Below the pieces are notes generated by a model. It was not told where the DNA came from, ran no database searches, and saw only the letters and a list, made by a program, of their open reading frames with translations. Shown one piece after another: positions 1 to 64,000 of a stretch of DNA of 64,000 nt. This DNA is from Methanobacteriota archaeon (lineage in GTDB: Archaea; Thermoplasmatota; E2; DHVEG-1), in contig JAZDGT010000038.1 of NCBI GenBank assembly GCA_043806635.1, positions 14,641 to 78,640 of the forward strand. The letters run 5' to 3'. Numbering within the stretch: the first letter of the stretch is position 1; every line of letters starts with the position of its first letter. Made by a program: the position numbers and the translations under genes.

Positions 1-664
1 GTAATAGTAACCCTGTTTCGACGGATCCCCGTGTTCGTAATTCAAAAAATCCATCGAAGGTATTTGGTACTATAAGGTTGAATACTAATGTATCCTGTTG
101 TACGATATTGCCGCTAAAGTTGTAAGTAATCTCTTGTATCGAATAGCTTTGGTCATAATATCGAAGAGTTATTACTCCTTCAGACAGACAATTACTGTTC
201 GCAAAGAGATTACTGTAGTACTCAAGACTCACTTGGAGAGTAACAGTTGGTTGTGCAGAATGGATTTTGAAATGAACATTAGTTTGGGACACTCCGCATG
301 CCTGAGTGGAATCATTTAGGGGTTCTTGCATAATAAATTGGAGTTCTTTCTGATGGATTCTGAATCCATTGCTTAGTTGACTCCCCTCAGTGAATTCCTT
401 ACTATATGCTGTAGAGTGAGGATAATTCTCTTGCCATGCCTCTACTGAGGCGTTGAACCCTGTGTGGGAATCAGACTCCGTATTTGAGCCAAACCCTGGG
501 CTGCATACATACCCAATCGCTAACGAGTAAGGATGATAAATTTCCATACTGTTCATTGGGCGCGCTTGTAGTTTAATGGTTCTTGCTGTTGCAGTGGTCA
601 TCGTCGCCGTTGAGAGCATCACCAGCATTCCAATCATTGAGATTGCTTTCCATATGTTCTTCAT
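1..664 (-). CDS. Secreted protein of unknown function, partial (C-terminal part runs off the window)
   Basis: Absent from the ORF track because it is open at the window edge. My reverse-complement translation from ATG 664-662 reads MKNIWKAISMIGMLVMLSTATMTTATARTIKLQARP... with no stop down to position 1. GGTGA lies about 8 nt upstream. The N-terminus looks like a Sec signal peptide. Confidence 0.6.
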   Translation of the reverse strand, partial: MKNIWKAISMIGMLVMLSTATMTTATARTIKLQARPMNSMEIYHPYSLAIGYVCSPGFGSNTESDSHTGFNASVEAWQENYPHSTAYSKEFTEGSQLSNGFRIHQKELQFIMQEPLNDSTQACGVSQTNVHFKIHSAQPTVTLQVSLEYYSNLFANSNCLSEGVITLRYYDQSYSIQEITYNFSGNIVQQDTLVFNLIVPNTFDGFFELRTRGSVETGLLL

Positions 665-836
665 TTTTTTTCACCATTTTATTTTTTTAAATCCAATTGT
701 TGAGTTTTTCACTTAAATACTTTATTTACTAATTATCGAACAAAAAAATAAAAATTAAAAAATAATGATAGAAAATAAAAGATATGCTTTAGAAATAAAA
801 TGCCGATTCCTACAATCCTTGAACGGAACACTCATT

Positions 837-2111
837 CTAGAAGCGTCTTCTGAACAGTTTACTCCACTTCCGCGTACTCCCTGTCAACAACCGATCTGTC
901 CGGAATACCCACACCACGATCATGATCATCACTACCGCGAAAATGGTGACATACACGATACCACCGATCACTAATGCGTAATCATGGAAAAGTAACGCCC
1001 GTGGAGCCATCATCGGATGAGAAAACGGTATCGCAAACGCAAACACTTTCAGCACAGGCGGCAACGTATCAAAATCCATGAACATCGTCAGAAACATCGG
1101 AATCAACGCCAACATCGTCACCGGGAACGTCAACGTCTGCGCACTCTTGTAATTCTTCGCGAACGTCCCCAGAAGCATACACAACGACAATCCTGCAATC
1201 AACGCCACAAACAAAGAAAGCCCAATCCAAATGAAATCCTCAACAGTTAACGAAAGACCATACGCCGCAAGATTCCCCCCAGCAGATACCTCCATCCCCG
1301 AAAAATAATATCCCATACCAATCATGTAGATCACAGCAAGAAGAAGACCAATCACTGCAGCAGCAACAATTTTCCCCGTCACAATACTCGTCCGTTTCAC
1401 CGGTAACGTCAACAACGTCTCCAAGGTTTTATTCTCTTTTTCCAACGCCATAGATGTAATCACAATACTCCCCGCCATAATGATAATCATCATGATCACA
1501 ATCGGGATGAGCATCGACTGCGACGCCAACATCCCCGAGATCGTATTCGGAGAAAGACCAACAAACTCCCTGTCCTTGAATTTCGTCGTCTCTATCCTCT
1601 GCGTCGGCGAAAGCACCACCGAGGCATTCACTGTGATGTTCCCCTTGATGAGATCCTGTGAAATATTTGTATTAATCACAGAAATCAATGCTTCAACCAC
1701 ATTAGAAGAAATACTATCAAAAAGCCCTGCCCCTTTCATGATCCAATACACTTCAATGAAGCCTTTATGACCAGAAAGAATGCGCTCCGTGAAATTCCGC
1801 GGAATAACCAATAATGCGACTCCATTCTGGTCAGTCACCGTCTGTAAACCGATTTCTTTATCAGCAATCGAAGACGAATTATACACCACCCGTCCGTAAT
1901 GAGAAAACACCTCGGTTGCAATCATCGAAAACGTGGTATTCTCCTCATTAATCACCCCAATCACTGGCGGTGTTTTCGCTTGCTCCTGAATCCCAGAGAT
2001 ACTATTCCCCATCGACCCAAAAATCAACGCGACAAAAATAATTGGTAAAAACGTCTGAATCGTAAGCAACTCACGAATCTCCTTCCTGATGATATTCCCA
2101 AGTCCACTCAT
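837..2111 (-). CDS. ABC-2 type transporter permease
   Basis: 424 aa with one N-terminal TM, a large extracytoplasmic loop and a C-terminal cluster of about 5 TM, typical of ABC-2/NatB-like permeases. Overlaps the upstream ATPase gene by 4 nt, so they form an operon. Confidence 0.8.
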   Translation of the reverse strand: MSGLGNIIRKEIRELLTIQTFLPIIFVALIFGSMGNSISGIQEQAKTPPVIGVINEENTTFSMIATEVFSHYGRVVYNSSSIADKEIGLQTVTDQNGVALLVIPRNFTERILSGHKGFIEVYWIMKGAGLFDSISSNVVEALISVINTNISQDLIKGNITVNASVVLSPTQRIETTKFKDREFVGLSPNTISGMLASQSMLIPIVIMMIIIMAGSIVITSMALEKENKTLETLLTLPVKRTSIVTGKIVAAAVIGLLLAVIYMIGMGYYFSGMEVSAGGNLAAYGLSLTVEDFIWIGLSLFVALIAGLSLCMLLGTFAKNYKSAQTLTFPVTMLALIPMFLTMFMDFDTLPPVLKVFAFAIPFSHPMMAPRALLFHDYALVIGGIVYVTIFAVVMIMIVVWVFRTDRLLTGSTRKWSKLFRRRF

Positions 2112-2824
2112 GACCGCACCACCCTCGTAAACACCTCTTCAACATTTTGAACCTGATATTTCTCCATTAACGTTTTCGGGTTCCCTTCTTCCACGATCTT
2201 CCCCTCAGAAATCAACGCGATACGATCACACAGATATTCCACCTCAAGCATATTATGCGAAGACAATAGCACAGTCGTTCCGTTTTTTGCGGTTGTTTTA
2301 ATCAGTTTCCGGATCTCTTGTGCATTAATCACGTCTAACCCTGAGGTGGGCTCATCCAGGATTGCGAATTTCGGATCCGTCATCAACGCCCTCCCAACCA
2401 AGAGACGACGCATCATTCCCTTGCTATACGTATCAACTCGATCAGAGATACGATTCCCGAGATTCGCAATCTCTATCCCACGACGCACCATTTCTGGTAC
2501 TTGCTTCGCATCAAAAAAATTCGCGATAAACTGTAAATATGCTCGCCCCGTCAGATTCTTATACGCTCCAGCGTCCTCTGGCAAATAACTAATAATCTTG
2601 CGGATTTCACTTGCCTCTTTTTTAAGATCACGACCCGCAATCATCACTGACCCTGAGGTGATCGACAACAATGTTGAAAGGATACGTAATGTCGTTGTTT
2701 TCCCGGCACCGTTTGGACCAATTAGCCCAAAGATTTCCCCCTTATTCACCGTAAATGAGATTCCTTTCACTGCCTCAAATGATCCATAGTTTTTCACAAG
2801 ATTTTTAACCTCAATTGAAACCAT
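2108..2824 (-). CDS. ABC transporter ATP-binding protein
   Basis: Walker A GPNGAGKTT, Q-loop, degenerate signature YSKGMMRR, Walker B AILDEPTSGLD, H-loop SSHNM. Confidence 0.9.
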   Translation of the reverse strand: MVSIEVKNLVKNYGSFEAVKGISFTVNKGEIFGLIGPNGAGKTTTLRILSTLLSITSGSVMIAGRDLKKEASEIRKIISYLPEDAGAYKNLTGRAYLQFIANFFDAKQVPEMVRRGIEIANLGNRISDRVDTYSKGMMRRLLVGRALMTDPKFAILDEPTSGLDVINAQEIRKLIKTTAKNGTTVLLSSHNMLEVEYLCDRIALISEGKIVEEGNPKTLMEKYQVQNVEEVFTRVVRS

Positions 2825-2966
2825 TTTTTCTCTTCCCTCCTCATCATTTTTATTACTTTGTTGTTTACTTTGGTCTTAAACACAACATCAAATACTTCTT
2901 TGACTTCTCTAGTGAGAGATCGTTCTTTTATTGACACCAGTATTTGTTTTTTCCCTAGCAAGGTAA

Positions 2967-3146
2967 TCATTTTTTCTTTTTAAGATATTCTTTTCGGATC
3001 TCGTCGGCGATGATTCCGTCTTCAATGATGAATGCGCCGATGTATCCGCAGTCTTTACATTCCCATTTCTGTCGATCATGGGGGAGTACCCAGCCGAGGT
3101 TCGATGATCCGCAATGGGGACAAAATTTTATTGGTTTTTTAGTCAT
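2967..3146 (-). CDS. Small zinc-ribbon protein
   Basis: CPHCG...CKDCG four-Cys ribbon. I prefer the start at MTKKPIKF (ATGACTAA overlap with the stop of the upstream gene) over the longer track ORF 2967..3188. Confidence 0.5.
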   Translation of the reverse strand: MTKKPIKFCPHCGSSNLGWVLPHDRQKWECKDCGYIGAFIIEDGIIADEIRKEYLKKKK

Positions 3147-3354
3147 AGGTATACCCGCATTTTGCACAGTGATAGGTGTTTCCATCAAATCGTAGTTTCG
3201 TGTTCCCGCATGTTGGGCAGGTCCCGAGGACGCGCTCCTCGAGCATTTGAATCCTGTTGAGTTCTCGTTCAGTGAGCTGAGAGAGGTTTATCCATGGATT
3301 TTTTTTCCACCAGTTCCAGGTTTTTTCACTTAAAGTAATCGTGACTTTTTTCAT
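3139..3354 (-). CDS. Small protein with a zinc ribbon and a possible RHH-like N-terminus
   Basis: CPTCG...CAKCG ribbon. N-terminal KKVTITLSEKTW beta-strand-like segment. ATGA overlap with the stop of the hydrolase gene. Confidence 0.5.
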   Translation of the reverse strand: MKKVTITLSEKTWNWWKKNPWINLSQLTERELNRIQMLEERVLGTCPTCGNTKLRFDGNTYHCAKCGYTYD

Positions 3355-4697
3355 GGGTTTTCGTCCACTTGAGAAATCCAGGTGATGATGTCAGTGATCA
3401 CGGTTTGATTGACATGTCCTGCGGTGAGATACTCGGTATTGGTTGGTACCCCGGTTCCTTCGATAAAAAGATGATTTAACAGGGGGTGGGTGTGTAGGGT
3501 TACTCGCGGATTCTGTGAAAAGGTGGTGTTCCATCGTGTGTAATCTGCTTGGGTGACTTGATAATCGCGTAAGCCTTGCATGATCAACATGGGGATGGTA
3601 ATATTCTCTGCTGTGGAGACAGGATCATAGGTAGCAAGGTCTGCCCAGTAGCTTCTCGGTGCACCGAGGACGTATTCTCCGTCGCTGATGTTGAGAGTTT
3701 TAATTTGTATAGCAAGTTCTTGTACCGCTGCTATTTGTTGTGCTTCTGTTTCAGAGATATTCCCATCAAGGTTTCCGAGATATTCTGTTTGTTCAACAAA
3801 GAGGTCTTCCAGTGGTCTGGTGTTTCCTGCCAGTATAATGATTCCAGAGAGCATGGGTGCTTCTTGGGCGATCCGTGGAGCAAGCATTCCTCCAAGACTA
3901 TGGCCGAGGACGAAAATCTGGTTTGGATCAACCATCGGGTATCTTGTTAGTTGGTCGACAGTGATGACTGCATCGTCGATGGTTTCATCTTGTACGGTGA
4001 AGTTTTTAAGGGCAGTGAATTCAGTCGGGTATTGTTTCGTGCGTTTCACATATCGAAGAACAACGATACCGTTTGAGGCTAACCCCCAGGCGAGGTCTTT
4101 AAAAGGTTTATTGGGGCCAATGGTTTCATCCTGGTCGTTCGGTCCTGATCCGTGTACAAGGACGACTACGGGGAACGGGCCGTCGCCATGAGGAACAGAG
4201 AGGATAGCAGGGAGTAGCCATGGGTTGGTACCGATAGTGATATTCGTGTCAGAAAACGCTGAGAGGTTCACGTAGTCTGGTGGTTCGTACTCATAGGTTA
4301 CTTCGGTGGGCACGAAGAAAAATCCAACGATTTTAGTATTGTTCAAAAAAACGCATTTGATGTCAAGGTTTCCTAACTGTGAAAATGAGCAGGTGACGAA
4401 GATATAGGTATAGTTTGCTTCATACGCGGTTCGTGTGTTATCAATACCTTCGAAATCTCCATAGAGTTGTATTAATGCAGTCCAAGCGTCTTTTAGATAA
4501 GTGATATTAATTTGCTGCTGGACACTCACATCCAGGATATCGTATGCCGCTGAATAATTACCATTGCTGAGATCGGTAACCAGTTCTCTTGCAATGTCAT
4601 CCTGCGTTTTTTCTGGTGGGTTCGGTGTTTCTACGCATCCAGTGAGTGCCACTGAAAGAGTCATAATTATTATTATTACTATCACTTTTTTTTTCAT
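3351..4697 (-). CDS. Lipoprotein-type alpha/beta-fold serine hydrolase
   Basis: N-terminal signal with lipobox-like LTGC. Nucleophile elbow GHSLGG. HGSGP oxyanion-type motif. 448 aa. Confidence 0.75.
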   Translation of the reverse strand: MKKKVIVIIIIMTLSVALTGCVETPNPPEKTQDDIARELVTDLSNGNYSAAYDILDVSVQQQINITYLKDAWTALIQLYGDFEGIDNTRTAYEANYTYIFVTCSFSQLGNLDIKCVFLNNTKIVGFFFVPTEVTYEYEPPDYVNLSAFSDTNITIGTNPWLLPAILSVPHGDGPFPVVVLVHGSGPNDQDETIGPNKPFKDLAWGLASNGIVVLRYVKRTKQYPTEFTALKNFTVQDETIDDAVITVDQLTRYPMVDPNQIFVLGHSLGGMLAPRIAQEAPMLSGIIILAGNTRPLEDLFVEQTEYLGNLDGNISETEAQQIAAVQELAIQIKTLNISDGEYVLGAPRSYWADLATYDPVSTAENITIPMLIMQGLRDYQVTQADYTRWNTTFSQNPRVTLHTHPLLNHLFIEGTGVPTNTEYLTAGHVNQTVITDIITWISQVDENP

Positions 4698-4755
4698 CGT
4701 TTGTTTCTCCCAATTTTTTTTTTAAAAATACCTAGTGGTCCGATTATGGTATTAG

Positions 4756-5070
4756 TTATTTTAGTGTTACCGCAGTCCCGTAGGCGAGTATTTCGGCAGC
4801 GCTTGCCATGATGGCTGAGGTCATGAAGCGGACGTTGATGATGGCATCTGCCCCAAGTTTTTCTGCTTTTTCTTCCATTCGTTTGAGGGCGATTTCTCGT
4901 GCTTCGGAGAGCATGTTGGTGTATTCTTTGATTTCTCCGCCGACGAGGTTGCGGAATCCTGCGGCGATGTCTTTGTAGAAGACTTTGGCTTGGACGGTGT
5001 TTCCTCTGACCATGCCGAGTATTTCTTTGATTTCTCTTCCGGTTATGAAATCGGTGTTTGTGATGATCAT
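4756..5070 (-). CDS. YbjQ/UPF0145 family protein
   Basis: 104 aa. The pattern MIITNTDFITGREI...GMVRGN...GGEI..Y...L..AR..AL.RM...A..LGADAIINVRF matches the YbjQ_1 family as I recall it. Confidence 0.8.
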   Translation of the reverse strand: MIITNTDFITGREIKEILGMVRGNTVQAKVFYKDIAAGFRNLVGGEIKEYTNMLSEAREIALKRMEEKAEKLGADAIINVRFMTSAIMASAAEILAYGTAVTLK

Positions 5071-5306
5071 GGTTCGAAATCCTCCTTTTTTATTTTTTGT
5101 TTCATTTTCTTCATGGTTTTTACTTGATCGATTGCTATTGATACAATCAGAATGAGTATTCCGATGAGGATGATTCCTCCGATGAGGAGTGTTGTGAGGT
5201 CTAACGTCTGCATTATTTCATCAAAACCTAGATAGAGTCCATAGAAAGCCCATATGAGTATTCCTCCAATGAGGAGGATGAGTCCTAGTATTGTTCCTTT
5301 ATTCAT
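5067..5306 (-). CDS. Small membrane protein (2 TM)
   Basis: Hydrophobic 79-aa product starting at MNKGTILGL. 4-nt overlap with the downstream ybjQ-like gene. Confidence 0.5.
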   Translation of the reverse strand: MNKGTILGLILLIGGILIWAFYGLYLGFDEIMQTLDLTTLLIGGIILIGILILIVSIAIDQVKTMKKMKQKIKKEDFEP

Positions 5307-5318
5307 AGATACACATCC

Positions 5319-5346
5319 ATACACGTTCTAATACGTGTATACACGT
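5319..5346. promoter_or_regulatory. Overlapping perfect palindromes (candidate operator) in a divergent promoter region
   Basis: ATACACGT-tctaat-ACGTGTAT (5319-5340) overlaps the 14-nt perfect palindrome ACGTGTATACACGT (5333-5346). A TTTAAAAATA TATA-like element lies at 5361-5370. Confidence 0.5.
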
Positions 5347-5472
5347 ATACAGACAAGATATTTAAAAATACCGCTCACCAACCTCCCCAAACCTAAAAAA
5401 CGGTTATAAAACAAAACACGCTATCCGCTCCTAAAAAAGACATGATAAAAAAGTGACCGAGGACACAAACCT

Positions 5473-6654
5473 ATGAACAAACAAACCATCCTCAAAGGAC
5501 TCACCCGAAACATCATCATCGTCGGATTCGTCAGCCTCTTCACCGACCTCAGCAGCCAAATGGTCTTCCCCGTCATCCCCCTCTTCTTACTCTCACTCGG
5601 CGCAAGCGCATCAATAATCGGACTCGTCGAAGGAGCAGCAGAAACCACCGCATCACTCCTCAAAGTCTTCTCCGGATACTGGTCCGATAAAATCAAAAGA
5701 CGAAAACCATTCGTCTTCGCAGGATACGGACTCTCCACCCTCACCAAACCCCTGTTCGCCATCGCGTACATCTGGCCGTTTGTCCTCTTCATCCGCGTCC
5801 TAGAACGCATCGGCAAAGGAGTACGAGACGCACCACGAGACGCAATCATCGCAGAATCAGTCAACTACTCCATCCGCGGAAAAGCATACGGATTTCAACG
5901 AGCAATGGACGGCATCGGCTCCTTCTCCGGCGCCATACTCGCCGTGATACTCCTCCCCATCTACGCATATCGACACCTCTTCCTCATCGCGTTCCTCCCC
6001 GGGATACTCGCTGTCCTCATCATCCTCTTCATCAAAGAAAAACACACAAAACAAAAGGATAACAAACAACCAAGAATAAAACTCAGCGTTGGCCTCAGAA
6101 AACTCCCCAGAACCCTCCAACTCTTCATCCTCGTATCAACCATTTTCGCCCTCGGCAACTTCGGCTACGCATTCCTCATACTTAAAACAAAAAGCATAGG
6201 GTATTCTGACGTCACCGCACTCACCCTCTACGTCCTCTTTTATATCATATACACCCTGTTCACAATACCCGCAGGAATACTCTCCGATAAAATAGGGAGA
6301 AAACCCGTCCTCATCACCGGATACCTCATCTTCGCAGCCACCACCATTTGCCTCCTCTTCACCACACAACTCGTCCTCCTCATTCTCGTCTTCATACTCT
6401 ACGGAGTCTTCTTCGGGTTAATCGACGGAGTACAACGCGCCTTCGTCGTCGACCTAGCACCCACCGACCTCAAAGGAACCGCACTCGGAACATTCCACAC
6501 CATAACCGGGATAATCGCCTTACCCGCAGGATTCATCGCAGGATTCCTCTGGGATACCATCTCCCCACAAGCAACATTTCTCTATGCACTCAGCCTCACC
6601 CTCTGCTCCCTCGCCTTATTCACCGTAATCAAAAACCCAAAACCCACTTCCTAA
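5473..6654 (+). CDS. MFS transporter
   Basis: 393 aa with about 12 TM in two halves joined by a basic central loop. MFS-like GxxSDKxGRK(P) loop motifs in both halves. Confidence 0.85.
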   Translation: MNKQTILKGLTRNIIIVGFVSLFTDLSSQMVFPVIPLFLLSLGASASIIGLVEGAAETTASLLKVFSGYWSDKIKRRKPFVFAGYGLSTLTKPLFAIAYIWPFVLFIRVLERIGKGVRDAPRDAIIAESVNYSIRGKAYGFQRAMDGIGSFSGAILAVILLPIYAYRHLFLIAFLPGILAVLIILFIKEKHTKQKDNKQPRIKLSVGLRKLPRTLQLFILVSTIFALGNFGYAFLILKTKSIGYSDVTALTLYVLFYIIYTLFTIPAGILSDKIGRKPVLITGYLIFAATTICLLFTTQLVLLILVFILYGVFFGLIDGVQRAFVVDLAPTDLKGTALGTFHTITGIIALPAGFIAGFLWDTISPQATFLYALSLTLCSLALFTVIKNPKPTS

Positions 6655-6746
6655 CCACACAAAAAAATATTCATACAACCAAAACATTTTCCAACCAAAC
6701 TCTATTCCATCCTATAAAACCAAACGAACACAACACGAGGAAAAAA

Positions 6747-7454
6747 ATGAACATCATCTTTTTCGGCGATAGCCTCACCAAAGGACGATCCGGACTCTCC
6801 TACGTACCACTCCTTCAACAACAACTCCCCCAACACAACATAATAAATCAAGGGAAAAACGGTGACACTATCGCAAGCCTGTACTACCGCATCAAAAACA
6901 TGCAACTACCTGATGCCATCGATATCGCCTTCATCTGGATCGGAGTCAACGACATACTCACCTGCATCAAATGGCCCTTCTCATTCATCCCCAAACTCCT
7001 CGTGTTCCAACCATGGGCGAAATCCGACGAAGAATTCACACACTACTACCAAAAAATCATTGACCTCCTCCACCCCCACACAAAAAAAATCATCACCGTC
7101 TCACCCTTATACATCGGAGAAGACATCCACAACCAATGGAACACAAGACTTCAGGAGCTATCAGAGCTCATCAAAATACTCTCAGAATCTTCTCCAAACA
7201 TACGGTATCTCGATTTACGAACACGATTCCAAACAGAACGACCCTCCCTCCCACCAATCTCCCCATATATCCCAAGTAGCACCGCATTACTCCTCGATGA
7301 AATCATCTATCATACACCTGAAAAGATTACTCGGAAGGGGAAACAACGAGGATTATATTATACGGTGGACGGTGTCCACCTCAACAAACGAGGTATACAA
7401 CTCGCCGCTCAAGTATTCCATGAGCAAATCACCCAATTGACACCAAGATCATAA
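6747..7454 (+). CDS. SGNH/GDSL-family hydrolase
   Basis: Starts MNIIFFGDSLTKG (block I, Ser nucleophile). GxND block (GVNDI). DGVHLN near the C-terminus (block V, D-x-x-H). The track ORF start at 6348 is an out-of-frame run-on over the MFS gene. Confidence 0.75.
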   Translation: MNIIFFGDSLTKGRSGLSYVPLLQQQLPQHNIINQGKNGDTIASLYYRIKNMQLPDAIDIAFIWIGVNDILTCIKWPFSFIPKLLVFQPWAKSDEEFTHYYQKIIDLLHPHTKKIITVSPLYIGEDIHNQWNTRLQELSELIKILSESSPNIRYLDLRTRFQTERPSLPPISPYIPSSTALLLDEIIYHTPEKITRKGKQRGLYYTVDGVHLNKRGIQLAAQVFHEQITQLTPRS

Positions 7455-7472
7455 CACTAAAAAAAACATTAC

Positions 7473-9881
7473 TTATTTTTGCATGTTTTTTCTTTCAGTA
7501 TACTTGATCGTCTCATTCAACAAACCTTGCGTCTGACAACATATTTGTTTGTCGCCAACAATGATGACGAGACTTTTCGCTCGCGTAATTGCCACGTTGA
7601 TAAGCTGTTGTGTATTCTCTATCCAATGCAACGTCGATGATCGTACGCCTTCAGAAACCGCGAGCGAAAAAATTATCACATCTTTTTCATCACCTTGGAA
7701 CTTATGCGCAGTACCCACGGTGAGTCCACGGTTCTGCAGATACTCATCAGAGCTGATTTTTTCAAGGATTTTCTCCATCTGCGCCCGAAATAGGGTCACA
7801 ACACCAAAAGAGACTTGTGTTTTCTCGTGTACCTTGAATTGTTTAAGTAGGGTGATTACCTGATCTACTTCTTCAAGACAGTACGGGCTTTTTGAGGGGG
7901 CTGTTGTTCCATGGACATCAACCCAGATGATACCCTGGGGGATATCAGGTGTAACAATCAAGTTTTTTTCGTTTGTCCTAATGATGAGTTTCCCACCGTA
8001 GAAGTATTCGTTTGAAAACGAGATGATGTCTCGGTGTGAACGATAATGCTCGTTTAATAAGAGCGGTTGAGTCCCTTGTATCATGATGATTCGTTCCATG
8101 AGGTCGTAGAGGGAATGTTTTGTATATGAGTAATCGAGGAGGAGATGCTTGATTTTGTGTGAAGCCGCGAGTGAATTTTCTTGTGTTTCTTTGAGGAGGG
8201 ATATGTGGCGGAGTTGTTTTGGGTCTCCGATGATAACGACTTGTTTCGCCCTGTAGAGGAGGGGGAGTGCTGAGGGGATGTCGCATTGTGATGCTTCATC
8301 GATGATGACGATGTCGAATGCGGCTGGGGTGAAGGGGAGACTGTTTTTTGCTGAGAGGTTGGTGACGATCCAGACGGGGAGGATGGGGAGGATTTTTTCG
8401 AGTTCTTTTTTTTGGGTGATGTCGAGTTGTGTCCAGATGCGGGGGTTTTTGATGTAGTGTTCTAATCGTTCTGATACTTCGAGGTAGCGGGAGATATGGT
8501 GTTGGAGTGTTGGTGTTTGGGTGTTGATTTTGTGTAGCCAGTCTTGTTCGAATATTTCTCGTGATACTTTGATTTTTTCTTTTTGGAGTTCTGTTTTTTT
8601 CTGTTCTTGTTCTTCAGGTGTTAGTGGTGTAATCATGGTTTTTGGTGAGTATATTGATTGTTCCTGTATTTTTTTTGTTCTTGTGTGTCGGAGGGTCCAG
8701 TATGGTTTTTTTGTTGTTGATGGTTGGTATGTTTTGTTTTGTTGGGTTGAGTGTTGGGTATTGATTTGGTTGAGTGTGGTGGTGAGTCTGTGGAGTTCTG
8801 TTTCGTTTTGTTTGAGTCGTGATGGGTTTAGGGGGAATGGGGTTCGTGCGAGGAGGTTTTGTATCCTGTTTTTCGCGTTTTTTCTGTGGGGTTTTGTTCC
8901 CATGCGTACGAGGAGGGGGTGTGAGAGGATGGTGTTGAGTTTTTCGGTGACGACGTCGACTGCTTTGTTGTTTTTGCTGGCGAAGAGTACTGTTTTGTTG
9001 TGGTAGACTGCGTTGGCGATGATGTTGAGGACGACTTGGGATTTTCCTGTGCCTGGTGGTCCTGTGATGACGGTGACTGGGTTGGTGAGTGCGTTGTGTA
9101 CTGCGTGTTCTTGTGAGGGGTTCATCGGGTATATTTCTAGGAGGTTTTTTTGTGTTTGGGGGTGGTGTGTGGTGCGGGGTGGTCGGTTGCCGAAGAGGGG
9201 TGAGAGTGCGGTGGTTTTTAGTTCTGTGTATTTGGTTGTGATGAGTTTTTGTAGTTCGAGGAGGAGTCCATGGGTGATCGCGGTGTGTTCATCGAAGTAG
9301 ATGATGGCTTTGTTGAGGATTTGGTTGGGGTGGTGCTCGGATAGGTTCTTTTGGTCGAGTTGTGGAGAATGGTTGTGGTGTGTACTGGAGAGTAGTTCCT
9401 GGATTTTTTCGAGTTTTATTAGGGGGTCTGGTTCTTGTTCGAGTTCCGATGTGATTTTTTTTATTTCTTCAGGCTCGTACCCGTTTTGGATTAACAGCCC
9501 TTTATTGAGTTCGGTCTGATCAGATTTCCGTGTGCATTGTACGGTGTCGCCTGTTTCTTGTACGGTTACCTCGGTGAGGAATACGGGGGTTATTTTTCCG
9601 TTTTTATCCTTATAGATGGGGTATCCGTAGTACATGGATTTGTGTTGTCGGGTAGAAAGGTGGTGAAGGCAGTGGTTTGTTTGTTCTGATTTTTGGAGGT
9701 CTATCGTGGTTGCGTTCTTGTGGAAGAGTTCTTCATCTTGTATAATTGTAGAATAAAACAGGGTTCCTTCTTTTGAGACGTCGAAGATTTGTGCGAGATG
9801 ATCTTCTTGTTCAATACATCCTCTATAATATTTAAGAACGGATTTTATTTCTCGAGAGGAAAGACGTGTACCTCTGCGCAT
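7473..9881 (-). CDS. Superfamily-1 helicase (Upf1/DNA2-like AAA_11/AAA_12 type) with an uncharacterised N-terminal domain
   Basis: Walker A GPPGTGKS, Walker B IIDEASQ, motifs GDPKQL, YRS, VGTAHKFQGDEKDVIIFS and ITRAK. ATG at 9881 (MRRGTRLSS) preferred over the TTG start at 9938. Confidence 0.8.
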   Translation of the reverse strand: MRRGTRLSSREIKSVLKYYRGCIEQEDHLAQIFDVSKEGTLFYSTIIQDEELFHKNATTIDLQKSEQTNHCLHHLSTRQHKSMYYGYPIYKDKNGKITPVFLTEVTVQETGDTVQCTRKSDQTELNKGLLIQNGYEPEEIKKITSELEQEPDPLIKLEKIQELLSSTHHNHSPQLDQKNLSEHHPNQILNKAIIYFDEHTAITHGLLLELQKLITTKYTELKTTALSPLFGNRPPRTTHHPQTQKNLLEIYPMNPSQEHAVHNALTNPVTVITGPPGTGKSQVVLNIIANAVYHNKTVLFASKNNKAVDVVTEKLNTILSHPLLVRMGTKPHRKNAKNRIQNLLARTPFPLNPSRLKQNETELHRLTTTLNQINTQHSTQQNKTYQPSTTKKPYWTLRHTRTKKIQEQSIYSPKTMITPLTPEEQEQKKTELQKEKIKVSREIFEQDWLHKINTQTPTLQHHISRYLEVSERLEHYIKNPRIWTQLDITQKKELEKILPILPVWIVTNLSAKNSLPFTPAAFDIVIIDEASQCDIPSALPLLYRAKQVVIIGDPKQLRHISLLKETQENSLAASHKIKHLLLDYSYTKHSLYDLMERIIMIQGTQPLLLNEHYRSHRDIISFSNEYFYGGKLIIRTNEKNLIVTPDIPQGIIWVDVHGTTAPSKSPYCLEEVDQVITLLKQFKVHEKTQVSFGVVTLFRAQMEKILEKISSDEYLQNRGLTVGTAHKFQGDEKDVIIFSLAVSEGVRSSTLHWIENTQQLINVAITRAKSLVIIVGDKQICCQTQGLLNETIKYTERKNMQK

Positions 9882-10028
9882 GATAGAAACCTGCTTCGGT
9901 CTACCACGAAGTATACTGAGGATCCCCCAGGGGGGCAAACCATTCTGTTATATCTTTGAATCTCTATTTATAATTTAGCATAATTATAAAAAAACAGTTT
10001 TAGAAAAAGAGGATGTCCTCTGTTGTGT

Positions 10029-10571
10029 TCACCATTTTTCGTAGCGGACGATTTCAACCAAGCTCTTCCGCTTCGTCCCTCGAGTCACCGCTTTAATAAT
10101 TTTATTTGTTGTCCCCTTTTTCTCGAGAGGATACCCTAGTGGGGATAACGCGACTACTCTCATTCGTTTGGGAAGCCCTAATATCTCCTTGACTTTTTGT
10201 TCATCGAAACCACCAATCCAGCAGGTCCCGAGCCCAGCATCCGTTGCAGCAAGAACCAAATGCTCCATGGCTATCGCAACATCCACGAGGTAATAATCGA
10301 TGTCGTTCTGGTCTCCACTCTCTGAGGGATCGCCACAAGCGACGATGAGTATTGGTGCGTTTTTCAGCCATCGATTAATGATGCTTGTTTTCGCGAGTTC
10401 CTGAATTGTTTCTGTCTCTGTTACGACAAGAAAACGCCAGCATTGTTTATTCGCCCACGATGGCGCAAGGCGTGCACATTCAAGCACGTACTCAAACTTC
10501 TCCGGTTCAACCTTCTGATCACTAAAGGATCTAATGCTCGTTCGCTCTTTCACCACGTCTCTAAATTCCAT
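10029..10571 (-). CDS. Nitroreductase family protein
   Basis: 180 aa. RTSIRSF near the N-terminus, PSWANKQCWRF, and the C-terminal GxxCWIGGF pattern typical of the FMN nitroreductase fold. Confidence 0.8.
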   Translation of the reverse strand: MEFRDVVKERTSIRSFSDQKVEPEKFEYVLECARLAPSWANKQCWRFLVVTETETIQELAKTSIINRWLKNAPILIVACGDPSESGDQNDIDYYLVDVAIAMEHLVLAATDAGLGTCWIGGFDEQKVKEILGLPKRMRVVALSPLGYPLEKKGTTNKIIKAVTRGTKRKSLVEIVRYEKW

Positions 10572-10713
10572 GAAGACCCATCCAAGATACCAATTTCATT
10601 GGGGGATAAACAATTCTCTGTAATAAAGTATTACGATTCACTACTCCACTATAACGTGTTTATTAAAAAAAGAAAAAAGAGGCAGAGGATTCATTAATGT
10701 ATCTCTGTACTCG

Positions 10714-11058
10714 TTATACGGTTGATATGTAGAGTTCTTTTACGAACGATGAAAATGCTTTATGTTCCTCACCGACGTGTACAGTAGGGAGATGGTCCTG
10801 ATAGACAACTTTCATGGAATCAAAGACTACGACTACCGATGATCCATAATATGACCCATTATACACGACAATACTGTTACCATCAGCTATCGTCTCAACG
10901 GCATATTGGAGAAGACTATGATTTGCGAGAGCATTCGTTTCGACGGATACGCTTGACCGTGATGGCTCAAATGTTACTGCTGATGTTGTCGGTATGAATC
11001 CTATGCATACCATCAGAGCAATAATACCTATTTTATAGTGTGTATTCACCTTGTTCAC
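10714..11058 (-). CDS. Small secreted hypothetical protein
   Basis: N-terminal signal peptide (IGIIALMVCIGFIPTTSA). No recognisable domain. Confidence 0.4.
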   Translation of the reverse strand: MNKVNTHYKIGIIALMVCIGFIPTTSAVTFEPSRSSVSVETNALANHSLLQYAVETIADGNSIVVYNGSYYGSSVVVVFDSMKVVYQDHLPTVHVGEEHKAFSSFVKELYISTV

Positions 11059-11174
11059 CTCTTTTTTTTATTGCTGTGATAGTCTCATCATCCATATAAA
11101 ATTAACTACTGTTAATTTTTGTGTAAACAGAATAACAGAAACAATATTAAGTACTCTTTTTATATAATCAACCT

Positions 11175-12440
11175 GTGTTTCAAATACCCCGAGGAACCAG
11201 AGATTTTATACCTGATGAAATGGAAAAACGTCGGTACATAGAAACCAACATGCGACACACCTTTACGACATTCGGGTACCGCGAAATTCAGACACCCATC
11301 TTTGAACATCTCGAGTTGTTCACCGCGAAATCCGGGGATGCAGTGATTGATGAGATCTACTCTTTTAAGGATAAAGGTGGCCGCGATCTCGCATTACGAC
11401 CAGAATTGACTGCCCCAGTGATACGTTGTTATGTAGAAAAACTCCAGATGGAACCAAAACCACTCAAACTGTATTATTTCGGTAACTGCTTCCGTTATGA
11501 TAGGCCACAAAAAGGAAGATATCGGGAGTTTGAGCAAGCGGGCTGCGAGATCATAGGAACTGATACCGTAGAAGCATATGCGGAACTTGTTGCACTCGCG
11601 TATTCTTTATTAAAGAATGTTGGTGCCCATCACATACAGCTTCGTATCGGAGATTTAACGCTTCTCAGCTCAGTCTTTCATCACCTTGGCATCACCGCTG
11701 AGCAAAAAAAACAACTTATCCCACTGATCGATAAAGCACAGTATGCAGAGTTATCCACACTGTTACAAGAATTCGGTGTTGAACACAAGAAGGCGGATGA
11801 ACTCCTAGATTTTTTACAGACTTCTGATCGGCAGAAGATCCGAAAGGTTATCCAAGGAGACGCTACTGCGGAGACAGAGTTCACCCGATTCGAATCAGTT
11901 CTTGATCTACTCGAGAACAGTTTTCATATTACCGACTATCGAATCACGCTTGGGATCGTGCGCGGTCTTGATTATTATAAAGGACTCGTGTTTGAGATAG
12001 AAGCCCCTGCACTCGGAGCGGAGAAACAACTCTGCGGAGGAGGAGCCTACGAACTAGTAGGATTATTTGGTGGTACTCAAGTACCCACAGCAGGGTTTGC
12101 AATCGGGTTCGACCGCACGATACTCGCATTAGAAACAGAACAATTTCAATTCCCGTCGCACAAGATGAATGTATACATTATCCCTGTAAACGAAGACATG
12201 ATTCCTCTGTCTTTAGAGATTGCTCAAGAACTCCGCCAGAATGGTATCACCGTTGATGTTGACCTGCTCCGAAGAGGAGTAGGAAAAGCATTGAAATACG
12301 CTAATAGTGTTCATGCTCAGAACGCGATTCTTGTCGGCCCAAAAGAACTCGAAAAAAATTCGGTAACCCTACGTGACCTTCAAACCGGGGATCAACAAAT
12401 TGTGAAAAAAACCGAGATCCTGTCAACCCTCAAGAAATAA
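11175..12440 (+). CDS. hisS: Histidine--tRNA ligase
   Basis: GTG start. Class II aaRS motifs PRGTRDF, LRPELT, YFGNCFRYDRPQKGRYREF, GGGAY..L and GFAIGFDR. C-terminal anticodon-binding domain. Confidence 0.92.
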   Translation: MFQIPRGTRDFIPDEMEKRRYIETNMRHTFTTFGYREIQTPIFEHLELFTAKSGDAVIDEIYSFKDKGGRDLALRPELTAPVIRCYVEKLQMEPKPLKLYYFGNCFRYDRPQKGRYREFEQAGCEIIGTDTVEAYAELVALAYSLLKNVGAHHIQLRIGDLTLLSSVFHHLGITAEQKKQLIPLIDKAQYAELSTLLQEFGVEHKKADELLDFLQTSDRQKIRKVIQGDATAETEFTRFESVLDLLENSFHITDYRITLGIVRGLDYYKGLVFEIEAPALGAEKQLCGGGAYELVGLFGGTQVPTAGFAIGFDRTILALETEQFQFPSHKMNVYIIPVNEDMIPLSLEIAQELRQNGITVDVDLLRRGVGKALKYANSVHAQNAILVGPKELEKNSVTLRDLQTGDQQIVKKTEILSTLKK

Positions 12441-12474
12441 AAGACTACACAAGAGTTATAAAGATAGGTTTCAC

Positions 12475-13008
12475 ATGAAAACAAAGACCAAGGTTTTTAT
12501 TATTGATACATCCGCGTTTCTCTCAGGTAAACCACTCAATTTTGGTGACGCATTGCTCGTGACAACACCCGGGGTATCCTCTGAGTTAAAACCCGGGGGA
12601 AGAGATTACCGAGCGTTTGTACTCCAGGAAGAAAAAGGACTCCAGATACAATCCCCCTCAAAAGAATCACTACTCAAAGTAAAAAAAACCGCGGAAGAAT
12701 CTGGAGATATTCAACGATTATCACCCACAGATATCGAATTATTATCCTTGGCAGTCGATTATCAACACAATGAGATGAAAGAAGCGGTGCTCCTCACCGA
12801 CGACTATTCTATTCAAAACGTGGCGCACATCCTTGGTGTAGTTTTTCAAAATCTGAATCAAAAGAAAATAACAAAAAAGTTTAAATGGTTCTGCTGTTGT
12901 CCAGGCTGCGGTAAACAGTTCATCGAAACAACAACCATATGTCCAATCTGTGGAACTACAACGCGGATGGTTCCTCAGCGGAAACAGGATATCAAAAAAC
13001 CGTTGTGA
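12475..13008 (+). CDS. nob1: Nob1-like endonuclease (PIN domain plus zinc ribbon)
   Basis: PIN acidic residues (FIIDTSAF, SPTDIELL, LLTDDYSIQN) followed by CPGCG...CPICG. Confidence 0.75.
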   Translation: MKTKTKVFIIDTSAFLSGKPLNFGDALLVTTPGVSSELKPGGRDYRAFVLQEEKGLQIQSPSKESLLKVKKTAEESGDIQRLSPTDIELLSLAVDYQHNEMKEAVLLTDDYSIQNVAHILGVVFQNLNQKKITKKFKWFCCCPGCGKQFIETTTICPICGTTTRMVPQRKQDIKKPL

Positions 13009-13851
13009 ATGCCCATGAATCTTCAGACCATTAAAACTATGTTTTTGCGATTTTGGCGCAGTGAAAACGAAAAAATAGCGATCCTGCGAGATGTGTTGGT
13101 TGCGTTACTCGCGGTTTTTATTGTGTTACTCGGCCTCTGGACCTATACCGGACAATGGTTCTCCGCACCCATGGTTGCGATTGAATCCGGTAGCATGGAA
13201 CACCCGGATTCAGGGTTTGGACGACTTGGTGTAATCGACGCGGGTGACATGGTTCTCGTCCAGAAAGTGTATCAACAACGAGATCTCATCCCCTATAAAA
13301 ACGCGGAGAATACTAATGACGCGAACGCGTACACCTACAGTAACTGGGGTGACGTCATCATCTATCGCCCATTAGGAAGAACCGATGCCTCACAGATTAT
13401 TCATCGATGCATGTGCTGGGTTGAGGTGTATCAATCAGATGACATCACCACGTACACGATTACCGCGTACGGAATTCATAATTCTACTTCGGTCACGATC
13501 CCTGAATTAGGGTTGTATAATTTTCCGCCTCGGCGGGATTTAGCCTGGACGAACTCTGGGTATCTCACAAAAGGAGACAACAACAACGTCGTGGATCAAG
13601 CAACGAATATCTGCCCTGAACCAGTGAAACTCGAGTGGATCTCAGGGAAAGCACGATCAGAAATCCCCTGGATTGGTACTATCAACCTGTTCTTCGAGGA
13701 TATCCTCCATGGGAGAGACACAGTGAAAAACGTCCACCAGGATAGTCTTATTTGTCTCGCAATCGTGATCACGGTTCTTATTTCTGTACCAATCGTCTGG
13801 GATGTTCACGATTATCTGAAGGATAAGAAAAAAACAAAAATCAACCCTTAG
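13009..13851 (+). CDS. Archaeal signal peptidase I (S26B/Sec11 type)
   Basis: N-terminal TM followed by the catalytic-Ser box ESGSMEHP, KGDNN box, C-terminal TM. TAG stop at 13849-13851. Confidence 0.75.
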   Translation: MPMNLQTIKTMFLRFWRSENEKIAILRDVLVALLAVFIVLLGLWTYTGQWFSAPMVAIESGSMEHPDSGFGRLGVIDAGDMVLVQKVYQQRDLIPYKNAENTNDANAYTYSNWGDVIIYRPLGRTDASQIIHRCMCWVEVYQSDDITTYTITAYGIHNSTSVTIPELGLYNFPPRRDLAWTNSGYLTKGDNNNVVDQATNICPEPVKLEWISGKARSEIPWIGTINLFFEDILHGRDTVKNVHQDSLICLAIVITVLISVPIVWDVHDYLKDKKKTKINP

Positions 13852-13861
13852 AATTTTTTTT

Positions 13862-14569
13862 TTATTTTACTTTGTACCAAGGTGGATAATGATTGTATGG
13901 TACTGGGTCTGGTATTCCTGCTTCCTGAAACCCTTTGAGTCGGAGGAGACAAGAATCGCATCGACCACACGCTTTCTGCTCACCTCGGTAGCATGACCAG
14001 GTGTCTTTAAAAGGAACCTGAAGGCGCATCCCTTGTTTGATAATCTCAGATTTTGTGAGATAGAGTAATGGTGCTTGTATCTTCATGTGTTTTCCTTGTA
14101 CTCCTTTTTTTGTCGCGAGATTCGCGAGATGCTCAAAAGCTTGGAGATATTCAGGACGGCAGTCAGGGTACCCGGAATAATCAACCGCGTTCGCTCCTAT
14201 AAAGATTGTATCCGCATCCCGGGTCTCCGCATACGCAAGCGCCAGCGATAAAAACACGGTATTCCGTGCAGGGACATATGTTGATGGGATATCCTTTCCT
14301 ATCTTATTCTGAGTACGTGTAGGTATTGACTTCGATGATGATGTTAATAGACTCGAGCCACCAAACCGGTATAAATCAACAGGAAAAATAAGGTGTTCTT
14401 TTACGTTGGCTACACGAGCGATTTTTTTTGCACATAAGAGTTCCTTTGTATGATGTTGCCCATACCGGAAAGAAAGTGCGTAGATCTCATAGTGTTGTTC
14501 TCTGGCTAGAAATGTGGTCACACAGGAGTCTAAACCACCGGAAATCAAGACCACTGCCTTTTTAGCCAT
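13862..14569 (-). CDS. queC: 7-cyano-7-deazaguanine synthase
   Basis: PP-loop LISGGLDS and the C-terminal Zn cysteine cluster C..CGRCDSC. Confidence 0.9.
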   Translation of the reverse strand: MAKKAVVLISGGLDSCVTTFLAREQHYEIYALSFRYGQHHTKELLCAKKIARVANVKEHLIFPVDLYRFGGSSLLTSSSKSIPTRTQNKIGKDIPSTYVPARNTVFLSLALAYAETRDADTIFIGANAVDYSGYPDCRPEYLQAFEHLANLATKKGVQGKHMKIQAPLLYLTKSEIIKQGMRLQVPFKDTWSCYRGEQKACGRCDSCLLRLKGFQEAGIPDPVPYNHYPPWYKVK

Positions 14570-14621
14570 ACTATGATCCCCCTTACTATTATTATATTCT
14601 CTATTATAAGAAATGAAAACA

Positions 14622-16082
14622 TCATTTTTTTGTTTTTTTCTTCGCCTGGTAATCCTTTATCGCTTCATGCAGTGCATCTGCTGCTAGGTTCGAACAATGC
14701 ATTTTAATCGAGGGTAACCCATCAAGTTCATCAGCGACATCCTTCCGGGTTATCTTCATTGCTTCCTCCAGTGTTTTTCCTCTTGCAAGCTCTGTGATCA
14801 TACTGCTTGTTGCAATAGCTGCTGCGCAATTATGAACAGCAAATCCTTTTACGAGATAGGAATGATCATCAGAAGAAACTTCATAATTATAGACATCACC
14901 TGTATAGTGAATTTCTTCTATTTTTCTTATAGGGACTAAAAAATATTTTTCTTTTCTAAACACAAAATGATTTTTTTTCTTTATATTTTTAAATGATAAA
15001 AGATACGAGTCTGATCCGTTAATCATTCTCCCTTCAATTTTATGATTTATTCTTTTTCGAATTCTTATTGATGCAAATATCCCATTTCTCGCTAATATCT
15101 GTTGCATTTGAATTGCTAGAGATTTCGACGCAGTTTCTATTCTGTACGTTTTTGAATCTTTAGATCTCCGCTTGTATGCATTTCCATCACCTTTGAAATA
15201 GGTTAAAAAAATCATCCACTGTTTTTTTGGTGGCAATCTCATTAATTCTTCAGATAATTTTTTATGTTTCGCGTTACTGCTACAATAGTGTTTTAGAGTT
15301 TGTACCAATTTTGTTGAACAAACGTAGATCTCGGCAATATTTTTTCGAATCCGTATTGTAGGAGTCTTATCTGTTATTTTTGTTAAAAGTGATTGAAGTT
15401 CATTTATATTGTTTGTTTCATTCTTATGAAACGAAAACGCGACAACTCTGCCCTTTGAAGCAAAATATCCTTCTGAGAGATAATATCCAAGCAGTTTTAA
15501 GAAATCTTCTGATAATGTCGGATTATCTTCAGAATTATTCAATGCTGTAAATATCAAATAATCTCCTTCTCGGAGAATATGTGCATCAACATAGTAAGGA
15601 TCTGTCGCGAGGAGCTCCTTTTTGTTGATTCTTAACCATTCACAGATTGAACTTGATCTACGTGTTTTTTTCAACCATTCTCTTTTAATTGCTAGCACTG
15701 GGTGATTAGGAGTCAGCATAAAAGAGTTGTACGGTGAAATAATTGGAATAATTTTCAATATTTTACCGTCATATTTTCTGACGTATCGTTGTGAAATACC
15801 AACATAATTACCGAATTTATTGATAACTCCTGCTGAAACATCCGAAATTTTTCCCCACGTCCCATCACCTAATACAATCTCTTCATCTTTAGGGAGGCAG
15901 CCGAATGTTTTAAATTTTATATCTACTAAGCGATTATTTTTTACCTTGATGTAAATCGTCATGAGATCCCCGCAGACCGGGTTCCCGACGGTTCCTACCC
16001 CGTCTGCATCCTTGATTTCCCCCATGTTTCTAGGGTTCCGGAAATGATCCATGACTTTTTCACTATAGATTGGACTCATCAT
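14622..16082 (-). CDS. iscU: IscU/NifU-type Fe-S scaffold interrupted by an intein
   Basis: The exteins join as ...GNPVCGDLM...KFKTFG + CAAAIATSSM...KMHCSNLAADAL, which gives the three IscU ligand cysteines. A 357-aa insert lies between them. Confidence 0.85.
   Translation of the reverse strand: MMSPIYSEKVMDHFRNPRNMGEIKDADGVGTVGNPVCGDLMTIYIKVKNNRLVDIKFKTFGCLPKDEEIVLGDGTWGKISDVSAGVINKFGNYVGISQRYVRKYDGKILKIIPIISPYNSFMLTPNHPVLAIKREWLKKTRRSSSICEWLRINKKELLATDPYYVDAHILREGDYLIFTALNNSEDNPTLSEDFLKLLGYYLSEGYFASKGRVVAFSFHKNETNNINELQSLLTKITDKTPTIRIRKNIAEIYVCSTKLVQTLKHYCSSNAKHKKLSEELMRLPPKKQWMIFLTYFKGDGNAYKRRSKDSKTYRIETASKSLAIQMQQILARNGIFASIRIRKRINHKIEGRMINGSDSYLLSFKNIKKKNHFVFRKEKYFLVPIRKIEEIHYTGDVYNYEVSSDDHSYLVKGFAVHNCAAAIATSSMITELARGKTLEEAMKITRKDVADELDGLPSIKMHCSNLAADALHEAIKDYQAKKKTKK
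14829..15899 (-). mobile_element. Intein with a LAGLIDADG homing endonuclease, inserted in iscU
   Basis: Begins CLPKDEEIVLGDG (block A). LTPNHP (block B, TxxH). LLGYYLSEGYF and FLTYFKGDGN (two LAGLIDADG motifs). Ends FAVHN followed by the +1 Cys of CAAAIA. 1071 nt = 357 codons, in frame. Confidence 0.8.
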
Positions 16083-16098
16083 TCACCACCGGTTTTTA

Positions 16099-17268
16099 TT
16101 ATCGATTCCAAAGTGGAGACATCAGACGGAGATGTTGCACGATTTCTGGGAGCACCTTCACCACGTAGGAGACCTCATCTTTGGTATTCCCTCTCCCGAG
16201 GGTGAAACGTAGTGACCCGTGTACTTGTTTTGGGTCAACACCAATCGCGGTCAACACATGGGATCCTTGAAGCTTCTTTGATGAGCATGCTGACCCAGTT
16301 GCCGCAGCGACACCTTTATCATTGAGCATTAATAAGAGTGATTCTCCTTCCACACCAGTGAATCGTACATGGGCGTTATTTGGTAATCGTTTCACCGGGT
16401 GCCCGTTCAAATAACTCTCTTCAATAGGGAGAATGCCTTTGATGAGCTGATCTCGGAGCTGAGTCAAATGTTTGGTATCCTTCTCCATCCTGGTTTGTGC
16501 AAGCTCACAGGCTTTCCCTAATCCGACGATACCTGGGATGTTCTCAGTACTACTCCGCAGTCCTCGCTCATGCCCCCCACCATGAATGAGCGGTTGAATC
16601 TTGACTCCCTCATGAAGAACCAACGCGCCGACTCCTTTCGGACCGTACAGTTTATGAGAAGATAATGATAAGAGATCTATCCCGAGTTTTTGCATATCGA
16701 TCGGGAGTTTTCCTACTGCTTGGACTGCATCCGTGTGGAAGAGGACCTCATGATCTCTTGCGATACGACTAATCTCTTCCACTGGCTCAATCGTCCCAAT
16801 CTCATTATTCGCAAACATGATCGAAATCAGGAACGTGTCTTTCGTAATCGATGCTTCTAACTCTTTCAGATCAACAAAACCTGAGGCATCAACAGGGATG
16901 TACTTCACCTTGAACCCTTGTTTCTCCAGATGTCTACAGGTCTCGAGTACAGCAGGGTGCTCAATTACTGAGGTGAGAATATGTGGCCCTTTTGAGTCCC
17001 GTTTTTCTTTATGCAGATATGCGACACCTTTAATCGCCATGTTATCTGACTCGGTTCCTCCTGCAGTAAAAATGATTTCTTGTTTCCGCGCATGGACGAT
17101 ATGGGCGACCTTCTCTCGGGACGCTTGTAAAGCATCGTATGCTTCTCGCCCGAACATATGCAACGAAGATGCATTCCCAAATATCGTTGAAAAATACGGA
17201 AGCATCGCCTCGACAACCTCCGGGTCAACTGGTGTCGTTGCTGCATGATCCATGTAGATCCGTTTCAT
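16099..17268 (-). CDS. iscS: Cysteine desulfurase (NifS/IscS type)
   Basis: PLP-lysine motif SSHKLYGPKG and active-site loop ATGSACSS. 389 aa. Adjacent to iscU. Confidence 0.9.
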   Translation of the reverse strand: MKRIYMDHAATTPVDPEVVEAMLPYFSTIFGNASSLHMFGREAYDALQASREKVAHIVHARKQEIIFTAGGTESDNMAIKGVAYLHKEKRDSKGPHILTSVIEHPAVLETCRHLEKQGFKVKYIPVDASGFVDLKELEASITKDTFLISIMFANNEIGTIEPVEEISRIARDHEVLFHTDAVQAVGKLPIDMQKLGIDLLSLSSHKLYGPKGVGALVLHEGVKIQPLIHGGGHERGLRSSTENIPGIVGLGKACELAQTRMEKDTKHLTQLRDQLIKGILPIEESYLNGHPVKRLPNNAHVRFTGVEGESLLLMLNDKGVAAATGSACSSKKLQGSHVLTAIGVDPKQVHGSLRFTLGRGNTKDEVSYVVKVLPEIVQHLRLMSPLWNR

Positions 17269-17271
17269 AGT

Positions 17272-18225
17272 TTAATCTCCCCGTCCAATTGCCATCATCC
17301 GCTCTAAAGGCACCGCGGCGTTCTTGATGGTTTCTGGTGACAAAAGAACTTGGGGCTCTAAACTTTCTAAACTCTTATAAACCTTTTCCAACGTAATCTT
17401 CTTCATATTAGGGCAGACCGCGGACTGCACAGGATAAAACTGTTTCCCCGGGTTATCTTTCTGCAACCGGTAACACATCTCCTTCTCCGTACCAATAATA
17501 AACTCTTTCACGGGAGATTGTGCCACATGATGCACCATCCCGCTGGTTGAAAACACGTGATCCGCGACGTCAATAACCTCTGGTCTGCACTCTGGATGGA
17601 CAAGTATCTCAGCAGCAGGATGCTGAGTCTTCAACTGTGATAACTCTTCTTTTTTTATCTTATGATGAGTCGGACAGACACCAGGCCACAAAATCATATC
17701 TTTCTCTTTTATAAATCGCTGAATATACAACCCAAGGTTTTGATCAGGAACAAAAATTACTTTTTTACTCTTAACACTCTGAACGACTTTCACCCCATTC
17801 GCAGACGTGCAACAGATGTCTGAGACGGCTTTCACGTCAGCGGTTGTGTTAATATACGCGACAACCTAAGCACCTGGGTGATCTTTTTTTAGCCCGATTA
17901 GACTTTCAACATCTACCATATCAGCCATCGGGCATTTCGCAGTGATATCAGGGATCACCACGGTCTTCTCCGGGTTCAAGATCTTGGCAGATTCCGCCAT
18001 AAAATCAACACCACAGAAAATAATCACTTTCGCATCAGTTTTCGTCGCTTTCTTTGATAAATCTAAGGAGTCACCAGTAAAATCTGCGATATCTTGCACA
18101 TCAGGGATCTGATAGTTATGAGCAAGAATAACTGCTTGATGTTTCTTTTTCAGTGCTTGGATATTGTTGACGAGTGTTTTTTTCTCCATAGGATGACTCG
18201 AAGAACGTGTATGTAATTTTGCCAT
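17272..18225 (-). pseudogene. nadA: Quinolinate synthase NadA interrupted by one in-frame TAG (17866-17868)
   Basis: The track splits it into 17866..18225 and 17272..17835. Reading through gives ...[35 protein letters not shown]..., collinear with archaeal NadA as recalled (..NAPVVLYVNSTAE..). Cys ligand contexts AKCPMA, GVCPTH and AVCPNM are all intact. Confidence 0.85.
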
Positions 18226-18335
18226 AAATATCGATAGGTGTCATAAAGATTTGCTTTCCCCATCATATATTTTTTTTAAAGCAAATCTATTTATCTACGT
18301 TAGTAAATATCGAGTGTTAAGGATGTGGATAGAGT

Positions 18336-18770
18336 ATGGAGATTCTTACATTCGCTGTAGGGTTTATCTTGGGAGTCGTTGTTGTAGCGTTAGCGATGGA
18401 GTTCGGTTTTAAGAAACCAAGGAAAGAGCCGTCAACACGGTCAACAAAATCATGGAGTCTCGCTGAGCTTCATAACCCGCGTATTCTCGCTGAGTACCTT
18501 GGTGATGTGGATATCCCGAGGAACTCTCGTTTGTTAGTGAATCAATATCACAACAACCGTTTATTTACGGGTGTTGAAGTACGGCAGCATTCTGATATTA
18601 AGGGTAATTTTGTGTTAGGGGATGATCGTGCGCTTATTCTTGCGGGTCCTCTGAAGCGGGATGAGATTGGCGTCTGGACGGTGGAGAAGGATATCTTGGA
18701 GAAACTGGGCGCGTATTTTGAGGCGGCATGGGAGAACGGGACCGAGATTAAACCACCTGAGAAACGTTGA
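18336..18770 (+). CDS. Membrane-anchored hypothetical protein
   Basis: One N-terminal TM (ILTFAVGFILGVVVVALAMEF) followed by a soluble domain of about 115 aa with no motif I recognise. Confidence 0.4.
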   Translation: MEILTFAVGFILGVVVVALAMEFGFKKPRKEPSTRSTKSWSLAELHNPRILAEYLGDVDIPRNSRLLVNQYHNNRLFTGVEVRQHSDIKGNFVLGDDRALILAGPLKRDEIGVWTVEKDILEKLGAYFEAAWENGTEIKPPEKR

Positions 18771-18777
18771 TGCGATT

Positions 18778-20067
18778 ATGAGTATTCTTATTAAAAACGC
18801 TCGTATTATTACCCAGAATAAGAAACGGGAGCAGTTCACTGGTTCATTATATATTGAGGACGACTGTATACATCAGATTTCTCAGAAACCGCTTTCGTTA
18901 GAAGCAGATTATAAGATTGATGGGAAAAATAAACTGGTGTTACCTGGTTTGATTAATACGCATACGCATATTCCGATGACGTTGCTTCGGGGGTACGGGG
19001 ATGATCTGGTGTTGAAGCAATGGCTTGAGGAGTGCATCTGGCCGGTGGAAGCGAAACTTTCGAGTGCTACGGTGAAGGTTGGGACTGCGCTGGGTTTGTT
19101 GGAGATGATTGCTTCGGGGACTACCACTTTTTTGGATATGTATTTTTTTGAGGATGCCATCGGGGAGATAACTAGTCAAGCTGGTGTCCGTGGTTTTCTT
19201 GGGTTCCCCATGATTGATTCTGGGACGCCGGAGTGCTCAGCTGAGCAGCTGTACCCGGAATGTGAACGATTCATTAAGCGTTGGAAGACCCATGAGTTGG
19301 TTCGGCCAGTGGTGGCGCCTCATGCGGCGTACACATGTGGTCCGGAGACGTTGCAGAAAGCACGTGATCTCGCGGTGAAGCATAAGGTGTTGTTGCATAT
19401 TCATTGTTCGGAGACGCGGGAGGAAGTCTATGATGTGCAGAAACGGTATGGGGTTCGACCAGTGGAGCAGTTGAAGAATCAGGGGTTGTTGTGTGAAAAT
19501 ATGGTGCTTGCGCATTGCGGGTGGATCACGAAGAATGAGATCGTTGATATCCAGGATGGGGGTGCATCGGTTTCTCATTGTCCAGTGAGTAATATGAAGA
19601 TTGCGACGGGGGGGTATGCCCCGGTTCCTGAGATGCTCTCTGCGGGTGTACCGGTGGGGTTGGGGACTGATGGCGCGGCGAGTAATAATGTGCTTGATAT
19701 GTTTGATACGATGAAGTTTTGTGCTTTGGTTCATAAGCAGCATCGGTGGGATCCTGAGGTGATGCCTGCGCAGACGGTGCTGGATTGTGCGACTCGTGAT
19801 GGTGCCCGATGTCTCAGGATGCAGAAGGACTTGGGGAGTTTAGAGGAAGGGAAAAAAGCGGATATGATCCTGGTTGATTTGCATACGCCGCATCTCACCC
19901 CGCAGCATGATCTCATGTCTGATCTTGTGTACGCTGCGCGGGGGAGTGACGTGTGTGCAACGATTGTGAATGGGAAACCGTTGTACCTTGAGAACCGGTT
20001 CCTCACCCTGGATTATGAGAAGATCCTTACGGAAGCAGAACAGGTTGCACGGGAGTTAACGAGTTAA
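18778..20067 (+). CDS. mtaD: Amidohydrolase, MtaD/DadD-like 5'-methylthioadenosine/S-adenosylhomocysteine deaminase
   Basis: Starts MSILIKNARII. Metal-binding HTHIPMT motif, HCSET, GTDGAASNN. The track ORF start at 18661 is an upstream run-on overlapping the previous gene. Confidence 0.8.
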   Translation: MSILIKNARIITQNKKREQFTGSLYIEDDCIHQISQKPLSLEADYKIDGKNKLVLPGLINTHTHIPMTLLRGYGDDLVLKQWLEECIWPVEAKLSSATVKVGTALGLLEMIASGTTTFLDMYFFEDAIGEITSQAGVRGFLGFPMIDSGTPECSAEQLYPECERFIKRWKTHELVRPVVAPHAAYTCGPETLQKARDLAVKHKVLLHIHCSETREEVYDVQKRYGVRPVEQLKNQGLLCENMVLAHCGWITKNEIVDIQDGGASVSHCPVSNMKIATGGYAPVPEMLSAGVPVGLGTDGAASNNVLDMFDTMKFCALVHKQHRWDPEVMPAQTVLDCATRDGARCLRMQKDLGSLEEGKKADMILVDLHTPHLTPQHDLMSDLVYAARGSDVCATIVNGKPLYLENRFLTLDYEKILTEAEQVARELTS

Positions 20068-20092
20068 CTATGGTACCAATGGTGAGTCTGCT

Positions 20093-21382
20093 ATGATTTT
20101 GACGCTCCTTGGTGTTTTGATCGCATTCATCCTCATTATCGTCTTGATCCGGAAGCATTTTAATTTCGGGTTATCTCTCCTTCTTGGGGCACTCATTGTG
20201 GGTGTGTTTTCTCTTGATACGATTTCTCTTCTTGATATCCCGAAGGCATTTGTTGAGGCAAGCGTGTATTCATTCGCTGATCATCAGATTGTGACGGAGA
20301 CGATCGAGCTTGCAATTCTCCTCATGGTAGTCTATCTGCTTGCGAAATGTATGCAGGAGACGTGTGCGATCCCGCGTCTCATTCAGAGTCTGAAAACGTT
20401 TTTTTCCAAAGGCGGAACTCTCGGTTTGATCCCCGCGGTCTATGGTCTTATGCCGGTCCCTGGGGGTGCATTATTTTCTGCGCCGTTCATGGATGCTGAG
20501 GGGGAGAAACATCGTCTTAATCCGAACCAGAAAAACTTGTTGAACATCTGGTTTCGTCATATCTGGTTCCCTATTTACCCGATCTCCTCTGCCATGTTGC
20601 TTATCTGCAGCCAGGATTTTTCAAATATAAACATTTTCTTGCTCATGGGTGCGAATATCCCTGCGTTTCTTGCATTCATAGTAATCGGTGCGGTCTTCCT
20701 GAATCATTATACGAAAAAACCATCTGAGTCTCCTGCTGTATTTCGAAAAAAGGAGTATCGAGGACTCATGTTTCTTCTCCCTCCTATACTACCCGTGTTT
20801 CTTTACTTGGTCTTCCTCGTGTTCATCGATTTTGCCACGATTCGGTTGTATGAGCGTCTTATTTTTATTGCAGGGGTCCTCCTCAGTATTCTCGTTCTTT
20901 TTTTTCTTTCAAAATCAGATTGGAAAACCTATAGTGGGATCCTGAGAAAAAATGTTTCATGGAATCTTGCTTTTGTTATTTTCGGTATCATGATTTTTCG
21001 GCAGATGTTCGAAGTCGCGAAGGCGAACGAGTACATCGCGAACGTCTTCGTCGCATTTTCGCTCCCTGCGTTATTGATGATTGTCCTCATCCCTTTCTTG
21101 TTGGGGCTTATCACGGGGTATAATCTGGGGGCTGTCGCGTTATCGTATTTCCTTGTTCAGCCGTTTTTCCTTGTGACGAATATCACTATTGTGGGGTTAA
21201 CCAGCATTATTTTTCTGAGTTCGCTGGTCGGGTATTTGATTTCCCCGATTCATCTGTGTAACGTGCTGAGTAGTGATTATTTAAAAACTGATCCAACGCG
21301 GATCTATAAGTTGTTTATCCCTGCGTCGCTGTGTCTTCTTGTGGTTCAGGTCGTGTTCGTGGTTTTATTCATGAGACTCTGA
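20093..21382 (+). CDS. Polytopic membrane protein (possibly DUF401/ion-transporter superfamily)
   Basis: 429 aa with at least 10 predicted TM segments. Family assignment is from memory only. Confidence 0.5.
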   Translation: MILTLLGVLIAFILIIVLIRKHFNFGLSLLLGALIVGVFSLDTISLLDIPKAFVEASVYSFADHQIVTETIELAILLMVVYLLAKCMQETCAIPRLIQSLKTFFSKGGTLGLIPAVYGLMPVPGGALFSAPFMDAEGEKHRLNPNQKNLLNIWFRHIWFPIYPISSAMLLICSQDFSNINIFLLMGANIPAFLAFIVIGAVFLNHYTKKPSESPAVFRKKEYRGLMFLLPPILPVFLYLVFLVFIDFATIRLYERLIFIAGVLLSILVLFFLSKSDWKTYSGILRKNVSWNLAFVIFGIMIFRQMFEVAKANEYIANVFVAFSLPALLMIVLIPFLLGLITGYNLGAVALSYFLVQPFFLVTNITIVGLTSIIFLSSLVGYLISPIHLCNVLSSDYLKTDPTRIYKLFIPASLCLLVVQVVFVVLFMRL

Positions 21383-21396
21383 GGATGCTGTAGGTT

Positions 21397-21618
21397 TTAT
21401 ATTTTGAATTCCTGCATTTTTTTCTTGGTTCGGCGTCCTACTTCACAGGTGGTGATGTTCATGATGGAGTTCATCGCGATCGCGGAGCGGCCGACTTCGG
21501 TTTGAAAAATGATGCTTTCTCCGACGATGTCCGTGATCGTCCCCTGTAATGTCTCCCCGGTATCTTTTATGAGTTTCACGTATTGAGTTTTAAATGGTTC
21601 GACAAGGTTTTTTTCCAT
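21397..21618 (-). CDS. Small hypothetical protein
   Basis: Start at MEKNLVEPF is preceded by GAGAGGTG 5 nt upstream. 73 aa with a basic C-terminus. Confidence 0.35.
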   Translation of the reverse strand: MEKNLVEPFKTQYVKLIKDTGETLQGTITDIVGESIIFQTEVGRSAIAMNSIMNITTCEVGRRTKKKMQEFKI

Positions 21619-21755
21619 CGTGCACCTCTCTTCTTTTTCTATTTGGTTATGAGTATTCATCGCATCTGTTATATTTAATTCTATAGGTGCCATCCCAGGA
21701 GGGGGAACGGTGGATGATAAAGCTTTTATAAAAACAGCACCTCCCTCCCCCCTGT

Positions 21756-23345
21756 ATGGAAGCATCTAGGATTCTAACGAGTTTATGTGATCCAAAGTTT
21801 TATGATGTCCCCGTATCCAAAGTACGGGTGATTCAGACGCATATCTCGTTTGTTGCGCTCACCGGATCGTATGCGTATAAGGTTAAGAAACCGGTGAATT
21901 TCGGTTTTCTTGATTTCTCCACGCTTGAGAAACGAAAATATTTTTGTGAAGAAGAACTGAGGTTGAATCGGCGTCTCTGCCCTGATGTCTATTTGGATGT
22001 CCTGCCTGTTACCAGTGAAGATGATACCCTTCGACTCAACGGTAAAGGAACCGTTGTTGATTATGCGTTGAAGATGAACGAGTTCCCTCAAGAAAATATT
22101 ATGACGAATCTCTTACAAAAAGGACGTATAACGGAGGAGACTATCGAACATATTTGTTCGATTCTTGTTGATTTTTATGCGAAAGAGAAACGATCACCAG
22201 AGATTGATGAATACGGAAAGCTCGCTGCGGTGAAGCAGAACATTGATGAGAATTTTAAGCAAACCACATCTGTGGTTGATGTGACGATTCCGAATAAGAC
22301 GTATCAGTTTCTGAAGGATGCAAATGCAGAGTATTTCAAGAAAAAAAGTGAGGTGTTCGACCAGCGTATCCGGGAGGAGCGTATCCATGATTGTCATGGT
22401 GATCTGCATTCCGGGAATATTGTCGTCTCTGGGAAAAAAATCTTTATCTTTGATTGTATCGAGTTTAACAAACGTTTCCGTTTTTGCGATGTCGCCTCTG
22501 ATATCGGTTTTTTAGCGATGGATCTCGATTATCAGAATCAGCCGTATCTCTCTAGTTATCTCATCAATTGTTATCGAGAAAAAAGCGGTGATACCAGTCT
22601 TTTTACAGTATTGAATTTTTATAAATCGTATCGAGCATACGTGCGTGGGAAAGTCCTTGGGTTCCAGTTAAGTGATCCTCATGTTGAGTCTGCGAGGAAG
22701 CAGGAGATTGTGTCGACTGCGGGGAAGTATTTCGCGTTATCTGAGTATTACGCGCGATTATTTTCGCTTGATGTGTCTCATCCGAAGTCGTTGTTGTTTG
22801 TGGTGAGCGGGTTAACGGGTACGGGGAAGTCGACGGTGGCGGCGAAGATCGCGGTGGATTATCATGCATGTCAGATTAATACGGATGTGGTGCGGAAGCA
22901 GCGTGCGGGTGTTGATGTGTTTGAGCGTCATCATGATCAGTTCAACACGGGGTTGTATGACCCGAGAAATGTTGATGCGACGTATACGTCGGTGATTGAG
23001 GAAGCCAGAAAACGACTCGTAAAGGGTGAGAATGTGGTGTTGGATGCGACGTTCCAGAAGCAGAAATACCGGGAGTTGGCGCGCATGCTTGCGCAGGATA
23101 CTGGTTCTATGTTAATCCTGGTGTATTGTCGTTGTCCTGATGCGGTGGTGAAACACCGTTTACTGGAGCGGGTGAAGAAGAAATCGATTTCTGATGGTCG
23201 ATGGGAGATTTACCTACGGCAGAAGGAAACCTTTGAATCGTTCACAAAAAAAGAGAATGCATTGGAGATGGATACTTCTCAGACGTCCTCTGAGTATCGT
23301 CAAGGTTTTTTTATCAGCCTCCTTAATAAGGTGCAGGGGATGTAG
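21756..23345 (+). CDS. Bifunctional aminoglycoside-phosphotransferase-like / P-loop kinase protein
   Basis: The N-terminal half has a kinase-like HGDLHSGN catalytic loop and IFDCIEF (DxD-type). The C-terminal half has P-loop GLTGTGKST. TAG stop at 23343-23345. Confidence 0.7.
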   Translation: MEASRILTSLCDPKFYDVPVSKVRVIQTHISFVALTGSYAYKVKKPVNFGFLDFSTLEKRKYFCEEELRLNRRLCPDVYLDVLPVTSEDDTLRLNGKGTVVDYALKMNEFPQENIMTNLLQKGRITEETIEHICSILVDFYAKEKRSPEIDEYGKLAAVKQNIDENFKQTTSVVDVTIPNKTYQFLKDANAEYFKKKSEVFDQRIREERIHDCHGDLHSGNIVVSGKKIFIFDCIEFNKRFRFCDVASDIGFLAMDLDYQNQPYLSSYLINCYREKSGDTSLFTVLNFYKSYRAYVRGKVLGFQLSDPHVESARKQEIVSTAGKYFALSEYYARLFSLDVSHPKSLLFVVSGLTGTGKSTVAAKIAVDYHACQINTDVVRKQRAGVDVFERHHDQFNTGLYDPRNVDATYTSVIEEARKRLVKGENVVLDATFQKQKYRELARMLAQDTGSMLILVYCRCPDAVVKHRLLERVKKKSISDGRWEIYLRQKETFESFTKKENALEMDTSQTSSEYRQGFFISLLNKVQGM

Positions 23346-23351
23346 GCGAGT

Positions 23352-24371
23352 ATGGAACTCTTTGGGTACACGCTTGATGTTGAGACGCCAGTGAAAGACA
23401 TTATCGGGAAAGGATATCATACGATCGCGGTGCAGCTCCCGGATGGGTTGAAGAACGGGGCATTACCCCTTGTCGAGTACCTAAAAAAGGAGACGAACGC
23501 ACATATTATATTACTTGCGGACCCGTGTTATGGTGCCTGTGACCTAGCAAATTATGAGTTGAAGAACCTGGATGTGGATTGCATCCTGCATCTTGGTCAT
23601 ACGCCTATTTCTGATGTGGAGAATTACTGGATCCCCACCTACTTCGTGAACGCATTCTCTAATCTGGATGTGACGGGTATCGTTGAAAAAGCAGTACCGT
23701 TTCTTAAGGGGAAACACATAGGTTTAGTCACCACAGCACAGCATCTTCATATGCTTCAGAACGCAGCGGAGGTTCTTCAGAGTCATGGATTTGATCCCGT
23801 GATTGGTGAAGGCGACGACCGTGTAAGTGAAAAGGGTCAGATTCTTGGGTGTAATTTTTCTGCAGGAACCCGCATCATGGACCAGGTTGACTCGTTCTTA
23901 TTCATCGGCAGCGGCATGTTTCACCCGGTTGGTTTATTGTTGAGTACGAAGAAACCAGTGGTTGCTGCGGACCCATATACGAATACGGTGAAAATAGATG
24001 AGCTCGATGAACTCAAGGATATTATGTTGAAACAACGGTATGGAGCGATTGTTGCGGCAAGAACCGCGAAAACCTTCGGCGTACTCGTCGGGTTGAAGCG
24101 GGGGCAGCAGCGGTTACCGCTCGCGTATTCTGTTATCATGATGCTTGATGCTGTGCAGAAAAAATCTGTGCTCTTGGCTACGGATACGTTCTCACCGGTT
24201 ACTCTGCAAAGTTTTCCCACGGTTGACTGTTTTATTTCCACCGCGTGCCCACGGATCGCCATCGATGATTATATGCAGTACAAAAAACCGGTTATCACCC
24301 CTGTTGAACTTGAAATCGCGTTGGGGAAGCGAACCTGGGATGAGTATGCGTTTGATCAGATCGTCCCATAG
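23352..24371 (+). CDS. dph2: Diphthamide synthesis radical-SAM enzyme Dph2
   Basis: Collinear with archaeal Dph2 (AVQLPDGLK, LADPCYGACD, ...ACPR). 339 aa. TAG stop at 24369-24371. Confidence 0.85.
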   Translation: MELFGYTLDVETPVKDIIGKGYHTIAVQLPDGLKNGALPLVEYLKKETNAHIILLADPCYGACDLANYELKNLDVDCILHLGHTPISDVENYWIPTYFVNAFSNLDVTGIVEKAVPFLKGKHIGLVTTAQHLHMLQNAAEVLQSHGFDPVIGEGDDRVSEKGQILGCNFSAGTRIMDQVDSFLFIGSGMFHPVGLLLSTKKPVVAADPYTNTVKIDELDELKDIMLKQRYGAIVAARTAKTFGVLVGLKRGQQRLPLAYSVIMMLDAVQKKSVLLATDTFSPVTLQSFPTVDCFISTACPRIAIDDYMQYKKPVITPVELEIALGKRTWDEYAFDQIVP

Positions 24372-24410
24372 GTTTTTTATGTCCTCATTGTTTTGTCTGA
24401 TGGTTGGATT

Positions 24411-25064
24411 ATGAGTACGCTCCCTTTAGGTTGTCCACCGCTTGATGAGTTACTCAGCGGTGGTATAGAACGTGGTATTATCACAAAACTGTTCGGGGAG
24501 GCGGGGACCGGGAAGACCAACATATTGTTGCAGGCGTGTCGGGAATGCGTGCGACTCGGTGGGAAAGCAGCGTATATCGACACGGAGAGTGTCTCTGTTG
24601 AGCGACTCCGTCAGATCTGTACCCCAGAAGAATACAAAAAGACGTTGGATAACATCTTGTTTTTTTGTCCAACCTCGTTCAAGGAACAGGAGAAAACCAT
24701 CACGGAGACGCTCACGTTAAAGACCATTAAGCTCCTAGTGGTTGATACGATCACGATGTTGTATCGTGGTGAGCTCGATAGTAATACGGATGGTGCCCAT
24801 CGATCCTTTGTTCGTCAGATGACCACGTTGCAGATGGCGGCACGAAAACGTGGGTTGTATGTGATTGTTGCTGAACAAGTGTATACTGATCAACAAGATG
24901 AGATTAAACCGTTCACCTGCAAAGAAACCGAGCATATGAGTAAAACCGTGATAAAACTGGAACGGAAACGAGCGGGGGTACGGCAAGCTACGTTGATGAA
25001 GCATCGGTTTCAACCTGAGGGGAAAACCGCATTGTTTCGTATTACTCAGAACGGGTTAGCATAA
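24411..25064 (+). CDS. radB: DNA repair and recombination protein RadB
   Basis: LDELLSGGIERGIITKLFGEAGTGKTN (Walker A), Walker B LLVVD. Short RecA-core-only protein of about 217 aa, typical of RadB. ATG 24411 preferred over TTG 24393. Confidence 0.85.
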   Translation: MSTLPLGCPPLDELLSGGIERGIITKLFGEAGTGKTNILLQACRECVRLGGKAAYIDTESVSVERLRQICTPEEYKKTLDNILFFCPTSFKEQEKTITETLTLKTIKLLVVDTITMLYRGELDSNTDGAHRSFVRQMTTLQMAARKRGLYVIVAEQVYTDQQDEIKPFTCKETEHMSKTVIKLERKRAGVRQATLMKHRFQPEGKTALFRITQNGLA

Positions 25065-25114
25065 ACGAAAAAAATAACTTTTTTTGTGTCCCTTATTTTT
25101 TTTCGCTTTACCAA

Positions 25115-28100
25115 TTATTTTATTGTGAATTGGTTGAGTTCACCAGTTGTTTTGTTTAGAGAAACCGTGAAAACGGTGCCATTCGGATGATTAAAGACGA
25201 TGATCATGGTATTTACTGTATAGGTTGGTGTTTTGAGAACAGCGGACTCCGTAAACGTTTGATCTAATTCTGTGGGGTCGTATCGTAATACGTCATGAAC
25301 CAGTTGTTGTGCTTTACTGATGTAGATATTATTGAGTTGGGTGGTTTGTTTGTTTTTCTGCGTGGTTTGCACTTGTTTTATCTCATCTTTTGTGAACCCG
25401 TGTGGTTTGGCTGTATTCAACGTTAGCAGAGTTGTGTCTACTGGTGGACTATTTTGTGGTGGATCCGTGATCACTACGTATTTGTTATCGTAGTAATCAT
25501 CAGGAACGTTTAGTCGTTGGAAATAGGTGTTGGTGAAGTATTCTGCGGTGACGTAGGTGTTATCCCCTAGACCGCCCGTGCTCGGATCATTCACCCAGAA
25601 CCCGTAGATTGTTACTGGTCCGTTGAGGAGTTCATGATCACCAGGAATACTCGTATCCCACATACTGCGATTCGTATGAATACCGCGGATCACCATCCAA
25701 TGGTTGTAGTCTCCACCGGTGGGGACTGCGATCGGGACGTGATACGGATGACCCAGTTTCGGTGCATCCACTATTCTGTGTTCGTTTGATCCGCTGATGT
25801 TGTAATCTAGCCAGATCACTGCGCTCTTCAACGCATCCACTGCTTGATCATGTGCAGAGGGGTTGAAGAAGTACCCATAGATCCACCCATTCTGGTAATC
25901 GTTTATTTCGGTGTTCAAGCCACCGCAGAGTTCACTGGTGTTGATCCTGTCTCCACCGCTGTAGTTGTCGTAGAAGATTTGCTCGTTATAGAGGTCTTGT
26001 GGTTGGGGGTAGATGGTGTTGTTCCACATGCAATAATCAAGCATCTGCTTCATCACCATCGCACCACTGTCCACCTGGGATAAATAATAGGGGAAGCTTT
26101 TCAAGTCACGATAATGGATGTCTAAGATAAGATCGAGGTGGATACACCCTGACAGCAAATCATTTCGAGTGACGATGTGCTCGCTGACATTAATATTTTC
26201 TTCGTCATCCTTTGCTATGATTCGAAGAGGATCGGAGATGTTTATGATATCTCCGACATCGAAAATACGAGCATAGTGATGATTTATTGTTTCAGCTTGC
26301 CATCGCTGACCCGTATTCAGGTTAACAATATTGACGACGAGATTATCAACTGGTGTCATGTTAACGTAGTGACATACTCCTGAGATTGAGAATCCCCATG
26401 GTTTCATTAATGGGTACATATCAATATTATTATCTCCTGTGATATTGTAGGGGATGTCTCCGATGCCATCGCCTCCTGAAATGTTTTGATTAGGACCCGA
26501 GAACCGATCACTACCATCATAGTCAGACCAGTAGTTGCCACCAGAAGGATATTCTAAGTTCCAGGAATTAGAATAAGGATCAATTGCATCTCGGGTATTA
26601 TTTATAAAGTTATTATGAAAAATAACGTTGGTATAAGAATTATCTGTTAAATCAATGCCTTGTATATTTTCTGTGATTTTATTCTTTGAGATAGTGTTGT
26701 TATTACTCGCACCTAAAAATATTGCTATACCATTTTCTGAAAGGGTATTTTCGATGATTTGATTGATATCAGAATCATAGCAGTATATTCCATATCCATT
26801 ACTTGAAAGAGTATTGTTTATCAAAGTATTATTGTCACTCGCTTGAATACCAATTCCAAATTCACTATTGCTTAAGATATTGCTTTTTGAAATATTGTTC
26901 CTATCTGACAAATAAATATTAGCACCACATGAATTATTTGACATGATTAATTCCATAAAAAAATTATTATCGGATTGTATCAGATAGATACCAAATCCAT
27001 TATTTTTTAAAGAGATTCCTGATATTGAGGAATTATGTGTATTTAAAAGTTCTATGCCCACTGTTGTATTGGATAAATCTTGGTTTTGAATCGTAATGTT
27101 ATAACAATCTAATAATATGATTTGTCCTACAATTTCGTCTAAAATTGTATCTGACACATTCATAAGATAAATAAGAGGCTTATCATTCACTGTATTGTTA
27201 AAGACTATATTTTTTTCCAAACTAAAAACAAAGAGTCCGGTATGAACGAAGATATTCTCGATGATGGTATTGTTGGCAGATCCTAGATGTATACCTTCAA
27301 AAATATTTAGGTATATATTTTTTATAATAGTGTTATTTTCTGAGGATGAAAGAAATATACCTGTAGTGGTGTTAATAAAAACGTTATCTGAAATAGTATT
27401 ATTGTTAGAATTATGAGGATATACACCATACCAACTGTTACTGATTGTAAATGTGCTGATATGAACACCATCAACAGTTATTCGGATACCTGCTCCGCTT
27501 TCCTCGCTGTCGATAATCGTGTTATTTTTATCTTCACCTGTCAAATTTATTGTCTTGTTGATAACCAAATGTTCATAATATATTCCGTTATAAACAAAGA
27601 CTATATCACCAGTTGTTGCATTATTTATTCCTTCTTGGATTGTTCGAACATGCGTTTCATCATACCATTCAGGGGAAGCATCATCATCAACATACACTAT
27701 AGATTGAATGTGTAGTTCTTCCTCCTCTCCAAATGTTGTAAAAGAGTCTGGATCATTTTGATTCTTGTATTCTGTCGATATCCACGCATAACTACGCGTC
27801 GTGTTCGAGATACGTATTTCGTCAAGTAAACCACCATACAGGTAAGTACTCACCGCGTCCCATCGTGCGATACTCGCACGGTTCACTAGAGGAGCATCTA
27901 CAACGTTGGTGTTGTTTCCCCTCCAGACACCATCAATAAAAAAACGATGATCCGTACGGCTATAAGACACACCGACAGCATGATGCCAAGCTGAATCACG
28001 ATATTGTCCTGCAGGAGTAATCTCCGCTTCTTGACCACCATTTCGAATATTCCAACGGAGTAGTCCACTACCAAAATATATCTGTGCCCTCTTCGAACTA

Positions 28101-31100
28101 TCACTTGAATCACCTTGGTACACCATTGTCATACTGTTATCAGTTGATCCTGTTCTGAACCAGCATTCAAACGTAAACGGATACTGCTCCACTGTCCCCA
28201 TATCAGGGAGATTAACATAATCATTACTCCCATCAAACCCTACTGCTGTACCGATTTTTCCTTCCTCATTATACATGATGCCACCAGATTGTATTCCATC
28301 GTTATGGTGTCTAGAAGAATCAGAAAGAACTCCAGATGGTTCTTCAAAATGTTGTACAAGATGATAACCAGCATCCCAGGTTCCTTCGACATTTTGTTGA
28401 TTCATACAAAACTTATTCCCATAATACAAATATAAAACAATATCATGTGATTGAGGTAAATACGGAATGTTTACCCAAGCAAAAAGTTCGCCGGTTAAAT
28501 CGGAATACGATTCGATTTCATGGTTGAGTTGAGAGCCATCATTGGTTGTAAAAACAATATCATCGCCATCCGGTTGAACATGCGATGTGTCCAAAGTGGT
28601 GTGTACAAAAATTGGGAAATTAAACAGATTTGAATCCACTTTCATATGATTTATCGAAATACTTTTTCTATATTGCCAGTTAGTATTCCACCATGGGCCC
28701 TCATAACCTGCTTCTTCAGTCGTGAACGACCAGAAAGGTCCAGAGGTAGACATACCATGATTATCCCAGGCGATGACCCTCCAGTAATAGGTGGTATTGT
28801 ACACTGTTGTCTCTGGATAATAAATGGTTGTTGTTTGATTACTGATTTCTTTTGATAATGGAAACTCGATTCCATAATACAAATCATAGGTAACCGTATC
28901 CTCAGGATCCGGGTCTCCACCAGTCCAGTTTAAATAAGTATCAATATTCACATTTACAGATCCATTAATGGGATCAGGGTTACTCGGTGGATACGGTGGA
29001 TTCGTAATCACTACTTGGAGCGCAGGTGAAAAGTCGCTTTCATGTCCGTACGTATTTTTTGCTTTCACTTTCACAGTATACACTCCAGGTGTGCTCCATG
29101 AGTGAGGAGTATTGACTATTATTCCAGATTGGTATTCTCCTGTCCATTCATCGACGATATCATTCCCATCCCAATCCCAACCATACATGATATTTTCATC
29201 ATATGGATCGAACGAAGATGTTGAATAATTATACAAATTGTTGGGAGAACCAAGAGTTGGTCCATCAGGTATATTTGGTACAGTTGGCGCCATTTGATCA
29301 TATTTATCAGGATATGCTGCAATCCATGATACCCAAGCGGTACCACCAAAATTTCCTTGATACTCCATGATAGAAATGGTAAACCCACTACTGGATGAAC
29401 TAAGGGGATATGAAATTGAAGAAGCAGTACTTCTTTCAGCATTGGTTACAACATGCGGGGAACTTGGAAATTGAATAGTGTATGATACCACGGTTTGATC
29501 TCTAATAAATGAGCACCGTGATTCGATTTTGAGGTTGGATTGTAGATCAACATATTGATTTGGATAGATAGCAATCCAGTACACCATTGCATTATAGACA
29601 GGATGATTATCGTGATCATTTAAGATTATAATAAAATTAGTCGCTTGAGCGTCCTTTACATTAGAAATAATTGGTACCCCATCTACATTTCCGTTTGTGA
29701 GTACAACTGGCGAAGCGGGAAAACTATGATTAAAATAAATTGTTGTATGATCACTATGTAAACCATATCCTGCTTCGATACGTAATTCCTGAGAATTCGA
29801 ATATTCGTCTGGATACATTGCAATCCAAAATACTTGTACATTTTGAACTTCAACACCGTTATGATCAATGAGAGCTAATCGAAATCCATCAGTTGTTACA
29901 TTCAAAGGACATGATATTACTGGTTTTTCGGTATCAATGGAATTCGCACAGGTAACAACACGTGGGGGAATTGGAAAATGAAAATTATAAGAGATATAAT
30001 CGTCATTATCAAATACTCCATTTCCTGTTTTGATAATAAGTCCGGATTCTGTGGTCACATTTTGGGTATTCCACTGACTTTCATCATTATAGATATCCTT
30101 TGCTTTTACTTTTAAACTAAATGTATCCATAGTAAACCAAGTATGATTTACCGTGATCATGAAATCAGAGTGATACGGACCAATCCATTCTGAAGATGAA
30201 TTGTCTCCCCAATCAATATAATAGTAAACGTCATCTAAATTGGGATCATTCGTCATAAAATAATAAGAATATTCCTCATCTTTGTTTAAAACGGATGGAC
30301 CAATGATTGTTGGTTTTATTGGCGGATCATTGATTCCAGTTACGTTAATTATCTCTATATGAGTCTGTTGGTAACCATCATTATCACCAATTGTCAACTC
30401 CACCAGATATTGATCGTATTGTGAATAATTATGAATTGGGCAGACCCCAGTACTATTTGTTCCATCGCTGAACTCCCAATGATACCATTCGATTAAACCA
30501 TCTCTATCATAGGAGGAAGTGGCATTAAACATTACCGTAAAATTACTGATGATGTAACTGAAATTCGCGACAGGTCTATTTTTGCCCCATTCATATATCA
30601 ATGGATATCGATCTTGGCGACTTCCACCTGAAATATTATGGGGTGTTTCTCCAAGACCATCAAAATCAGTATCATGTCCAGTATAATCATCCCAATAGTT
30701 ACCCCCATCAGGGAAACCGTCATCCCAAACATTATACAGATTACTGTCTCTTGCATTTATATTATTGTTTACAAAATTATTGTGATAAACATGATTATTA
30801 GAAGTGCCACTTTCTAGGATGACGCCACCTTCTCTACTATTTAAAAACATATTCTGATAAATAAAATGGTTAACAGAACGAGCTCCAATAGATACACACC
30901 TGTTATTATTAAAGAAATAATTTTGGATTACGTAATTACTTGAACTTTCAGTAAAACTAAGACCATTTCCAGTATTATTACTAAAAACATTGTTCATGAA
31001 GATGTTGCCGCCACTACTAAATGCGTATACGCCATCTCCACCGTTACTTTCGAATGTATTATTAGAAATAGTATTTCCACTATTTGAACTCCTCATGTTA

Positions 31101-33025
31101 ATGCCGCAGTTTCTATTATTTATAATGATATTATTAGAAATGAAATTGTGACTAGAACCCTCCATGTATATCGCGACGATATTGTTCACCATTTTATTTC
31201 CGACAATGATATTATTGTCAGAATCGATTCCCCATCTCCCACTCTCCACTCCTGAATCACCATAGATATAGTTTCCACTATTTTGCATGGTAAAACCACT
31301 AATGTTCACACCACTACTTGTCCTGAGAGCAATCGCACTAGCAACCCCATTAGCATCAATTATGGTACCATCCCTATTTTCCCCGCGAAGTTTAATTGAT
31401 TTGTTGACAATCACATTTTCATAATACGTCCCATTGAACACAAATACAGTACCTCCAACACGTACACCAACTAAACTATGCTGAATACTATTAAAATGAT
31501 CATAATCCCATCCTGGTGTTGATTCATTATAATCATCGTCGACATATACGATCTCATACAAATATCTCTCAGTAGTAAATCGCCAAATAGGACTTATCGA
31601 AAAGGAACCATGATTATCCCAAGCTTTAACCATCCAATAGTACAAAGTACTATAATTCATTGGCCCAGGATCATATGTTAATTCAGATTGATTATTTACA
31701 ACCTGTGGCGGAGGATAAATGGTTCCAAAATAAACATCGTAGGTCACGATATCATCAGGATCAGGATCACCACCAAACCAGCTTAAATTCATAGTGACGT
31801 TCACACCAGTTGCATTATCCTGCGGAAGAGGTCCACCAGAGATATACGGCGGATAATTATCCCCAGGAAATTGTTCTTCATACCCAAACAATACGAACGA
31901 ATCAGGATCATTCATATTCTTATATTCAGTAGAAATCCATGGATAACTCCGCGTAACATTTGATATACGTACCTCGTCAATCCTTCCATTAAAAAAATAT
32001 TCACTCATAGGATTCCATTTTCCAATACTTGCACAATCTACTTCTGGAGCTGGAGCCACTCGCGTAGTACTGTTTCCTTTCCATACACCATCAACAAACA
32101 AACGATGTTGATCATTCTGATTACATACACCAACAACATGATGCCAATGATCATCACGATATTCCCCCCCAGGAGAAAAATCAACTTGTTGACCAGCATT
32201 ATTTCTTATATTCCATCGAAGAGTACCCCCACTAAAATAAAGCTGCACCCGGACAGCTGTATCACCTGATCTCCCCTGATACACCATCGTCATATCATTA
32301 TCAGTCGAAGATGTATTAAACCAACATTCAAACGTAAACGGATACTGCTCCACCGTCCCCATATCCGGAAGAGCAACATAATCATCCACCCCATCAAAAC
32401 CTGACCCACTGGATATCTTCCCCTCTGAACCATACGTGACACCACCCGATTGCACGCCATCATTATGATAGAACGTAGAATCAAAAAACGTTCCAGCCGA
32501 CTCTTCAAAATGTTGCACAAGATGAAAATCAGCATCCCAGGTATTCTCCATATTTTGCTGATTATCACAGGATGGGTTCCCATAATACATAATAAAAAAA
32601 GTGTCAAGGGAATCACTTAACGTTGGTACATTCACCCACGCAACAAGCTCACCCGACATCGAATTATATGATTCAATCTCGTGATTCATTTTCGATCCAT
32701 TCGTCATGATAAAAACAATATCACCACCATCAGATTGAACTTTTGTTGGGTCTACTATTGTTTTTATTAAGACGGGATAGTTTGATAGTGAACCATCCAC
32801 TTTTGTATGATTAATAAGCACCATTTTCCTGTATTGCCAGCTTTCATTCCACCACGTACTTCGCTCATTCGTGAATGAATAAATAAACGATGATTGTTCA
32901 GCAACCGAATTGTTCTGAACCGTTTGTTTTGTATTAGAACTCGTGGCAGGCAAAACATTTGTGCCGATTAATAAGAGAACAACGAGTATCATCACACTGT
33001 TCTTGCATACCTTTATCTTATTCAT
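25115..33025 (-). CDS. Giant secreted surface/adhesin-like protein 1 (2636 aa)
   Basis: Signal peptide. Two WWN.sWqYRK...LNHEIESY (DUF2341-like) plus LamG-like modules (~31873-32857 and ~27720-28696). FN3-like units (GGDPDPDD..TYDVY..YYW.v.AWDNHG). Two parallel beta-helix (NosD/PbH1-like) repeat tracts. PKD-like units (WDWGD/EFSDG). Three H-type-lectin-like units (...WIA.YP..Y, ~29290-30040). C-terminal module shared with giant 2. Very many N-x-S/T sequons. Confidence 0.85.
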   Translation of the reverse strand: MNKIKVCKNSVMILVVLLLIGTNVLPATSSNTKQTVQNNSVAEQSSFIYSFTNERSTWWNESWQYRKMVLINHTKVDGSLSNYPVLIKTIVDPTKVQSDGGDIVFIMTNGSKMNHEIESYNSMSGELVAWVNVPTLSDSLDTFFIMYYGNPSCDNQQNMENTWDADFHLVQHFEESAGTFFDSTFYHNDGVQSGGVTYGSEGKISSGSGFDGVDDYVALPDMGTVEQYPFTFECWFNTSSTDNDMTMVYQGRSGDTAVRVQLYFSGGTLRWNIRNNAGQQVDFSPGGEYRDDHWHHVVGVCNQNDQHRLFVDGVWKGNSTTRVAPAPEVDCASIGKWNPMSEYFFNGRIDEVRISNVTRSYPWISTEYKNMNDPDSFVLFGYEEQFPGDNYPPYISGGPLPQDNATGVNVTMNLSWFGGDPDPDDIVTYDVYFGTIYPPPQVVNNQSELTYDPGPMNYSTLYYWMVKAWDNHGSFSISPIWRFTTERYLYEIVYVDDDYNESTPGWDYDHFNSIQHSLVGVRVGGTVFVFNGTYYENVIVNKSIKLRGENRDGTIIDANGVASAIALRTSSGVNISGFTMQNSGNYIYGDSGVESGRWGIDSDNNIIVGNKMVNNIVAIYMEGSSHNFISNNIIINNRNCGINMRSSNSGNTISNNTFESNGGDGVYAFSSGGNIFMNNVFSNNTGNGLSFTESSSNYVIQNYFFNNNRCVSIGARSVNHFIYQNMFLNSREGGVILESGTSNNHVYHNNFVNNNINARDSNLYNVWDDGFPDGGNYWDDYTGHDTDFDGLGETPHNISGGSRQDRYPLIYEWGKNRPVANFSYIISNFTVMFNATSSYDRDGLIEWYHWEFSDGTNSTGVCPIHNYSQYDQYLVELTIGDNDGYQQTHIEIINVTGINDPPIKPTIIGPSVLNKDEEYSYYFMTNDPNLDDVYYYIDWGDNSSSEWIGPYHSDFMITVNHTWFTMDTFSLKVKAKDIYNDESQWNTQNVTTESGLIIKTGNGVFDNDDYISYNFHFPIPPRVVTCANSIDTEKPVISCPLNVTTDGFRLALIDHNGVEVQNVQVFWIAMYPDEYSNSQELRIEAGYGLHSDHTTIYFNHSFPASPVVLTNGNVDGVPIISNVKDAQATNFIIILNDHDNHPVYNAMVYWIAIYPNQYVDLQSNLKIESRCSFIRDQTVVSYTIQFPSSPHVVTNAERSTASSISYPLSSSSSGFTISIMEYQGNFGGTAWVSWIAAYPDKYDQMAPTVPNIPDGPTLGSPNNLYNYSTSSFDPYDENIMYGWDWDGNDIVDEWTGEYQSGIIVNTPHSWSTPGVYTVKVKAKNTYGHESDFSPALQVVITNPPYPPSNPDPINGSVNVNIDTYLNWTGGDPDPEDTVTYDLYYGIEFPLSKEISNQTTTIYYPETTVYNTTYYWRVIAWDNHGMSTSGPFWSFTTEEAGYEGPWWNTNWQYRKSISINHMKVDSNLFNFPIFVHTTLDTSHVQPDGDDIVFTTNDGSQLNHEIESYSDLTGELFAWVNIPYLPQSHDIVLYLYYGNKFCMNQQNVEGTWDAGYHLVQHFEEPSGVLSDSSRHHNDGIQSGGIMYNEEGKIGTAVGFDGSNDYVNLPDMGTVEQYPFTFECWFRTGSTDNSMTMVYQGDSSDSSKRAQIYFGSGLLRWNIRNGGQEAEITPAGQYRDSAWHHAVGVSYSRTDHRFFIDGVWRGNNTNVVDAPLVNRASIARWDAVSTYLYGGLLDEIRISNTTRSYAWISTEYKNQNDPDSFTTFGEEEELHIQSIVYVDDDASPEWYDETHVRTIQEGINNATTGDIVFVYNGIYYEHLVINKTINLTGEDKNNTIIDSEESGAGIRITVDGVHISTFTISNSWYGVYPHNSNNNTISDNVFINTTTGIFLSSSENNTIIKNIYLNIFEGIHLGSANNTIIENIFVHTGLFVFSLEKNIVFNNTVNDKPLIYLMNVSDTILDEIVGQIILLDCYNITIQNQDLSNTTVGIELLNTHNSSISGISLKNNGFGIYLIQSDNNFFMELIMSNNSCGANIYLSDRNNISKSNILSNSEFGIGIQASDNNTLINNTLSSNGYGIYCYDSDINQIIENTLSENGIAIFLGASNNNTISKNKITENIQGIDLTDNSYTNVIFHNNFINNTRDAIDPYSNSWNLEYPSGGNYWSDYDGSDRFSGPNQNISGGDGIGDIPYNITGDNNIDMYPLMKPWGFSISGVCHYVNMTPVDNLVVNIVNLNTGQRWQAETINHHYARIFDVGDIINISDPLRIIAKDDEENINVSEHIVTRNDLLSGCIHLDLILDIHYRDLKSFPYYLSQVDSGAMVMKQMLDYCMWNNTIYPQPQDLYNEQIFYDNYSGGDRINTSELCGGLNTEINDYQNGWIYGYFFNPSAHDQAVDALKSAVIWLDYNISGSNEHRIVDAPKLGHPYHVPIAVPTGGDYNHWMVIRGIHTNRSMWDTSIPGDHELLNGPVTIYGFWVNDPSTGGLGDNTYVTAEYFTNTYFQRLNVPDDYYDNKYVVITDPPQNSPPVDTTLLTLNTAKPHGFTKDEIKQVQTTQKNKQTTQLNNIYISKAQQLVHDVLRYDPTELDQTFTESAVLKTPTYTVNTMIIVFNHPNGTVFTVSLNKTTGELNQFTIK
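25134..26400. repeat. 3'-terminal repeat copy A, shared by the two giant genes
   Basis: Aligns to 33241-34505 at a constant offset of 8107 nt. Nearly identical over the first ~470 nt, with only scattered substitutions by eye, then progressively more diverged. Confidence 0.8.
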
Positions 33026-33092
33026 TTGTTTCCCCCAGATAGAATAGTAGGAATTAATAGATGTTCATAACTATAAACATTTCGTTATAAAA

Positions 33093-33112
33093 ATTGATAC
33101 AATTGTATCAAT
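33093..33112. promoter_or_regulatory. 20-nt perfect palindrome upstream of giant gene 1
   Basis: ATTGATACAATTGTATCAAT, checked by hand to be self-complementary. It abuts a TTATAAAAAT TATA-like element about 60-70 nt upstream of the ATG. Confidence 0.55.
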
Positions 33113-33200
33113 AATTAAAATAAGAATTAGAAACAATCTCAGTATGTATAATACCTAATTTCTTTTCTTTTTTTTATTTTTTGAAAAACCAAATATCACT

Positions 33201-36200
33201 TTATTTTTTTATTTGATTTTTTTCATTTATTGAAAATTGTTTGAGTTCACCAGTTGTTTTGTTTAGAGAAACCGTGAAAACGGTGCCATTCGGATGATTA
33301 AAGATTATAATCACAGTGTTTCCCTTGTAGGTTGGTGTTTTGAGAACAGTGGACTCTGTAAACGTTTGATCTAATTCTGTGGGGTCGTATCGTAATACGT
33401 CATGAACCAGTTGTTGTGCTTTACTGATGTAGATAGTATTGAGTTGGGTTGTTTGTTTGTTTTTCTGGGTGGTTTGCACTTGTTTTATCTCATCTTTTGT
33501 GAATCCTTGTGGGTTGGCTGTATTCAATGTTAGCAGAGTTGTGTCTACTGGTGGACTATTTTGTGGTGGATCTGTGATCACTACGTATTTGTTGTTGTAG
33601 TAATCCCCTGGTGTGTTTAATGGTTGGAAATACGCGGTGGTGAAGTACTCTGCGGTGACATAGGTGTTTTCACCTAATCCGCCCGTACTTGGGTCATTCA
33701 TCCAGAATCCATAGATCGTGATCGGGCCGTTGATCAGGTGATGATCACCTGGTACACTGGAGTCCCACATGCTGCGGTTCGTGTGTATCCCACGGATCGT
33801 CATCCAGTGATTATAGTTCCCACCAGTTGGTACTGCGATGGGGACGTGATACGGGTGACCAAGTTTTGGGACATCAACGAGTCTATGCTCGTTTGATCCG
33901 CTGATGTTGTAGTCCAGCCAGATGACCGCGCTTTTTAACGCATCCAGTGCCTGGTCTTGTGCTGATGGTGAGAAGAAGTACCCGTAGATCCACCCGTTCT
34001 GATAATCGTTTATTTCGGTGTTCAACCCACTGCAGAGTTCACTGGTGTTGATCCAGTCTCCGCCACTGTAGTTGTTGTAGATGGTTTGCTCGCTGTAGAG
34101 GTCTTGTGGTTGGGGGTAGATGGTGCTGTTCCACATGAGGTAATCCATCATTTGTTTCATCACCATCGCGCCACTGTTCACTTGCGATAGGTAGTATGGG
34201 AAGTGTTTCAAATCCCGGTAGTGGATATCAAGCACAGGATTTATAGTGATGATTCCTTCTTCGAAATCAGATACTGTGGTAATATAATCAGTGACATTCA
34301 CTGATTCGTTTTGGTCCCGTGCGATGATTCTCAGAACATCTCCCACTGTTATCTGAGTGTCTCTCAAAAGTTCCAAACTATAGTAATTACCATTGGTGTC
34401 TGCCATCCAGTGCAATCCAGCGTTTAAGTTGATGATCTCTACGTTTACTGGGTTCACCTCGTACCCGTTTCTATAGGAACAATATCCATTAATGATGATC
34501 GGAGTTGGAATCCCAATTTGAAAACTCAACACAGGCGTACAATTTTTATTTCCACTCAAGTCAACATAGAAAATTCTCCAACCAACCGTGGTTCCATTAG
34601 GTATCTCAGGGTTTTGCCAAGTGAAGTTCGTCCACACCCATTCACCAGGTCCCGTGTAGAGATCCATCGGTGAACCGTAGGCATAGACACTTTTCGTCTC
34701 ATCACCAACACTTGTGAATACCGTTGGCTGAGTTATCATGTTATATTCTGTTCGTATCCACGTGTTGTTTCGGGCACTATTTGAGACGTGGATCTCGTCG
34801 ATTTTTCCGTTCATCCAATAGCTATTCAAGTTAGACATACCAATGTCAAATCCGGTTGCAGGATTCACTGTACCCGTGAAGAATGTACCAGCTTCATATA
34901 CACCGTTGACAAAAATATCTAATAAATTCGTATCCGCGTTCACTCGAGAGCAGACGTAATACCATTGTGGGTTCGACGGATTTACAGCAGTATGACTATA
35001 ACAGACTGGGACACTACTTGCTGTGCGCGTCCGTGCTTTAAATGTTTCATTGGTCCAGACGAGTAACGAGACGCTTACGTCACTGTGACTCTCAAATAGG
35101 TATTTGCGTTGTCCTGCATTCCCATCAACATAGACCCATGCACTCGCGGTATGAGAACCATCAGTTAATAATTGGAATGCATCAGCTTTCAAATAATCGT
35201 TGACACCGTCGAAATCAACGCAGGTGCCTATTTTCCCTGGTTGATTAAATAATGGATTCCCACCTGCGCTGGTGATATCCCAATGATTACTTGTACTATC
35301 CTTCAAATTGGGTATCCCTACCCCGTCAAGATGATGTACCATTGCATACCCGTTACTCCAAGCGCCCTCTGAATTTTCTTGATTCGCACAATTTGGATTT
35401 CCATAGTACAGATACAATACGGTATCAGTAGTTGGACTCAAAAACGGTACTTTCACCCAAACGACCAACTCACCAGTCGTACTATTATACGATTCAATTT
35501 CGTGGTTCAATTGGACAGTATTTGTCTGATCAATAAAGACAAAATCATTACCGTTCTCCTGTGCATGGTTAATGAAATTCGGTGATGTTGTTGAGATAAA
35601 GACGGGGAAATCCGTTAGAGAACCCGGGATAAGGGTATGATTGATTAGAATTGGTTTCTGATATCTCCAGTTTGTATTCCACCATTCTCCACCAGAATAA
35701 TTAAACCAGTATCCTGACTCGTTTGTTGATAGATACGCGTAATCAAGACCTGCATTGTCTCTCCCCTGAGAATATAAGGAATTATATGTTCCTGGCGGGA
35801 CGAGTGTGTGATTTTGTCCTTGATTTCGCCATTCTGGTGGCGTGATATCAATAGTTTTAAACCACCAGATTGGTCCGCTTGTACTGAGGTTGTCAGGAGA
35901 TTTATCCCAAGCAGTAATCTGCCAGTAATATGTCGTATTATAGTTCATCGTTTCAGGATTATATGTTGTCGTGGTTTGATTTGAAACCATCTTTAGGGGC
36001 GGATTAATAGTACCAAAATAGACGTCATAGGTGACTCTGTCACCCATATCTGGGTCTCCTCCTATCCAGTTGAGATTTGCCTCTACGTCCACATTGATGG
36101 TGTGATTATCAGGGTGTGGATTGCTTGGTTGGTACGGTGGGTGGTCCGTTGTGAAACACCAAAGTGGGCTTCTCGTTGATACATTATGATTATCCCAGGC

Positions 36201-39200
36201 AATAATCCTCCAATAATACGTTGTTCCAGAGAGGAGTAACCCAGGATCGTACATGGTACTGGTTTGATTTGATACATTTTTCTGTGGCGGGTTAGTGGTT
36301 CCAAAACAGACATCATACGTTATGGTATCGCCATAGTCTGGATCAGTTGAAGGTGACCAACTTAGATCGGTATTGAATGAAATGTTGATAGAGTTATTTA
36401 TTGGATGGGGGTTACTCGGTTGGGTAGGTGGGCTGTCCTGTTTTGTTGTAAAATGCCAGAGAGGACCAATAGTGGAAGCATTATACATGTCCCAGGCGAT
36501 AATTCGCCAATAATACGTGGTATTAAAATTAAGAATCCCGGGAGTATATGTTGTTTGAGTCTGATTACTACTGACTTTTTGCACTGATGGGGTTACTCCA
36601 AGGAATACATCATATGTGCAACTATCTCCATGGTTTGGATCACCGCCATTCCAAGTCAGTATGCTATTTGTTCGAACGTCAGTTGATTCATTCGCGGGAT
36701 TTGGATTGTTTGGGACACGTGGTGGAAAGTTTTCGTATGGCCCAAAACAATACAGTTTACTGTCACGTGATCCCACGTAGACTTTCCCGTTGGCAACTGC
36801 AGGGGAAGAATAAACAGTGAAACCAGTGGTATAGTTCCAAATCTTTTCTCCAGTAGTTGCGTTTAGACAATACACATTGTGATCATACGATCCAATGTAG
36901 ACTTTCCCATCAGCAACAGCAGGGGACGAGGATATACTCGCACCGGTTGTATAATTCCAGATTTGTTCCCCAGTTGAGGCATTTAGACAATACACCTTAT
37001 AACTTGCTGATCCAATGTAGACTTTCCCATCAACAACCGCGGGAGACGAATGAATCCAGTCAAAAGTGTTGTAATTCCAAATCTTAGCTCCAGTAGTTGC
37101 GTTTAGACAATACACATTGTGATCATACGATCCAATGTAGACTTTCCCGTTGGCAATGGCCGGGGATGATGTAACATCACCGCCTGTAGTGTAATTCCAT
37201 ATCTTTTCCCCAGTTGTTGCATTAAAGCAATATACGTTATTATCATCTGATCCAATGTAGACTTTCCCGTTGGCAACCGCTGGGGAAGAATAAATAGTGA
37301 AACCGATGGTGTAATTCCAAATCTTTGCCCCTGTTGATGCATTTATGCAGTATAATGCTCTGTTTGAACCAAAATACACTTTTTCATCGGCAACAGTTGG
37401 AGAAGACCATACTACGTGATTTGTGGTGTATTGCCAAATCCAATCTCCCGTGGATGCATTCAGGCAATACAAGTGTCCATCATCTGATCCAATGTAGACT
37501 TTTCCCTTGTAAACCACAGGGGAAGAATCCACACAATCGTACGTCCCATACGTCCAAATCTGTTCCCCAGTTGATGCATTTAAGCAATACACTCTATTGT
37601 TTGATGATCCAAAATACACTTTATTATTTACAGTAGCAGGTGATGAATAAATAGAAATTATTGCAGAATAATTCCATATTACCGTGTTTGTCTCTGGTGC
37701 AGTTGATGTGGAATATCCACTATGATATTGATCATGGTGAAACATCGACCACCAATCAATTTCAGGTTCATTCCAGCCATAAGGTTGCATAAAGGGGTAA
37801 CGATCTTGATTAACTCCACCAGAAATATTGTAGGGTGTATCACCAATCCCATCTGAATAATTCATATTTTGATTTGGCCCTGAAAAAAGATCACTACCAT
37901 TATAATCGTCCCAGTAATTCCCACCAGATGGATATCCGTCATCCCAAAGGTTATTTCCTAAACCTGAGAAGATATTTGCATTTATGGTATTATTAATAAA
38001 ATTGTTATGGTAAATTATGTTATTATTTGAACTTCTAAAATACATACCGACATAATTATTTACTACTAAATTTTCGAATAACTTGTTATCCTCTGAGTTA
38101 TAAATATTGAATCCATAGCCAGAACCATTTACCGCGCAAATATTCCTATAGATACTATTATTTGAAGAATTCATCAGCATTATTCCTGAATACCAAATTA
38201 CATTATTTATTACATTATTATAGATAAAATTATGATGTGAATTAGAGACAAAACATCCTGCCCATAAATTATCACCAAAAGTATTTTCCCGTATTGTACT
38301 AAATGAACAAAAATGAAGCTGTACACCAACAACCGTTCCTGAAAAATCCAAATCCTCTATAGTTATATTTGTACAGTTTGCTAAAATTACCTGTCCCGCA
38401 TCATTTGGAACAACGAGATTATTTTGGTTTTTATAATAACGTATCGGTTTAAAATTCACATAATTATTTTCAATAGTGTGCGTAGTGAAATGATCTATTG
38501 ATTCCCCACGAATAATGATTCCTGAATGATTAAACAAGTTATTCACAATAGTCAAATTTGAAGACGATTCAATATACAATCCTTCACATAAATCCAAGAT
38601 GATATTATTTTGAATCTCATTATTATTTGAATTTATAATGCAAATAGGTGTTGCTATATACTCAAACCTATTATCTTCGACAACATTGAAAAAAGAATGA
38701 TCGAGTACGATACCACACATGTTCGACGCACCCTTACCGTCTGTATTAAAACCAACAATATTTCCAGAAACAATATTATAGCTTGAGTTTACTATTTCGA
38801 TATTTGTTTCGGTATTATTTACAATGTTGTCAATAATTATGTTACTGTCGCTCGCAATGAATATCCCTGAATCATCCATTGTGTCTCCGCCATTTTGAAT
38901 AGTGAACCCCGAAACAATGACCATGGGGGAAATAATTCTCATCACCGTATCTCTACTACCATCTATAATTGTGTTATTTTTATCTTCACCAATCAGGTTG
39001 ATTGTTTTGTTTACGATTACATTTTCATTGTATGTTCCCGTATGCACATATATGATATCATGAATTGAAGCACGGTTTATTCCTTCTTGAATTGTGCGTA
39101 CATGGGTTTCATTGTACCAGGTTGGATCTGCATTGTCATCAACATAGATATCAGCTGGAGGAATGATTCCCCAGGGCATCATCAGAGGATAGTTATCTTG

Positions 39201-40943
39201 ATTAGCTCCTCCAGAAATATTATATGGAGAGTCACCAATGTCATCGGAACCAGTGATATTTTGTCCAGGACCAGAAAAAAGATCATTACCAGTGTAATTA
39301 GACCAATAATTCCCACAAATGGGATAATCAAGATTCCAAACATTTATTGCCGAATCAAAAGCATCTTGGTTATTATCAATAAAATTATTATGATAGATAA
39401 CATTGTTATAAGAAGACCAAATACCAACTCCTAAATCATTTAATCTAATCGTATTATTAAAAACGATATTACGATTTGCTTCAGATAGGTATATCCCCAA
39501 CCCACTATTGGAACTGATATTATTATTTGAAATAATATTATCGTTATTGTTACTAGAATCCTTGAATACTATTCCATGGCCGTTTCCGATAAAAATATTT
39601 TTCTTTATCGTATTATTACTAGAATAAGACCATAAGCCAGCATTCTGATCTAATATGATTTTATTTTCAGTAATCGTACTATCATTTGAATTTGACAGTA
39701 ACCAGATACCAATTGAAACATTAACCGTATTTTGAATTGTAAATTCTGAGATAGTAACGTATTCGGCGGAAATTGAGATGACCGTATAACCATTTTTTCC
39801 ATCAATAATTGTTGTATCTTTATCTTCACCCCGAAGAGTTATAGTCTTATTAATAATGATATTTTCAGTATACATCCCATGATAAACAAAAATAGTATTA
39901 CCTGATGTGGCATTATTGATGCCTTCTTGAATCGTTCGAACATGTGTCTTATCATACCATTCAAGTAATCCATTGCCATCAACAAAGATATCAATTAATG
40001 AATCTGAAGGCCAAGGATCCATTAAAGGATAATTATCTTGATTATTTCCACCCGCTACATTATATGAAGTGTCACCAAATCCATCAGCACCGGTTGCATT
40101 TTGTCCAGGGCCTGAAAAAAAATCCTTGCCAGTGTAATCGGACCAATAATTTCCGCCCCCTGATGAATATCCATTGTCCCAAGTGTTCGTATTATCATCA
40201 TATGCATTTTCAGTGTTATTGATGAAGTTATTATGATAAATTATATTTCCCGTACTGCCCAAAATATTTAGACCATTTTGATTAAAGGAGATACTGTTTC
40301 CGATAAAACTATTGAAATTTGAAGATGATTCAAGTCTTATGCCATAATGAGTATTGTTAAGAATAATATTTTTTTGCAAAATATTGTGAGTTGAAAGTCT
40401 TAATCTAATTCCATTTCTACAATTAACAATAATATTTTCAGAAACAGTAGTATATTGAGGATGGTGCATCTCGATTCCAATTTCACCATTCTCAATTACA
40501 TTCCCAAAAAAATTATTATAATCCGAACCCCACATGAAAACAGTTGAATATAAAGTATATCCCAGGGTTCTAATCGTAAATCCACTAACATTTACATTAT
40601 CTTCTCTGATATTGAGGACATAAGTACCACCACTATTAATTATTGTGTTATCTTTATTCTCGCCAATTAAATTAATTGATTTGGTTATAATTAAATGCTC
40701 ATTATAAGTTCCGTTAAATACAAAAATCGTATAACCATCTACTGCATCGTCAATTGCAGATTGAATACTAGTATAGTTATTTGGTCCACTTCCCCCAACA
40801 TATAATGTTTGTCCACGATCTAATAAAAATAATTTATCCGCATTGGTTTCAATTTTTTGTATACTTGCGACAACCGTTGATCCTAATAATATCGCTATTA
40901 TACTGAAAACCAAACATATTCCATATCGGTTATTTTTATTCAT
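33201..40943 (-). CDS. Giant secreted surface/adhesin-like protein 2 (about 2580 aa)
   Basis: Start MNKNNRYGICLVF at 40943 is preceded by GGGGGAAAAAGA. Three beta-helix tracts. An 8-bladed PQQ/BamB-like beta-propeller (~36740-37760). Three FN3-like units (~35870-36730). One DUF2341-like plus LamG-like module (~34695-35690). Same C-terminal module as giant 1. Confidence 0.85.
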   Translation of the reverse strand: MNKNNRYGICLVFSIIAILLGSTVVASIQKIETNADKLFLLDRGQTLYVGGSGPNNYTSIQSAIDDAVDGYTIFVFNGTYNEHLIITKSINLIGENKDNTIINSGGTYVLNIREDNVNVSGFTIRTLGYTLYSTVFMWGSDYNNFFGNVIENGEIGIEMHHPQYTTVSENIIVNCRNGIRLRLSTHNILQKNIILNNTHYGIRLESSSNFNSFIGNSISFNQNGLNILGSTGNIIYHNNFINNTENAYDDNTNTWDNGYSSGGGNYWSDYTGKDFFSGPGQNATGADGFGDTSYNVAGGNNQDNYPLMDPWPSDSLIDIFVDGNGLLEWYDKTHVRTIQEGINNATSGNTIFVYHGMYTENIIINKTITLRGEDKDTTIIDGKNGYTVISISAEYVTISEFTIQNTVNVSIGIWLLSNSNDSTITENKIILDQNAGLWSYSSNNTIKKNIFIGNGHGIVFKDSSNNNDNIISNNNISSNSGLGIYLSEANRNIVFNNTIRLNDLGVGIWSSYNNVIYHNNFIDNNQDAFDSAINVWNLDYPICGNYWSNYTGNDLFSGPGQNITGSDDIGDSPYNISGGANQDNYPLMMPWGIIPPADIYVDDNADPTWYNETHVRTIQEGINRASIHDIIYVHTGTYNENVIVNKTINLIGEDKNNTIIDGSRDTVMRIISPMVIVSGFTIQNGGDTMDDSGIFIASDSNIIIDNIVNNTETNIEIVNSSYNIVSGNIVGFNTDGKGASNMCGIVLDHSFFNVVEDNRFEYIATPICIINSNNNEIQNNIILDLCEGLYIESSSNLTIVNNLFNHSGIIIRGESIDHFTTHTIENNYVNFKPIRYYKNQNNLVVPNDAGQVILANCTNITIEDLDFSGTVVGVQLHFCSFSTIRENTFGDNLWAGCFVSNSHHNFIYNNVINNVIWYSGIMLMNSSNNSIYRNICAVNGSGYGFNIYNSEDNKLFENLVVNNYVGMYFRSSNNNIIYHNNFINNTINANIFSGLGNNLWDDGYPSGGNYWDDYNGSDLFSGPNQNMNYSDGIGDTPYNISGGVNQDRYPFMQPYGWNEPEIDWWSMFHHDQYHSGYSTSTAPETNTVIWNYSAIISIYSSPATVNNKVYFGSSNNRVYCLNASTGEQIWTYGTYDCVDSSPVVYKGKVYIGSDDGHLYCLNASTGDWIWQYTTNHVVWSSPTVADEKVYFGSNRALYCINASTGAKIWNYTIGFTIYSSPAVANGKVYIGSDDNNVYCFNATTGEKIWNYTTGGDVTSSPAIANGKVYIGSYDHNVYCLNATTGAKIWNYNTFDWIHSSPAVVDGKVYIGSASYKVYCLNASTGEQIWNYTTGASISSSPAVADGKVYIGSYDHNVYCLNATTGEKIWNYTTGFTVYSSPAVANGKVYVGSRDSKLYCFGPYENFPPRVPNNPNPANESTDVRTNSILTWNGGDPNHGDSCTYDVFLGVTPSVQKVSSNQTQTTYTPGILNFNTTYYWRIIAWDMYNASTIGPLWHFTTKQDSPPTQPSNPHPINNSINISFNTDLSWSPSTDPDYGDTITYDVCFGTTNPPQKNVSNQTSTMYDPGLLLSGTTYYWRIIAWDNHNVSTRSPLWCFTTDHPPYQPSNPHPDNHTINVDVEANLNWIGGDPDMGDRVTYDVYFGTINPPLKMVSNQTTTTYNPETMNYNTTYYWQITAWDKSPDNLSTSGPIWWFKTIDITPPEWRNQGQNHTLVPPGTYNSLYSQGRDNAGLDYAYLSTNESGYWFNYSGGEWWNTNWRYQKPILINHTLIPGSLTDFPVFISTTSPNFINHAQENGNDFVFIDQTNTVQLNHEIESYNSTTGELVVWVKVPFLSPTTDTVLYLYYGNPNCANQENSEGAWSNGYAMVHHLDGVGIPNLKDSTSNHWDITSAGGNPLFNQPGKIGTCVDFDGVNDYLKADAFQLLTDGSHTASAWVYVDGNAGQRKYLFESHSDVSVSLLVWTNETFKARTRTASSVPVCYSHTAVNPSNPQWYYVCSRVNADTNLLDIFVNGVYEAGTFFTGTVNPATGFDIGMSNLNSYWMNGKIDEIHVSNSARNNTWIRTEYNMITQPTVFTSVGDETKSVYAYGSPMDLYTGPGEWVWTNFTWQNPEIPNGTTVGWRIFYVDLSGNKNCTPVLSFQIGIPTPIIINGYCSYRNGYEVNPVNVEIINLNAGLHWMADTNGNYYSLELLRDTQITVGDVLRIIARDQNESVNVTDYITTVSDFEEGIITINPVLDIHYRDLKHFPYYLSQVNSGAMVMKQMMDYLMWNSTIYPQPQDLYSEQTIYNNYSGGDWINTSELCSGLNTEINDYQNGWIYGYFFSPSAQDQALDALKSAVIWLDYNISGSNEHRLVDVPKLGHPYHVPIAVPTGGNYNHWMTIRGIHTNRSMWDSSVPGDHHLINGPITIYGFWMNDPSTGGLGENTYVTAEYFTTAYFQPLNTPGDYYNNKYVVITDPPQNSPPVDTTLLTLNTANPQGFTKDEIKQVQTTQKNKQTTQLNTIYISKAQQLVHDVLRYDPTELDQTFTESTVLKTPTYKGNTVIIIFNHPNGTVFTVSLNKTTGELKQFSINEKNQIKK
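33241..34505. repeat. 3'-terminal repeat copy B, shared by the two giant genes
   Basis: See copy A. The encoded C-terminal ~340 aa (from DIHYRDLK to the end) are roughly nine-tenths identical by eye. Confidence 0.8.
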
Positions 40944-41015
40944 TCTTTTTCCCCCGATTAAGATAGAGATAAGATACAATAACTACTCATAAATATAAAC
41001 TTTTGTAATAAAAAT

Positions 41016-41031
41016 TGTAACATTTGTTACA
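41016..41031. promoter_or_regulatory. Inverted repeat upstream of giant gene 2, positional equivalent of 33093-33112
   Basis: TGTAACA-tt-TGTTACA, embedded in the same conserved context (ATAAAC.TTT.GT.ATAAAAATTG...TAATTAAAA) as the giant-1 promoter. Confidence 0.5.
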
Positions 41032-41121
41032 TAAATTAAAAATTACTATCGACAACAACAGTATCCAGATTCTATACTTGTCTCCCTTTGCGTATCCTCC
41101 AGAAATACACAATATCAGGAT

Positions 41122-43230
41122 TTAATATTCCGTCACCTTGAATTTCCCATGAGCTGGCTCATAGATCTGACCATTCCGTTTCAGTCGATCCAAGACTTCA
41201 TCGACTTTACTGGATTCTATCCCCTGGATCTCTGCTTCACTGATAATATCAGTTCGTGCTGCATTCCCCTCAGTGGACTCTTTACTGATCCGTTTAATGA
41301 TATCAATGATGTTCCGCATCCGCTCATGCTGACTGTGACTAATCCCTGTGGCGATGACATCGATGTCGAACCGCCCGGTCTCTCGATCCATTCCGACCCG
41401 ACGCAAGTACTGATCAATGATCGAGATCGCCCGTTTCGCATCCTCAACCGTCGCCTCCTCACTCAGACGAATGCGCGCGCTCGCCTCAGCCAGACGCACA
41501 AACGCCTCAAGCTGACGAGGAGTAAACGGCACCGAATCCTCCGAAGAGCTACGGAAATCAACATAGTACGTCCGCAGCATATCTAACGCGTCATCGCTGA
41601 TGACGGGGAACACATTCCTCTTTGAATATGCGATGTACTTTCGTAACAACTCAGGCTCAAACGTCGGCATCACATGTTTCATCAACTCCGCTCCTTGCTC
41701 AGCGGAAAATAACGAATGCTTTGATTTGATGATGTTCTGCTGGATCTCCCCCGCCTTATGAGACAGCAGGATATGCGTTGCCATAGCCGTATCCTTCTTC
41801 CGATTCGGTTTATCAAGAATAGAAAAAATAAGATCAAAACGAGACAATAGCGCCGGCGGCATATTGATCTGCTCGTGAATCGGCAGGAACTCATCAAAAC
41901 GACCCAGCTTCGGGTTCGCCGCCGCCAAAATACTACACCGGGATTTCAATGTCGCGTTAATACCAGCTTTCGCCACCGAGATCTCCTGCTGCTCCATCGC
42001 CTGATGCATACTACTCCGATCAGTCTCCTCCATCTTATCAATCTCATCAATACACGCAACTCCCATATCCGCCAGCACCAACGCACCCGCCTCAAGCGTC
42101 CACTGCCCCTCACCGAACTCATCACGTACCGCTGCAGCCGTAAGACCAGCCGCGGATGACGCCTTCCCTGATGCGTACACGCTCCGAGGCGCAAGCTTCG
42201 CTATATAGGATAACAGTTGTGATTTAGCCGTACCCGGATCACCCACCAACAAGGTATGGATATCACCACGAATATGCGTCCCATCAGGCATCTCCTTCGC
42301 TATCCCACCGAACAACTGCAACGCCAATGCCTCCTTCTCAATATCCATCCCAAAGATTGTCGGCGCGATACTCTCCTTAATCTTCTCATAAATCCCTGGG
42401 TCCTGGCTCATCGACAGAATCGTTTTTTCATCCTCCTCAGTCACCTCGACTTCCTCAAACGCCATCTCCTGACTCTCCACACTCACCGCATCAACCGTCT
42501 TATCAAACGACGTCAACCGGAACGTCCCCCGACGCCGCGCCATCGAATGCAGAATACCATTCACCACCACCCGATCACCAGGCGCAATCTCCCCCACCAG
42601 ATCATCCTCCAAATACACACTGATACGCTCCGGCTGCGCACCACCACGCAACCCCTCAGGGTTCTCCTGAACCTCCACCTTCTGCGAATCAATAAACGTG
42701 GACATATTCGTCGTCAACTTAAACGAAGAAACACGACCGCATCCTCCCTGATCCTCAGAACACTCAGAAGGCTCCTTCAAAATATCTTCATCCTGATCAA
42801 TATTAATCACCGCACCACACTTCTGACACTGAAACGCACCCACAAGAAGCTTCGGACGCACCTCAGTCCGCTTCTTCACCAACCCCTCCACCGCCGCAAG
42901 CTTCCCAATATGACTCGCACGAATCTTCCGAATCAACACCTTATGCGTCTCAGGAATATTCACTACACGGAAATGCAGCACCAGCTTCTGCTCCGCCGCC
43001 ACATCAATCGACTTCAACGCCTCATCCGCATTAAACAACGTTTTATACGGCTGATTCAACAACAACTCCGCCAGCTTCGGATCCGCCTTATCAATCACCC
43101 AATAATCCACATACAAACTCTTTTTCTCAGGGTACTCCAACGCAAGCGTCTCAATCTCCGACTTGCAGTTCTCCTCAAAAAAATTCCGCCACGAAGCAAC
43201 TAAATTATCATCTTTCAATAACCGCACCAT
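41122..43230 (-). CDS. mcm: MCM replicative helicase
   Basis: Zn finger CQKCG...C..GGCG, Walker A GDPGTAKS, Walker B CIDEIDKM, arginine finger SRFDLIF, C-terminal winged-helix-like tail. 702 aa. Confidence 0.95.
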   Translation of the reverse strand: MVRLLKDDNLVASWRNFFEENCKSEIETLALEYPEKKSLYVDYWVIDKADPKLAELLLNQPYKTLFNADEALKSIDVAAEQKLVLHFRVVNIPETHKVLIRKIRASHIGKLAAVEGLVKKRTEVRPKLLVGAFQCQKCGAVINIDQDEDILKEPSECSEDQGGCGRVSSFKLTTNMSTFIDSQKVEVQENPEGLRGGAQPERISVYLEDDLVGEIAPGDRVVVNGILHSMARRRGTFRLTSFDKTVDAVSVESQEMAFEEVEVTEEDEKTILSMSQDPGIYEKIKESIAPTIFGMDIEKEALALQLFGGIAKEMPDGTHIRGDIHTLLVGDPGTAKSQLLSYIAKLAPRSVYASGKASSAAGLTAAAVRDEFGEGQWTLEAGALVLADMGVACIDEIDKMEETDRSSMHQAMEQQEISVAKAGINATLKSRCSILAAANPKLGRFDEFLPIHEQINMPPALLSRFDLIFSILDKPNRKKDTAMATHILLSHKAGEIQQNIIKSKHSLFSAEQGAELMKHVMPTFEPELLRKYIAYSKRNVFPVISDDALDMLRTYYVDFRSSSEDSVPFTPRQLEAFVRLAEASARIRLSEEATVEDAKRAISIIDQYLRRVGMDRETGRFDIDVIATGISHSQHERMRNIIDIIKRISKESTEGNAARTDIISEAEIQGIESSKVDEVLDRLKRNGQIYEPAHGKFKVTEY

Positions 43231-43290
43231 GCAAACGACACTCCCCCAAAATAAATTGGTTATCCCACATCACCAGTCTCCTATAAAAAT

Positions 43291-43621
43291 GTTAGCGGGT
43301 GTAGAAACCCCTTAAGTGGACGCACGTGCCATCTACTGACTACCCATCTGCGTTCTCAACCCCGTTAACCCTCTGAGCATCAGTAGTCTATGGTAAGGTT
43401 GCTCACTTCCGTGCCTCGCCCGGTTCCCACAGCAAAGACGCGACACATACTCCTCCGAGTATGCATCATCGTCACCCCTAATCCCAAAGGACAAGGTTTC
43501 ATAGGTAACAAATGGATCAATAGATGATCGTTACATCGCCTCGCAGATTCGACCCCAGCATATCGGCGATTTCTGGTTACAGGGAACGCCTAGCTCCCCG
43601 GTCTATTCTACACCTATCGCC
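43291..43621 (-). ncRNA. Signal recognition particle RNA (archaeal 7S RNA)
   Basis: The reverse complement contains CCCTGTAACCAGAAATCGCCGATATGCTGGGG (5' domain) and GGGAACCGGGCGAGGCACGGAAGTGAGCAACC (helix 8 with GGAA tetraloop and AGCA). Both closely resemble archaeal SRP RNA as I recall it. The 5' GGTGTAGAA pairs with the 3' TTCTACACC. An ATTTTTAT T-run follows the 3' end. The ends are approximate. Confidence 0.8.
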
Positions 43622-43631
43622 ATTTTCCTTT

Positions 43632-43922
43632 TCACCATGATCGTAACATAATAATCCGCAGATTCCTAAAGAACTGGAAGAAAATCAACGCGAACGCGAT
43701 CGACAAAAACGCGATATCACGACCAACATACAACCACGCCGTCGACAACAAATCACCAGCCCGGCCACTCGCCGCAAGCTTCCCCGCCTGATACGAATCC
43801 AGGATCAAGAACACAATACACAAAGCAATCACAACAAACAAGATAATATTAATATAGAATGATAGCCTGTTCCACGTCTTCTTCTCCATCGGATGAGCCC
43901 AACTCTCCGCCATACACATCAA
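43632..43922 (-). CDS. Small membrane protein (2-3 TM), hypothetical
   Basis: Hydrophobic segments INIILFVVIALCIVFLIL and IAFLSIAFALIFFQFF. No recognised motif. Confidence 0.4.
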   Translation of the reverse strand: MMCMAESWAHPMEKKTWNRLSFYINIILFVVIALCIVFLILDSYQAGKLAASGRAGDLLSTAWLYVGRDIAFLSIAFALIFFQFFRNLRIIMLRSW

Positions 43923-44128
43923 CCCTTGAAATATACAGGAGCATAAACTAATAGATATAAGAAAGTTATGATTCGTTCCAACCCCTTCCTAAGAAGCATT
44001 GAAGACCGTGGTATTCGCCCTTTTCTGTATATCAGCATATATTGATGAACTATGCAAACAACATATTCTTTTTTTTTATTTTTTATCATCCGTCACTTTC
44101 TTATACCGGCTCATACATTAAATCAATC

Positions 44129-44431
44129 ATGCTCACATCCAACAGTATCACAAAGATGCTGACTCAACATCAAAAAGAAATCCAACAATACGGCGTAAAA
44201 CGAATCGGGTTATTCGGTTCATATACAACAAATAACCACCATCGGAAAAGCGATATCGATATCCTCGTGGAGTTTCAAAAAGGAAAAAAAACGTTTGATA
44301 ACTACATGGAGTTAAAATTTTTTTTAGAAAAACTATTCAACCGCCCCGTTGACCTGGTCGTAAAAGAAGCACTAAAACTGGAGTTGAAACCTTCGATTTT
44401 AAAGAGTGTACGCTATGCCACGGGATTTTAG
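44129..44431 (+). CDS. Minimal nucleotidyltransferase (MNT) antitoxin of an MNT/HEPN pair
   Basis: GLFGSY...SDIDILVEF nucleotidyltransferase motif. About 100 aa from MLTSNS. Overlaps the HEPN gene by 17 nt. Confidence 0.8.
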   Translation: MLTSNSITKMLTQHQKEIQQYGVKRIGLFGSYTTNNHHRKSDIDILVEFQKGKKTFDNYMELKFFLEKLFNRPVDLVVKEALKLELKPSILKSVRYATGF

Positions 44432-44755
44432 CATCTTTCTCAAAGACATCCAGAATGCTATTCACCGAATCGACAAATACACCAAAGGTCTTTCATATGA
44501 AGAATTCTGCGAAAACCAGTTAATACAAGATGGGGTAGTACGGAATCTTGAAATCATCGGAGAAGCAGTAAAACATATCCCCAAAGAAGCACAAAATACC
44601 CTCAGATTGAATGGAAAAAGATAGCAGGATTACGAGATATACTTATACATGCGTATTTTGGGGTTGATCGAGGTATCGTCTGGGATATCATTAAAACCAA
44701 AACCCCGGTACTGAAGAAACAAGTTAGATTGATTTTGAACCAGAGAAAAAAATAA
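44415..44755 (+). pseudogene. HEPN (DUF86) toxin gene with a 1-nt frameshift in an A-run (~44593-44596)
   Basis: The first frame reads MPRDFSIFLKDIQNAIHRIDKY...RNLEIIGEAVKHIPKEAQ and then stops at 44622-44624. A shifted frame continues [33 protein letters not shown]...RKK to a stop at 44753-44755. The R-x4-H RNase motif lies downstream of the shift. Confidence 0.75.
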
Positions 44756-44836
44756 GAGTGATCTTCCGCGAGAGATAATCAATACAGATACGATATACGG
44801 GTGCTGATTTTTAAAAAAGATTATTGATTTTTTATA

Positions 44837-44880
44837 GAACAAACCCTTAAATAACAGGAGCAATATTGATTACTCTGGGG
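44837..44880 (+). promoter_or_regulatory. Conserved promoter/leader copy 1 of the small-protein family
   Basis: GAACAAACCCTTAAATAACAGGAGCAATATTGATTACTCTGGGG recurs almost unchanged at 47498-47543. It contains a TTAAATAA TATA-like box. The match is out of frame relative to the two ATGs, so the conservation is at nucleotide level. Confidence 0.55.
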
Positions 44881-44889
44881 AAAAGAGTT

Positions 44890-45297
44890 ATGCGGAAGAT
44901 ACTTACAATAGGAAGTATCGTAGCGGTTATAATTCTTGTTCTTACAACGTATCCATCGATTGTTAGTGCGCAAACAATTAAATCTGAAAATACAAAACAA
45001 GAAAAATTACCCACTATTTTACATTTATTAAGAACGAAATCAACTGTGCAATTTGGAGAAGGAATTTCGTTAATTATTCTTGCAATAAAATTTGCAATTT
45101 TTTTTATTATCTCACTTTTTTATTCTACTTTGGGAGCTATTGATCTTTTTACTTCACTCACTAATGCAGGAGTTTTAGGCGCATTGTTTATTATTTTAGT
45201 GACTCCACCTTTATGGTTATTAATATTTGTAGAGGCATTTTTAAACGCTCTCTTCGGATTAGCTTTTTCAGAAGGAAGTGGTTATTACTATCCGTAG
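44890..45297 (+). CDS. Small secreted/membrane protein family, member 1 (135 aa, multi-TM tail)
   Basis: MRKILTIGSIVAVIILVLTTYPSIVSAQTIKSEN signal peptide, then about 3 hydrophobic helices. Confidence 0.65.
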   Translation: MRKILTIGSIVAVIILVLTTYPSIVSAQTIKSENTKQEKLPTILHLLRTKSTVQFGEGISLIILAIKFAIFFIISLFYSTLGAIDLFTSLTNAGVLGALFIILVTPPLWLLIFVEAFLNALFGLAFSEGSGYYYP

Positions 45298-45313
45298 AAA
45301 TTTATGGAGGAAT

Positions 45314-45529
45314 ATGAACAAGAAAATCTTCATCGGAACAACCCTTGCTGTCATCATCGTGTTTGCGAGATTCAGTACTTTAGCAAGTGCACAATCAACT
45401 TCATTAAAAGACTCTCTATTAACTAAAATCAAAGCGAAGATTGATTGGAAACCAGGAGATATTATAGGTTCTATTCTCGGATTGATTGGTCTTATATTTT
45501 TAATTCTATTTGGTTGGATGTTCCCATAA
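45314..45529 (+). CDS. Small secreted/membrane protein family, member 2 (71 aa)
   Basis: MNKKIFIGTTLAVIIVFARFSTLASAQSTS signal. K-rich linker IKAKIDWKPGD. C-terminal TM IIGSILGLIGLIFLILFGWMFP. GGAGG lies 5 nt upstream. Confidence 0.7.
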   Translation: MNKKIFIGTTLAVIIVFARFSTLASAQSTSLKDSLLTKIKAKIDWKPGDIIGSILGLIGLIFLILFGWMFP

Positions 45530-45544
45530 ATTAGAGGAGAAGAG

Positions 45545-45811
45545 ATGAAACGCAAGATAATAATCGGAAGTATCGGTGCAATCCTTATAGTTGTGTTAGC
45601 TTCGTTCAGTTCTGTAGCAAGTGCACAAACCATAAAATCAACTGTAGATGAAAAAACCTCTTTAATTCAGAATATTGTAAATAAAAAAGATAATCTGGCT
45701 TCTGGTGGGATTATTCAAATGATTTTAACATTAATCGGTGGATGTATTGGATTAATTTTGTTCTTTTGGTTTTTTTTAATTCTTTACTCGATTGGAGCTG
45801 TGGCGGTTTAA
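45545..45811 (+). CDS. Small secreted/membrane protein family, member 3 (88 aa)
   Basis: MKRKIIIGSIGAILIVVLASFSSVASAQTIKST signal. Linker NKKDNLASGG. C-terminal hydrophobic tail. Confidence 0.7.
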   Translation: MKRKIIIGSIGAILIVVLASFSSVASAQTIKSTVDEKTSLIQNIVNKKDNLASGGIIQMILTLIGGCIGLILFFWFFLILYSIGAVAV

Positions 45812-45824
45812 TAATTGATATAGT

Positions 45825-45860
45825 ATGAAAAGAAAGATAGTAACCGGAAGCATTCTCTAA
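45825..45860 (+). pseudogene. Truncated remnant of a family member (11 codons)
   Basis: ATGAAAAGAAAGATAGTAACCGGAAGCATTCTCTAA = MKRKIVTGSIL-stop. It mimics the start of member 3. Confidence 0.5.
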
Positions 45861-46031
45861 TACCCAGACCAGAACATTATGTTTGAATGTAAAAAGTGTT
45901 AGGTGTAGGCCGTAAGCCTCTTTATCACTCCAGTAAAATAATAAATTTCGATAGTTTAGAAGACGTAATTTTTTTTGTATAGCTAAGTTTTATTAAGCAC
46001 TGTCTGATGACAACATAGCAAGGAGAAAAGA

Positions 46032-46409
46032 ATGGAATTTCAAGTACCGAATGATATTAAAAAATTGAAAGAAAATCTAAAAAAAGGAACTCTCACAGTA
46101 TATGGAATCTCGTCTGTTTTTTGTGGCATTCTCGCATTGTCATTTATTTGGATATCACCTTTTTTTAGTATGTTTCTACCTTTGCCTGAAGGTGTATCTA
46201 TGTATCATACACCGTCTTTAGGTTTTGTTGCCATTGTTCGGTATTTAACCCCAAATTTTGCAGCAGCATCACTCGCTCTTGTTTTTGGAATGCTTGCCTA
46301 TTGGAGAAAAAAACCAAGAGATCATTATGGGAAAATTGGATTTATCCTTGGACTATTTGTAATAATCCTTGGTATATTTCAGTATATAATCGCTTCTTCC
46401 GTTTCTTAA
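46032..46409 (+). CDS. Small polytopic membrane protein (about 4 TM), hypothetical
   Basis: 125 aa. Unrelated to the signal-peptide family but embedded in the array. Confidence 0.5.
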   Translation: MEFQVPNDIKKLKENLKKGTLTVYGISSVFCGILALSFIWISPFFSMFLPLPEGVSMYHTPSLGFVAIVRYLTPNFAAASLALVFGMLAYWRKKPRDHYGKIGFILGLFVIILGIFQYIIASSVS

Positions 46410-46484
46410 AAGCGTCATTCATTAGCACAAAACATGATGTTCTAAAAACATGAAATAATAGAAATGTTTTGATGTAAGAAGCAA

Positions 46485-46622
46485 TTATTTCTTCTTGATT
46501 GTTTTGTAATGATCTATTAATCTCTGAATGACCTCAGAATAAGTTTCTCCTTTTTCCGCAATTTCAAATAGTTGGTCTTTAACATGATCCATTACTCGAA
46601 TTGTCGGCATCTTTGAATCCAT
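46485..46622 (-). CDS. 45-aa ribbon-helix-helix/VapB-like putative antitoxin (below the ORF-track length cutoff)
   Basis: My translation is MDSKMPTIRVMDHVKDQLFEIAEKGETYSEVIQRLIDHYKTIKKK. The pattern TIrV.d.vk..L......GEtySdvI.rLi resembles the archaeal small putative-antitoxin family as I recall it. Confidence 0.45.
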   Translation of the reverse strand: MDSKMPTIRVMDHVKDQLFEIAEKGETYSEVIQRLIDHYKTIKKK

Positions 46623-46662
46623 AGGATTTTTAGAAGGCAACATTTTCTATTAGAGAGATAAT

Positions 46663-46740
46663 ATGAATAAGAAAATCCTCATCGGAACTATCCTTACGAT
46701 AATAATTTTGTTATGTTTGATTTTTCAGCCTCGCCCATAA
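46663..46740 (+). pseudogene. Truncated remnant of a family member (25 codons)
   Basis: MNKKILIGTILTIIILLCLIFQPRP-stop. It has the family n- and h-regions but terminates before the cleavage site. Confidence 0.5.
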
Positions 46741-46832
46741 GATTCTTTTATAACAGTGTCGAACTAAAAATCTAATTATTGTTACAAAGGGTTAAATATC
46801 ACTTGTTATTTTGTATTATGTAGGGAGGATTC

Positions 46833-47129
46833 ATGAAAGGAAGAATACTTCTCATCGGAAGTGTATTAATTACATCATATTTGTTGATGATTTTGCCATC
46901 TGTTTCTGCAATTGAACATAACACAGTTATAGAAAAAAATAAATTCGAGCTTCTTGAAGAATTGAAGGATAAAATAAAAGATGGTGGTCTAAGCTTCGAT
47001 AATGAACTAATTAGAATTCTACTGATATTTTCAGTATTTTATGTATTATATAGAATTACAATGTATATAATTGGAATTCTTATTGGTAATACACCACCAT
47101 CAACACCAAGTAGACCATCACCAGCATAA
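46833..47129 (+). CDS. Small secreted/membrane protein family, member 4 (98 aa)
   Basis: MKGRILLIGSVLITSYLLMILPSVSAIEHN signal. Linker LKDKIKDGGLS. TM region. Pro/Ser/Thr tail GNTPPSTPSRPSPA. GGGAGG upstream. Confidence 0.65.
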   Translation: MKGRILLIGSVLITSYLLMILPSVSAIEHNTVIEKNKFELLEELKDKIKDGGLSFDNELIRILLIFSVFYVLYRITMYIIGILIGNTPPSTPSRPSPA

Positions 47130-47214
47130 TTTCATAATTTAAGAAGGATAAATGTGTTAGACTGGTATCCATGGCAACCAGGCGATTAATTTTACATCCT
47201 GGATATATTTGAGC

Positions 47215-47454
47215 ATGAACAAAAAGATAATCATCGGAATCACCCTTGCCGTCATCATCGTGTTAGCGGGATTCAGTTCGGTAGCAAGTGCTCAAACAAT
47301 AAAATCAAATACGTTTTTTCAACAGATAAAAGATAAAATTGAAAATAAAGATTGGTATCCAGGAGAAATTATATTGAATGAGATTATGGCAGGTATTATT
47401 GTTTATCTTGCATTACTTTTTATGATGATATTTAAATTTCCATTGGTATTTTAA
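47215..47454 (+). CDS. Small secreted/membrane protein family, member 5 (79 aa)
   Basis: MNKKIIIGITLAVIIVLAGFSSVASAQTIKSNT signal. Linker IKDKIENKDWYPGE. C-terminal TM. Confidence 0.7.
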   Translation: MNKKIIIGITLAVIIVLAGFSSVASAQTIKSNTFFQQIKDKIENKDWYPGEIILNEIMAGIIVYLALLFMMIFKFPLVF

Positions 47455-47497
47455 TTAATATTATAATCTTTTTTTTCTTCGAAACTCTTCAAAATTG

Positions 47498-47543
47498 GAA
47501 CAAACCCTTAAATAAAAGGAGTAACATTTGATTACTATTGGGA
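47498..47543 (+). promoter_or_regulatory. Conserved promoter/leader copy 2 of the small-protein family
   Basis: GAACAAACCCTTAAATAAAAGGAGTAACATTTGATTACTATTGGG. Compare 44837-44880. Confidence 0.55.
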
Positions 47544-47550
47544 AGGTTTT

Positions 47551-47784
47551 ATGCGGAAGATACTTGCAGTAGGAAGTATCCTACTTGTTTCCATCCTAAT
47601 TCTTACTTCATATTCGTCTGTAGTTGAGGCAAGAAATATTCCGGATAATCGAAACCAAATAAATGATATTAGAGATTTATTAAGAAATTTAATTGATTTT
47701 TTAGAGTATCTATTTGGTATAATTCCTCTATTTATTTTTGGTTTATTATGGATTCTTTCTGGTTTTCGCGGTCCTATAGTTTGA
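47551..47784 (+). CDS. Small secreted/membrane protein family, member 6 (77 aa)
   Basis: MRKILAVGSILLVSILILTSYSSVVEARNIPDN signal, then an amphipathic linker and a C-terminal TM. Confidence 0.65.
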   Translation: MRKILAVGSILLVSILILTSYSSVVEARNIPDNRNQINDIRDLLRNLIDFLEYLFGIIPLFIFGLLWILSGFRGPIV

Positions 47785-47806
47785 TAAAAAAGAAAATGTT
47801 GGGAAT

Positions 47807-48070
47807 ATGAACAAGAAAATCCTCATCGGAAGCATCGTAGCACTTCTGCTTATCTTTCTTACGTGTACCTCTGTTGTAAATGCTCGAACGATAAAAATAA
47901 ACGATCTCAAACAACAACAGAAGATAATACCAGATAATCTCGCTGGGGGAACCATCCTACGAGCATTGTTTAACCTACTCCTTGGATTCCTCGCAGGCGT
48001 CGGGTTCATCACCACCGCTATTATCCTCTATCTCTGGTTAATTATACTCTCCGCATTACATAGTTATTGA
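47807..48070 (+). CDS. Small secreted/membrane protein family, member 7 (87 aa)
   Basis: MNKKILIGSIVALLLIFLTCTSVVNARTIKIND signal. Linker PDNLAGG. Hydrophobic tail. Confidence 0.7.
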   Translation: MNKKILIGSIVALLLIFLTCTSVVNARTIKINDLKQQQKIIPDNLAGGTILRALFNLLLGFLAGVGFITTAIILYLWLIILSALHSY

Positions 48071-48082
48071 GAAAAGAAAACC

Positions 48083-48352
48083 ATGCACAAAAAAAACGTT
48101 ACCATATCCATACTCATAACTGCAATACTACTTATCATAACAATGAACTCAGTAGTCTATGCAAAATGCATAAACAAGGATACGGTAATACACATCATCA
48201 CGACCCTACAGAATAAAAAAGATGAAGCAGGGAGCATGTTTCGATTCTTCTTCTTCCTCCTCGGTTTCATATTAGGGGTAGGATACATAGTTAAAATAAT
48301 CATGTTCATCCTCGAAATCTTTCTCCACATCCTCGATGGATATTCATACTAA
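48083..48352 (+). CDS. Small secreted/membrane protein family, member 8 (89 aa)
   Basis: MHKKNVTISILITAILLIITMNSVVYAKCINKD signal. Linker NKKDEAGS. Hydrophobic tail. Confidence 0.6.
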   Translation: MHKKNVTISILITAILLIITMNSVVYAKCINKDTVIHIITTLQNKKDEAGSMFRFFFFLLGFILGVGYIVKIIMFILEIFLHILDGYSY

Positions 48353-48366
48353 AACAAAATACGTAA

Positions 48367-51300
48367 TCAAAAAAAATCAGAAAGCTTCGTCACCTTCACC
48401 CGATCACTCATAAACAACGAATCAATAGACTTCTCAACAAGCGCGATCCGCTGACACGCATACTCCGGGAGATGATACTTCAACGCGATCTCCTTCGAAA
48501 TATTCAAATACTTTTTCACCGACATCTCATGCACCGTAAGCGTAAGCCTCCCCTCGCACTGCGAACACACCCCCTGCAGAGGAATACGACGAAACGTCAC
48601 ATTACACGTTGGACAACGAACCGACTGCTTACTAAACGCACGAAGATTCCCCAAGATATCCGGCAGGAAATGCCGCTCAATCACCTTATACGCCACATCC
48701 GCCTCATCCACCGGCCGAAGCTTCGCTGCAAGCGTCAACTGCGTATTCATCTTCTCCATCATCGTCTTCAACGTCTTATACAACGACTCCTTCGGACCCG
48801 CAGACACATCAAACGTATCATGCGTAAACCCGAACTGCTCAAACTGAAGCTCAGTCCCAATCCGAGAGGACACTAAACCCATCACCGACTCAAGGTTCTT
48901 CGGATGCTCATGCTTCAACGACGCCTCATACAACGCCAACGGATACCGAGACAACGTATCAATATTATGCGCCTCCTTATCCACCTCCGCAGGATCAAGA
49001 CGTGTCGTCAGAATCAACGGCAGATCCATACGACCACCCCGCTTATCAGGAATATATGCATGCGAAAAATTCAACAACGCATCCATAAGCAACATCTGAC
49101 CATCTTCATCTCCATCGCAATTTTTTGAGAGAAGAGCATCATTAATAAGGAAATTATGTAGATCCTCCACTTCAACATCATACACGTACCCTGAATCAAC
49201 ATACACCGGGTGAATCTCCTTCACCGCATCAAGAACATAATCACCAACCCGTCCCACACGAGGTTTCCGCTCCTTCATCAAAACGGATTCCAATGCCTGC
49301 TGTTTCCTTCGAAGAGCAAACCCTATCTGTTGCGCGAACACGCGCGCAAACGAGGAACGAATATCCAACGTAAACAATTCAAAAACTCGGGTTTGATGTT
49401 TCTTCTCATAAAAGGTTTTTGCTAATCCTCCCGCTGGCTTATGCTCCTCACGAATCCGATAAAATATCCCAAAACGAAGCAACTGAAACCCGATATCCTG
49501 AAGGAGATCACGATCAACAGAACAACACGTAACATGAAGCCGGTTTTTCTCCACTGACCCATCACCAGCAAAATACGCCCGCAACAACCCACGAATCTTA
49601 TACAACGGCAGAGCTGTGAATCGGCAAGGAACACGTTTCGTCTTCGCATTCTTCCCAACACAAAGAATCCGACTAAAGAAATCATGAATCAACCTACTAG
49701 ACATCGCTATCCCATGATCATCGACGTAGGCATGAACATGAAAAACCTCATGGATACAATCAACAATATCCGCGCGGATCTCTTTCTCCGTCACAGCAAA
49801 CCCGACCTGATAACAATTCTTAGTGGTGTACCTGGTATGACCCTCAGCAAGATAATACCCAAGCAACCGCATGAATGCCTCATTCACCGGGATGAACCGT
49901 GGTATCCTCGTATCGTCTCGCTTCACACCCAAGAAACAATCCCGCGGAATAGACTCACGATTCTGACCACACAAATCAAGGACTTGGAAAAGAATAGTGA
50001 GAGGGATACTATCACGATACAGATAATCGGAGAACGTTTTCTTATTCAACTGTAATTTCTGTGATATCGCTTGCAATCCACCTGCTTGTTTGATACATTG
50101 TTGAACCAGATCATGAACACCTCGCACAACGAGATCATCATACAGACCAGTCTGGAAAAACTCAGAGAGAAGATCGATCTCCACCACATCATTCTCAGGG
50201 ACAGCGATGTTCTGAGACACCAAGAGTTTATCGTCCTTAGTCACCTGGATTATTTTCTTTGTCACCGCAGCATCCTCTGACCAGACCACCATGCGATGCG
50301 CAGGAGATGATACAAACGATCTCCCCGACTGCAACGTCACATGGACAAGATGATGTGGTGCCCGTGTTTTCATGACAGAGGTTATCTTTTTAATCTCAGT
50401 CTTCCCTGTGAGCGGATTAAAAGCGAACGTGCGTAAGTTACTGACTTGTTTCGCGGTTGTTCCGAAATCATCAACAACTCTCTCTGATGATGATGTACGA
50501 TTATAAATTTCTTGGAGTGGTAACATAGCAGGTTTCCCTGAGTCAAGGACATGAATCCGGGTCTCCGGTGAAAGACAATTTCTTCGTTTCGCTGCATGAT
50601 AAAACGGGTGTGAGAAGCATACCTGTGCATTGGTAAAACCAATAATTCTTCCAAGAGCACCTGCGGAGGTATGCGGCGCAAGTCCAACTACGAGATGACC
50701 AGTGAGATCCTCCAGTGTTTTAATTTTATAGAACGCATCCATTTTGTAGTATTTCATGAGGAGGTCATCGATGAAGCGGCTTATTTGGACGAAATATTCG
50801 GCGCATGATTTCGCAACAATCACGTCTTGAACCCTGAGTTCGCAGATCTGATCATCATGCTCGAGCTCGTTTCCTAGATAATCGTTCGTGTACCCTAATT
50901 CTTTGATTCTTTTCAGTGATACTCCAAGCTCATGGGGTTTGAAGTGGGTGAGCGGTGCATCCGTCATGTCGAAACGGCTGGTTCCGTCTTTGAAGACGTA
51001 CACGTTGTGTTTCGCTCTGAGGAGTCCTTTCTCGAGGGGTTCTGGTGTTTTGTTTTTGGAGATGGTGCCGATGACTCCTTTGATCGTCTCTGGGAGATCC
51101 CGTTCTTTTAATGCTTGTTTCGCTCGTTGAAGCTCCTCTGTAAGATTTATGGTATGTGTTTTTATTCGTCCGTTTGACGTCAGGGTGTGTGTTCCGCAGG
51201 CGCAGGTGACTTTGTAGGTTCTTTTCCCGCATGTTGGGCAGTGTCGGTCTCCGGCTTCGATTTCGATCTCGGTTTTTTCTGCTGCTGTCCTGAAGAGTCG

Positions 51301-53265
51301 TTGGTTTCCCCCATAGTTGCCAAGGGGGAAGAGGACGTGTGGTGGTGGTCGCATTTTTCGTGCTGCTGCTTTCTCTGGTCGTCCCATCCTGGCTCCGATG
51401 CGGAATGGTGCGCGGGCGTTGATGGGTATGCCTGCGAGTTGTGAGACGAGCGTTACTGGGTTTTCCTCGTTATTCGTAGTGAGGAGTGGGTATCGTGATG
51501 TTTCAATGATTGTGTTGTCGGTGATGTCGAGGCCGCTGCAGCGGATGAGCGGGTACGCGTATCGATCTATGAGGAGGGTTTCTTCTCGTTGGGTGTGGAG
51601 TGCTCCGAGTTCGATGAGGATGTCTTTGATGTGTTGGTTGAATGGTAACGATAGTTTCGGTTGGTTTGTTTCATCGTTGGTTATGGTTCCTCGTTCTTTG
51701 ATATATTGTGCGAGGGTGACGATGTCGGTTCGTTGGAGGTCGTGCCAGAACAGGTTATAGTGGGGGTGAAGGGGTATCTGATATTTTTCTGAGAGGAGGA
51801 ACGCATCCTTCTGTGTTGGTTCTATTAGGGTGATTTCTCTCTGGAATGTGTCGTTTATGGTTTTTTGTGTTTGTTCATCTGCTTGGACGATATCGTTCAT
51901 CGTATAGGTTTTCGGGAGGCAGGATACTGCTTTTTGGAGGTCCTGTATCCACCATTCATACACGTAACTTGAATCCGGAAGGAGGGCGTTGTTCTCCATG
52001 AACTCACCGTAGGGGATGAGTATTTCTCCGAGGTCGATGATGCGTTTTACTTCGCCTTTGAGGTCTTGTATGTTGTTGATTTGGACGAGATCATTATTCT
52101 CCAGTAATACAATTGGTCCTTCGATTTGGTCGCAGGGCGTCCCGATGGTTCCTTTCCCTGGTCGTTCAATCTTCATCTGGGTTCCGACGGTGATGAAACT
52201 ATCAACGATGTACATAGTTGCGGGGTTGATCGCGGTGGATGCTAGCCCGCCGGTGCGTGCGCGTCCGTAGCGGAGTCTGAAGCCTCCTTTTTTTGAGGGG
52301 TGGCTGAGGACTGGTCTTCCTGCGATGACTTCGCCGATGTATTTGGATGAGGGTGGGATTTGGGGGATGTCGCCGATTTGTTGTTCTTGTGTGGTGCCTT
52401 TGTTGACGAAGGTTTCGAGGAACTCCCAGCCTTTCAATTTGAGTTTTTTGATGTGTTTATGGATTTTTGGTGCTTTGAGACAGAGTCCTTCAGCAATAAC
52501 AAGGCAGGCGCCGCCGCGGAGGCGGTTGGTTCCGGCACGGGGTAGGTCGCGGTACCCGGTGACTTCTTCATCCTCGGTTCCTTCTCCGTTTATGCAGATT
52601 GGGCAGTTCTTCACCACGAGTTCGATTTCATCAACCGTGGGGAGGTACTGGAGATGCTGTACTCGTTTGTAGAGGGGGATTTCTTCTTTGTATCGTTCGA
52701 TCTCACCGAACGTGGGTTGGTAGCCGCCGATGTTGAGTTCCCTGCGAACAATATCCGCGATGAGGACACTCATCGCTTGACCAGTTCCTCCCGCGCTTCG
52801 AATCGGTCCTGAGAAAAACAAATCAACGTATGATGAACCGTCTTTGTTCCTGCCGAGTTTCACATCAGCGATGCCTTCGAGTGGTGCGACAAGTACTCCC
52901 TCGGTTAAGATGGCAAGGCCGGTTCGTATGGCTTGATCCAGTGCTTGTTCCACCTTAGAAAACTGATACGTTGTTCCTTTCGCGATTTCTCGTGCGATCT
53001 CGATGGAGACGAGTTCTCGGTTCCCTAGTTTTTTTGTTGCGGCACGGATCTTCGGTGCAATATCTTTTGGTCCAACAAGTTGTTCTACACGTGCTGCGAG
53101 ATCAAGAGCCTGCGGTATCTCAACAGTGCATTCAGGGTCTAACCCTTTCTTCCTCGCTAGTTCTGCAACCGCATAACAGGCATCGATTTCTTGTTGTAAC
53201 CGGGTGAAGTACGCCTGCATCATTGGGCTCGCTGCGATAGAATTGGATATACCCCCGTCAACCAT
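48367..53265 (-). CDS. polC: DNA polymerase II (PolD) large subunit DP2, containing an intein
   Basis: Collinear with archaeal DP2. The exteins join as ...HPFYHAAKRRN + CDGDEDGQMLLMDALLNFS. Zn modules CPTCGKRTYKVTCACG and CPTCN...CSQCEG. Confidence 0.95.
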   Translation of the reverse strand: MVDGGISNSIAASPMMQAYFTRLQQEIDACYAVAELARKKGLDPECTVEIPQALDLAARVEQLVGPKDIAPKIRAATKKLGNRELVSIEIAREIAKGTTYQFSKVEQALDQAIRTGLAILTEGVLVAPLEGIADVKLGRNKDGSSYVDLFFSGPIRSAGGTGQAMSVLIADIVRRELNIGGYQPTFGEIERYKEEIPLYKRVQHLQYLPTVDEIELVVKNCPICINGEGTEDEEVTGYRDLPRAGTNRLRGGACLVIAEGLCLKAPKIHKHIKKLKLKGWEFLETFVNKGTTQEQQIGDIPQIPPSSKYIGEVIAGRPVLSHPSKKGGFRLRYGRARTGGLASTAINPATMYIVDSFITVGTQMKIERPGKGTIGTPCDQIEGPIVLLENNDLVQINNIQDLKGEVKRIIDLGEILIPYGEFMENNALLPDSSYVYEWWIQDLQKAVSCLPKTYTMNDIVQADEQTQKTINDTFQREITLIEPTQKDAFLLSEKYQIPLHPHYNLFWHDLQRTDIVTLAQYIKERGTITNDETNQPKLSLPFNQHIKDILIELGALHTQREETLLIDRYAYPLIRCSGLDITDNTIIETSRYPLLTTNNEENPVTLVSQLAGIPINARAPFRIGARMGRPEKAAARKMRPPPHVLFPLGNYGGNQRLFRTAAEKTEIEIEAGDRHCPTCGKRTYKVTCACGTHTLTSNGRIKTHTINLTEELQRAKQALKERDLPETIKGVIGTISKNKTPEPLEKGLLRAKHNVYVFKDGTSRFDMTDAPLTHFKPHELGVSLKRIKELGYTNDYLGNELEHDDQICELRVQDVIVAKSCAEYFVQISRFIDDLLMKYYKMDAFYKIKTLEDLTGHLVVGLAPHTSAGALGRIIGFTNAQVCFSHPFYHAAKRRNCLSPETRIHVLDSGKPAMLPLQEIYNRTSSSERVVDDFGTTAKQVSNLRTFAFNPLTGKTEIKKITSVMKTRAPHHLVHVTLQSGRSFVSSPAHRMVVWSEDAAVTKKIIQVTKDDKLLVSQNIAVPENDVVEIDLLSEFFQTGLYDDLVVRGVHDLVQQCIKQAGGLQAISQKLQLNKKTFSDYLYRDSIPLTILFQVLDLCGQNRESIPRDCFLGVKRDDTRIPRFIPVNEAFMRLLGYYLAEGHTRYTTKNCYQVGFAVTEKEIRADIVDCIHEVFHVHAYVDDHGIAMSSRLIHDFFSRILCVGKNAKTKRVPCRFTALPLYKIRGLLRAYFAGDGSVEKNRLHVTCCSVDRDLLQDIGFQLLRFGIFYRIREEHKPAGGLAKTFYEKKHQTRVFELFTLDIRSSFARVFAQQIGFALRRKQQALESVLMKERKPRVGRVGDYVLDAVKEIHPVYVDSGYVYDVEVEDLHNFLINDALLSKNCDGDEDGQMLLMDALLNFSHAYIPDKRGGRMDLPLILTTRLDPAEVDKEAHNIDTLSRYPLALYEASLKHEHPKNLESVMGLVSSRIGTELQFEQFGFTHDTFDVSAGPKESLYKTLKTMMEKMNTQLTLAAKLRPVDEADVAYKVIERHFLPDILGNLRAFSKQSVRCPTCNVTFRRIPLQGVCSQCEGRLTLTVHEMSVKKYLNISKEIALKYHLPEYACQRIALVEKSIDSLFMSDRVKVTKLSDFF
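49120..50577 (-). mobile_element. Intein with a LAGLIDADG homing endonuclease in PolD DP2
   Basis: Starts CLSPETRIHVLDSG (Cys1 codon 50577-50575). SSPAHR (block B). LLGYYLAEGHT and LLRAYFAGDGSV. Ends ...NDALLSKN (Asn codon 49122-49120), followed by the +1 Cys of CDGDED. 1458 nt = 486 codons. Confidence 0.9.
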
Positions 53266-53354
53266 CTGACCCCATCTCGAAAAATGAACAACGAAACGAA
53301 TAGCATCGTCTAGTTTTAAGGTTTGTGATTCACCAAAAAAAATTCTACTGTTTT

Positions 53355-55058
53355 TTAAGTGATTGGTTGGCTGAAATCCATCGTGGTCGCGTTCCCTGTT
53401 TTCAGATCAACGATGGGGAGTTTAGCAGAGTCTGGAATAAAATTCAGCATCTTCTGATACGTGGTCTGCGCCTGCCAGCTTGACGCATTAATCATCGTGA
53501 CACCGCGGTAATCAGCGAGCGCTGCGAGATGAACATGCCCAGTGACGAAGATATCGGGGACGCGATCAATAATCATGTAGTCCATATGCTCCGGGGCAAG
53601 CGGCGTATACCCGCCGTACGTGGGTGCGAGATGACGTTTCCTCAACATCAATTTCATGATCTCGAGGGGTTCATTGTATTTGAGCTGCGGGATGTTCGTC
53701 GCGAAATCCAGCAGACTTTGCCCATGATACGAGAGGACTTCCACCCCATGAACTGAGAAATAGCAGGGGTTCGCCGCGAAGACGACGTCGTTCCCGGAGA
53801 ACAACTGTTGTATTTCTTTCTCAAACGCGGGTTGCGGCTCCGCGGGTCGGACTGCGTCATGGTTCCCCGGCTGTATAAGAATAGTGATATAGTCCGGGAT
53901 GAGTTGGAACTGTTGCGCGAGTGCCTCGTATTGGCGGTAGATGTCGCGGATCGAGAGTTCCTTTTCCTGGTTCGGGTAGATGCCGATCCCGTCGACGAGA
54001 TCACCAGGGACGATCAGGTATTTTATTTTCCCTGCCACATCTTTTTGTCGCGTATTCCCCAGGTTCCCATTAATCCATTTCAGAAAACTATGCCATTGGT
54101 CCTCAAGAAACATTTTACTACCGATGTGGATGTCGGAGAGGAATGCGGCGTGGACTGGTACTTCTGCTTTCTGTTTATTATGCTGGATACTGATATCAGG
54201 GAAGACGATGTTTTGGATGATGAGCAGGTCACCGTTTTTACTGAGTTTACTAGTGACACCGATGATTTCATCGAGGACGACTTCGGAGGCGAGCTGTAAA
54301 GCATCCGGGTTGGTTTTCAACGCGATCAATGGTGCAGTACCGGTTTCATCTTCGAGTTCTATGAGGCGATGACCATGTGAGGTCGTCCGAACGTTTTTCA
54401 CGATGCCGATGAGTTGGACATCGTTTGTACCACTTTTTTTGATCCGGTTAATGGGGAGGACGTTTGCGAGTTCTCTGCGCTGGGTCTGAAGTATTTTCCG
54501 GATGACGGTGTATCGGTATTTGAAGAGTTTCGCGAAATCCTGCGTGGTTCCTTCGCAGGTGCTTTTCCCGCTGACATCTTTGATGATGCGCAGCTCAGCA
54601 TGATATTCTTTGGCGAGTGGTTTCCATCCTTTTATTTTTTTGATTTCGACGGGGTGCAGATCTGGTTCTTGTGTACCGTTGGTTTCCGAGAGTTGATCAT
54701 CTTTATCAGGATCATCGTCTTCTTCTTCGTCGTCTTCGTCTGTTTTCGGACGTAGATTTCCACTGTAGAGTTTGGTGAGGAGGATGCGTTGGATCTGTTT
54801 TTCTTCTTCGGTTTGTTGTCGTGTCTTTTCTGTTTCCTCAGAGGGTTTCTCTGATATGAGTGGTGGTGTTTCTTGGGGTTTTGTGTGTTCTTCGATGGTC
54901 AGTATATGGTCCATGGTGAGGATGAGCGGGTATTCCTTCAGGTTTTTGAGGAGGGTTTCCGCGAATTCTCTGGGTTTCTCCTTGTTTTGGATATAGGTCA
55001 CAGCATCTGGTTGAATAAAGGTGCCATGTTCTGAGAATAAATGGAGTACTGATTTCAT
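53355..55058 (-). CDS. polB: DNA polymerase II (PolD) small subunit DP1 (exonuclease)
   Basis: C-terminal calcineurin-like phosphoesterase motifs (FLSDIHIGS, VPGDLVDG, PGNHD, GHVH). OB-fold region. Acidic linker DEDDEEEDDDPDKDD. ATG 55058 (MKSVLHLF) preferred over TTG 55088. Confidence 0.9.
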   Translation of the reverse strand: MKSVLHLFSEHGTFIQPDAVTYIQNKEKPREFAETLLKNLKEYPLILTMDHILTIEEHTKPQETPPLISEKPSEETEKTRQQTEEEKQIQRILLTKLYSGNLRPKTDEDDEEEDDDPDKDDQLSETNGTQEPDLHPVEIKKIKGWKPLAKEYHAELRIIKDVSGKSTCEGTTQDFAKLFKYRYTVIRKILQTQRRELANVLPINRIKKSGTNDVQLIGIVKNVRTTSHGHRLIELEDETGTAPLIALKTNPDALQLASEVVLDEIIGVTSKLSKNGDLLIIQNIVFPDISIQHNKQKAEVPVHAAFLSDIHIGSKMFLEDQWHSFLKWINGNLGNTRQKDVAGKIKYLIVPGDLVDGIGIYPNQEKELSIRDIYRQYEALAQQFQLIPDYITILIQPGNHDAVRPAEPQPAFEKEIQQLFSGNDVVFAANPCYFSVHGVEVLSYHGQSLLDFATNIPQLKYNEPLEIMKLMLRKRHLAPTYGGYTPLAPEHMDYMIIDRVPDIFVTGHVHLAALADYRGVTMINASSWQAQTTYQKMLNFIPDSAKLPIVDLKTGNATTMDFSQPIT

Positions 55059-55343
55059 GCCCTCGAACCCACAAAAACTGCTTGCCAAGATTGAGTATAC
55101 GTGGTGATGTTTTTAGTATTATGGTTCTTGAACAAGAAAAAAATACTTACGCACGATAGGTATTATATATACTTTTCGATAAAAATCAGTTTGTGACGTA
55201 GATGAACACACCATACACACAAATCCGCCATGTACACACGCTTCACATGTCAACAAGTATCATTTTTTCCGAAAAAGATATAAAACAGGAAAAACTAACA
55301 TTAAAATAGAAAGACAAAAAAGACGAAAACATAAGGAATAACC

Positions 55344-55640
55344 ATGATCAGCATGAAAATATACAAACAAGGAAAAGACATCCTTGTCAGCGCCTGCGAC
55401 AAACACCTCCTCGGTAAAACATACAGACAAGGCAAACTCCAGATTGATGCCTCAGAAAAATTCTACGGAGGCGATGTCGTCGATGCAAAAACACTCCGTG
55501 GACACCTGATGATGGCGACGATCGCCAACCTCGTCGGAGAGGAAGCCGTAAACTGTGCGATACAGCTTGGTCTTGTCGACAAAACCTGTATATTAAAAAT
55601 CAAGGGAATCCCCCATGCGCAGATGGTGCGCATGCTATAA
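55344..55640 (+). CDS. DUF424-family protein
   Basis: MKIYKQGKDILVSACDKHLLGK...GIPHAQ pattern recalled from archaeal DUF424/COG2412 proteins. 98 aa. Confidence 0.6.
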   Translation: MISMKIYKQGKDILVSACDKHLLGKTYRQGKLQIDASEKFYGGDVVDAKTLRGHLMMATIANLVGEEAVNCAIQLGLVDKTCILKIKGIPHAQMVRML

Positions 55641-56108
55641 AGAAAGTTTTTTCCCAGTGATGTACTCGATTTTTTTTACCATGTTCTCATAATGAGTCCC
55701 CTTCCAATACGGTTTTTTACACTGGTCACAGAACCAGAACGTATCCTGTTGCTCAAAAACCCGTTCCGGAACCATGTTTCTTATCTTTTTCTTTTCAATA
55801 AGTATTAATCGTGTGTTGCACAGGGTGCATCGAGAAAACAGCTTATCTTCCTTGATTTCGAGATGAGGTAATATGAGATGGAGCTGCTCATCAAGATCAG
55901 TAGTGCTGAGTTCGATGAGGGCAATGTTCTGTTTCCGAGCACGTTGAATAAGGCGTTTATCACGGGAGATAAGGGTTCGTTGTTCATCCAGAGCAATTTG
56001 GAGGAGTTCATCATCGGTGATCTCTTTATTAGTAAAATAGGTATCATACCCGAGTACGCGTAACCAGAGCGCGAGTGTTCCAAGCATCTGATCGCATAAA
56101 AGTTTCAT
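55635..56108 (-). CDS. Mut7-C RNase domain protein (PIN-like plus zinc ribbon)
   Basis: MKLLCDQMLGTLALWLRVLGYDT opening typical of PF01927-type proteins. C-terminal C..CN...C..C ribbon. Confidence 0.7.
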   Translation of the reverse strand: MKLLCDQMLGTLALWLRVLGYDTYFTNKEITDDELLQIALDEQRTLISRDKRLIQRARKQNIALIELSTTDLDEQLHLILPHLEIKEDKLFSRCTLCNTRLILIEKKKIRNMVPERVFEQQDTFWFCDQCKKPYWKGTHYENMVKKIEYITGKKLSL

Positions 56109-56761
56109 ACTCTCAGTTGATAATGAAGGAGCAATCCCGACCCTACTTTTGTTGTGTTCTTCAGGGTGAGCCGGATTAGTTCATGTTCAGTGGGTATCCC
56201 ATTTCCGTCCGCTAGAGTCGGTGTTTGCATTCCACCGATGATACATGATCCGATATAGACGTACAAGTCGTCCACGAGATGCTGACGGAGGAAATTCCAG
56301 ATTACTGTCCCGCCGCCCTCAACAAGGACTGTTCTGACTCCGTTACTAGCGAGAACATCTAATGCACACGGGAGGCTTATGTGTCCTTCATCATCGGCAT
56401 CGCAACTAATCACCTGGATGTGATCCCCCGTATATGGTTTCTCATTTCCTTTCACGGTGAGTATAAGCGTCTTCGCTGCTGTGTTGAGTACGAGTGCATC
56501 AGTAGGTGTCCGACACGAGCTATCAAGGACGACTCTGAGTGGTTGCTTCGGATGAGGCACAACGGATTCTTTCACGGTTAACTTCGGGTTATCAGTCAGA
56601 ATCGTCCCCACTCCAACCAGGACTGCATCACACGTATTCCGCAACTCATACATCCGTCTGATGTCTTCATCAGAGGAAATCCGGAGTTGCCTGCGTGATG
56701 GGAGCGCGATTTTTCCATCCACGGACATCGCACAATTAATAATAACCTTCGGTCGCCTCAT
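56105..56761 (-). CDS. 2,5-diamino-6-(ribosylamino)-4(3H)-pyrimidinone 5'-phosphate reductase (RibD C-terminal domain type)
   Basis: VIINCAMSVDGKIA opening, GVGTILTDNPKLT, LVEGGGTV. 218 aa. Confidence 0.8.
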   Translation of the reverse strand: MRRPKVIINCAMSVDGKIALPSRRQLRISSDEDIRRMYELRNTCDAVLVGVGTILTDNPKLTVKESVVPHPKQPLRVVLDSSCRTPTDALVLNTAAKTLILTVKGNEKPYTGDHIQVISCDADDEGHISLPCALDVLASNGVRTVLVEGGGTVIWNFLRQHLVDDLYVYIGSCIIGGMQTPTLADGNGIPTEHELIRLTLKNTTKVGSGLLLHYQLRV

Positions 56762-56770
56762 ACTTATTCC

Positions 56771-57433
56771 TTATTTTGGGTACAGTGGGCAGTCTTTTTT
56801 GTTCTCAGGACAAACTTTTTTGGTTTTACATGACGGACCAGCGTTCTTGAAAATGGTTGGAGCCACCTTCTTGACTTCCAGTAGCATCTTCTGAGCAAGC
56901 TGCCTGATCTCCCATTGCGCATGCAGACAACACCGCAATTCAAAGAAATTCAAGAGTGATCGTGCGTTCATCGTTACCATAATATTTGTACACGTTGCAT
57001 TCGGTAGCACATATCTCGAATCCTCAGCAGGAATTCCTAACGCTAATAACTTATTGTATTCCATCCAGATATGCGTCATCGTCTCTTCATACGCTTTTTT
57101 CATCCTCTTGTTTTTCGCGATCGTCGGAGGAATCACATAACTTGGTTTTTTCAGGTTCACGTACCGTTGACTCTGCTGAGAGTAACTCGCGATACGATGA
57201 CGCACCAGCTGATGCGTCAATGATCTGCTCACGTCACTGATAGCGAACGTGAAACATACGTGCTCCACCACGCTGGTGTGACCCAAACCTACCACCTGTT
57301 GGAGGATAGCTTGCAGCTCCTTATCACTCGTTTTTTCTAACTCCGCTGGCTTACTCGTTGTATGAGTGAGTTTAGCGGCCATTGCAGGAATCTTCTCCGG
57401 GTCAGGCGTGAACCCAATCAGTTTCACATTCAT
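56771..57433 (-). CDS. thyX: FAD-dependent thymidylate synthase
   Basis: ThyX signature RHRxxSxxxxSQRY is present as VRHRIASYSQQSQRY. 220 aa. Confidence 0.9.
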   Translation of the reverse strand: MNVKLIGFTPDPEKIPAMAAKLTHTTSKPAELEKTSDKELQAILQQVVGLGHTSVVEHVCFTFAISDVSRSLTHQLVRHRIASYSQQSQRYVNLKKPSYVIPPTIAKNKRMKKAYEETMTHIWMEYNKLLALGIPAEDSRYVLPNATCTNIMVTMNARSLLNFFELRCCLHAQWEIRQLAQKMLLEVKKVAPTIFKNAGPSCKTKKVCPENKKDCPLYPK

Positions 57434-57557
57434 GAATACAATCCCCCGTCACACAATGCTGACATGTTTTTATTCTTTTTTAATAAATACCATAAGCTTT
57501 TAAAAAACAATATGATTACCCTGCGTAATAAAATATCGTATAAGGGAGGACGAAAAA

Positions 57558-58082
57558 ATGATCGCATTTCTTATTACGACCATCCTGTGTTTCATCATCT
57601 ATCTCCTGTTCACGACGGGCAGTGGAACCGCGGTGATGGGACTATGGAGCTATGAAGAACTCGCTCTTGGAGTAATACTCTCGCTACTCATCGGGTTTAT
57701 CGCCCGGAAGATTTTTGTGAAACAAAACTATCGTATGTTGAACCCTGTGAGATGGTTCCTGTTCCTCGCTTATGTGATTGGTCCGTTTTTTTTTGCACTC
57801 GCGAAAGCCAACCTTGATGTCGCCTACAGAGTAATCACGGGGAAGATTCACCCTGGTATCGTCCGGATCTCCCCTGATCTAAAAACTGATCTGGGGATCA
57901 CGATGCTGGCGAACTCGATCACATTAACACCGGGTACCTTAAGCGTGGATATCGATGAAGAAACAAATGATTTGTATATTCATTGGATCAACGTTGATGA
58001 GAAAGCATTAGAGAACAAGCCGGTTGACTGTAAATATATTTGTGGGAATTTCCCGAAGTGGGTGAGGAGGATCGCGGAATGA
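57558..58082 (+). CDS. mnhE: Mrp/Mnh antiporter subunit E (MbhA-like)
   Basis: 174 aa with two N-terminal TM and the ITLTPGT motif of MnhE. First gene of a tightly overlapping operon. Confidence 0.8.
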   Translation: MIAFLITTILCFIIYLLFTTGSGTAVMGLWSYEELALGVILSLLIGFIARKIFVKQNYRMLNPVRWFLFLAYVIGPFFFALAKANLDVAYRVITGKIHPGIVRISPDLKTDLGITMLANSITLTPGTLSVDIDEETNDLYIHWINVDEKALENKPVDCKYICGNFPKWVRRIAE

Positions 58083-58347
58083 TCGACGTGTATACAACAT
58101 ATTTGATTGTGGTGATCGCACTTGGTTTATGCACCATTTTAGCGCTTCTACGGGTTTTCCTTGGACCGACTGCTCCTGATCGTGTTGTGGTGTTGATACG
58201 ATTAACACGATTGTGATCGTGGGTATGGTGGTGTTCGGTGCTGCGTTCAATGAAGTCATCTATATTGACGTCGCGATCGTATATGCGTTTCTGTCGTTTA
58301 TCTCCACGTTGTTTATCGCGAAATATCTTGAGGGAGGGGAGTTTTAA
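58079..58347 (+). pseudogene. mnhF: Mrp/Mnh subunit F (MbhB-like) with a 1-nt frameshift near 58195
   Basis: Absent from the track. ATG 58079 gives MIDVYTTYLIVVIALGLCTILALLRVFLGPTAPDRVVVL, then a stop at 58214-58216. The next frame continues TINTIVIVGMVVFGAAFNEVIYIDVAIVYAFLSFISTLFIAKYLEGGEF to a stop at 58345-58347. The MnhF consensus ..DRVVALDTINT.. implies one missing G (TTGGAT -> TTGAT). Confidence 0.75.
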
Positions 58348-58348
58348 G

Positions 58349-58783
58349 ATGGTGCTTGCACAAGTGTTTGATGCGGTAATTTACCTGTTACTTGGTATCG
58401 GGGTTTTCTTCAACCTTTTAGCAGGAATCGGACTCTTACGATTCCCTGACGTGTATACGAGGTTGCATGCGGGGACGAAATGTACCACGTTTGGCTCTAT
58501 CTTCATTATCGGTTCAGTGATACTTATCGGATTAAAAAATTGGGTATGGTGGCCGTATAATGTGAATGGATCAGTCCTTGCAATCCACTCAGCTATCGCG
58601 TTAGTCGCGATTCTCTTGACGAACCCGGTAGGTGCGCATGCGATCGCTCGTGCTGCGCATCGAAGCGGGGTGATGCCTGCGCAGGCGGTCGTAGATGATT
58701 TGAAACAGACGCCGCCGAATAAACGGGGTAGAAAGAAAACCAATAATACGAAAAAAATTATGGAAAACGAGGGAGGGCCATAA
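58349..58783 (+). CDS. mnhG: Mrp/Mnh subunit G (MbhC-like)
   Basis: MVLAQVFDAVIYLLLGIGVFFNLLAGIGLLRFPDVYTRLHAGTK matches the PhaG/MnhG signature. Basic C-terminal tail. The track start at 58238 is a run-on. Confidence 0.85.
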   Translation: MVLAQVFDAVIYLLLGIGVFFNLLAGIGLLRFPDVYTRLHAGTKCTTFGSIFIIGSVILIGLKNWVWWPYNVNGSVLAIHSAIALVAILLTNPVGAHAIARAAHRSGVMPAQAVVDDLKQTPPNKRGRKKTNNTKKIMENEGGP

Positions 58784-58784
58784 A

Positions 58785-59036
58785 ATGCTTATTGAACTTG
58801 CGAATAGCATCATACTCATCCTCATGGTTGTTGCTGCCGTGTTCGCCGTGTTCTTAAAAGATCTTCTTGCTGCAGCTGTTGCATTAGCGGCGATGAGTCT
58901 GCTGTTATCCCTTGAGTTTTATCTTTTACAAGCCCCTGATGTGGCGATCGCGCAGGCTGGTGTGGGTGCGTGTCTATCTACCGCGATTCTTATCATTGCG
59001 ATAAAAGCGACGAAGCGTATGGAGGATGAGAAATAA
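58785..59036 (+). CDS. MbhD-like (DUF4040) membrane subunit
   Basis: 83 aa, 3 TM, with the APDVAIAQAGVGA motif typical of the MrpA C-terminal/MbhD family. Confidence 0.7.
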   Translation: MLIELANSIILILMVVAAVFAVFLKDLLAAAVALAAMSLLLSLEFYLLQAPDVAIAQAGVGACLSTAILIIAIKATKRMEDEK

Positions 59037-59309
59037 ATGGAGAAGCGGGATATGGTTGCGGCTCTCTTTTTCACGGTTGTTGCCGTTTTTTTTGTGTTCA
59101 GTATGCTTCTGATTCATCCGTTTGGTGACCCGGGAAGCCCTGCTATGGATGATTATATTATTCTGCATACTCAGGGTGAAGCAGGAACGAACAACGGGGT
59201 TACCTCTGTCGTGTTTGATTATCGAGGTTTTGATACACTTGGTGAAGCAACGATCCTGTTTACTGCTGTTGCTGGTGTGATCATGATCTTTCGGAGGGTG
59301 AAACCATGA
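59037..59309 (+). CDS. MbhE-like small membrane subunit (MnhB-related)
   Basis: 90 aa with the [23 protein letters not shown] motif. Confidence 0.7.
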
Positions 59310-59779
59310 CCGAGATGTCAAAGATTGTGCGGACGGTTACGAACATGATTTTCCCGTTGATTATGATATTCGGGTTGTATGTGATCGCCCATGGACATCT
59401 GACTCCTGGTGGTGGGTTTCAGGGTGGCGCTGTTGCTGCCTCAGGGTTGGCTCTCTTGCTTGTTGCCTATGGATCCCCCTGGGTTTTTGAGAGGATTAAA
59501 GAGAAACATCTTTCGATGTTCGAAAGCATTGGTGCGGTATGGTTTATCGTGGTTGCGTTGCTTGGTCTAGCCTTTGGAAGTGTTTTTTTCCTGAATTTCC
59601 TAGTTGGAACACCCGTGTTTGGTAACATACCTCAGTTTGGTGCCACAGTTGCTGATCTGAACACAGGTGGTGTGTTGCCATTAATGAATTTCGCGGTGGG
59701 GTTGAAGGTGATTGCTGGGTTGTTTGTGGTTGTCCTGGTGATGGCGTTCGCTAGTAATTGGAAGGAGGGGAAACCATGA
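59306..59779 (+). CDS. mnhB: Mrp/Mnh subunit B (MbhF-like)
   Basis: [15 protein letters not shown] motif. 157 aa, 4 TM. Confidence 0.85.
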
Positions 59780-60135
59780 TTCTGAATCTGCCGTTTCTTA
59801 TTGTTGTTGCGACGATATGTATTGGGTTGTTCGCTGTTCTTTTTAAGAGGAATCTGATTAAGCTCGTGATTGGGATCTCGATTATTGAGAATGGGGTGAA
59901 CCTCTTTTTGATCACCTTGGGGTATCGTGAGGGTGGTGTTGCACCGATTTACACGAGTTTCCCGTCTGAGGTAACATCTGCTGGGCAGATGGTGTTACCG
60001 GTGCCTCAGGCGTTGACCCTGACTAGTATCGTGATTGGTGTGGCGGTGCTTGCGTTGATGTTGTCGTTAGTGATGTATATTTATCGTCATTATGGAACTT
60101 TGGATGTTCGGAAGATGAGGAGGTTGAAGGAATGA
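59776..60135 (+). CDS. mnhC: Mrp/Mnh subunit C (NuoK-like, MbhG-like)
   Basis: Start [10 protein letters not shown] is preceded by GGAGGGG. 119 aa, 3 TM, IIENGVNLFLI motif. ATGA overlap with mnhB. Confidence 0.85.
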   Translation: MILNLPFLIVVATICIGLFAVLFKRNLIKLVIGISIIENGVNLFLITLGYREGGVAPIYTSFPSEVTSAGQMVLPVPQALTLTSIVIGVAVLALMLSLVMYIYRHYGTLDVRKMRRLKE

Positions 60136-61724
60136 ACGCGCCAGATTATGTGATTCCCTTGATTGTGGCGACGCCGCTTCTTGGTGCGTTTCTCACGCCC
60201 TTGGTGAGTCGGCTGGGGGAGAAAATCCGGCAGGTTTTCGTCCTTGTCATCCTTGGTATCACTGGAGTTTTTATAGGTTTGTTGGGGTCTGATGTGTTCA
60301 CGTCTGGTGTTCCTCGGACCTATATTTTTGGTGCAAAAAATCTTAGTCTTCCTGTTGTCCGTATCTTGTTTGAAGTCGACAGTATGAGTCTGTTCATGGC
60401 TCTGGTGAGCTTCGTTTTAGTGTTGGTGGCAGTAATCTATTCTTGGTCGTTTATGAAGGAGCATGATGGACTGGATAAGTATTACACACTGCTGTTATTG
60501 TTATTTACTGCGATGCTGGGTATGGAGCTTACTGGTGATTTGTTCAACTTCTTCGTCTTCTTAGAAATCACGTGTATTTCTTCTGCTGCATTGATCGCGT
60601 TTTGGGTGTACAAACCAGAGGCGGTTGAGGCTGCGTTTAAGTATATCGTGGTTAGCGCGATTGGTGCGTTGTTTATTCTGTTCGCAATCGGGTTGTTGTA
60701 CGCGCAATATAATGCGTTGAATATTGGTGTGATCGGTAGCTTGTTACAGTTCACGTTTTTAGACAAGATAGCGTTGGTATTGTTCCTTGTTGTTCTGACG
60801 ATGAAAGCAGGGTTAGTCCCGATGCATATGTGGTTACCGGATTCGTATGGGCAGGCACCGCATGCGGCGACTCTGGTGATTATTGGTGCGACCCAGGCGA
60901 GCCTATATGGGCTGTTACGGATCTGTTTCACCCTTTATGGGAACGTGTTCAACGAGATATCCCCTGTCTCCTCAATGGTTTTCGGGGGGCTCATCACTGG
61001 GTTAGCACTCCTCGCGATATTCGTTGGGGTGATCATGGCGTTGATGCAGACTGATTTCACCCGGTTGATTGCGTATGCTGCGGTTGCTGAGGTCGGATAT
61101 ATTCTCCTAGGTATCGGTGTTCGTTTATCGTCTGTGCAGATCAGCTTCGATGCTCTTGGCCTAGGTCACGTAGTCACGTATCCAGCGTATGGGGTGACCG
61201 CGTTACAAGGAAGTGTTTTTCATATCTTCAATGATGTCTTAGATATCGGTCTGTTGTTTTTGGTCGCTGGTGCCGTGTATTATGCGACGAAAGAACGTTC
61301 TTTGGATAACCTCGCCGGGTTATCTCGACAGATGAAATATACGACCGTGTTTTTCATCATCGGTTTTCTTGCGATCTCAGGGATGCCGCCGATGAACGGT
61401 TTCGCCTCTAAACTCATGCTGTATGAGTCAACGTTCCAGTTGAACCCGATCCTGGGTATCGTCGCAATCCTCTGCAGTATCCTGCTTCTTGCCGTGTTCG
61501 TGAAAGTCTTTTATTCCGTATTCCTCGGGCCACAGCTTCCACACATGATTGAGGTGAAAGAAGTCCCCCGGAGTATGTTGATTGCGATGGCGATCATCGC
61601 AGGACTCATCATCTTCATCGGGTTGTTCCCAGATCTCATATTACAGAATCTTGTACAACCCGCAACACAGGCGCTCTTTGGGTATAAAACGTATTTCTCA
61701 CAAGTTATCATGGGGGGAATCTAA
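60132..61724 (+). CDS. mnhD: Mrp/Mnh subunit D, antiporter-like (NuoM/N family, MbhH-like)
   Basis: 530 aa with about 14 TM. Proton-antiporter motifs (KAGLVPMHMWLPD, GMPPMNGF). It is the only large antiporter-like subunit in the operon. Confidence 0.85.
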   Translation: MNAPDYVIPLIVATPLLGAFLTPLVSRLGEKIRQVFVLVILGITGVFIGLLGSDVFTSGVPRTYIFGAKNLSLPVVRILFEVDSMSLFMALVSFVLVLVAVIYSWSFMKEHDGLDKYYTLLLLLFTAMLGMELTGDLFNFFVFLEITCISSAALIAFWVYKPEAVEAAFKYIVVSAIGALFILFAIGLLYAQYNALNIGVIGSLLQFTFLDKIALVLFLVVLTMKAGLVPMHMWLPDSYGQAPHAATLVIIGATQASLYGLLRICFTLYGNVFNEISPVSSMVFGGLITGLALLAIFVGVIMALMQTDFTRLIAYAAVAEVGYILLGIGVRLSSVQISFDALGLGHVVTYPAYGVTALQGSVFHIFNDVLDIGLLFLVAGAVYYATKERSLDNLAGLSRQMKYTTVFFIIGFLAISGMPPMNGFASKLMLYESTFQLNPILGIVAILCSILLLAVFVKVFYSVFLGPQLPHMIEVKEVPRSMLIAMAIIAGLIIFIGLFPDLILQNLVQPATQALFGYKTYFSQVIMGGI

Positions 61725-61726
61725 GC

Positions 61727-62062
61727 ATGTTCACGATTGATACCGGTGCAGGGTATTGGACCCCGCTTATCTGGTGCCTCATCCTTGTCATTACGTTTCT
61801 GCTCATCTACATCCTGAGAGGGTTCGGACGGAAAGACTACAAAAAAGATACGGATCAAGTGAAATCATTCCTCTCAGGGAACATCGAGGCTCCATCGGAG
61901 CAGCATATCAAAGCGAGCAATCTCTACTGGGGGTTCACAACAAGCCTGAAATGGTTATTCGGACTTTTACGACGGATGCATACGGGGAACGCGAGTGATT
62001 ACGTCCTCTGGTTCATTATTATCCTTGCGTTGTTCTTCATCGTGGGGATGGTGGTGATCTAA
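61727..62062 (+). CDS. Small membrane subunit, MbhI-like (assignment tentative)
   Basis: 111 aa with TM helices at both ends and an amphipathic middle. Its position between the MbhH-like and MbhM-like genes matches Mbh/Mbx gene order. Confidence 0.5.
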   Translation: MFTIDTGAGYWTPLIWCLILVITFLLIYILRGFGRKDYKKDTDQVKSFLSGNIEAPSEQHIKASNLYWGFTTSLKWLFGLLRRMHTGNASDYVLWFIIILALFFIVGMVVI

Positions 62063-62063
62063 G

Positions 62064-63164
62064 ATGGATATCCAAGCAATCGTTGAACTCGTCTTCCTAC
62101 GAATCATCCTTGGAGGGCTCTTCCTCACCGGTTTCGGTATCTTCTTCGGGTTACTCTTCAAAGGGATTGATCGGAAAATCGCTGCACACATGCAAGGCCG
62201 GATTGGGCCACCCATCACCCAGCCTTTCAGGGATGTTAAAAAACTGTTCGTGAAAGAAAACATCATCCCCGAGCAGGCGATACCCTGGATCTTCAACCTC
62301 GCCCCACTCATCGGGTTAATCGCCACCATCTCAATACTCCTATATCTACCGATTCTCCCATTCGGCGCACAAGGAGCATTTAGCCCGATTCTCCCAGCCT
62401 GGGGTGGAGACCTAATACTCATACTCTATCTCCTCATTATTCCCTCCCTTGCGATGGTCATCGGCGGGTTCTCCTCAGGCTCCCCTTACGCAGTCGTTGG
62501 TGCACAACGAGAGATGGCGACCATGATCGCGTATGAGTTCCCCCTCGCCATCATCATTATTAGTATCGCATGGAAACTCCTCCAAACCAACCTCGGTGGA
62601 CCAGTGTTCACATTCTCCTTACTTACCTCAACACCCGTCTGGAATCTCGCAGGCCCGTTTGGGTTCATCGGATTCATTGTCCTCCTGCTCGCACTCATCC
62701 TCGTCACCCCTGCAGAGTTATCAAAGATCCCATTCGATTCCCCAGAAGCAGAAACCGAGATTGCTGGAGGCTTACTCGTTGAATACTCCGGGCGGAACCT
62801 CGCTATGTTCTACCTCACCGATGGTGTGAAGACTGTGGTAATGGCATCACTGATTGTCGCGTTGTTTTTCCCGTATAATTTGACGCAAGCAGGGTTACTC
62901 CATGGGTTGGTAGGTACATTGCCTGGGTATGCTTTAGATATCCTGTTCTTCTTCCTGAAAGTATTCCTGATTATCTTGTTCTCCGTCACCCTGATACGCG
63001 TAGCAATCGCGCGATTAAGGATTGACCAAATCGTCTACACTTACTGGATTCCCATCACCCTCATGGCATTGATCGGGTTAATCCTGATCATGTGGGATAC
63101 ATGGACGATGGCGCAGTTCGGCTGGTCCCCCGTCCTAGAAATGCTGAGAATTATCAAACCGTGA
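62064..63164 (+). CDS. NuoH/HycD/MbhM-family membrane subunit
   Basis: GIDRKIAAHMQGRIGPPITQPFRDVKKLFVKENIIP matches the DRK..A..Q.R.GP....Q...D..KL..KE signature of complex-I subunit-H homologues. 366 aa, about 8 TM. Confidence 0.8.
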   Translation: MDIQAIVELVFLRIILGGLFLTGFGIFFGLLFKGIDRKIAAHMQGRIGPPITQPFRDVKKLFVKENIIPEQAIPWIFNLAPLIGLIATISILLYLPILPFGAQGAFSPILPAWGGDLILILYLLIIPSLAMVIGGFSSGSPYAVVGAQREMATMIAYEFPLAIIIISIAWKLLQTNLGGPVFTFSLLTSTPVWNLAGPFGFIGFIVLLLALILVTPAELSKIPFDSPEAETEIAGGLLVEYSGRNLAMFYLTDGVKTVVMASLIVALFFPYNLTQAGLLHGLVGTLPGYALDILFFFLKVFLIILFSVTLIRVAIARLRIDQIVYTYWIPITLMALIGLILIMWDTWTMAQFGWSPVLEMLRIIKP

Positions 63165-63240
63165 ATATCCTAGCGTTACACCCCTTTTATCTATCACAAT
63201 ACTCTTAAACCATATCCCCAATTACGGGACGATTCTTCCT

Positions 63241-64000
63241 ATGGATACACAAAAAAAATCATCACAAATTAATGATACCACTATTGTCGGTGTCTTCTTC
63301 CTTATTCCCACCATCATGCTTCTATTCGGATATTTTGTCTTCCCCTATCCACAGCCTGAGCCAACAATACTCGTCACCTACTCCCTCTTATTCTTAGGCT
63401 TACTCCTCCTAGGTATCGGTTATCTCAAAAAAGATAACATAACCGCGAGTAAAAGTAAAATTGCAGGATGGGTTCTTTTTTCCTCATTCTGGGCGACCTA
63501 CCCCCATCATCTCTACTACTCTGAAGGCGGAGATATTTTTAACGCAGCAGTCTGCATCATCGGCGTTTACGTCTTATTCTACCTCGCCTACCAAGAATGG
63601 CTCTCCATACAAAAAAAAGAATACCCCGCCAGTCTCAACTGGATCGCAGGAGGAACGTTTCTTGCTGGAATCATCTACTTCACCATTGATATTGGCGTAT
63701 TTCCCCAACTGAAGACTACCCTCATTGAGATAGTGGCCTCTCATAGTACGATGGTGTTAAATCTTTTTAATTTACACGCTACCAATCAAGGATCGATTAT
63801 CAAGTACGCGGGGACAACGATCACTATCATTTTTGCATGTACCGCAATTCAATCGATGGTCCTCTTTGTCGGAATGATCGGAGCATTACACACGAACATG
63901 AAAAAAAAAAACTCATTGGTATCACCATCACGGTCATCCCGATTTATTTGCTCAACCTTATCCGTAACGCAGGGGTCATCTTTTTAGTTGGAGGAAATAT
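63241..64000 (+). pseudogene. Archaeosortase-family protein, frameshifted in an A11 run (63901-63911). The 3' end is beyond the window.
   Basis: Polytopic membrane protein with the catalytic-Cys context IIFACTAIQSM. After the poly-A run the annotated frame gives nonsense (NSLVSPSRSS...). The alternative frame reads LIGITITVIPIYLLNLIRNAGVIFLVGG, which holds the conserved Arg about 41 residues after the Cys, as in ArtA. Confidence 0.7.

Follow-up and report, generated by a model that had tools for sequence, protein, structure and literature searches.

The eight small proteins encoded in tandem in the window, by which we mean the whole 64,000-nucleotide stretch analyzed here, from an uncultured archaeon of the Thermoplasmatota, belong on sequence grounds to a family of micro-proteins that is real yet undescribed and lineage-restricted. 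The array as a whole is inserted, specifically in this lineage, among replication genes whose arrangement is otherwise conserved. On balance, we consider it probable that the products are accessory, membrane-anchored surface micro-proteins borne by the flexible genome.

The first-pass annotation had listed eight paralogues, truncated copies, a 4-TM ORF and a ribbon-helix-helix (RHH) ORF, and all of these were recovered in place. The eight intact ORFs (71-135 aa) all lie on the plus strand. The first, w1 (44890-45297, 135 aa; HMM E-value 1.4e-18), is a long member with a predicted signal peptide and three hydrophobic segments. It is followed by w2 (45314-45529, 71 aa), a subfamily A member with a DWKPGD hinge, and w3 (45545-45811, 88 aa), in which ASGG replaces the W-x-P-G hinge. 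The divergent w4 (46833-47129, 98 aa) has a DGG hinge and a Pro/Ser/Thr-rich tail, and w5 (47215-47454, 79 aa), again of subfamily A, is nearest to the family consensus (FFQQIKDKIENKDWYPGE). The last three are w6 (47551-47784, 77 aa), a short MRKIL-type member, w7 (47807-48070, 87 aa) of subfamily B, with LLGFLAGVGF and a long hydrophobic helix, and w8 (48083-48352, 89 aa) of subfamily B', whose stop codon is separated by 14 nt from that of the convergent polD gene. The start of w2 is 16 nt past w1 and is preceded by GGAGG. Spacers of 12-22 nt with GGAGG-like sites recur, and T8 tracts are found 3' of w3 and of w5; w1 and w6 appear to head two operons, w1-w2-w3 and w6-w7-w8, which would each be co-transcribed. 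Besides three relics, the array holds the 4-TM ORF and the antitoxin-like RHH ORF (46485..46643, minus strand; Pfam DUF7557 3.6e-7, 29.9 bits with a cutoff of 25; VapB_antitox 8.7e-5), which is without a toxin partner at this site and, counted from its first ATG, encodes 52 aa rather than the 45 aa first reported.

An exhaustive profile search, as the first-pass annotation had proposed, recovered a genuine family of 197 representative proteins at E<=1e-3 and 25 at E<=1e-10; the matches are mostly full-length and nearly all of the proteins are 70-110 aa long. No significant match was obtained when family members were searched against Pfam, NCBIfam, PHROGs, PADLOC and PDB, and the earlier statement that the family cannot be assigned to anything known therefore stands. 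The claim of homology beyond composition was examined by scoring the mature parts alone against layout-preserving shuffles, the similarity being given as z. It holds for six of the eight window copies (z 5-20), namely w2 (z 20, closest relative P0026), w7 (z 18, closest relative P0037, aligned in A5), w5 (z 13.8, closer relatives P0015/P0016), w8 (z 8.3, closest relatives P0071 and P0054), w3 (z 6.9, closest relative P0103) and w1 (z 4.9). It does not hold for w4 (z 2.8), where the signal peptide drives the HMM match (E-value 4.8e-19), or for w6 (z 1.9). The mature parts of these two show no significant similarity to other members, and both are counted as members because of their signal peptide, layout and position. 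Tandem arrays of the family are also present in loci L001-L003, L045, L046, L048, L049, L052 and L055, and L045 repeats the w7-w8 gene order, B followed by B'.

In all eight copies, the predicted layout runs from a Sec-type signal peptide with a (V/A)-x-A cleavage site through a short polar helix and a hinge to a hydrophobic helix at the C-terminus. Cleavage was judged by our own hydropathy script together with the -3/-1 rule; the script places a (V/A/I)-x-A site at residues 24-27 of every window copy, after a basic N-terminus and a hydrophobic core and ahead of at least one C-terminal hydrophobic segment. Residue counts across 158 family sequences agree, with Ala at -1 in 111, Val or Ala at -3 in 134 and Gln at +1 in 97. 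The AlphaFold models of w5 (subfamily A; helices 3-29, 33-44 and 49-73) and w7 (subfamily B; helices 3-27, 31-44 and 49-86) both break at the hinge. The arrangement of signal peptide, hinge and terminal helix described in the first-pass annotation is thus upheld.

VirB2, too, has a long signal peptide with cleavage at A-x-A ahead of Gln, and Pfam TrbC/VirB2 was the commonest weak match, found for 4 of 38 members (best E 0.038). However, all such matches fall far under the Pfam cutoff (14.7 bits vs 27.9), neither a PDB sequence search nor a fold search returned a pilin, and the mature part of subfamily A contains one hydrophobic helix only. The idea that these are conjugative pilin subunits of the VirB2/TrbC/Ced type is hardly credible and is effectively refuted by the missing secretion machinery, as VirB4, VirB6 and Ced genes are absent from the neighbourhoods listed.

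The hinge motif W-x-P-G occurs in 76 of the 158 family sequences (0.6 expected by shuffling), at a median of 24 residues from either end of the mature peptide, and W, P and G are each at least 90% conserved in alignment A3. Its placement suggests another reading, in which a [PG]G hinge and hydrophobic tail mark the C-terminus for processing or sorting by an enzyme of the archaeosortase, rhombosortase or rhomboid type, and cleavage releases or lipid-anchors a signal or surface tag of ~24 aa. Consistent with this, PG or GG directly precedes the helix in six of the eight window copies (w2-w5, w7 and, as a variant, w8), the distance from motif to C-terminus is fixed at ~24 residues, and an ecto-helix motif beginning Q-x-[IMLF]-[KRQ] is present in 31 of 60 members. 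The topology, type I and N-out once the signal peptide is removed, would also be that of rhomboid substrates. Yet the NCBIfam models of C-terminal sorting domains gave no match at E<=1, most members are missing the terminal basic cluster, and no non-family ORF of at least 150 aa in the window or in any fetched locus ends in W-x-P-G plus a hydrophobic tail. Moreover, the longer members P0040 and P0080 repeat W-x-P-G-helix units internally, which suits a structural motif at the start of a helix better than a tag for cleavage. We regard a sorting signal as quite unlikely. Among 60 subfamily-A members, 39 have Pro within the last five residues, and a basic residue (Lys or Arg) follows the hydrophobic helix in only 19. 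This makes for a weak positive-inside anchor, which may also allow release of the peptide or another topology.

The first-pass annotation had likened the products to membrane-active toxins, with the 4-TM ORF as a possible immunity partner. This orphan, non-family membrane protein (46032..46409, plus strand, 125 aa, several hydrophobic segments) had no match but itself in a set of 5.8 billion proteins, is missing from every other array examined and gave only sub-threshold matches in Pfam. The proposed partnership is thus not borne out, and the toxin/immunity reading is left unsupported. In its general form, this reading holds that the peptides are Sec-dependent, bacteriocin-like and membrane-active, with dedicated immunity provided by the 4-TM ORF or by long multi-TM members. 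The polar N-terminal part, hinge and hydrophobic helix do recall the design of class II bacteriocins, small-xxx-small motifs occur (e.g. GSILGLIG in w2), the genes lie in arrays with conflict-type neighbours, and the leader is better conserved than the mature part (e.g. 90% vs 61% nucleotide identity between w5 and its relative L001a). Nevertheless, the arrays have no recurrent transporter, protease or regulator in their vicinity, the mean net charge of the ectodomain is only +0.9, and PADLOC, Pfam and NCBIfam gave no toxin or bacteriocin match. In addition, the strongly hydrophobic C-terminal helix of ~24 aa should stop transfer, keeping the peptide in the producer's membrane. We therefore judge toxin function to be unlikely.

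The two truncated copies and the possible linker fragment noted previously all translate as claimed. One 5' relic (45825-45860, plus strand, repeat family D4) reads MKRKIVTGSIL and then stops; the other (46663-46740, plus strand, repeat family D2) consists of a 25-aa signal peptide only, reading MNKKILIGTILTIIILLCLIFQPRP before its stop codon, and is 79% identical to the start of w2. The internal relic (47154-47189, plus strand) reads VLDWYPWQPGD and a stop, and contains two hinge motifs. The duplicated promoter/leader is equally real: copy 1 (44837..44889, plus strand) and copy 2 (47498..47550, plus strand, upstream of w6) are 90% identical over 31 nt (44837-44867 vs 47498-47528), and the similarity resumes at 72% over 86 nt (44879-44964 vs 47540-47625). 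Copy 1 includes a TATA-like CTTAAATAA ~40 nt 5' of the w1 ATG and a purine-rich putative ribosome-binding site, suggesting promoter function. The genes w1 and w6 are paralogues (DNA repeats D5, D7 and D15), and signal-peptide-coding DNA reaches 84-86% identity among paralogues.

Between w5 and L001a, pN is 0.05 in the signal peptide and 0.36 in the mature part. The pS values are 0.16-0.41 for signal-peptide parts vs 0.5-0.8 for mature parts, and pN/pS-based ratios of the mature parts are 0.2-0.8, thus showing no sign of positive selection. The low pS of the signal-peptide part is consistent with gene conversion, as would be expected of a variable surface coat in which recombination between conserved 5' cassettes reshuffles gene expression or copy number. 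Such a system would resemble the Mycoplasma vsp/vpma/vsa loci, in which the 5' regions and signal peptides of tandem genes are conserved and an adjacent tyrosine recombinase is sometimes used. Duplicated promoter/leader cassettes are found in the window and in L052, relics retaining the 5' end alone fit recombination, and tyrosine recombinase genes directly adjoin the arrays in L048 and L055. However, all copies have the same strand orientation, which makes switching by inversion impossible, several genes are individually equipped with a putative ribosome-binding site and promoter, most arrays are without a recombinase, and the ectodomains are only ~24 aa. We find such a coat very unlikely. 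The rapid turnover proposed in the first-pass annotation is only half borne out. The relics, the frameshifted toxin gene nearby and the very divergent mature regions agree with it. On the other hand, the copies belong to old, distinct subfamilies, each more closely related to proteins from other metagenomes than to the rest of the array (P0026 for w2, P0037 for w7, P0015/P0016 for w5), and the w7-w8 order recurs elsewhere; hence the array did not arise simply by recent duplication.

The array lies, as had been reported, between the archaeal SRP RNA gene (43299-43613, minus strand; Rfam RF01857, 207 bits) and the gene for the DNA polymerase D large subunit (polD DP2; 48367-53265, minus strand), which contains a 486-aa intein. 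On the SRP RNA side is tm96 (43632..43922, minus strand), a conserved 96-aa membrane protein usually found directly downstream of polD, with tblastn matches in 33 related loci and no match in Pfam. The genes for polD, tm96, SRP RNA and MCM are contiguous in ~30 relatives, none of which has a family member at the polD-tm96 site, and in the 18 related loci measured the polD-tm96 gap is only 57-140 nt. In the window, an accessory islet of ~4.4 kb (43990..48366) extends from the polD stop codon to the conserved tm96 promoter, the tm96-side edge being approximate, and the conserved box GAATCATAA..TTCTTATATC is kept on that side. The insertion into a conserved neighbourhood was missing from the first-pass annotation.

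The lower GC of the array was confirmed (0.28-0.34 vs 0.45-0.53 in the flanks). GC3 is 0.16-0.32 in w1-w6 and 0.51-0.61 in core genes, a trend repeated in L045, L046 and L048. The giant surface proteins in the window also have low GC3, a composition that may point to surface or weakly expressed genes instead of foreign DNA.

The islet also contains an MNT-type nucleotidyltransferase gene, the antitoxin of an MNT/HepT pair (44042..44431, plus strand; Pfam NTP_transf_2 1.3e-17; true start likely the ATG at 44129). The HepT (HEPN) toxin gene (44406..44755, plus strand) is split by a frameshift near 44600-44625; its N-terminal part corresponds to Pfam HepT-like positions 1-52 of 120, and the C-terminal part, including the RDILIH motif, is in a different frame. 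An MNT/HepT pair is also present in L050, where an 83% identical MNT copy adjoins a family member. In L049, an RHH ORF (37% identical to that of the window), paired with a RelE-like ORF called from sequence rather than from Pfam, precedes the array. AbiEi/AbiEii, an integrase and tRNA-Lys are beside the array in L048, tRNA-Pro in L045, and an integrase, which could be a housekeeping Xer-type recombinase, in L055. The arrays of L046 and L052 lie among housekeeping genes with no adjacent mobile-element genes, and no conserved partner gene pointing to a pathway was found around the arrays. The toxin-antitoxin, integrase and tRNA settings of these other arrays had been missed previously.

The order tRNA-Lys, integrase, array and AbiE in L048, the GC3 below that of the host flanks and the inserted state of the window array would suit the remnant of an integrated virus or plasmid, to which the family would contribute structural or membrane proteins. 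However, IMG/VR contigs, GenBank phage records and plasmids yielded no relative, and capsid, packaging and replication genes are absent from all loci. A PHROG scan of ten proteins left nine with no match better than E = 0.03, and the best match, of w3 (E 4e-4), spans the signal peptide only. A viral or plasmid origin is thus highly improbable.

We return to accessory, membrane-anchored surface micro-proteins, which are probably exported, trimmed and then left anchored in the cell membrane. The classical signal peptide would target each precursor to the Sec translocon, and signal peptidase I would cut after (V/A)-x-A, so that Gln usually becomes the first residue. The mature product is predicted to be a 45-60-aa peptide with its N-terminus outside, comprising a polar/amphipathic ecto-helix of ~24 aa, an interfacial hinge (W-x-P-G or GG) and a hydrophobic helix of ~24 aa that runs to a Pro/Gly-rich C-terminus and would hold the peptide in the producer's membrane; longer members would add further helices. 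Different old subfamilies appear to be co-transcribed from the two operons, both with the duplicated promoter/leader, and the members together probably form small hetero-oligomeric membrane-surface assemblies. Because these accessory genes share a low-GC3 islet of 4.4 kb with the remains of toxin-antitoxin genes, we propose for the family a role at the cell surface, towards viruses, competitors, neighbours or other external agents, and not a housekeeping one.

Eight intact small ORFs (w1 to w8) were confirmed between the archaeal SRP RNA gene (43299-43613, - strand; Rfam, 207 bits) and the gene for the polymerase D large subunit, polD DP2 (48367-53265, -). All eight are encoded on the + strand, namely w1 (44890-45297, 135 aa), w2 (45314-45529, 71 aa), w3 (45545-45811, 88 aa), w4 (46833-47129, 98 aa), w5 (47215-47454, 79 aa), w6 (47551-47784, 77 aa), w7 (47807-48070, 87 aa) and w8 (48083-48352, 89 aa). 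The truncated copies at 45825-45860, 46663-46740 and 47154-47189 translate exactly as the first-pass annotation had stated, and the duplicated promoter and leader segment that it placed ahead of w1 and w6 was recovered by repeat analysis (90% identity over 31 nt, followed by 72% over 86 nt). The same analysis showed that the paralogy is real at the DNA level, with up to 84–86% identity, mostly within the first ~80 nt of each gene. The contig comes from an NCBI MAG labelled "Methanobacteriota archaeon" (locus tags V1726_05295 to V1726_05335), and the C-terminus of its polD is 75–85% identical to those of many uncultured Thermoplasmatota/Thermoplasmatales MAGs. At least one further family member is located on another contig of this MAG (V1726_04310).

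Within w1-w2-w3 and w6-w7-w8 the genes are separated by gaps of 12–22 nt with GGAGG-like sites, and T8 tracts are located 3' of the truncated copy that follows w3 and 3' of w5. Based on the short spacers, the GGAGG-like sites and the T8 tracts we infer two three-gene operons, w1-w2-w3 and w6-w7-w8, in addition to single genes; in this model the CTTAAATAA boxes are putative promoter boxes of w1-w3 and w6-w8. The possibility that the array consists of spurious ORFs was rejected because the genes are conserved across ~200 clusters and have putative ribosome-binding sites. A 121-aa ORF antisense to w2 and w3 (45268-45633, -) is without support and is regarded as a probable by-product of coding on the opposite strand.

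When 1.84 billion cluster representatives were searched exhaustively with a HMMER profile, 197 proteins were identified at E<=1e-3, including 25 at E<=1e-10; nearly all of the matches are 70–110 aa long and extend from end to end. Beyond the window's own proteins, a word-indexed search of 5.8 billion proteins gave few matches, and the narrower family alignment A4 retrieved only four metagenome loci when used as the locus-search query. The consensus of the signal peptide is M-x-K-K-I-L-I-G-S-x-x-A-V-I-I-V-L-A-S-F-S-S-V-(A/V)-S-A followed by Q-T. It is followed by an ecto-helix with the pattern (F/I)-Q-Q-I-(K/R)-D-(K/R)-I-x-N, by W-x-P-G and by ~24 hydrophobic residues, often Pro-terminated. The W-x-P-G motif is present in 76 of 158 sequences, whereas 0.6 would be expected after shuffling. 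In the 60 short members that carry it, W is located a median of 24 residues after the cleavage site and G a median of 24 residues before the C-terminus, and 39 of them have Pro among the last five residues. One profile match, P0032 (1665 aa), was rejected as a family member; it is highly repetitive, and its score was summed over eight repeated hydrophobic stretches. A few other matches share the signal peptide only and represent another family with an "SPLF-x-IR" motif, and the mature parts were therefore compared separately. The proteins of this other family (P0011, P0112, P0113, P0117 and L052 11133-11747) are larger, with a near-identical signal peptide ending in ...SVVG(Y/F), then the motif and a C-terminal hydrophobic helix; one of them ends the array at locus L052.

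The first-pass annotation could not assign the family to anything known, and this still holds. Searches of the eight proteins against Pfam-A, NCBIfam, PHROGs and the defence-system models of PADLOC gave no score at a curated cutoff and no significant E-value, the best sub-threshold matches being noise such as DUF4141 (15.4 bits, cutoff 30) and TrbC (14.7 bits, cutoff 27.9). When 38 members were scanned singly, no family was matched by more than four of them. A PDB sequence search gave a match over the signal peptide only (CusB, E ~0.7), and Foldseek found no match to the w5 model in the PDB. Exact look-ups of w3 and of the relative P0015 returned no record of either, and no account of such a family was found in the literature searched. 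Thus, the family is coherent, undescribed and rare.

The TrbC match bears on the possibility that the members are pilins of the VirB2/TrbC type, which are likewise small proteins with hydrophobic helices and a signal peptide that is long and cleavable. Four of the 38 members matched the corresponding Pfam model (PF04956) at E<=0.1. However, the scores are far under the cutoff, and the mature part of subfamily A (the W-x-P-G type, see below) has only one hydrophobic helix. No T4SS or Ced genes were found among the called genes of four loci with related arrays (L045, L046, L052 and L055) or among the window ORFs scanned (25115-40979 and 53355-58082).

The protein layout was judged with our own hydropathy and -3/-1-rule script, not with SignalP. 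In all eight window copies the script identified a basic N-terminus, a hydrophobic core, (V/A/I)-x-A at residues 24–27 and at least one C-terminal hydrophobic segment. These are the features of a Sec/signal peptidase I precursor, defined by a basic n-region, an h-region of ~10–20 hydrophobic residues and small residues at -1 and -3. Across the family, position -1 is Ala in 111 of 158 sequences and position -3 is Val or Ala in 134. We also screened for class III (prepilin) signals, as [KR][GA] before a hydrophobic stretch, for a lipobox Cys and for twin-arginine signals. None was found in the window and family sequences inspected, which have N-termini of the form M-[NKR]-K-K-I-L-I-G, contain neither a K/R-G/A site nor RR, and show no conserved Cys at the cleavage position.

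The AlphaFold models of w5 (38-sequence alignment, mean pLDDT 77) and w7 (9 sequences, pLDDT 71) each predict three helices, corresponding to the signal peptide, a polar helix of 12–14 residues and a hydrophobic helix of 25 residues in w5 and 38 residues in w7, with a four-residue break at the hinge. The cellular location of the family members is reasonably inferable. The precursors would be exported by Sec and cut by signal peptidase I, leaving a membrane anchor oriented N-out and C-in; the hinge (W-x-P-G or GG) would lie at the interface, and the short amphipathic helix would rest on the outer face. Members may be co-transcribed and may form hetero-oligomers, with an accessory role at the cell surface.

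A Pro/Gly motif directly before a C-terminal hydrophobic helix of ~20 residues, combined with an N-terminal signal peptide, is also the layout of the PGF-CTERM/archaeosortase A and GlyGly-CTERM/rhombosortase systems, which suggests a sorting signal as an alternative. However, the motif in the family is W-x-P-G or GG rather than PGF, and the NCBIfam models for PGF-CTERM, PEF-CTERM and GlyGly-CTERM gave no match to the eight proteins at E<=1. Nor is there a basic cluster after the helix in most members: Lys or Arg at least 10 residues past the PG motif was found in only 19 of 60 subfamily A members, whose tails are rich in Pro, Gly and Phe. Furthermore, the motif repeats internally in longer members, and in the partial sample made up of all fetched loci and the window, no ORF of at least 150 aa ended in W-x-P-G plus a hydrophobic tail except a family member itself, so that large cargo with this tail is missing from the sampled DNA.

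For comparison of the mature parts, the sequences were cut at the cleavage column and each window mature peptide was scored against the external family and against layout-preserving shuffles. The best external relatives were P0026 for w2 (z 20), P0037 for w7 (z 18), P0015 and P0016 for w5 (z 14), P0071 for w8 (z 8.3), P0103 for w3 (z 6.9), P0111 for w1 (z 4.9), P0128 for w4 (z 2.8) and P0134 for w6 (z 1.9). Each well-supported window copy is nearer in score to an external protein than to any array sibling, so that the array is made up of old subfamilies. Subfamily A contains w2 and w5, with w3 as its GG-hinge variant. Subfamilies B and B' are represented by w7 and w8, which share LLGF-x-x-GVGF (alignment A5), and a long multi-helix type is represented by w1, of which w6 is the short paralogue. 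The gene order B then B' is also present in L045, and the first member is of the long MRKIL type in L045, L048 and the window alike. These recurrences argue for arrays as maintained, probably co-operating sets, and not as simple recent duplications.

Conservation is higher in the signal-peptide part than in the mature part, inside the array as well as across genomes. Nucleotide identity between w2 and w5 is 83% in the signal peptide as compared to 59% in the mature part, and the corresponding values for w5 and a member at L001 (L001a) are 90% and 61%. By the Nei-Gojobori method both non-synonymous and synonymous divergence are lower in the signal-peptide part; pS is 0.16–0.41 there and 0.5–0.8 in the mature part, where the pN/pS-based ratio is 0.2–0.8, all of these values being based on few codons and near saturation. 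No ratio above 1, and hence no sign of positive selection, was obtained from these short, nearly saturated alignments. The lower pS and pN together with ratios of 0.2–0.8 are consistent with a shared 5' cassette that is under gene conversion or nucleotide-level constraint, along with relaxed purifying selection on the mature part. In conotoxin-type superfamilies the signal sequence is likewise much more conserved than the mature peptide at both the amino acid and the nucleotide level. In contrast to conotoxins, the family is prokaryotic, membrane-anchored and Cys-free, and the ratios below 1 give no evidence of diversifying selection.

Arrays at other loci are also built of distinct subfamilies in tandem, and they are repeatedly located near toxin-antitoxin modules, integrases and tRNA genes. 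L001-L003 are short contigs with two to five tandem members each. L045 contains tRNA-Pro, five members and then the RNA polymerase D/S11 operon. L048 (1-4933) contains AbiEi, AbiEii, three members, a tyrosine integrase, tRNA-Lys and then kptA, a compact layout typical of an integrative element. In the lake-sediment MAG GCA_026394495, two members at L046/L047 are divergent from an ORF of 78 aa that is possibly RHH-like but without a Pfam match, and are flanked by sulfate-assimilation genes and purQ, and two members at L055 are divergent from a tyrosine recombinase. L052/L053 has a BsuPI-like protein followed by six members, with metabolic genes around. Upstream and leader segments of L052 are duplicated (8945-9006/10566-10627, 95% over 62 nt; 9996-10143/10949-11097, 87% over 149 nt), similar to the w1/w6 duplication of the window. 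Near the arrays in the loci examined, there is no recurrent gene for a transporter, protease, secretion system or regulator. A viral reading draws on the integrase context and on nothing else, and no relatives were found in IMG/VR contigs, GenBank phages or plasmids.

The arrays share several features with the vsp, vpma and vsa loci of Mycoplasma, which are tandem multigene loci where conservation is far higher in the 5' region and the signal peptide than in the mature part, and which have duplicated promoter/leader cassettes and sometimes an adjacent tyrosine recombinase. A variable coat of this kind would agree with the conserved 5' cassettes, with truncated copies that keep the 5' end only and with the recombinases adjoining two loci. 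However, all genes of the array have one orientation. The family also differs from the Mycoplasma proteins by a signal peptidase I site (A-x-A) in place of a lipobox, a C-terminal helix in place of an N-terminal lipid anchor, ectodomains of ~24 aa without repeats, an archaeal host and lack of sequence similarity.

An MNT/HepT module, in which a nucleotidyltransferase gene lies next to a HEPN gene with an Rx4-6H motif, was identified in the window (Pfam NTP_transf_2, 1.3e-17; HepT-like, 5.3e-12). The HepT gene (44406-44755, +) is split by a frameshift near 44600-44625, and since its RDILIH sits in the shifted frame the toxin gene looks inactivated. HepT is also split at L050 (842-1195), where the MNT and HepT sequences are 83% and 75% identical to those of the window and adjoin a frameshifted family member. 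At L049 (217-741), an RHH antitoxin 37% identical to the RHH ORF inside the window array (46485-46643, -) is paired with a RelE-like ORF directly upstream of the members, which suggests that the window ORF is the remnant of such a pair.

Scanning of the polD C-terminus against one genome per species identified 41 related loci. The gene order polD, tm96 (for a 96-aa membrane protein), SRP RNA, MCM is present in ~30 of these, with a polD-tm96 gap of 57–140 nt in the 18 loci measured, and none of the polD-related loci contains a family member. Since the conserved box of the tm96 promoter is still in place in the window and 14 nt separate the end of w8 from the stop codon of polD, the extra DNA is placed at ~43990-48366. 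Besides the array, it carries the MNT/HepT pair with the frameshifted HepT, a lone RHH antitoxin-like ORF and an orphan 4-TM ORF (46032-46409, +). GC3 is 0.16–0.32 for w1-w6, the 4-TM ORF and the RHH ORF, 0.44–0.48 for w7-w8 and 0.51–0.61 for polD, MCM, DP1 (the polymerase D small subunit, 53355-55088, -) and tm96. The arrays at L045, L046 and L048 are likewise below their own flanks. Thus, the array is a lineage-specific, compositionally deviant insertion. No convincing attachment-site-like direct repeats were found at its ends. L027 carries another insertion at the same site, encoding a 557-aa secreted beta-helix protein (10819-12492), and the polD/tm96 intergenic site may be an insertion hotspot.

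Other features of this region were also observed. The tm96 gene (43632-43922, -) is without a Pfam match and lies between polD and SRP RNA in ~30 Thermoplasmatota genomes. The polD DP2 gene contains a 486-aa intein (49120-50577, -) between KRRN and CDGDEDG, which is missing at this polD site in L027 and many other relatives. A pair of giant secreted paralogues of 2636 and 2592 aa (25115-33025, - and 33201-40979, -) have NosD/beta-helix, LamG and PKD domains, a PQQ beta-propeller in the second and near-identical C-termini; their GC3 of 0.33–0.35 is well under that of the core genes.

The first-pass annotation had compared the products to membrane-active peptides or toxins with immunity partners, or to small surface-complex subunits, and had named the 4-TM ORF as a candidate for protection. 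The observation of the family stands, and the interpretation is partly supported. Sec-dependent class II bacteriocin loci of Gram-positive bacteria also encode small precursors with a cleavable Sec signal in side-by-side genes, and their mature peptides of ~45–60 aa consist of a polar N-terminal part, a hinge and a hydrophobic helix. In contrast to such loci, the family arrays have no recurrent immunity, transport or regulatory gene; a homologue search with the 4-TM ORF returned only the query itself, and the ORF is absent from the other arrays. The peptides are also weakly charged and without sequence similarity to bacteriocins, and their C-terminal helix is long enough for, and resembles, a stop-transfer anchor.

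A broader role is conceivable, although we consider it improbable: the arrays could be the archaeal counterpart of leader-conserved, mature-diversified peptide arsenals, in which Sec-exported micro-proteins on toxin-antitoxin-stabilised islets serve in surface conflict or communication, either as membrane-anchored exclusion or competition factors or as ~24-aa peptide signals freed by intramembrane cleavage at the W-x-P-G or GG hinge. In either form this would be a kind of system undescribed so far in archaea. Annotation largely overlooks small membrane proteins, and those of uncultured archaea are almost entirely uncharacterized. If the family acts in virus exclusion, competition or signalling, its members would represent archaeal surface effectors of a new class; otherwise the family is still useful for marking variable islets in genomes of Thermoplasmatota and as a candidate protein-family entry. 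It comprises ~200 cluster representatives and is recognizable by a signal peptide that ends in (V/A)-x-A with Q next to it, an ecto-helix of the Q-Q-I-K-D-K-I type, the W-x-P-G motif and a Pro-terminated helix of ~24 aa. This is a genuinely new family of small proteins located in a flexible-genome islet, unsurprising in kind, yet a clean and testable way into archaeal small membrane proteins.

Follow-up and report, generated by a model that had tools for sequence, protein, structure and literature searches.

Kilobase-scale strand-polarity domains in a sediment Thermoplasmatota genome, with a boundary inside the PolD DP2 gene

The locus and its genes

The window, the whole stretch of 64,000 nucleotides that was analysed, carries the genes for both subunits of DNA polymerase D together with those for the SRP RNA and the MCM helicase (Table 1). 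The product of the DP2 gene, 1632 aa in length and identical to the NCBI MAG protein P0001, is matched by the families of the DP2 N-terminal, central and catalytic domains (PF03833, PF24844 and PF24846, E 1e-114 to 1e-140), with PolC_DP2_N at residues 19-288, the central domain at 302-699, and the catalytic domain at 725-905 and, for its remainder, past the intein. The reading frame is intact, of full length, and covered at 100% in comparison with orthologs. PF14890 (Intein_splicing) and PF14528 (LAGLIDADG_3) are found in frame within it; the junctions ..KRRN|CLSPE.. and ..LLSKN|CDGDEDG present Cys1, the terminal Asn and the +1 Cys (insertion point ..AAKRRN|C..SKN|CDGDEDG), and in homologs that lack the intein KRRNCDGDEDG is continuous. 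These are the features of a PolD DP2 carrying a mini-domain (LAGLIDADG) intein, for which splicing and endonuclease activity are predicted.

Between DP2 and MCM, a membrane ORF of ~91-96 aa is present throughout the clade, and an AT-rich island holds a MNT/HepT-like pair and ~8 tandem small signal-peptide paralogs at a site where relatives have 60-90 bp only.

Table 1. Features of the window, with their polarity at the wobble position (GT3, share of G/T-ending codons)
Feature	Position	Strand	Remarks
Sharp polarity flip at divergent promoter	4756..6654	.	YbjQ-like gene (-), MFS gene (+)
SF1-type helicase gene	7473..9947	-	no intein; own intragenic gradient
NifU/IscU-like gene with second LAGLIDADG intein	14622-16082		in neutral DNA
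MCM helicase gene	41122..43269	-	G/T polarity like DP2 C-extein
Archaeal SRP (7S) RNA gene	43299..43613	-	Rfam RF01857, 207 bits
Conserved membrane ORF, ~91-96 aa	43632..43922	-	wobble G/T 0.82 here
AT-rich, unskewed island, ~4.4 kb	43923..48366	.	separates DP2 from the small conserved ORF
PolD large subunit (DP2) gene	48367..53265	-	ORF of 1632 codons + stop; spans two polarity domains
C-extein, G/T-wobble tract	48367..49119	-	codons 1383-1632 + stop; GT3 0.928
LAGLIDADG intein, 486 aa	49120..50577	-	codons 897-1382; GT3 0.702
Crossover zone, last 146 N-extein codons	50578..51015	-	codons 751-896; GT3 0.418; GC3 locally lower
Core A/C-wobble tract of N-extein	51016..52815	-	codons 151-750; GT3 0.208, minimum 0.06
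PolD small subunit (DP1) gene	53355..55112	-	moderately A/C-coded, coding GT3 ~0.24-0.60

A flip of wobble polarity within DP2

Measured in 50-codon windows along DP2, GT3 runs from 0.06 at codons 276-350 to 0.96 at codons 1401-1500, while codon positions 1 and 2 remain within ~0.3-0.64. The intragenic flip of codon polarity that an earlier note had read from the sequence is real, GT3 rising through the four segments of Table 1, and Fisher's test between N-extein codons 151-750 and the C-extein gives p = 3e-91. The note's count of 35 G/T-ending codons among the last 37 (KYHLPEY..DFF) was reproduced exactly, as was that of 80 A/C-ending codons among the 86 from KAPKIHKH to AINPA, which lie at 52219-52476 and had been placed at ~52225-52480; the transition zone was likewise placed correctly, since 50300-50900 covers codons ~789-989, where the N-extein ends and the intein has its N-terminus.

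The switch is gradual within DP2, and the crossover zone covers the first half of the catalytic domain; in the extein sequence joined in silico, a single change-point fits best 5 codons past the splice junction. The intein itself is intermediate overall (GT3 0.62 in its N-terminal and 0.74 in its C-terminal part), its skew being weaker than that of the adjoining C-extein both in the window and in the lineage L008. No peak of synonymous-site conservation that could mark a conserved cis element was found at the crossover among 31 orthologs compared.

A mosaic of polarity domains across the window

Wobble variation over the window is much greater than chance would give: across its whole length, 40-codon bins have 6.5x the binomial variance, a ratio that is ~1 in Archaeoglobi and many relatives. 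Extreme tracts of either polarity, with 0-6% or 94-100% of one class, are found on both strands, polarity is autocorrelated over ~1-2 kb, the 64 kb contain at least 10 sign changes, and intragenic flips and gradients are present in many window genes that carry no intein. The flip in DP2 is one boundary in this mosaic of few-kb polarity domains, and kb-scale domains of opposite polarity are general to the genome from which the window comes and to a subset of related sediment Thermoplasmatota.

The coding GT3 of MCM is ~0.9-0.98 at the 5' end and falls to ~0.56 at the 3' end, and its polarity is the same in L005, L008, L009 and L019. The SRP RNA gene stands at the centre of the G/T-rich domain, and the composition of this stretch is constant in all relatives; tRNA genes, which as highly transcribed RNA genes could act as anchors, number only 3 at the skewed loci. 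The plus-strand wobble G/T of the SF1-type helicase gene, for which no relatives were retrieved, goes from 0.5 to 1.0 and back to 0.64, and at the divergent promoter the plus-strand G/T is ~0.9 in the YbjQ-like gene and ~0.1 in the MFS gene on the other strand, so that both are A/C-coded. Mobile or inserted DNA, that is, the intein, the island and the region of the second intein, is less skewed. The DP2-MCM spacer had been considered as unskewed neutral DNA that would argue against mutation pressure, a use that was dropped; the spacer resists skew because the SRP RNA gene and the conserved ORF fill it.

The same switch in related lineages

The A/C-to-G/T switch at extein codons ~750-901 recurs in 14 related Thermoplasmatota lineages spread across at least five subclades, where it is conserved with synteny and its sign is constant despite saturated fourfold sites and a GC3 ranging from 0.14 to 0.51. 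The A/C-wobble tract is conserved in the orthologs of L005, L006, L008, L009, L016, L026, L030, L032 and L082. Since the switch is common to 14 lineages and includes intein-free genes (among them those of L018, L019, L020, L030 and L032), it is no event of the window lineage's own history. The only close trio, L002, L015 and L004, is barely skewed. At the amidohydrolase locus polarity is only weakly conserved, orthologs having opposite polarity in different lineages. The sole close relative of the window, L084, offers 1.4 kb at 88% aa identity and no outgroup, and makes the only close pair with strong skew.

The flip is also independent of the intein, to which the earlier note had tied it: the inteins that occupy the same site in Archaeoglobi and Halobacteria are accompanied by no polarity step, and none is seen at the second window intein. 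The match of the boundary with the homing site is real: no more than 5 codons separate the two in the window and in L009, L018 and L020, and L026 and L032 likewise have a polarity step there; in other lineages the switch lies 45-150 codons upstream of it. The presence of the intein is patchy among sister lineages, and its identity ranks are unlike those of the exteins.

Polarity as a property of the DNA

The skew extends beyond codon choice. TTA makes up 6% of A/C-ending leucine codons in A/C tracts versus 38% in neutral bins, and the top leucine codon in G/T tracts is TTG. When differences at positions 1 and 2 were polarised against 12 unskewed orthologs, T>C changes outnumbered C>T by 424 to 104 in the A/C tract, and A>G changes outnumbered G>A by 146 to 78 in the C-extein and by 240 to 76 in the intein; for transversions between A and T, the counts A>T:T>A were 131:31 (G/T tract) and 141:263 (A/C tract). 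Regressed genome-wide on position 3, position 1 has a slope of 0.17 and position 2 one of 0.085. Intergenic DNA shares the wobble polarity of its flanks (r = 0.70, n = 106, slope 0.42) and shows no 3-base periodicity, its amplitude being only ~0.4 of that at wobble sites; at the amidohydrolase loci, which are independent, the tests on intergenic DNA and on opposite-strand genes gave weak, non-significant correlations (r = 0.33, n = 20 and r = 0.15, n = 19, respectively). At twofold sites, transitions are asymmetric by a factor of about 10 or more in each genome (NNR G/(A+G) 0.07-0.10 versus 0.58-0.78; NNY T/(C+T) 0.17-0.51 versus 0.84-0.93), and at fourfold sites the keto/amino class is kept, the choice between G and T or between C and A tracking genomic GC.

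Polarity is correlated across junctions of opposite-strand genes (convergent r = 0.52, p = 0.002; divergent rho = 0.43) and, with orthologous junctions collapsed, the sign goes with the DNA strand in ~7 types and with coding sense in 2. Both genes are A/C-coded at the divergent promoters at window 5217/5449 and L155 5561/6049, and polarity there therefore follows coding sense, a behaviour to which translational selection may contribute. The wider proposition that polarity equals coding sense, drawn from five adjacent genes on both strands that are all A/C-coded, is mostly contradicted by the junction test. Gene starts coincide with some domain edges in several species, and the DP1/DP2 junction is the site of a drop from 72 to 28 in L005 and from 53 to 18 in L009.

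Proposed explanation

Our main reading, to which we give a probability of about 0.5, is that the domains result from local, deamination-type strand-asymmetric substitution of approximately mitochondrial-DNA strength, the intein and the AT-rich islands being younger, less equilibrated insertions. Within each domain, one DNA strand would be pushed from amino (A, C) to keto (G, T) bases, with A->G and C->T transitions in the keto-gaining strand, the direction of deamination, as the main route, after which class-preserving G:C<->T:A transversions would settle the choice of keto or amino base under the GC pressure of each genome. With the protein under purifying selection, wobble sites would come close to saturation, and the effect would be smaller both in constrained non-coding DNA and at codon positions 1 and 2. 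The strand enriched in keto bases is the template strand across DP2 codons ~50-800, and the coding strand from roughly the catalytic-site/intein position onward, as far as MCM and including the small ORF and the SRP RNA gene. The intein, the 4.4 kb island and other AT-rich, low-skew stretches may represent younger DNA that has yet to equilibrate.

As cause of such substitution we infer a mutational one, in which one strand would be locally and persistently exposed or the two strands would be repaired asymmetrically. The equilibrium compositions and the ortholog-polarised differences appear to fit an asymmetry of the single-strand-exposure (deamination) type, and selection on composition gives the same equilibrium; likewise, the class-level keto/amino pattern across GC contents is equally expected from selection on strand or mRNA composition. 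The form of exposure that we prefer, doubtful as it is, would be long-lived single-strandedness of the R-loop or D-loop type, which transcripts could reinforce, G-rich transcripts favouring R-loops. We know of no archaeal process by which a single strand would be exposed for 2-5 kb at conserved, specific positions. The A/C coding of both genes at the divergent promoters counts against a pure strand-region model, which predicts otherwise. A recent survey, in addition, describes strand-specific mutation and repair as weak in archaea (PMC12999951).

Alternative explanations

Selection on transcript or codon composition would account for the domains as two codon 'dialects' serving to adjust translation or the fate of the mRNA, with A/C-ending codons, Watson-Crick read by G34/U34 tRNAs, giving unstructured RNA, and G/U-ending codons, wobble or C34 read, giving structure-prone RNA; DP2 would then change dialect at its catalytic domain. 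The peak of the effect at wobble sites, the domain edges at gene starts, the divergent operons of the window and L155, the preservation of the DP2 pattern in protein coordinates with constant sign, and the keto/amino class kept whatever the GC content are all in its favour. A translational codon-usage bias, however, would be confined to synonymous sites, and here replacement sites at positions 1 and 2, leucine first positions and intergenic DNA shift too, the last without periodicity. Polarity that mostly stays on the same DNA strand over opposite-strand genes would impose opposite dialects on neighbours; both polarities are equally extreme, although A/C-rich and G/U-rich RNAs differ greatly in properties; orthologs at the amidohydrolase locus do not agree in polarity; and housekeeping genes are neutral, A/C- or G/T-coded with no functional pattern, all of which makes this explanation unlikely. 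A switch of replication direction, quite unlikely in our estimation, would place an initiation zone (an origin or a recombination-dependent start), or a termination zone under reversed archaeal polarity, in or adjoining DP2 within the conserved DP1-DP2-SRP RNA-MCM cluster, the remaining mosaic consisting of rearranged, re-equilibrating segments. The amino-to-keto switch on the DP2-sense strand has the sign of a bacterial origin and is conserved with synteny, recently inserted DNA is unskewed, replication genes are clustered here (DP1, DP2 and MCM, with a RadB-like gene also present in the window), and in Pyrococcus oriC adjoins cdc6-DP1-DP2. An origin or terminus would nevertheless give uniform polarity on long arms around a single switch, whereas here the skew fades within ~3-5 kb on either side instead of persisting along replichores, changes sign repeatedly, and shows other intragenic gradients beyond the reach of inversions. 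An origin would also be expected at an intergenic AT-rich unwinding element beside orc1/cdc6; the switch lies within conserved coding sequence with no synonymous constraint marking ORB or DUE elements, and no Orc1/Cdc6 gene is among the annotated genes of the 64-kb window.

Repair at the homing site would derive the opposite flank biases from LAGLIDADG breaks at KRRN|CDGDED, followed by resection and outward repair synthesis, intein-free alleles keeping the footprint of past homing cycles. It draws on the coincidence of change-point and homing site described above, on a patchiness of the intein that implies frequent gain and loss, and on the consideration that G.T-type misincorporation in outward nascent strands would yield the observed sign. 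It is improbable given the lineages that switch upstream of the site, an N-side skew that is weakest beside the site and strongest 0.6-2 kb away, the same-site inteins of other archaea without a step, the second window intein in neutral DNA and the lack of an intein in most domains elsewhere; a version relying on damage to resected single strands was rejected, as it predicts the opposite sign and the wrong distance profile. Separate recombinational origins of the extein halves, through conversion tracts that end at the intein or through the rejoining there of a gene once split, were the explanations suggested in the earlier note. A simple inversion, as it had argued, cannot produce an intragenic flip, and the extein-only change-point lies at the splice junction in the window; a mosaic gene, however, would have differing neighbours across the breakpoint, and the N- and C-exteins have identical nearest relatives, P0073 and P0059 heading both lists, with correlated identity ranks (Spearman 0.57, p ~1.6e-11), an outcome that the note itself had named as speaking against its reading. 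Nor is the breakpoint lineage-specific, the switch being shared by intein-free genes across the subclades with saturated synonymous divergence, and the phenomenon is genome-wide, so that both origins become highly improbable; of the different histories proposed for the two halves, the opposite compositional (mutational) regimes stand and the recombinational part is not supported. The window does derive from a MAG, and an assembly chimera or sequencing artefact could have joined two populations in DP2; the ORF is intact against its orthologs, however, the transition is gradual, and the pattern is repeated in independently assembled MAGs and contigs from many studies and assemblers, which renders this very unlikely, to the point of being negligible.

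Comparison with known systems

Leading-strand genes of spirochaetes such as Borrelia burgdorferi favour G/T-ending codons and lagging-strand genes A/C-ending ones. The bacterial replication-associated asymmetry (GC/TA skew) has been reviewed (PMC3269012; PMC3269016), and the window resembles it in the axis of keto G/T against amino A/C, in being clearest at third positions, and in the accompanying shifts of amino-acid usage and non-coding DNA, ascribed in bacteria to deamination of the more exposed strand. Bacterial skew, however, switches once each at origin and terminus and is uniform over hundreds of kb with modest amplitude, unlike the few-kb domains of the window, whose switches are numerous and fall within genes. 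The asymmetry of vertebrate mtDNA, which stems from single-strandedness of the heavy strand in strand-displacement replication (PMC3269012; PMC4182315), is comparable in strength, with C->T and A->G changes on one strand, clearest at fourfold sites, and gradients along the molecule. It has a single genome-wide polarity and a known replication mode, whereas the window alternates locally within a cellular chromosome. To our knowledge, no replication mechanism alternates polarity locally in a cellular chromosome.

Asymmetries associated with transcription (Beletskii & Bhagwat 1996, as cited in PMC12999951) and the GC skew linked to R-loops (PMC3787257; PMC6442632) are likewise local and kb-scale, with a non-template strand enriched in G and T, and the G/T domain of the window is centred with the expected sign on the highly transcribed SRP RNA gene; because GC skew itself favours R-loops, such polarity could sustain itself. 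Transcription, however, would make the sign follow gene orientation, and in the window both signs occur on both strands, ~7 of 9 junction types keep to the DNA strand, about half of the skewed coding sequence is opposite in sign to its own transcription, and polarity usually crosses oppositely transcribed genes and changes inside genes. Mammalian genomes contain skew 'N-domains' with upward skew jumps at replication initiation zones. The window shares with them alternating skew, sign changes that need no inversion and gradual slopes between switches, but N-domains are megabase-scale and of very low amplitude, while the domains described here are kilobase-scale with near-saturated wobble sites. 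Intein homing with co-conversion, finally, would also place a boundary at or just upstream of a LAGLIDADG homing site and leave the intein patchy among sisters; it homogenises the flanks, however, and predicts discordant phylogeny near the site rather than opposite strand composition, while no extein discordance was found in DP2 and other inteins are without a flip.

Significance

Strand asymmetry serves both the mapping of origins and the inference of mutation mechanisms, and the window stands against the current view of archaea as having little strand-specific mutation or repair (PMC12999951): in an archaeal clade, local asymmetry is as strong as in mitochondrial DNA and is arranged in few-kb domains, which disregard the limits of genes often enough for an essential polymerase gene to be split. 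Such domains distort statistics of codon usage, GC skew, horizontal transfer and binning, bias the amino-acid composition of conserved proteins, and can mimic recombination breakpoints, as in DP2. A literature search found no earlier description of kb-scale strand-polarity domains. We tentatively propose, as a possibility less likely than not, that a subset of slow-growing sediment Thermoplasmatota carries an undescribed mutational landscape of kb domains, in each of which one strand moves from amino to keto with mitochondrial strength, and whose boundaries fall in essential genes at the same codon across species. If this were true, it would imply either a locus-anchored, strand-specific DNA transaction new to archaea or a self-propagating polarity, in which sequence favours structures, such as R-loops, that bias its own mutation. 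Should the cause be mutational, these uncultivated sediment archaea would have some way, not recognised so far, of keeping DNA single-stranded for long or of repairing its strands asymmetrically, and this could be tested through metagenomic reads alone.

The codon-polarity switch in DP2 and its conservation

The gene for DP2, the large subunit of PolD, carries a wobble-polarity switch in which the fraction of codons ending in G or T (GT3) ranges from 0.06 to 0.96 in 50-codon windows, with the same measure at positions 1 and 2 staying at about 0.3-0.64 throughout. GT3 is 0.21 in N-extein codons 151-750, 0.42 in codons 751-896, 0.70 in the intein and 0.93 in the C-extein (Fisher p ~3e-91). The earlier note had described such a flip, and a recount returned its figures unchanged: G/T-ending codons make up 35 of the final 37, and in the stretch KAPKIHKH-AINPA, placed at 52219-52476, A/C-ending codons make up 80 of 86. 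The transition zone that it named (50300-50900) is correct, and the flip is both stronger and broader than first noted.

An NCBI MAG labelled 'Methanobacteriota archaeon' encodes a protein identical to the window's DP2, whose other relatives (55-73% amino acid identity) come from sediment Thermoplasmatota MAGs, in which the order DP1, DP2, 91-aa membrane ORF, SRP RNA gene and MCM is kept. Projection of the orthologs onto the window codons reveals an A/C-biased stretch of ~750 N-terminal codons and a G/T-biased C-terminal part in loci L005, L006, L008, L009, L016, L026, L030, L032 and L082 of other assemblies; L018, L019 and L020 have a weaker form of the same bias. The change-points span extein codons 752-901 (intein removed), and four lie at most 5 codons from the intein insertion site: two in intein-bearing genes (the window and L009) and two in intein-free ones (L018 and L020). 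When the exteins are placed on a distance tree, carriers of the flip fall into five or more subclades, with unskewed sisters between them (C-minus-N polarity is +0.46 in L009 versus +0.03 in its sister L048); its sign is constant in all carriers, and intein presence makes no difference. Since the window and L001 have diverged to saturation at fourfold sites, and the GC3 of carriers spans 0.14-0.51, the polarity must be actively maintained, not merely inherited.

In L005, L009, L026, L006 and L008 the A/C domain begins abruptly at the DP2 start codon; DP1 lies directly upstream on the same strand, yet polarity steps at the junction, for example from 72 to 28 in L005, whose DP1 is opposite in polarity to that of the window.

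Features of the window, with wobble G/T fractions where available
Feature	Coordinates	Strand	Remarks
MFS gene	5449-6654		plus-strand wobble G/T 0.04-0.18
SF1 helicase gene	7473-9947	minus	AAA_11/AAA_12; plus-strand wobble G/T 0.5 to 1.0 to 0.64
Second LAGLIDADG intein, NifU/IscU-like Fe-S scaffold gene	14622-16082	minus	NifU_N + LAGLIDADG_3 + weak Intein_splicing match
Cysteine desulfurase gene	16099-17271		adjoins NifU/IscU-like gene
Amidohydrolase operon	from 18655		wobble G/T 0.7-0.9
Two adjoining giant ORFs	25115-33064, 33201-40982	minus	2650 and 2594 aa
MCM	41122-43269	minus	plus-strand wobble G/T 0.02-0.44
SRP RNA gene	43299-43613	minus	conserved in DP2-MCM interval throughout Thermoplasmatota clade (L001-L082)
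Membrane ORF, ~91-96 aa	43632-43922	minus	without Pfam match; kept between DP2 and MCM clade-wide
AT-rich unskewed island, 4.4 kb	43923-48366		inserted between DP2 and conserved small ORF
Nucleotidyltransferase/HepT-like (MNT-HEPN type) pair	44042-44624		within island
~8 tandem paralogous ORFs, 77-143 aa	44866-48352	plus	within island
PolD large subunit DP2	48367-53265	minus	1632-aa ORF, intein-interrupted
LAGLIDADG intein, 486 aa	49120-50577 (codons 897-1382)	minus	junctions ..AAKRRN|C...SKN|CDGDEDG

A mosaic of wobble domains

The polarity flip is window-wide and not peculiar to DP2. The 64 kb form a patchwork in which tracts with almost only G/T or almost only A/C at wobble sites are interspersed with neutral, AT-richer stretches; among 40-codon bins the variance is 6.5-fold the binomial value, and the autocorrelation of wobble class falls to zero at ~1.8 kb. 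The giant ORFs, which carry NosD/beta-helix, Laminin_G_3, DUF2341, PKD and PQQ beta-propeller domains and probably encode surface proteins, follow a slow gradient of wobble G/T from ~0.7 to ~0.25, with a jump between the two genes; their GC3 profiles are alike at the 3' ends, which suggests paralogy. Such local domains are shared by some relatives, drawn from independent studies (L009, L023, L008, L082, L019, L005 and others), and were not found, by overdispersion of 40-codon bins, in many other relatives nor in Archaeoglobi. The most extreme polarity seen, more so than in any of these, is that of L155 and L157 (overdispersion 13 and 10).

Several side observations accompany this mosaic. The sharpest reversal in the window (4756-6654, plus-strand wobble G/T from ~0.9 to ~0.1 within ~300 bp) lies where a YbjQ-like gene and the MFS transporter gene diverge, in the promoter region between them; this is one of only two junctions at which polarity follows coding sense. 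Over a run of several hundred codons the SF1 helicase gene has 0-6% wobble G/T; when its peptides were used to scan metagenomes, no relative was recovered, and the gene may be lineage-specific or fast-evolving. The island paralogs share a signal-peptide-like N-terminus (..KKIIIGSI.AVIIV.LA.FSSVASAQTIKS..). L155 (2807-10312) and L157 (6049-8212), GC-rich relatives from sample Ga0209777, reach a C3 of 0.80, keep A3 above G3 even at GC3 0.86, and hold a divergent operon pair with both arms A/C-coded and an amidohydrolase opposite in polarity to the window's ortholog. Another intragenic flip lies in L009 at 15186-18187 (minus), in a pair of genes that follow the EF-2 region on its downstream side, where a strongly A/C-coded 376-aa gene is followed by one G/T-coded at its 5' end and A/C-coded at its 3' end; from gene order, we would guess at RNA polymerase A''/A'.

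A probable force acting on the DNA strand

A number of results point to a force that acts on the DNA strand and not on codon choice alone. Leu first codon positions track polarity and, at positions 1 and 2 of DP2 compared against 12 unskewed orthologs, T>C outnumbers C>T in the A/C tract (424 versus 104) and A>G outnumbers G>A in the C-extein (146 versus 78), amino/keto (A/C versus G/T) transversions sharing the polarity of the transitions. Over all skewed loci, the slopes against position 3 are 0.17 (position 1) and 0.085 (position 2). Intergenic segments follow flanking wobble polarity (r = 0.70, n = 106, slope 0.42) at lower amplitude than wobble sites, and no 3-base periodicity was found in those of skewed loci. 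Plus-strand polarity is positively correlated across opposite-strand gene junctions: once orthologous junctions are collapsed, the DNA-strand sign persists in ~7 junction types and the coding-sense sign holds in 2. In the amidohydrolase loci, an independent set, the intergenic and junction tests are weak and polarity is poorly conserved (mean GT3 0.55), only the 88%-identical L084 agreeing with the window.

Transitions account for the polarity of twofold sites in every genome, G/(A+G) of NNR codons being 0.07-0.10 in A/C tracts versus 0.58-0.78 in G/T tracts, and T/(C+T) of NNY codons 0.17-0.51 versus 0.84-0.93. Fourfold sites preserve the keto/amino class, and the base chosen tracks GC pressure (A 0.65 or T 0.70 in AT-rich relatives; C 0.52/A 0.37 or G 0.53/T 0.33 in the window). 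The pattern fits A to G and C to T changes favoured on one strand, in the direction of deamination, together with G:C<->T:A transversions that preserve the class; the strand asymmetry implied is roughly 10-fold or more, comparable in strength to that of vertebrate mtDNA.

Among Arg codons in window bins, CGN gains at the expense of AGR in both kinds of tract, and GC3 is ~0.1 above neutral in skewed tracts, which are thus GC-enriched too, as a pure C-to-T deamination model does not predict; the larger component of change in this genome is A to G (equivalently T to C).

The origin of the boundary

The earlier note had proposed gene conversion tracts or a formerly split gene rejoined at the intein. 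Both exteins, however, have the same nearest relatives (proteins P0073 and P0059), with correlated identity ranks (Spearman 0.57), and such concordance, by the yardstick that the note itself had set, refutes separate histories. Neither conversion tracts nor a rejoined gene finds support; that the two halves are under different mutational regimes still stands. In the window and in L008 the intein has a weaker skew than the neighbouring C-extein, and its similarity ranks are unlike those of the exteins; on these sequence comparisons it fits a mobile, younger insert. The region of the second intein is neutral and unskewed, with AT-rich wobble positions (GC3 0.16-0.42).

We give a probability of about one half to the reading that the flip marks a conserved border where two local domains meet, each under strand-asymmetric substitution pressure of the deamination type; the intein would then be a passenger. 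The SRP RNA gene stands at the centre of the G/T domain, whose sign is the one expected for exposure of the non-template strand; the sign of the A/C domain is opposite to that expected from DP2's own transcription. Against the strand-pressure reading stand domain edges that coincide with some gene starts, two divergent promoters with A/C-coded genes on both sides, the lower amplitude of intergenic DNA and the weak results at the amidohydrolase loci. Direct selection on strand or transcript composition, which would produce the same equilibrium pattern, could account for the first two and appears unlikely, if less so than the two variants that anchor the boundary in replication or in homing. Anchoring by a replication origin inside DP2 is improbable, since the skew is gone within 3-5 kb on either side, the 64 kb window yielded no Orc1/Cdc6 gene, and the DP2 crossover displays no excess synonymous conservation. 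Equally doubtful is a boundary set by homing-endonuclease breaks at the intein site: it matches the boundary position in some lineages, but neither the distance profile nor the other inteins agree, no polarity step was found at the same-site inteins of Archaeoglobi and Halobacteria, and single-strand damage would give the wrong sign.

Full-text literature searches turned up no account of archaeal keto/amino wobble domains on a kilobase scale, nor of polarity switches inside archaeal genes. The reading as local strand asymmetry is open to test from metagenomic reads, and the DP2 flip belongs to the known phenomenon of strand compositional asymmetry, in a new form.

Follow-up and report, generated by a model that had tools for sequence, protein, structure and literature searches.

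The window, by which we mean the whole 64,000-nt stretch of DNA that was analysed, carries ten genes (mbhA-B-C-D-E-F-G-H-I-M) at positions 57558-63164, all on the plus strand, between a divergent thyX gene and an archaeosortase A gene (artA). The features are as follows.

56771-57433, minus strand: thyX, divergent and upstream of mbhA (Pfam Thy1, 6e-71)
57558-58082, plus strand: mbhA, MrpE-like, 174 aa, syntenic in relatives (Pfam MNHE, 9.2e-36)
58079-58347, plus strand: mbhB, MrpF-like, frameshifted (MrpF_PhaF, 1.3e-11, C-terminal half only)
58079-58216, plus strand: 5' ORF of mbhB, stopping at TGA 58214-58216
58213-58347, plus strand: 3' ORF of mbhB, beginning at GTG 58213
58349-58783, plus strand: mbhC, MrpG-like (Pfam PhaG_MnhG_YufB, 2.4e-25)
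58785-59036, plus strand: mbhD, MrpA C-terminal piece (DUF4040), 83 aa (Pfam MbhD, 7.7e-18)
59037-59309, plus strand: mbhE, 90 aa (Pfam MbhE, 3e-9)
59306-59779, plus strand: mbhF, MrpB-like, 157 aa (Pfam MnhB, 2.1e-28)
59758-60135, plus strand: mbhG, MrpC/NuoK-like (Pfam Oxidored_q2, 1.5e-27)
60132-61724, plus strand: mbhH, MrpD/NuoN-like, 530 aa (Proton_antipo_M, 8.4e-40; PDB 6cfw_H, 6.6e-86)
61727-62062, plus strand: mbhI, NuoA-N-terminal-like anchor, 111 aa (NF053600; PDB 6cfw_I, 6e-9)
62064-63164, plus strand: mbhM, NuoH-like, 366 aa (Pfam NADHdh, 6.8e-67; PDB 6cfw_M, 1.7e-50)
63241-64000, plus strand: artA, the conserved downstream neighbour, identified through its orthologue in locus L002

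Neighbouring genes of the cluster overlap or lie 0-3 nt apart, and the likely start of mbhG is ATG 59776, overlapping the mbhF stop. An initial annotation of this DNA, made from the sequence alone, had described ten packed or overlapping genes in the order of an Mbh membrane module, and family and structure matches bear this out gene by gene. MbhA-G are the Mrp-derived small subunits in the order E, F, G, D, E', B, C, with Pfam matches for all seven and, for mbhD, a further match to NCBIfam NF006242 (103 bits, cut-off 98). The proposed single large antiporter-like subunit is mbhH, the only Proton_antipo_M protein of the cluster, and the proposed split MrpA-C-terminal/MrpB pieces correspond to the MbhD, MbhE and MnhB matches. 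The suggested MbhI-like gene reaches the NCBIfam MbhI equivalog NF053600 with 109.8 bits (cut-off 95), and the gene at 62064, for which a match to the NuoH family had been set beforehand as the test, was recovered by NADHdh. Its product keeps the counterpart of Pyrococcus furiosus Glu141 and the NuoH signature loop, PFDxPEAExE...EYSG.

The flanks also agree with what had been described. thyX lies upstream on the other strand and is a conserved synteny marker, found 5' of mbhA in most relatives whose loci extend there, while artA follows mbhM after 76 nt; its orthologue (L002, 11122-12063) matches TIGR04125 with 127 bits (cut-off 75). mbhI ends at 62062, mbhM starts at 62064 and artA comes next, so that none of the J, K, L and N genes stands at the membrane-arm locus. 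As previously stated, no hydrogenase or Nuo peripheral gene adjoins the cluster: no NuoB/C/D/I-type gene was found beside it at this locus, whose contig (C38) runs 1087 bp past the window.

The initial annotation had left the type open as Mbh or Mbx, and only the first half of that label stands. Judged by its matches to solved structures, the cluster is of the Mbh type and not Mbx/MBS, because the best matches of H, I and M are all P. furiosus Mbh chains (6CFW): MbhM scores 1.7e-50 against the Mbh chain versus 6.4e-26 against MBS (6u8y_M), and MbhH 6.6e-86 versus 1.5e-41. An MBS complex (PDB 6U8Y) shares the Mrp-like module and a NuoH-like subunit with the present cluster, but has extra antiporter-like subunits. 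The L subunit of MBS is not known to have NiFe cysteines, while in relatives of this archaeon L retains both CxxC motifs; with the far lower scores of the MBS chains, this led us to reject an Mbx/MBS identity.

A canonical Mrp (Mnh/Pha) Na+/H+ antiporter (6Z16, 7QRU, 7D3U) was likewise set aside as an identity. The cluster does contain homologues of MrpE, F, G, B, C and D, together with pieces of the MrpA C-terminus, but it lacks the MrpA N-terminal antiporter-like domain, which leaves a single large subunit, and it has MbhI and the NuoH-like MbhM, both absent from Mrp. The cluster agrees with P. furiosus Mbh (PDB 6CFW; Yu et al. 2018, cited in PMC8679088, PMC9585477) in its subunit set and in the order A-I. 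It differs in having no J, K and L between I and M and no N after M, and in an MbhM that is about 45 residues longer.

Comparison of gene neighbourhoods places this arrangement in a lineage rather than in one genome. The closest loci come from Thermoplasmatota/Thermoplasmatales MAGs, including SM1-50 and SG8-52-3, which we take to be MBG-D genomes. The layout thyX / mbhA-I,M / artA is conserved in about 70 species-level Thermoplasmatota MAGs (synteny mut7-ribD-thyX, then A to I and M, then artA, in L001-L073), with intact ORFs and MbhM identities of 64-75%. One reading offered by the initial annotation, a remnant of a lost respiratory complex, is unlikely in view of these intact ORFs across so many species. 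MbhI and MbhM are kept at every split-type locus, with M more conserved than the Mrp-like subunits, and, measured against the remaining subunits, neither changes more quickly than it does in lineages with a contiguous operon: the divergence ratio of M to the rest was 0.87 in split pairs versus 0.95 in contiguous pairs, and that of I to the rest 1.22 versus 1.25 (n = 1104 and n = 7, respectively), the seven contiguous pairs making a weak control.

The missing half is found elsewhere in these relatives. A NuoD-like gene (PF00346) occurs in 109 of the 118 genomes of the order and in 41 of its 43 high-quality genomes, and the NuoH-like family in 102 of 118 and 43 of 43; both Mbh halves are thus together in 41 of the 43. 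Each NuoD-like gene inspected in the order was an MbhL within a JKLN cluster, mostly hypE-mbhJ-K-L-N-hypF at a distant locus. The split is seen in three closed genomes, G055 (L084), G054 (L085) and G088 (L088), in which the hypE-mbhJKLN-hypF block lies 147 kb to 830 kb from the membrane arm. Seventeen of 20 further relatives have the same block, and hypF directly follows mbhN on its 3' side in 20 of 23 split-type relatives. In G055 the L subunit carries both NiFe ligand motifs, RICGICSFCH and DPCMSCTNR, and matches Complex1_49kDa (4.6e-67) and the NiFeSe_Hases N-terminus (4e-17).

Other relatives keep all the genes in one operon. Two have the canonical order A-I,J,K,L,M,N at the thyX locus (G003, L087; G006, L112), and a JKLN-first order, with J, K, L and N ahead of A-I and M, occurs in G101 (L086), G077 (L089), L113 and L114. 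Split-type and contiguous-type loci are found within one GTDB family and genus.

Taken together, we hold with good confidence that the ten genes code for the ten subunits of the membrane arm of an Mbh-type (group-4) [NiFe] hydrogenase from a sediment archaeon of the Thermoprofundales (MBG-D), and that the operon, of 14 genes in all, has been divided. The four cytoplasmic subunits would be MbhJ (NuoB-like), MbhK (NuoC-like), MbhL (the NiFe large subunit, NuoD-like) and MbhN (2x[4Fe-4S] ferredoxin-like), predicted, as in relatives, to be coded at a second locus, typically hypE-mbhJKLN-hypF.

The split Mbh layout is real but has been known since 2022. A split MBH was described in Thermoprofundales Subgroup E as two units, MbhABCDEFGHIM and MbhJKLN, with the L subunit assigned to group 4d (Zhang et al. 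2022, Mol Biol Evol 39:msac213, PMC9585477). The present cluster has the same ten genes in the same order, with I directly followed by M, and probably comes from the same organism group (Thermoprofundales/MBG-D); its relatives have the peripheral arm at a separate locus and an L subunit with NiFe ligands. Nothing essential separates the two, the differences being that JKLN is not in this assembly and that mbhB has a 1-nt deletion. The initial annotation had also raised an ion-translocating module working with no redox arm. Were there no such arm, an Mbh-type arm with a NuoH-like subunit would bear on how complex I-like machines were put together from modules of the Mrp and hydrogenase kinds; what is found is an operon split shared by the lineage, with the redox arm at a second locus in relatives, and the redox-arm-free reading is itself not new, because Zhang et al. 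2022 had already proposed such a module for this clade. The value for the window lies in correct annotation, as an Mbh membrane half instead of an antiporter standing alone or a group of pseudogenes.

That the catalytic subunits lie elsewhere, the remaining reading on offer, is correct for the relatives; the assembly of the present MAG (85.7% complete) contains none of J, K, L and N, and the expected site is a contig break. Contig C41 opens inside hypF, at the place where the upstream genes N-L-K-J-hypE are expected, and its hypF orthologue (60% identity) begins at base 4 and covers residues 332-730 only. hypE is missing too, with no match over the cut-off in the MAG (best 67 bits versus 251.6), although hypD is present twice and the genome has three further NiFe hydrogenases, which need hypE. 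Since the C41 break falls inside hypF exactly where N-L-K-J-hypE would lie, the catalytic half is most likely unassembled and not lost, and we consider it very likely that JKLN and hypE exist on DNA directly upstream of C41 that was left out of the assembly or the bin. The MAG probably misses the hypE-mbhJKLN-hypF segment through an assembly gap, and it contains several indel-type frameshifts.

Some features of the surroundings bear on this placement. On the far side of hypF the MAG has no 'dn88' gene, unlike relatives, so the upstream side could differ as well. JKLN is also absent beside the orthologues of the genes that flank the block in G055, which lie mid-contig on C2 (about 86-88 kb) and C13 (about 19-26 kb); the synteny around the block is therefore not conserved in this MAG. 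Among recorded contigs, none was found that carries the complete C41 protein or the MbhM of the window, and no longer alternative contig was recovered.

The search of the genome for NuoB/C/D/I or NiFe subunits thus had a divided outcome, with J, K, L and N absent and three other NiFe loci present, on contigs C45, C32 and C35. Judging from the genes they contain, the locus on C45 resembles an Hdr/Mvh type and those on C32 and C35 resemble four-subunit sulfhydrogenase types. Their small subunits belong to the NuoB family, and we rejected all three as the missing MbhJ, as they sit in Hdr/Mvh-like and sulfhydrogenase-like group-3 loci that have neither NuoC nor NuoD. The same loci raise the question of whether MbhM and MbhI could dock a different partner, either a group-3 hydrogenase or an Mbx/Fpo-like BCDI set, in place of MbhJKLN; some relatives (L078-L083) do have a second BCDI-type cluster, about 35% identical to JKLN. 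We regard this as barely conceivable: a NuoC-like or NuoD-family subunit is lacking at all three loci, no second BCDI set was found in this MAG, and the canonical-order and JKLN-first relatives (G003, G006, G101 and G077) have JKLN in the same operon as these very membrane genes.

A frameshift in the MrpF-type gene had been seen as fitting a remnant. The frameshift is there: aligned with seven relatives, mbhB has a 1-nt deletion at about 58188, where an intact gene would read GTTGTTGG, and the half-to-half spacing is 134 nt in this MAG versus 135 nt, in frame, in the relatives. Both halves are recognisable against the relatives, and the sequence 3' of the frameshift remains fully conserved. 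The intact mbhB of a relative matches PDB 6cfw_B (3.3e-22), and counting residues along that alignment puts the equivalent of P. furiosus MbhB Asp35, which has been proposed as the Na+ N-site (PMC8679088), inside the garbled GVDTINT stretch; as assembled, mbhB is broken and has no Asp35 counterpart.

As a sign of decay the deletion carries little, as it sits among several other indels in the MAG. At least three further conserved genes are frameshifted: artA, at an A11 run at about 63900-63912 where tblastn passes from frame 2 to frame 1; the small subunit of the C35 hydrogenase; and a C41 gene at about 11.5 kb. Because of these, we lean towards an assembly or consensus error in mbhB rather than a true pseudogene. 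A membrane arm that is turning into pseudogenes in this one genome, with JKLN lost and the mbhB frameshift genuine, would account for the absence of J, K, L and N from the assembly and for the loss of the conserved GVDTINT stretch, and two fairly complete relatives (G065, 95% complete; G086, 90% complete) likewise have the membrane arm and no NuoD-like match. Such decay is nevertheless very improbable, given nine other intact genes, an mbhB still conserved beyond the frameshift, the contig end that cuts hypF, the missing hypE, and an incomplete MAG with frameshifts in other conserved genes.

If the catalytic half is coded apart, the question becomes whether the two arms still work together. 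We think it likely that the products of the two transcription units still come together in one complex, in which JKLN would be bound to the membrane arm through MbhM and MbhI. Electrons from reduced ferredoxin would turn protons into H2 at MbhL, and the energy would power ion movement via MbhH and Na+/H+ exchange via MbhA-G, as in P. furiosus Mbh. Alternatively, MbhA-I,M might be mainly a stand-alone Mrp-like Na+/H+ antiporter and MbhJKLN a free cytoplasmic hydrogenase, with no coupled complex. The two arms do lie at different loci, presumably each under its own regulation. In the published system their transcript levels differ and the antiporter-deficient E. coli strain KNabc can be rescued at 0.1-0.2 M NaCl with the membrane-arm genes on their own, which Zhang et al. 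interpret as independent function, and MbhL of a relative evolves H2 in vitro (PMC9585477). That a membrane subcomplex shows antiport in E. coli is, however, no proof that it is uncoupled in the native host. MbhI and MbhM, which in Mbh are chiefly anchor and coupling elements (PMC8679088, PMC9585477), are retained at every split locus, and the greater conservation of M, its intact signature loop and Glu141 counterpart, and the co-occurrence of both halves in nearly all high-quality genomes all speak against a free antiporter. The MAG moreover holds a separate, dedicated Mrp-like module on contig C33, with neither I nor M, so that a plain antiporter role alone would not explain the keeping of these two subunits. 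On balance a permanently uncoupled pair of arms seems improbable.

MbhH offers a further point of comparison. The counterparts of P. furiosus Glu143 and Lys225 (the Glu/Lys pair), His346 and Lys409 (the terminal Lys) are present. The TM8 lysine (Lys256) has no counterpart, His350 is replaced by Asp and Lys354 by Ile or Val, and position 353 is Asp. This pattern was constant in 67 of 67 relatives examined. A clade-wide change of this kind might favour a stand-alone antiporter, but the canonical-order and JKLN-first relatives share it; the substitutions are therefore not specific to the split, and we rejected a link between the two. For the motif question the homologue search gave no outgroup, as the 120 matches listed were all at Thermoprofundales level and at least 61% identical.

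An intermediate arrangement can also be envisaged, in which the membrane arm is a free-standing, MbhM-containing ion translocator that docks MbhJKLN only under some conditions. We consider such switchable coupling rather unlikely. Its new elements would be the conditional docking and the MbhH substitution pattern, independence of the arms being already in print. With the TM8 lysine missing and two Asp residues in TM11 (NDxLD versus NHxxxK), the ion pathway or ion specificity of MbhH might differ from that of the canonical pump of P. furiosus.

Family and structure searches identified the ten close-packed plus-strand genes at window 57558-63164 as mbhA-I and mbhM, which bears out the initial annotation of an Mrp-plus-NuoH-like membrane arm with one large antiporter-like subunit, an MbhI-like and a NuoH-like gene. 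Its flanks are as described there: thyX, divergent, upstream of mbhA, and an archaeosortase A gene (artA) 76 nt 3' of mbhM, whose orthologue in a relative (locus L002, 11122-12063) matches TIGR04125 with 127 bits.

Membrane-arm genes (window 57558-63164) and their family matches
mbhA, +, MrpE; MNHE family, 9e-36
mbhB, +, MrpF; MrpF_PhaF, 1.3e-11, matched by the 3' ORF 58213-58347 only
mbhC, +, MrpG; 2e-25
mbhD, +, 8e-18
mbhE, +, 3e-9
mbhF, +, MnhB; 2e-28
mbhG, +, NuoK-like; 1.5e-27
mbhH, 60132-61724, +, single antiporter-like subunit; Proton_antipo_M, 8e-40
mbhI, +, 111 aa; NCBIfam equivalog NF053600, 109.8 bits (cut-off 95)
mbhM, +, NuoH-like; NADHdh, 6.8e-67

The 111-aa MbhI gave no real match in the Pfam search, and its sole match among solved structures was chain I of Pyrococcus furiosus Mbh (6cfw_I, 6e-9). 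The type had been left as Mbh or Mbx; because MbhM and MbhH are best matched by chains of the P. furiosus Mbh structure (6cfw_M, 1.7e-50; 6cfw_H, 6.6e-86), with the MBS (Mbx) chain 6u8y_M weaker at 6e-26, the cluster is Mbh-type and an Mbx-type identity was rejected. MbhM relatives were found on 73 Thermoplasmatota/Thermoplasmatales MAG contigs at 64-75% identity, including SM1-50 and SG8-52-3. Searching these loci with the window genes (tblastn) recovered a recurring layout wherever the relative's contig was long enough, with mut7, ribD and thyX on one strand and A-B-C-D-E-F-G-H-I-M plus archaeosortase on the other. This thyX, mbhA-I,M and archaeosortase layout is the conserved state of the whole lineage, and a local accident or misassembly was rejected as its cause since it recurs across the relatives' loci. 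A distant MbhM-like protein (40% identity), together with an MbhG-like match, was also detected on a contig of a Candidatus Omnitrophica bacterium (CAIRWO010000124.1), which may encode a bacterial Mbh-like complex.

The system is the split MBH of Thermoprofundales (formerly MBG-D), which encode group 4d MBH, and it is already known, as Zhang et al. described exactly this arrangement for Subgroup E, where the cluster is divided between MbhJKLN as the peripheral arm and MbhABCDEFGHIM as the membrane arm; they also reported H2 evolution by recombinant MbhL (2022, Mol Biol Evol 39:msac213, PMC9585477). Across 118 genomes of the same GTDB order, a NuoD-family gene (PF00346, usually one copy, ~411-420 aa) is present in 109 and the NuoH-like gene in 102; among the 43 high-quality genomes these numbers are 41 and 43, and both halves occur together in 41. 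Three operon architectures were found:

Mbh operon architectures in relatives
canonical (genomes G003, G006): thyX, then A-B-C-D-E-F-G-H-I-J-K-L-M-N, ordered as in Thermococcales and sited at the same thyX locus
JKLN-first (G101, G077, G105, G114): J-K-L-N, then directly A-I,M
split (G055, G054, G088): hypE-J-K-L-N-hypF, distant from the membrane-arm locus

In the three split genomes, which are closed, 147 kb to ~830 kb lie between the NuoD-family and NuoH-like genes, and in 17 of 20 further relatives hypF directly follows mbhN, with hypE before mbhJ in most. The G055 L subunit (Complex1_49kDa, 4.6e-67; NiFeSe_Hases at the N-terminus, 4e-17) carries the motifs RICGICSFCH and DPCMSCTNR and is thus a true [NiFe] large subunit. 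Of the three initial readings, catalytic subunits encoded elsewhere is therefore the supported one: it holds for these relatives, at their distant hypE-JKLN-hypF locus; in the source MAG assembly such genes were not found. The architectures coexist within the order (loci L087, L112, L111, L086 and L089, from G003, G006, G004, G101 and G077, and L113 and L114). Family f2 comprises both canonical (G003, G006) and split (G004) members and genus g40 both split and contiguous forms, suggesting that rearrangement occurred more than once. Neither thyX nor artA is present at the JKLN-first locus. Some relatives (G036, G019, G091, G071, G082, G083; loci L078-L083) carry a second NuoB-C-D-I-type cluster, absent from the source MAG, with ~35% identity to MbhJKLN and a D subunit of ~376-408 aa giving the top PF00346 scores.

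A genome-wide search for catalytic homologues was negative in the source MAG (1.93 Mb, 83 contigs, 85.7% complete; window at C38:14641-78640, 1087 bp from the contig end): PF00346 had no match, and tblastn with G055 queries found no mbhJ, K, L or N orthologue, only weak matches to other hydrogenases on contigs C45 and C32. The hypF orthologue (60% identity) covers residues 332-730 only and runs from base 4 of contig C41, its ORF open at the contig start, where relatives have N-L-K-J-hypE immediately upstream on the same strand. [NiFe] hydrogenases need HypE, and the MAG has three other [NiFe] hydrogenase loci, by gene content Hdr/Mvh-like (C45) and four-subunit sulfhydrogenase-like (C32, C35); for hypE, nothing in the assembly exceeded the cut-off (best 67 bits versus 251.6). 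Two hypD copies (C40:808-1848 and C82:4942-5988) without hypE fit with hypE and mbhJKLN sharing one gap. On the simplest reading, hypE, mbhJKLN and the 5' half of hypF very likely lie on a ~5-kb segment that was left unassembled or unbinned. Against this, gene order on the other flank of hypF is unlike that of relatives, and two fairly complete relatives (G065, G086) have the membrane arm without a NuoD-like match. An orphan HycI-family maturation protease gene (C2:91274-91591, minus strand), with no hydrogenase adjoining, lies ~3 kb from orthologues of G055 genes flanking the JKLN-hypF block; it may encode an MbhL-specific protease, as MbhL of relatives extends C-terminally beyond DPCxxCxxR.

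The frameshifted mbhB (mnhF) had been read as fitting a decaying remnant. Alignment with seven relatives places a 1-base deletion at ~58188 (GTTG-TGGTG versus GTTGTTGGTG), after which the first ORF continues for eight incorrect residues to a stop at 58214-58216 that overlaps the GTG at 58213, where the second ORF starts. The shift removes G-V-D-T-I-N-T, a stretch whose D, T, N and T codons do not vary among relatives and which includes the residue equivalent to Asp35 of P. furiosus MbhB, the proposed Na+ N-site (PMC8679088); the Asp59 equivalent is kept. Conservation 3' of the deletion is perfect, which means either a very recent change or an error, and other conserved genes of this MAG also carry indels. 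The archaeosortase A gene (window 63241-64000, on to ~64190 of C38), uninterrupted in relatives (313-317 aa), changes frame at an A11 homopolymer (~63900-63912), probably an assembly indel; a sulfhydrogenase-like small-subunit gene (C35:1852-2609) is frameshifted at ~position 2001 relative to its C32 paralogue, with one internal TGA, and a C41 gene at ~11.5 kb also shifts frame. A remnant is unlikely, and from these comparisons we lean towards an assembly or consensus error in mbhB.

A membrane module working autonomously is already in print as a hypothesis: Zhang et al. argue for independent function of the arms, as the membrane-arm cluster alone improves growth of the antiporter-deficient strain KNabc of E. 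coli in 0.1-0.2 M NaCl and the two arms differ in transcript level (PMC9585477). Antiport by a membrane subcomplex in E. coli fits one complex and independence alike. We consider it likely that the two transcription units would build one Mbh complex. MbhI and MbhM, described in Mbh chiefly as elements anchoring and coupling the peripheral arm (PMC8679088, PMC9585477), are kept in every split-type locus, and MbhM retains both the Glu141 equivalent and the signature loop of NuoH, PFDxPEAExE...EYSG. Relative to seven other subunits (A, C, D, E, F, G, H; mbhB left out), divergence in split-type pairs (n=1104, non-independent) is 0.87 for MbhM, i.e. less divergent, and 1.22 for MbhI; these values cannot be told apart from the 0.95 and 1.25 of contiguous-type pairs, a control of only seven pairs. 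The MAG's separate Mrp-like module (C33:59981-63659), whose E, G, E', B, C and D homologues share 31-43% identity with the window genes, lacks MbhI and MbhM. Together with the co-occurrence of both halves, these observations inform the choice between one complex and two without deciding it.

Relative to P. furiosus MbhH, the 67 Thermoprofundales homologues examined (loci L001-L073, L086, L087, L089) all keep Glu143, Lys225, His346 and Lys409, but all lack TM8 Lys256 (a two-residue gap, with Thr/Gln or Thr/Leu nearby). His350 is replaced by Asp, and NHxxxK becomes NDxLD, with Asp at position 353 and Ile/Val in place of Lys354, again in 67 of 67. A wider homologue search returned close relatives only among the matches listed, and the pattern is described within the clade; as canonical-order and JKLN-first relatives share it, it is a clade trait unrelated to the split.
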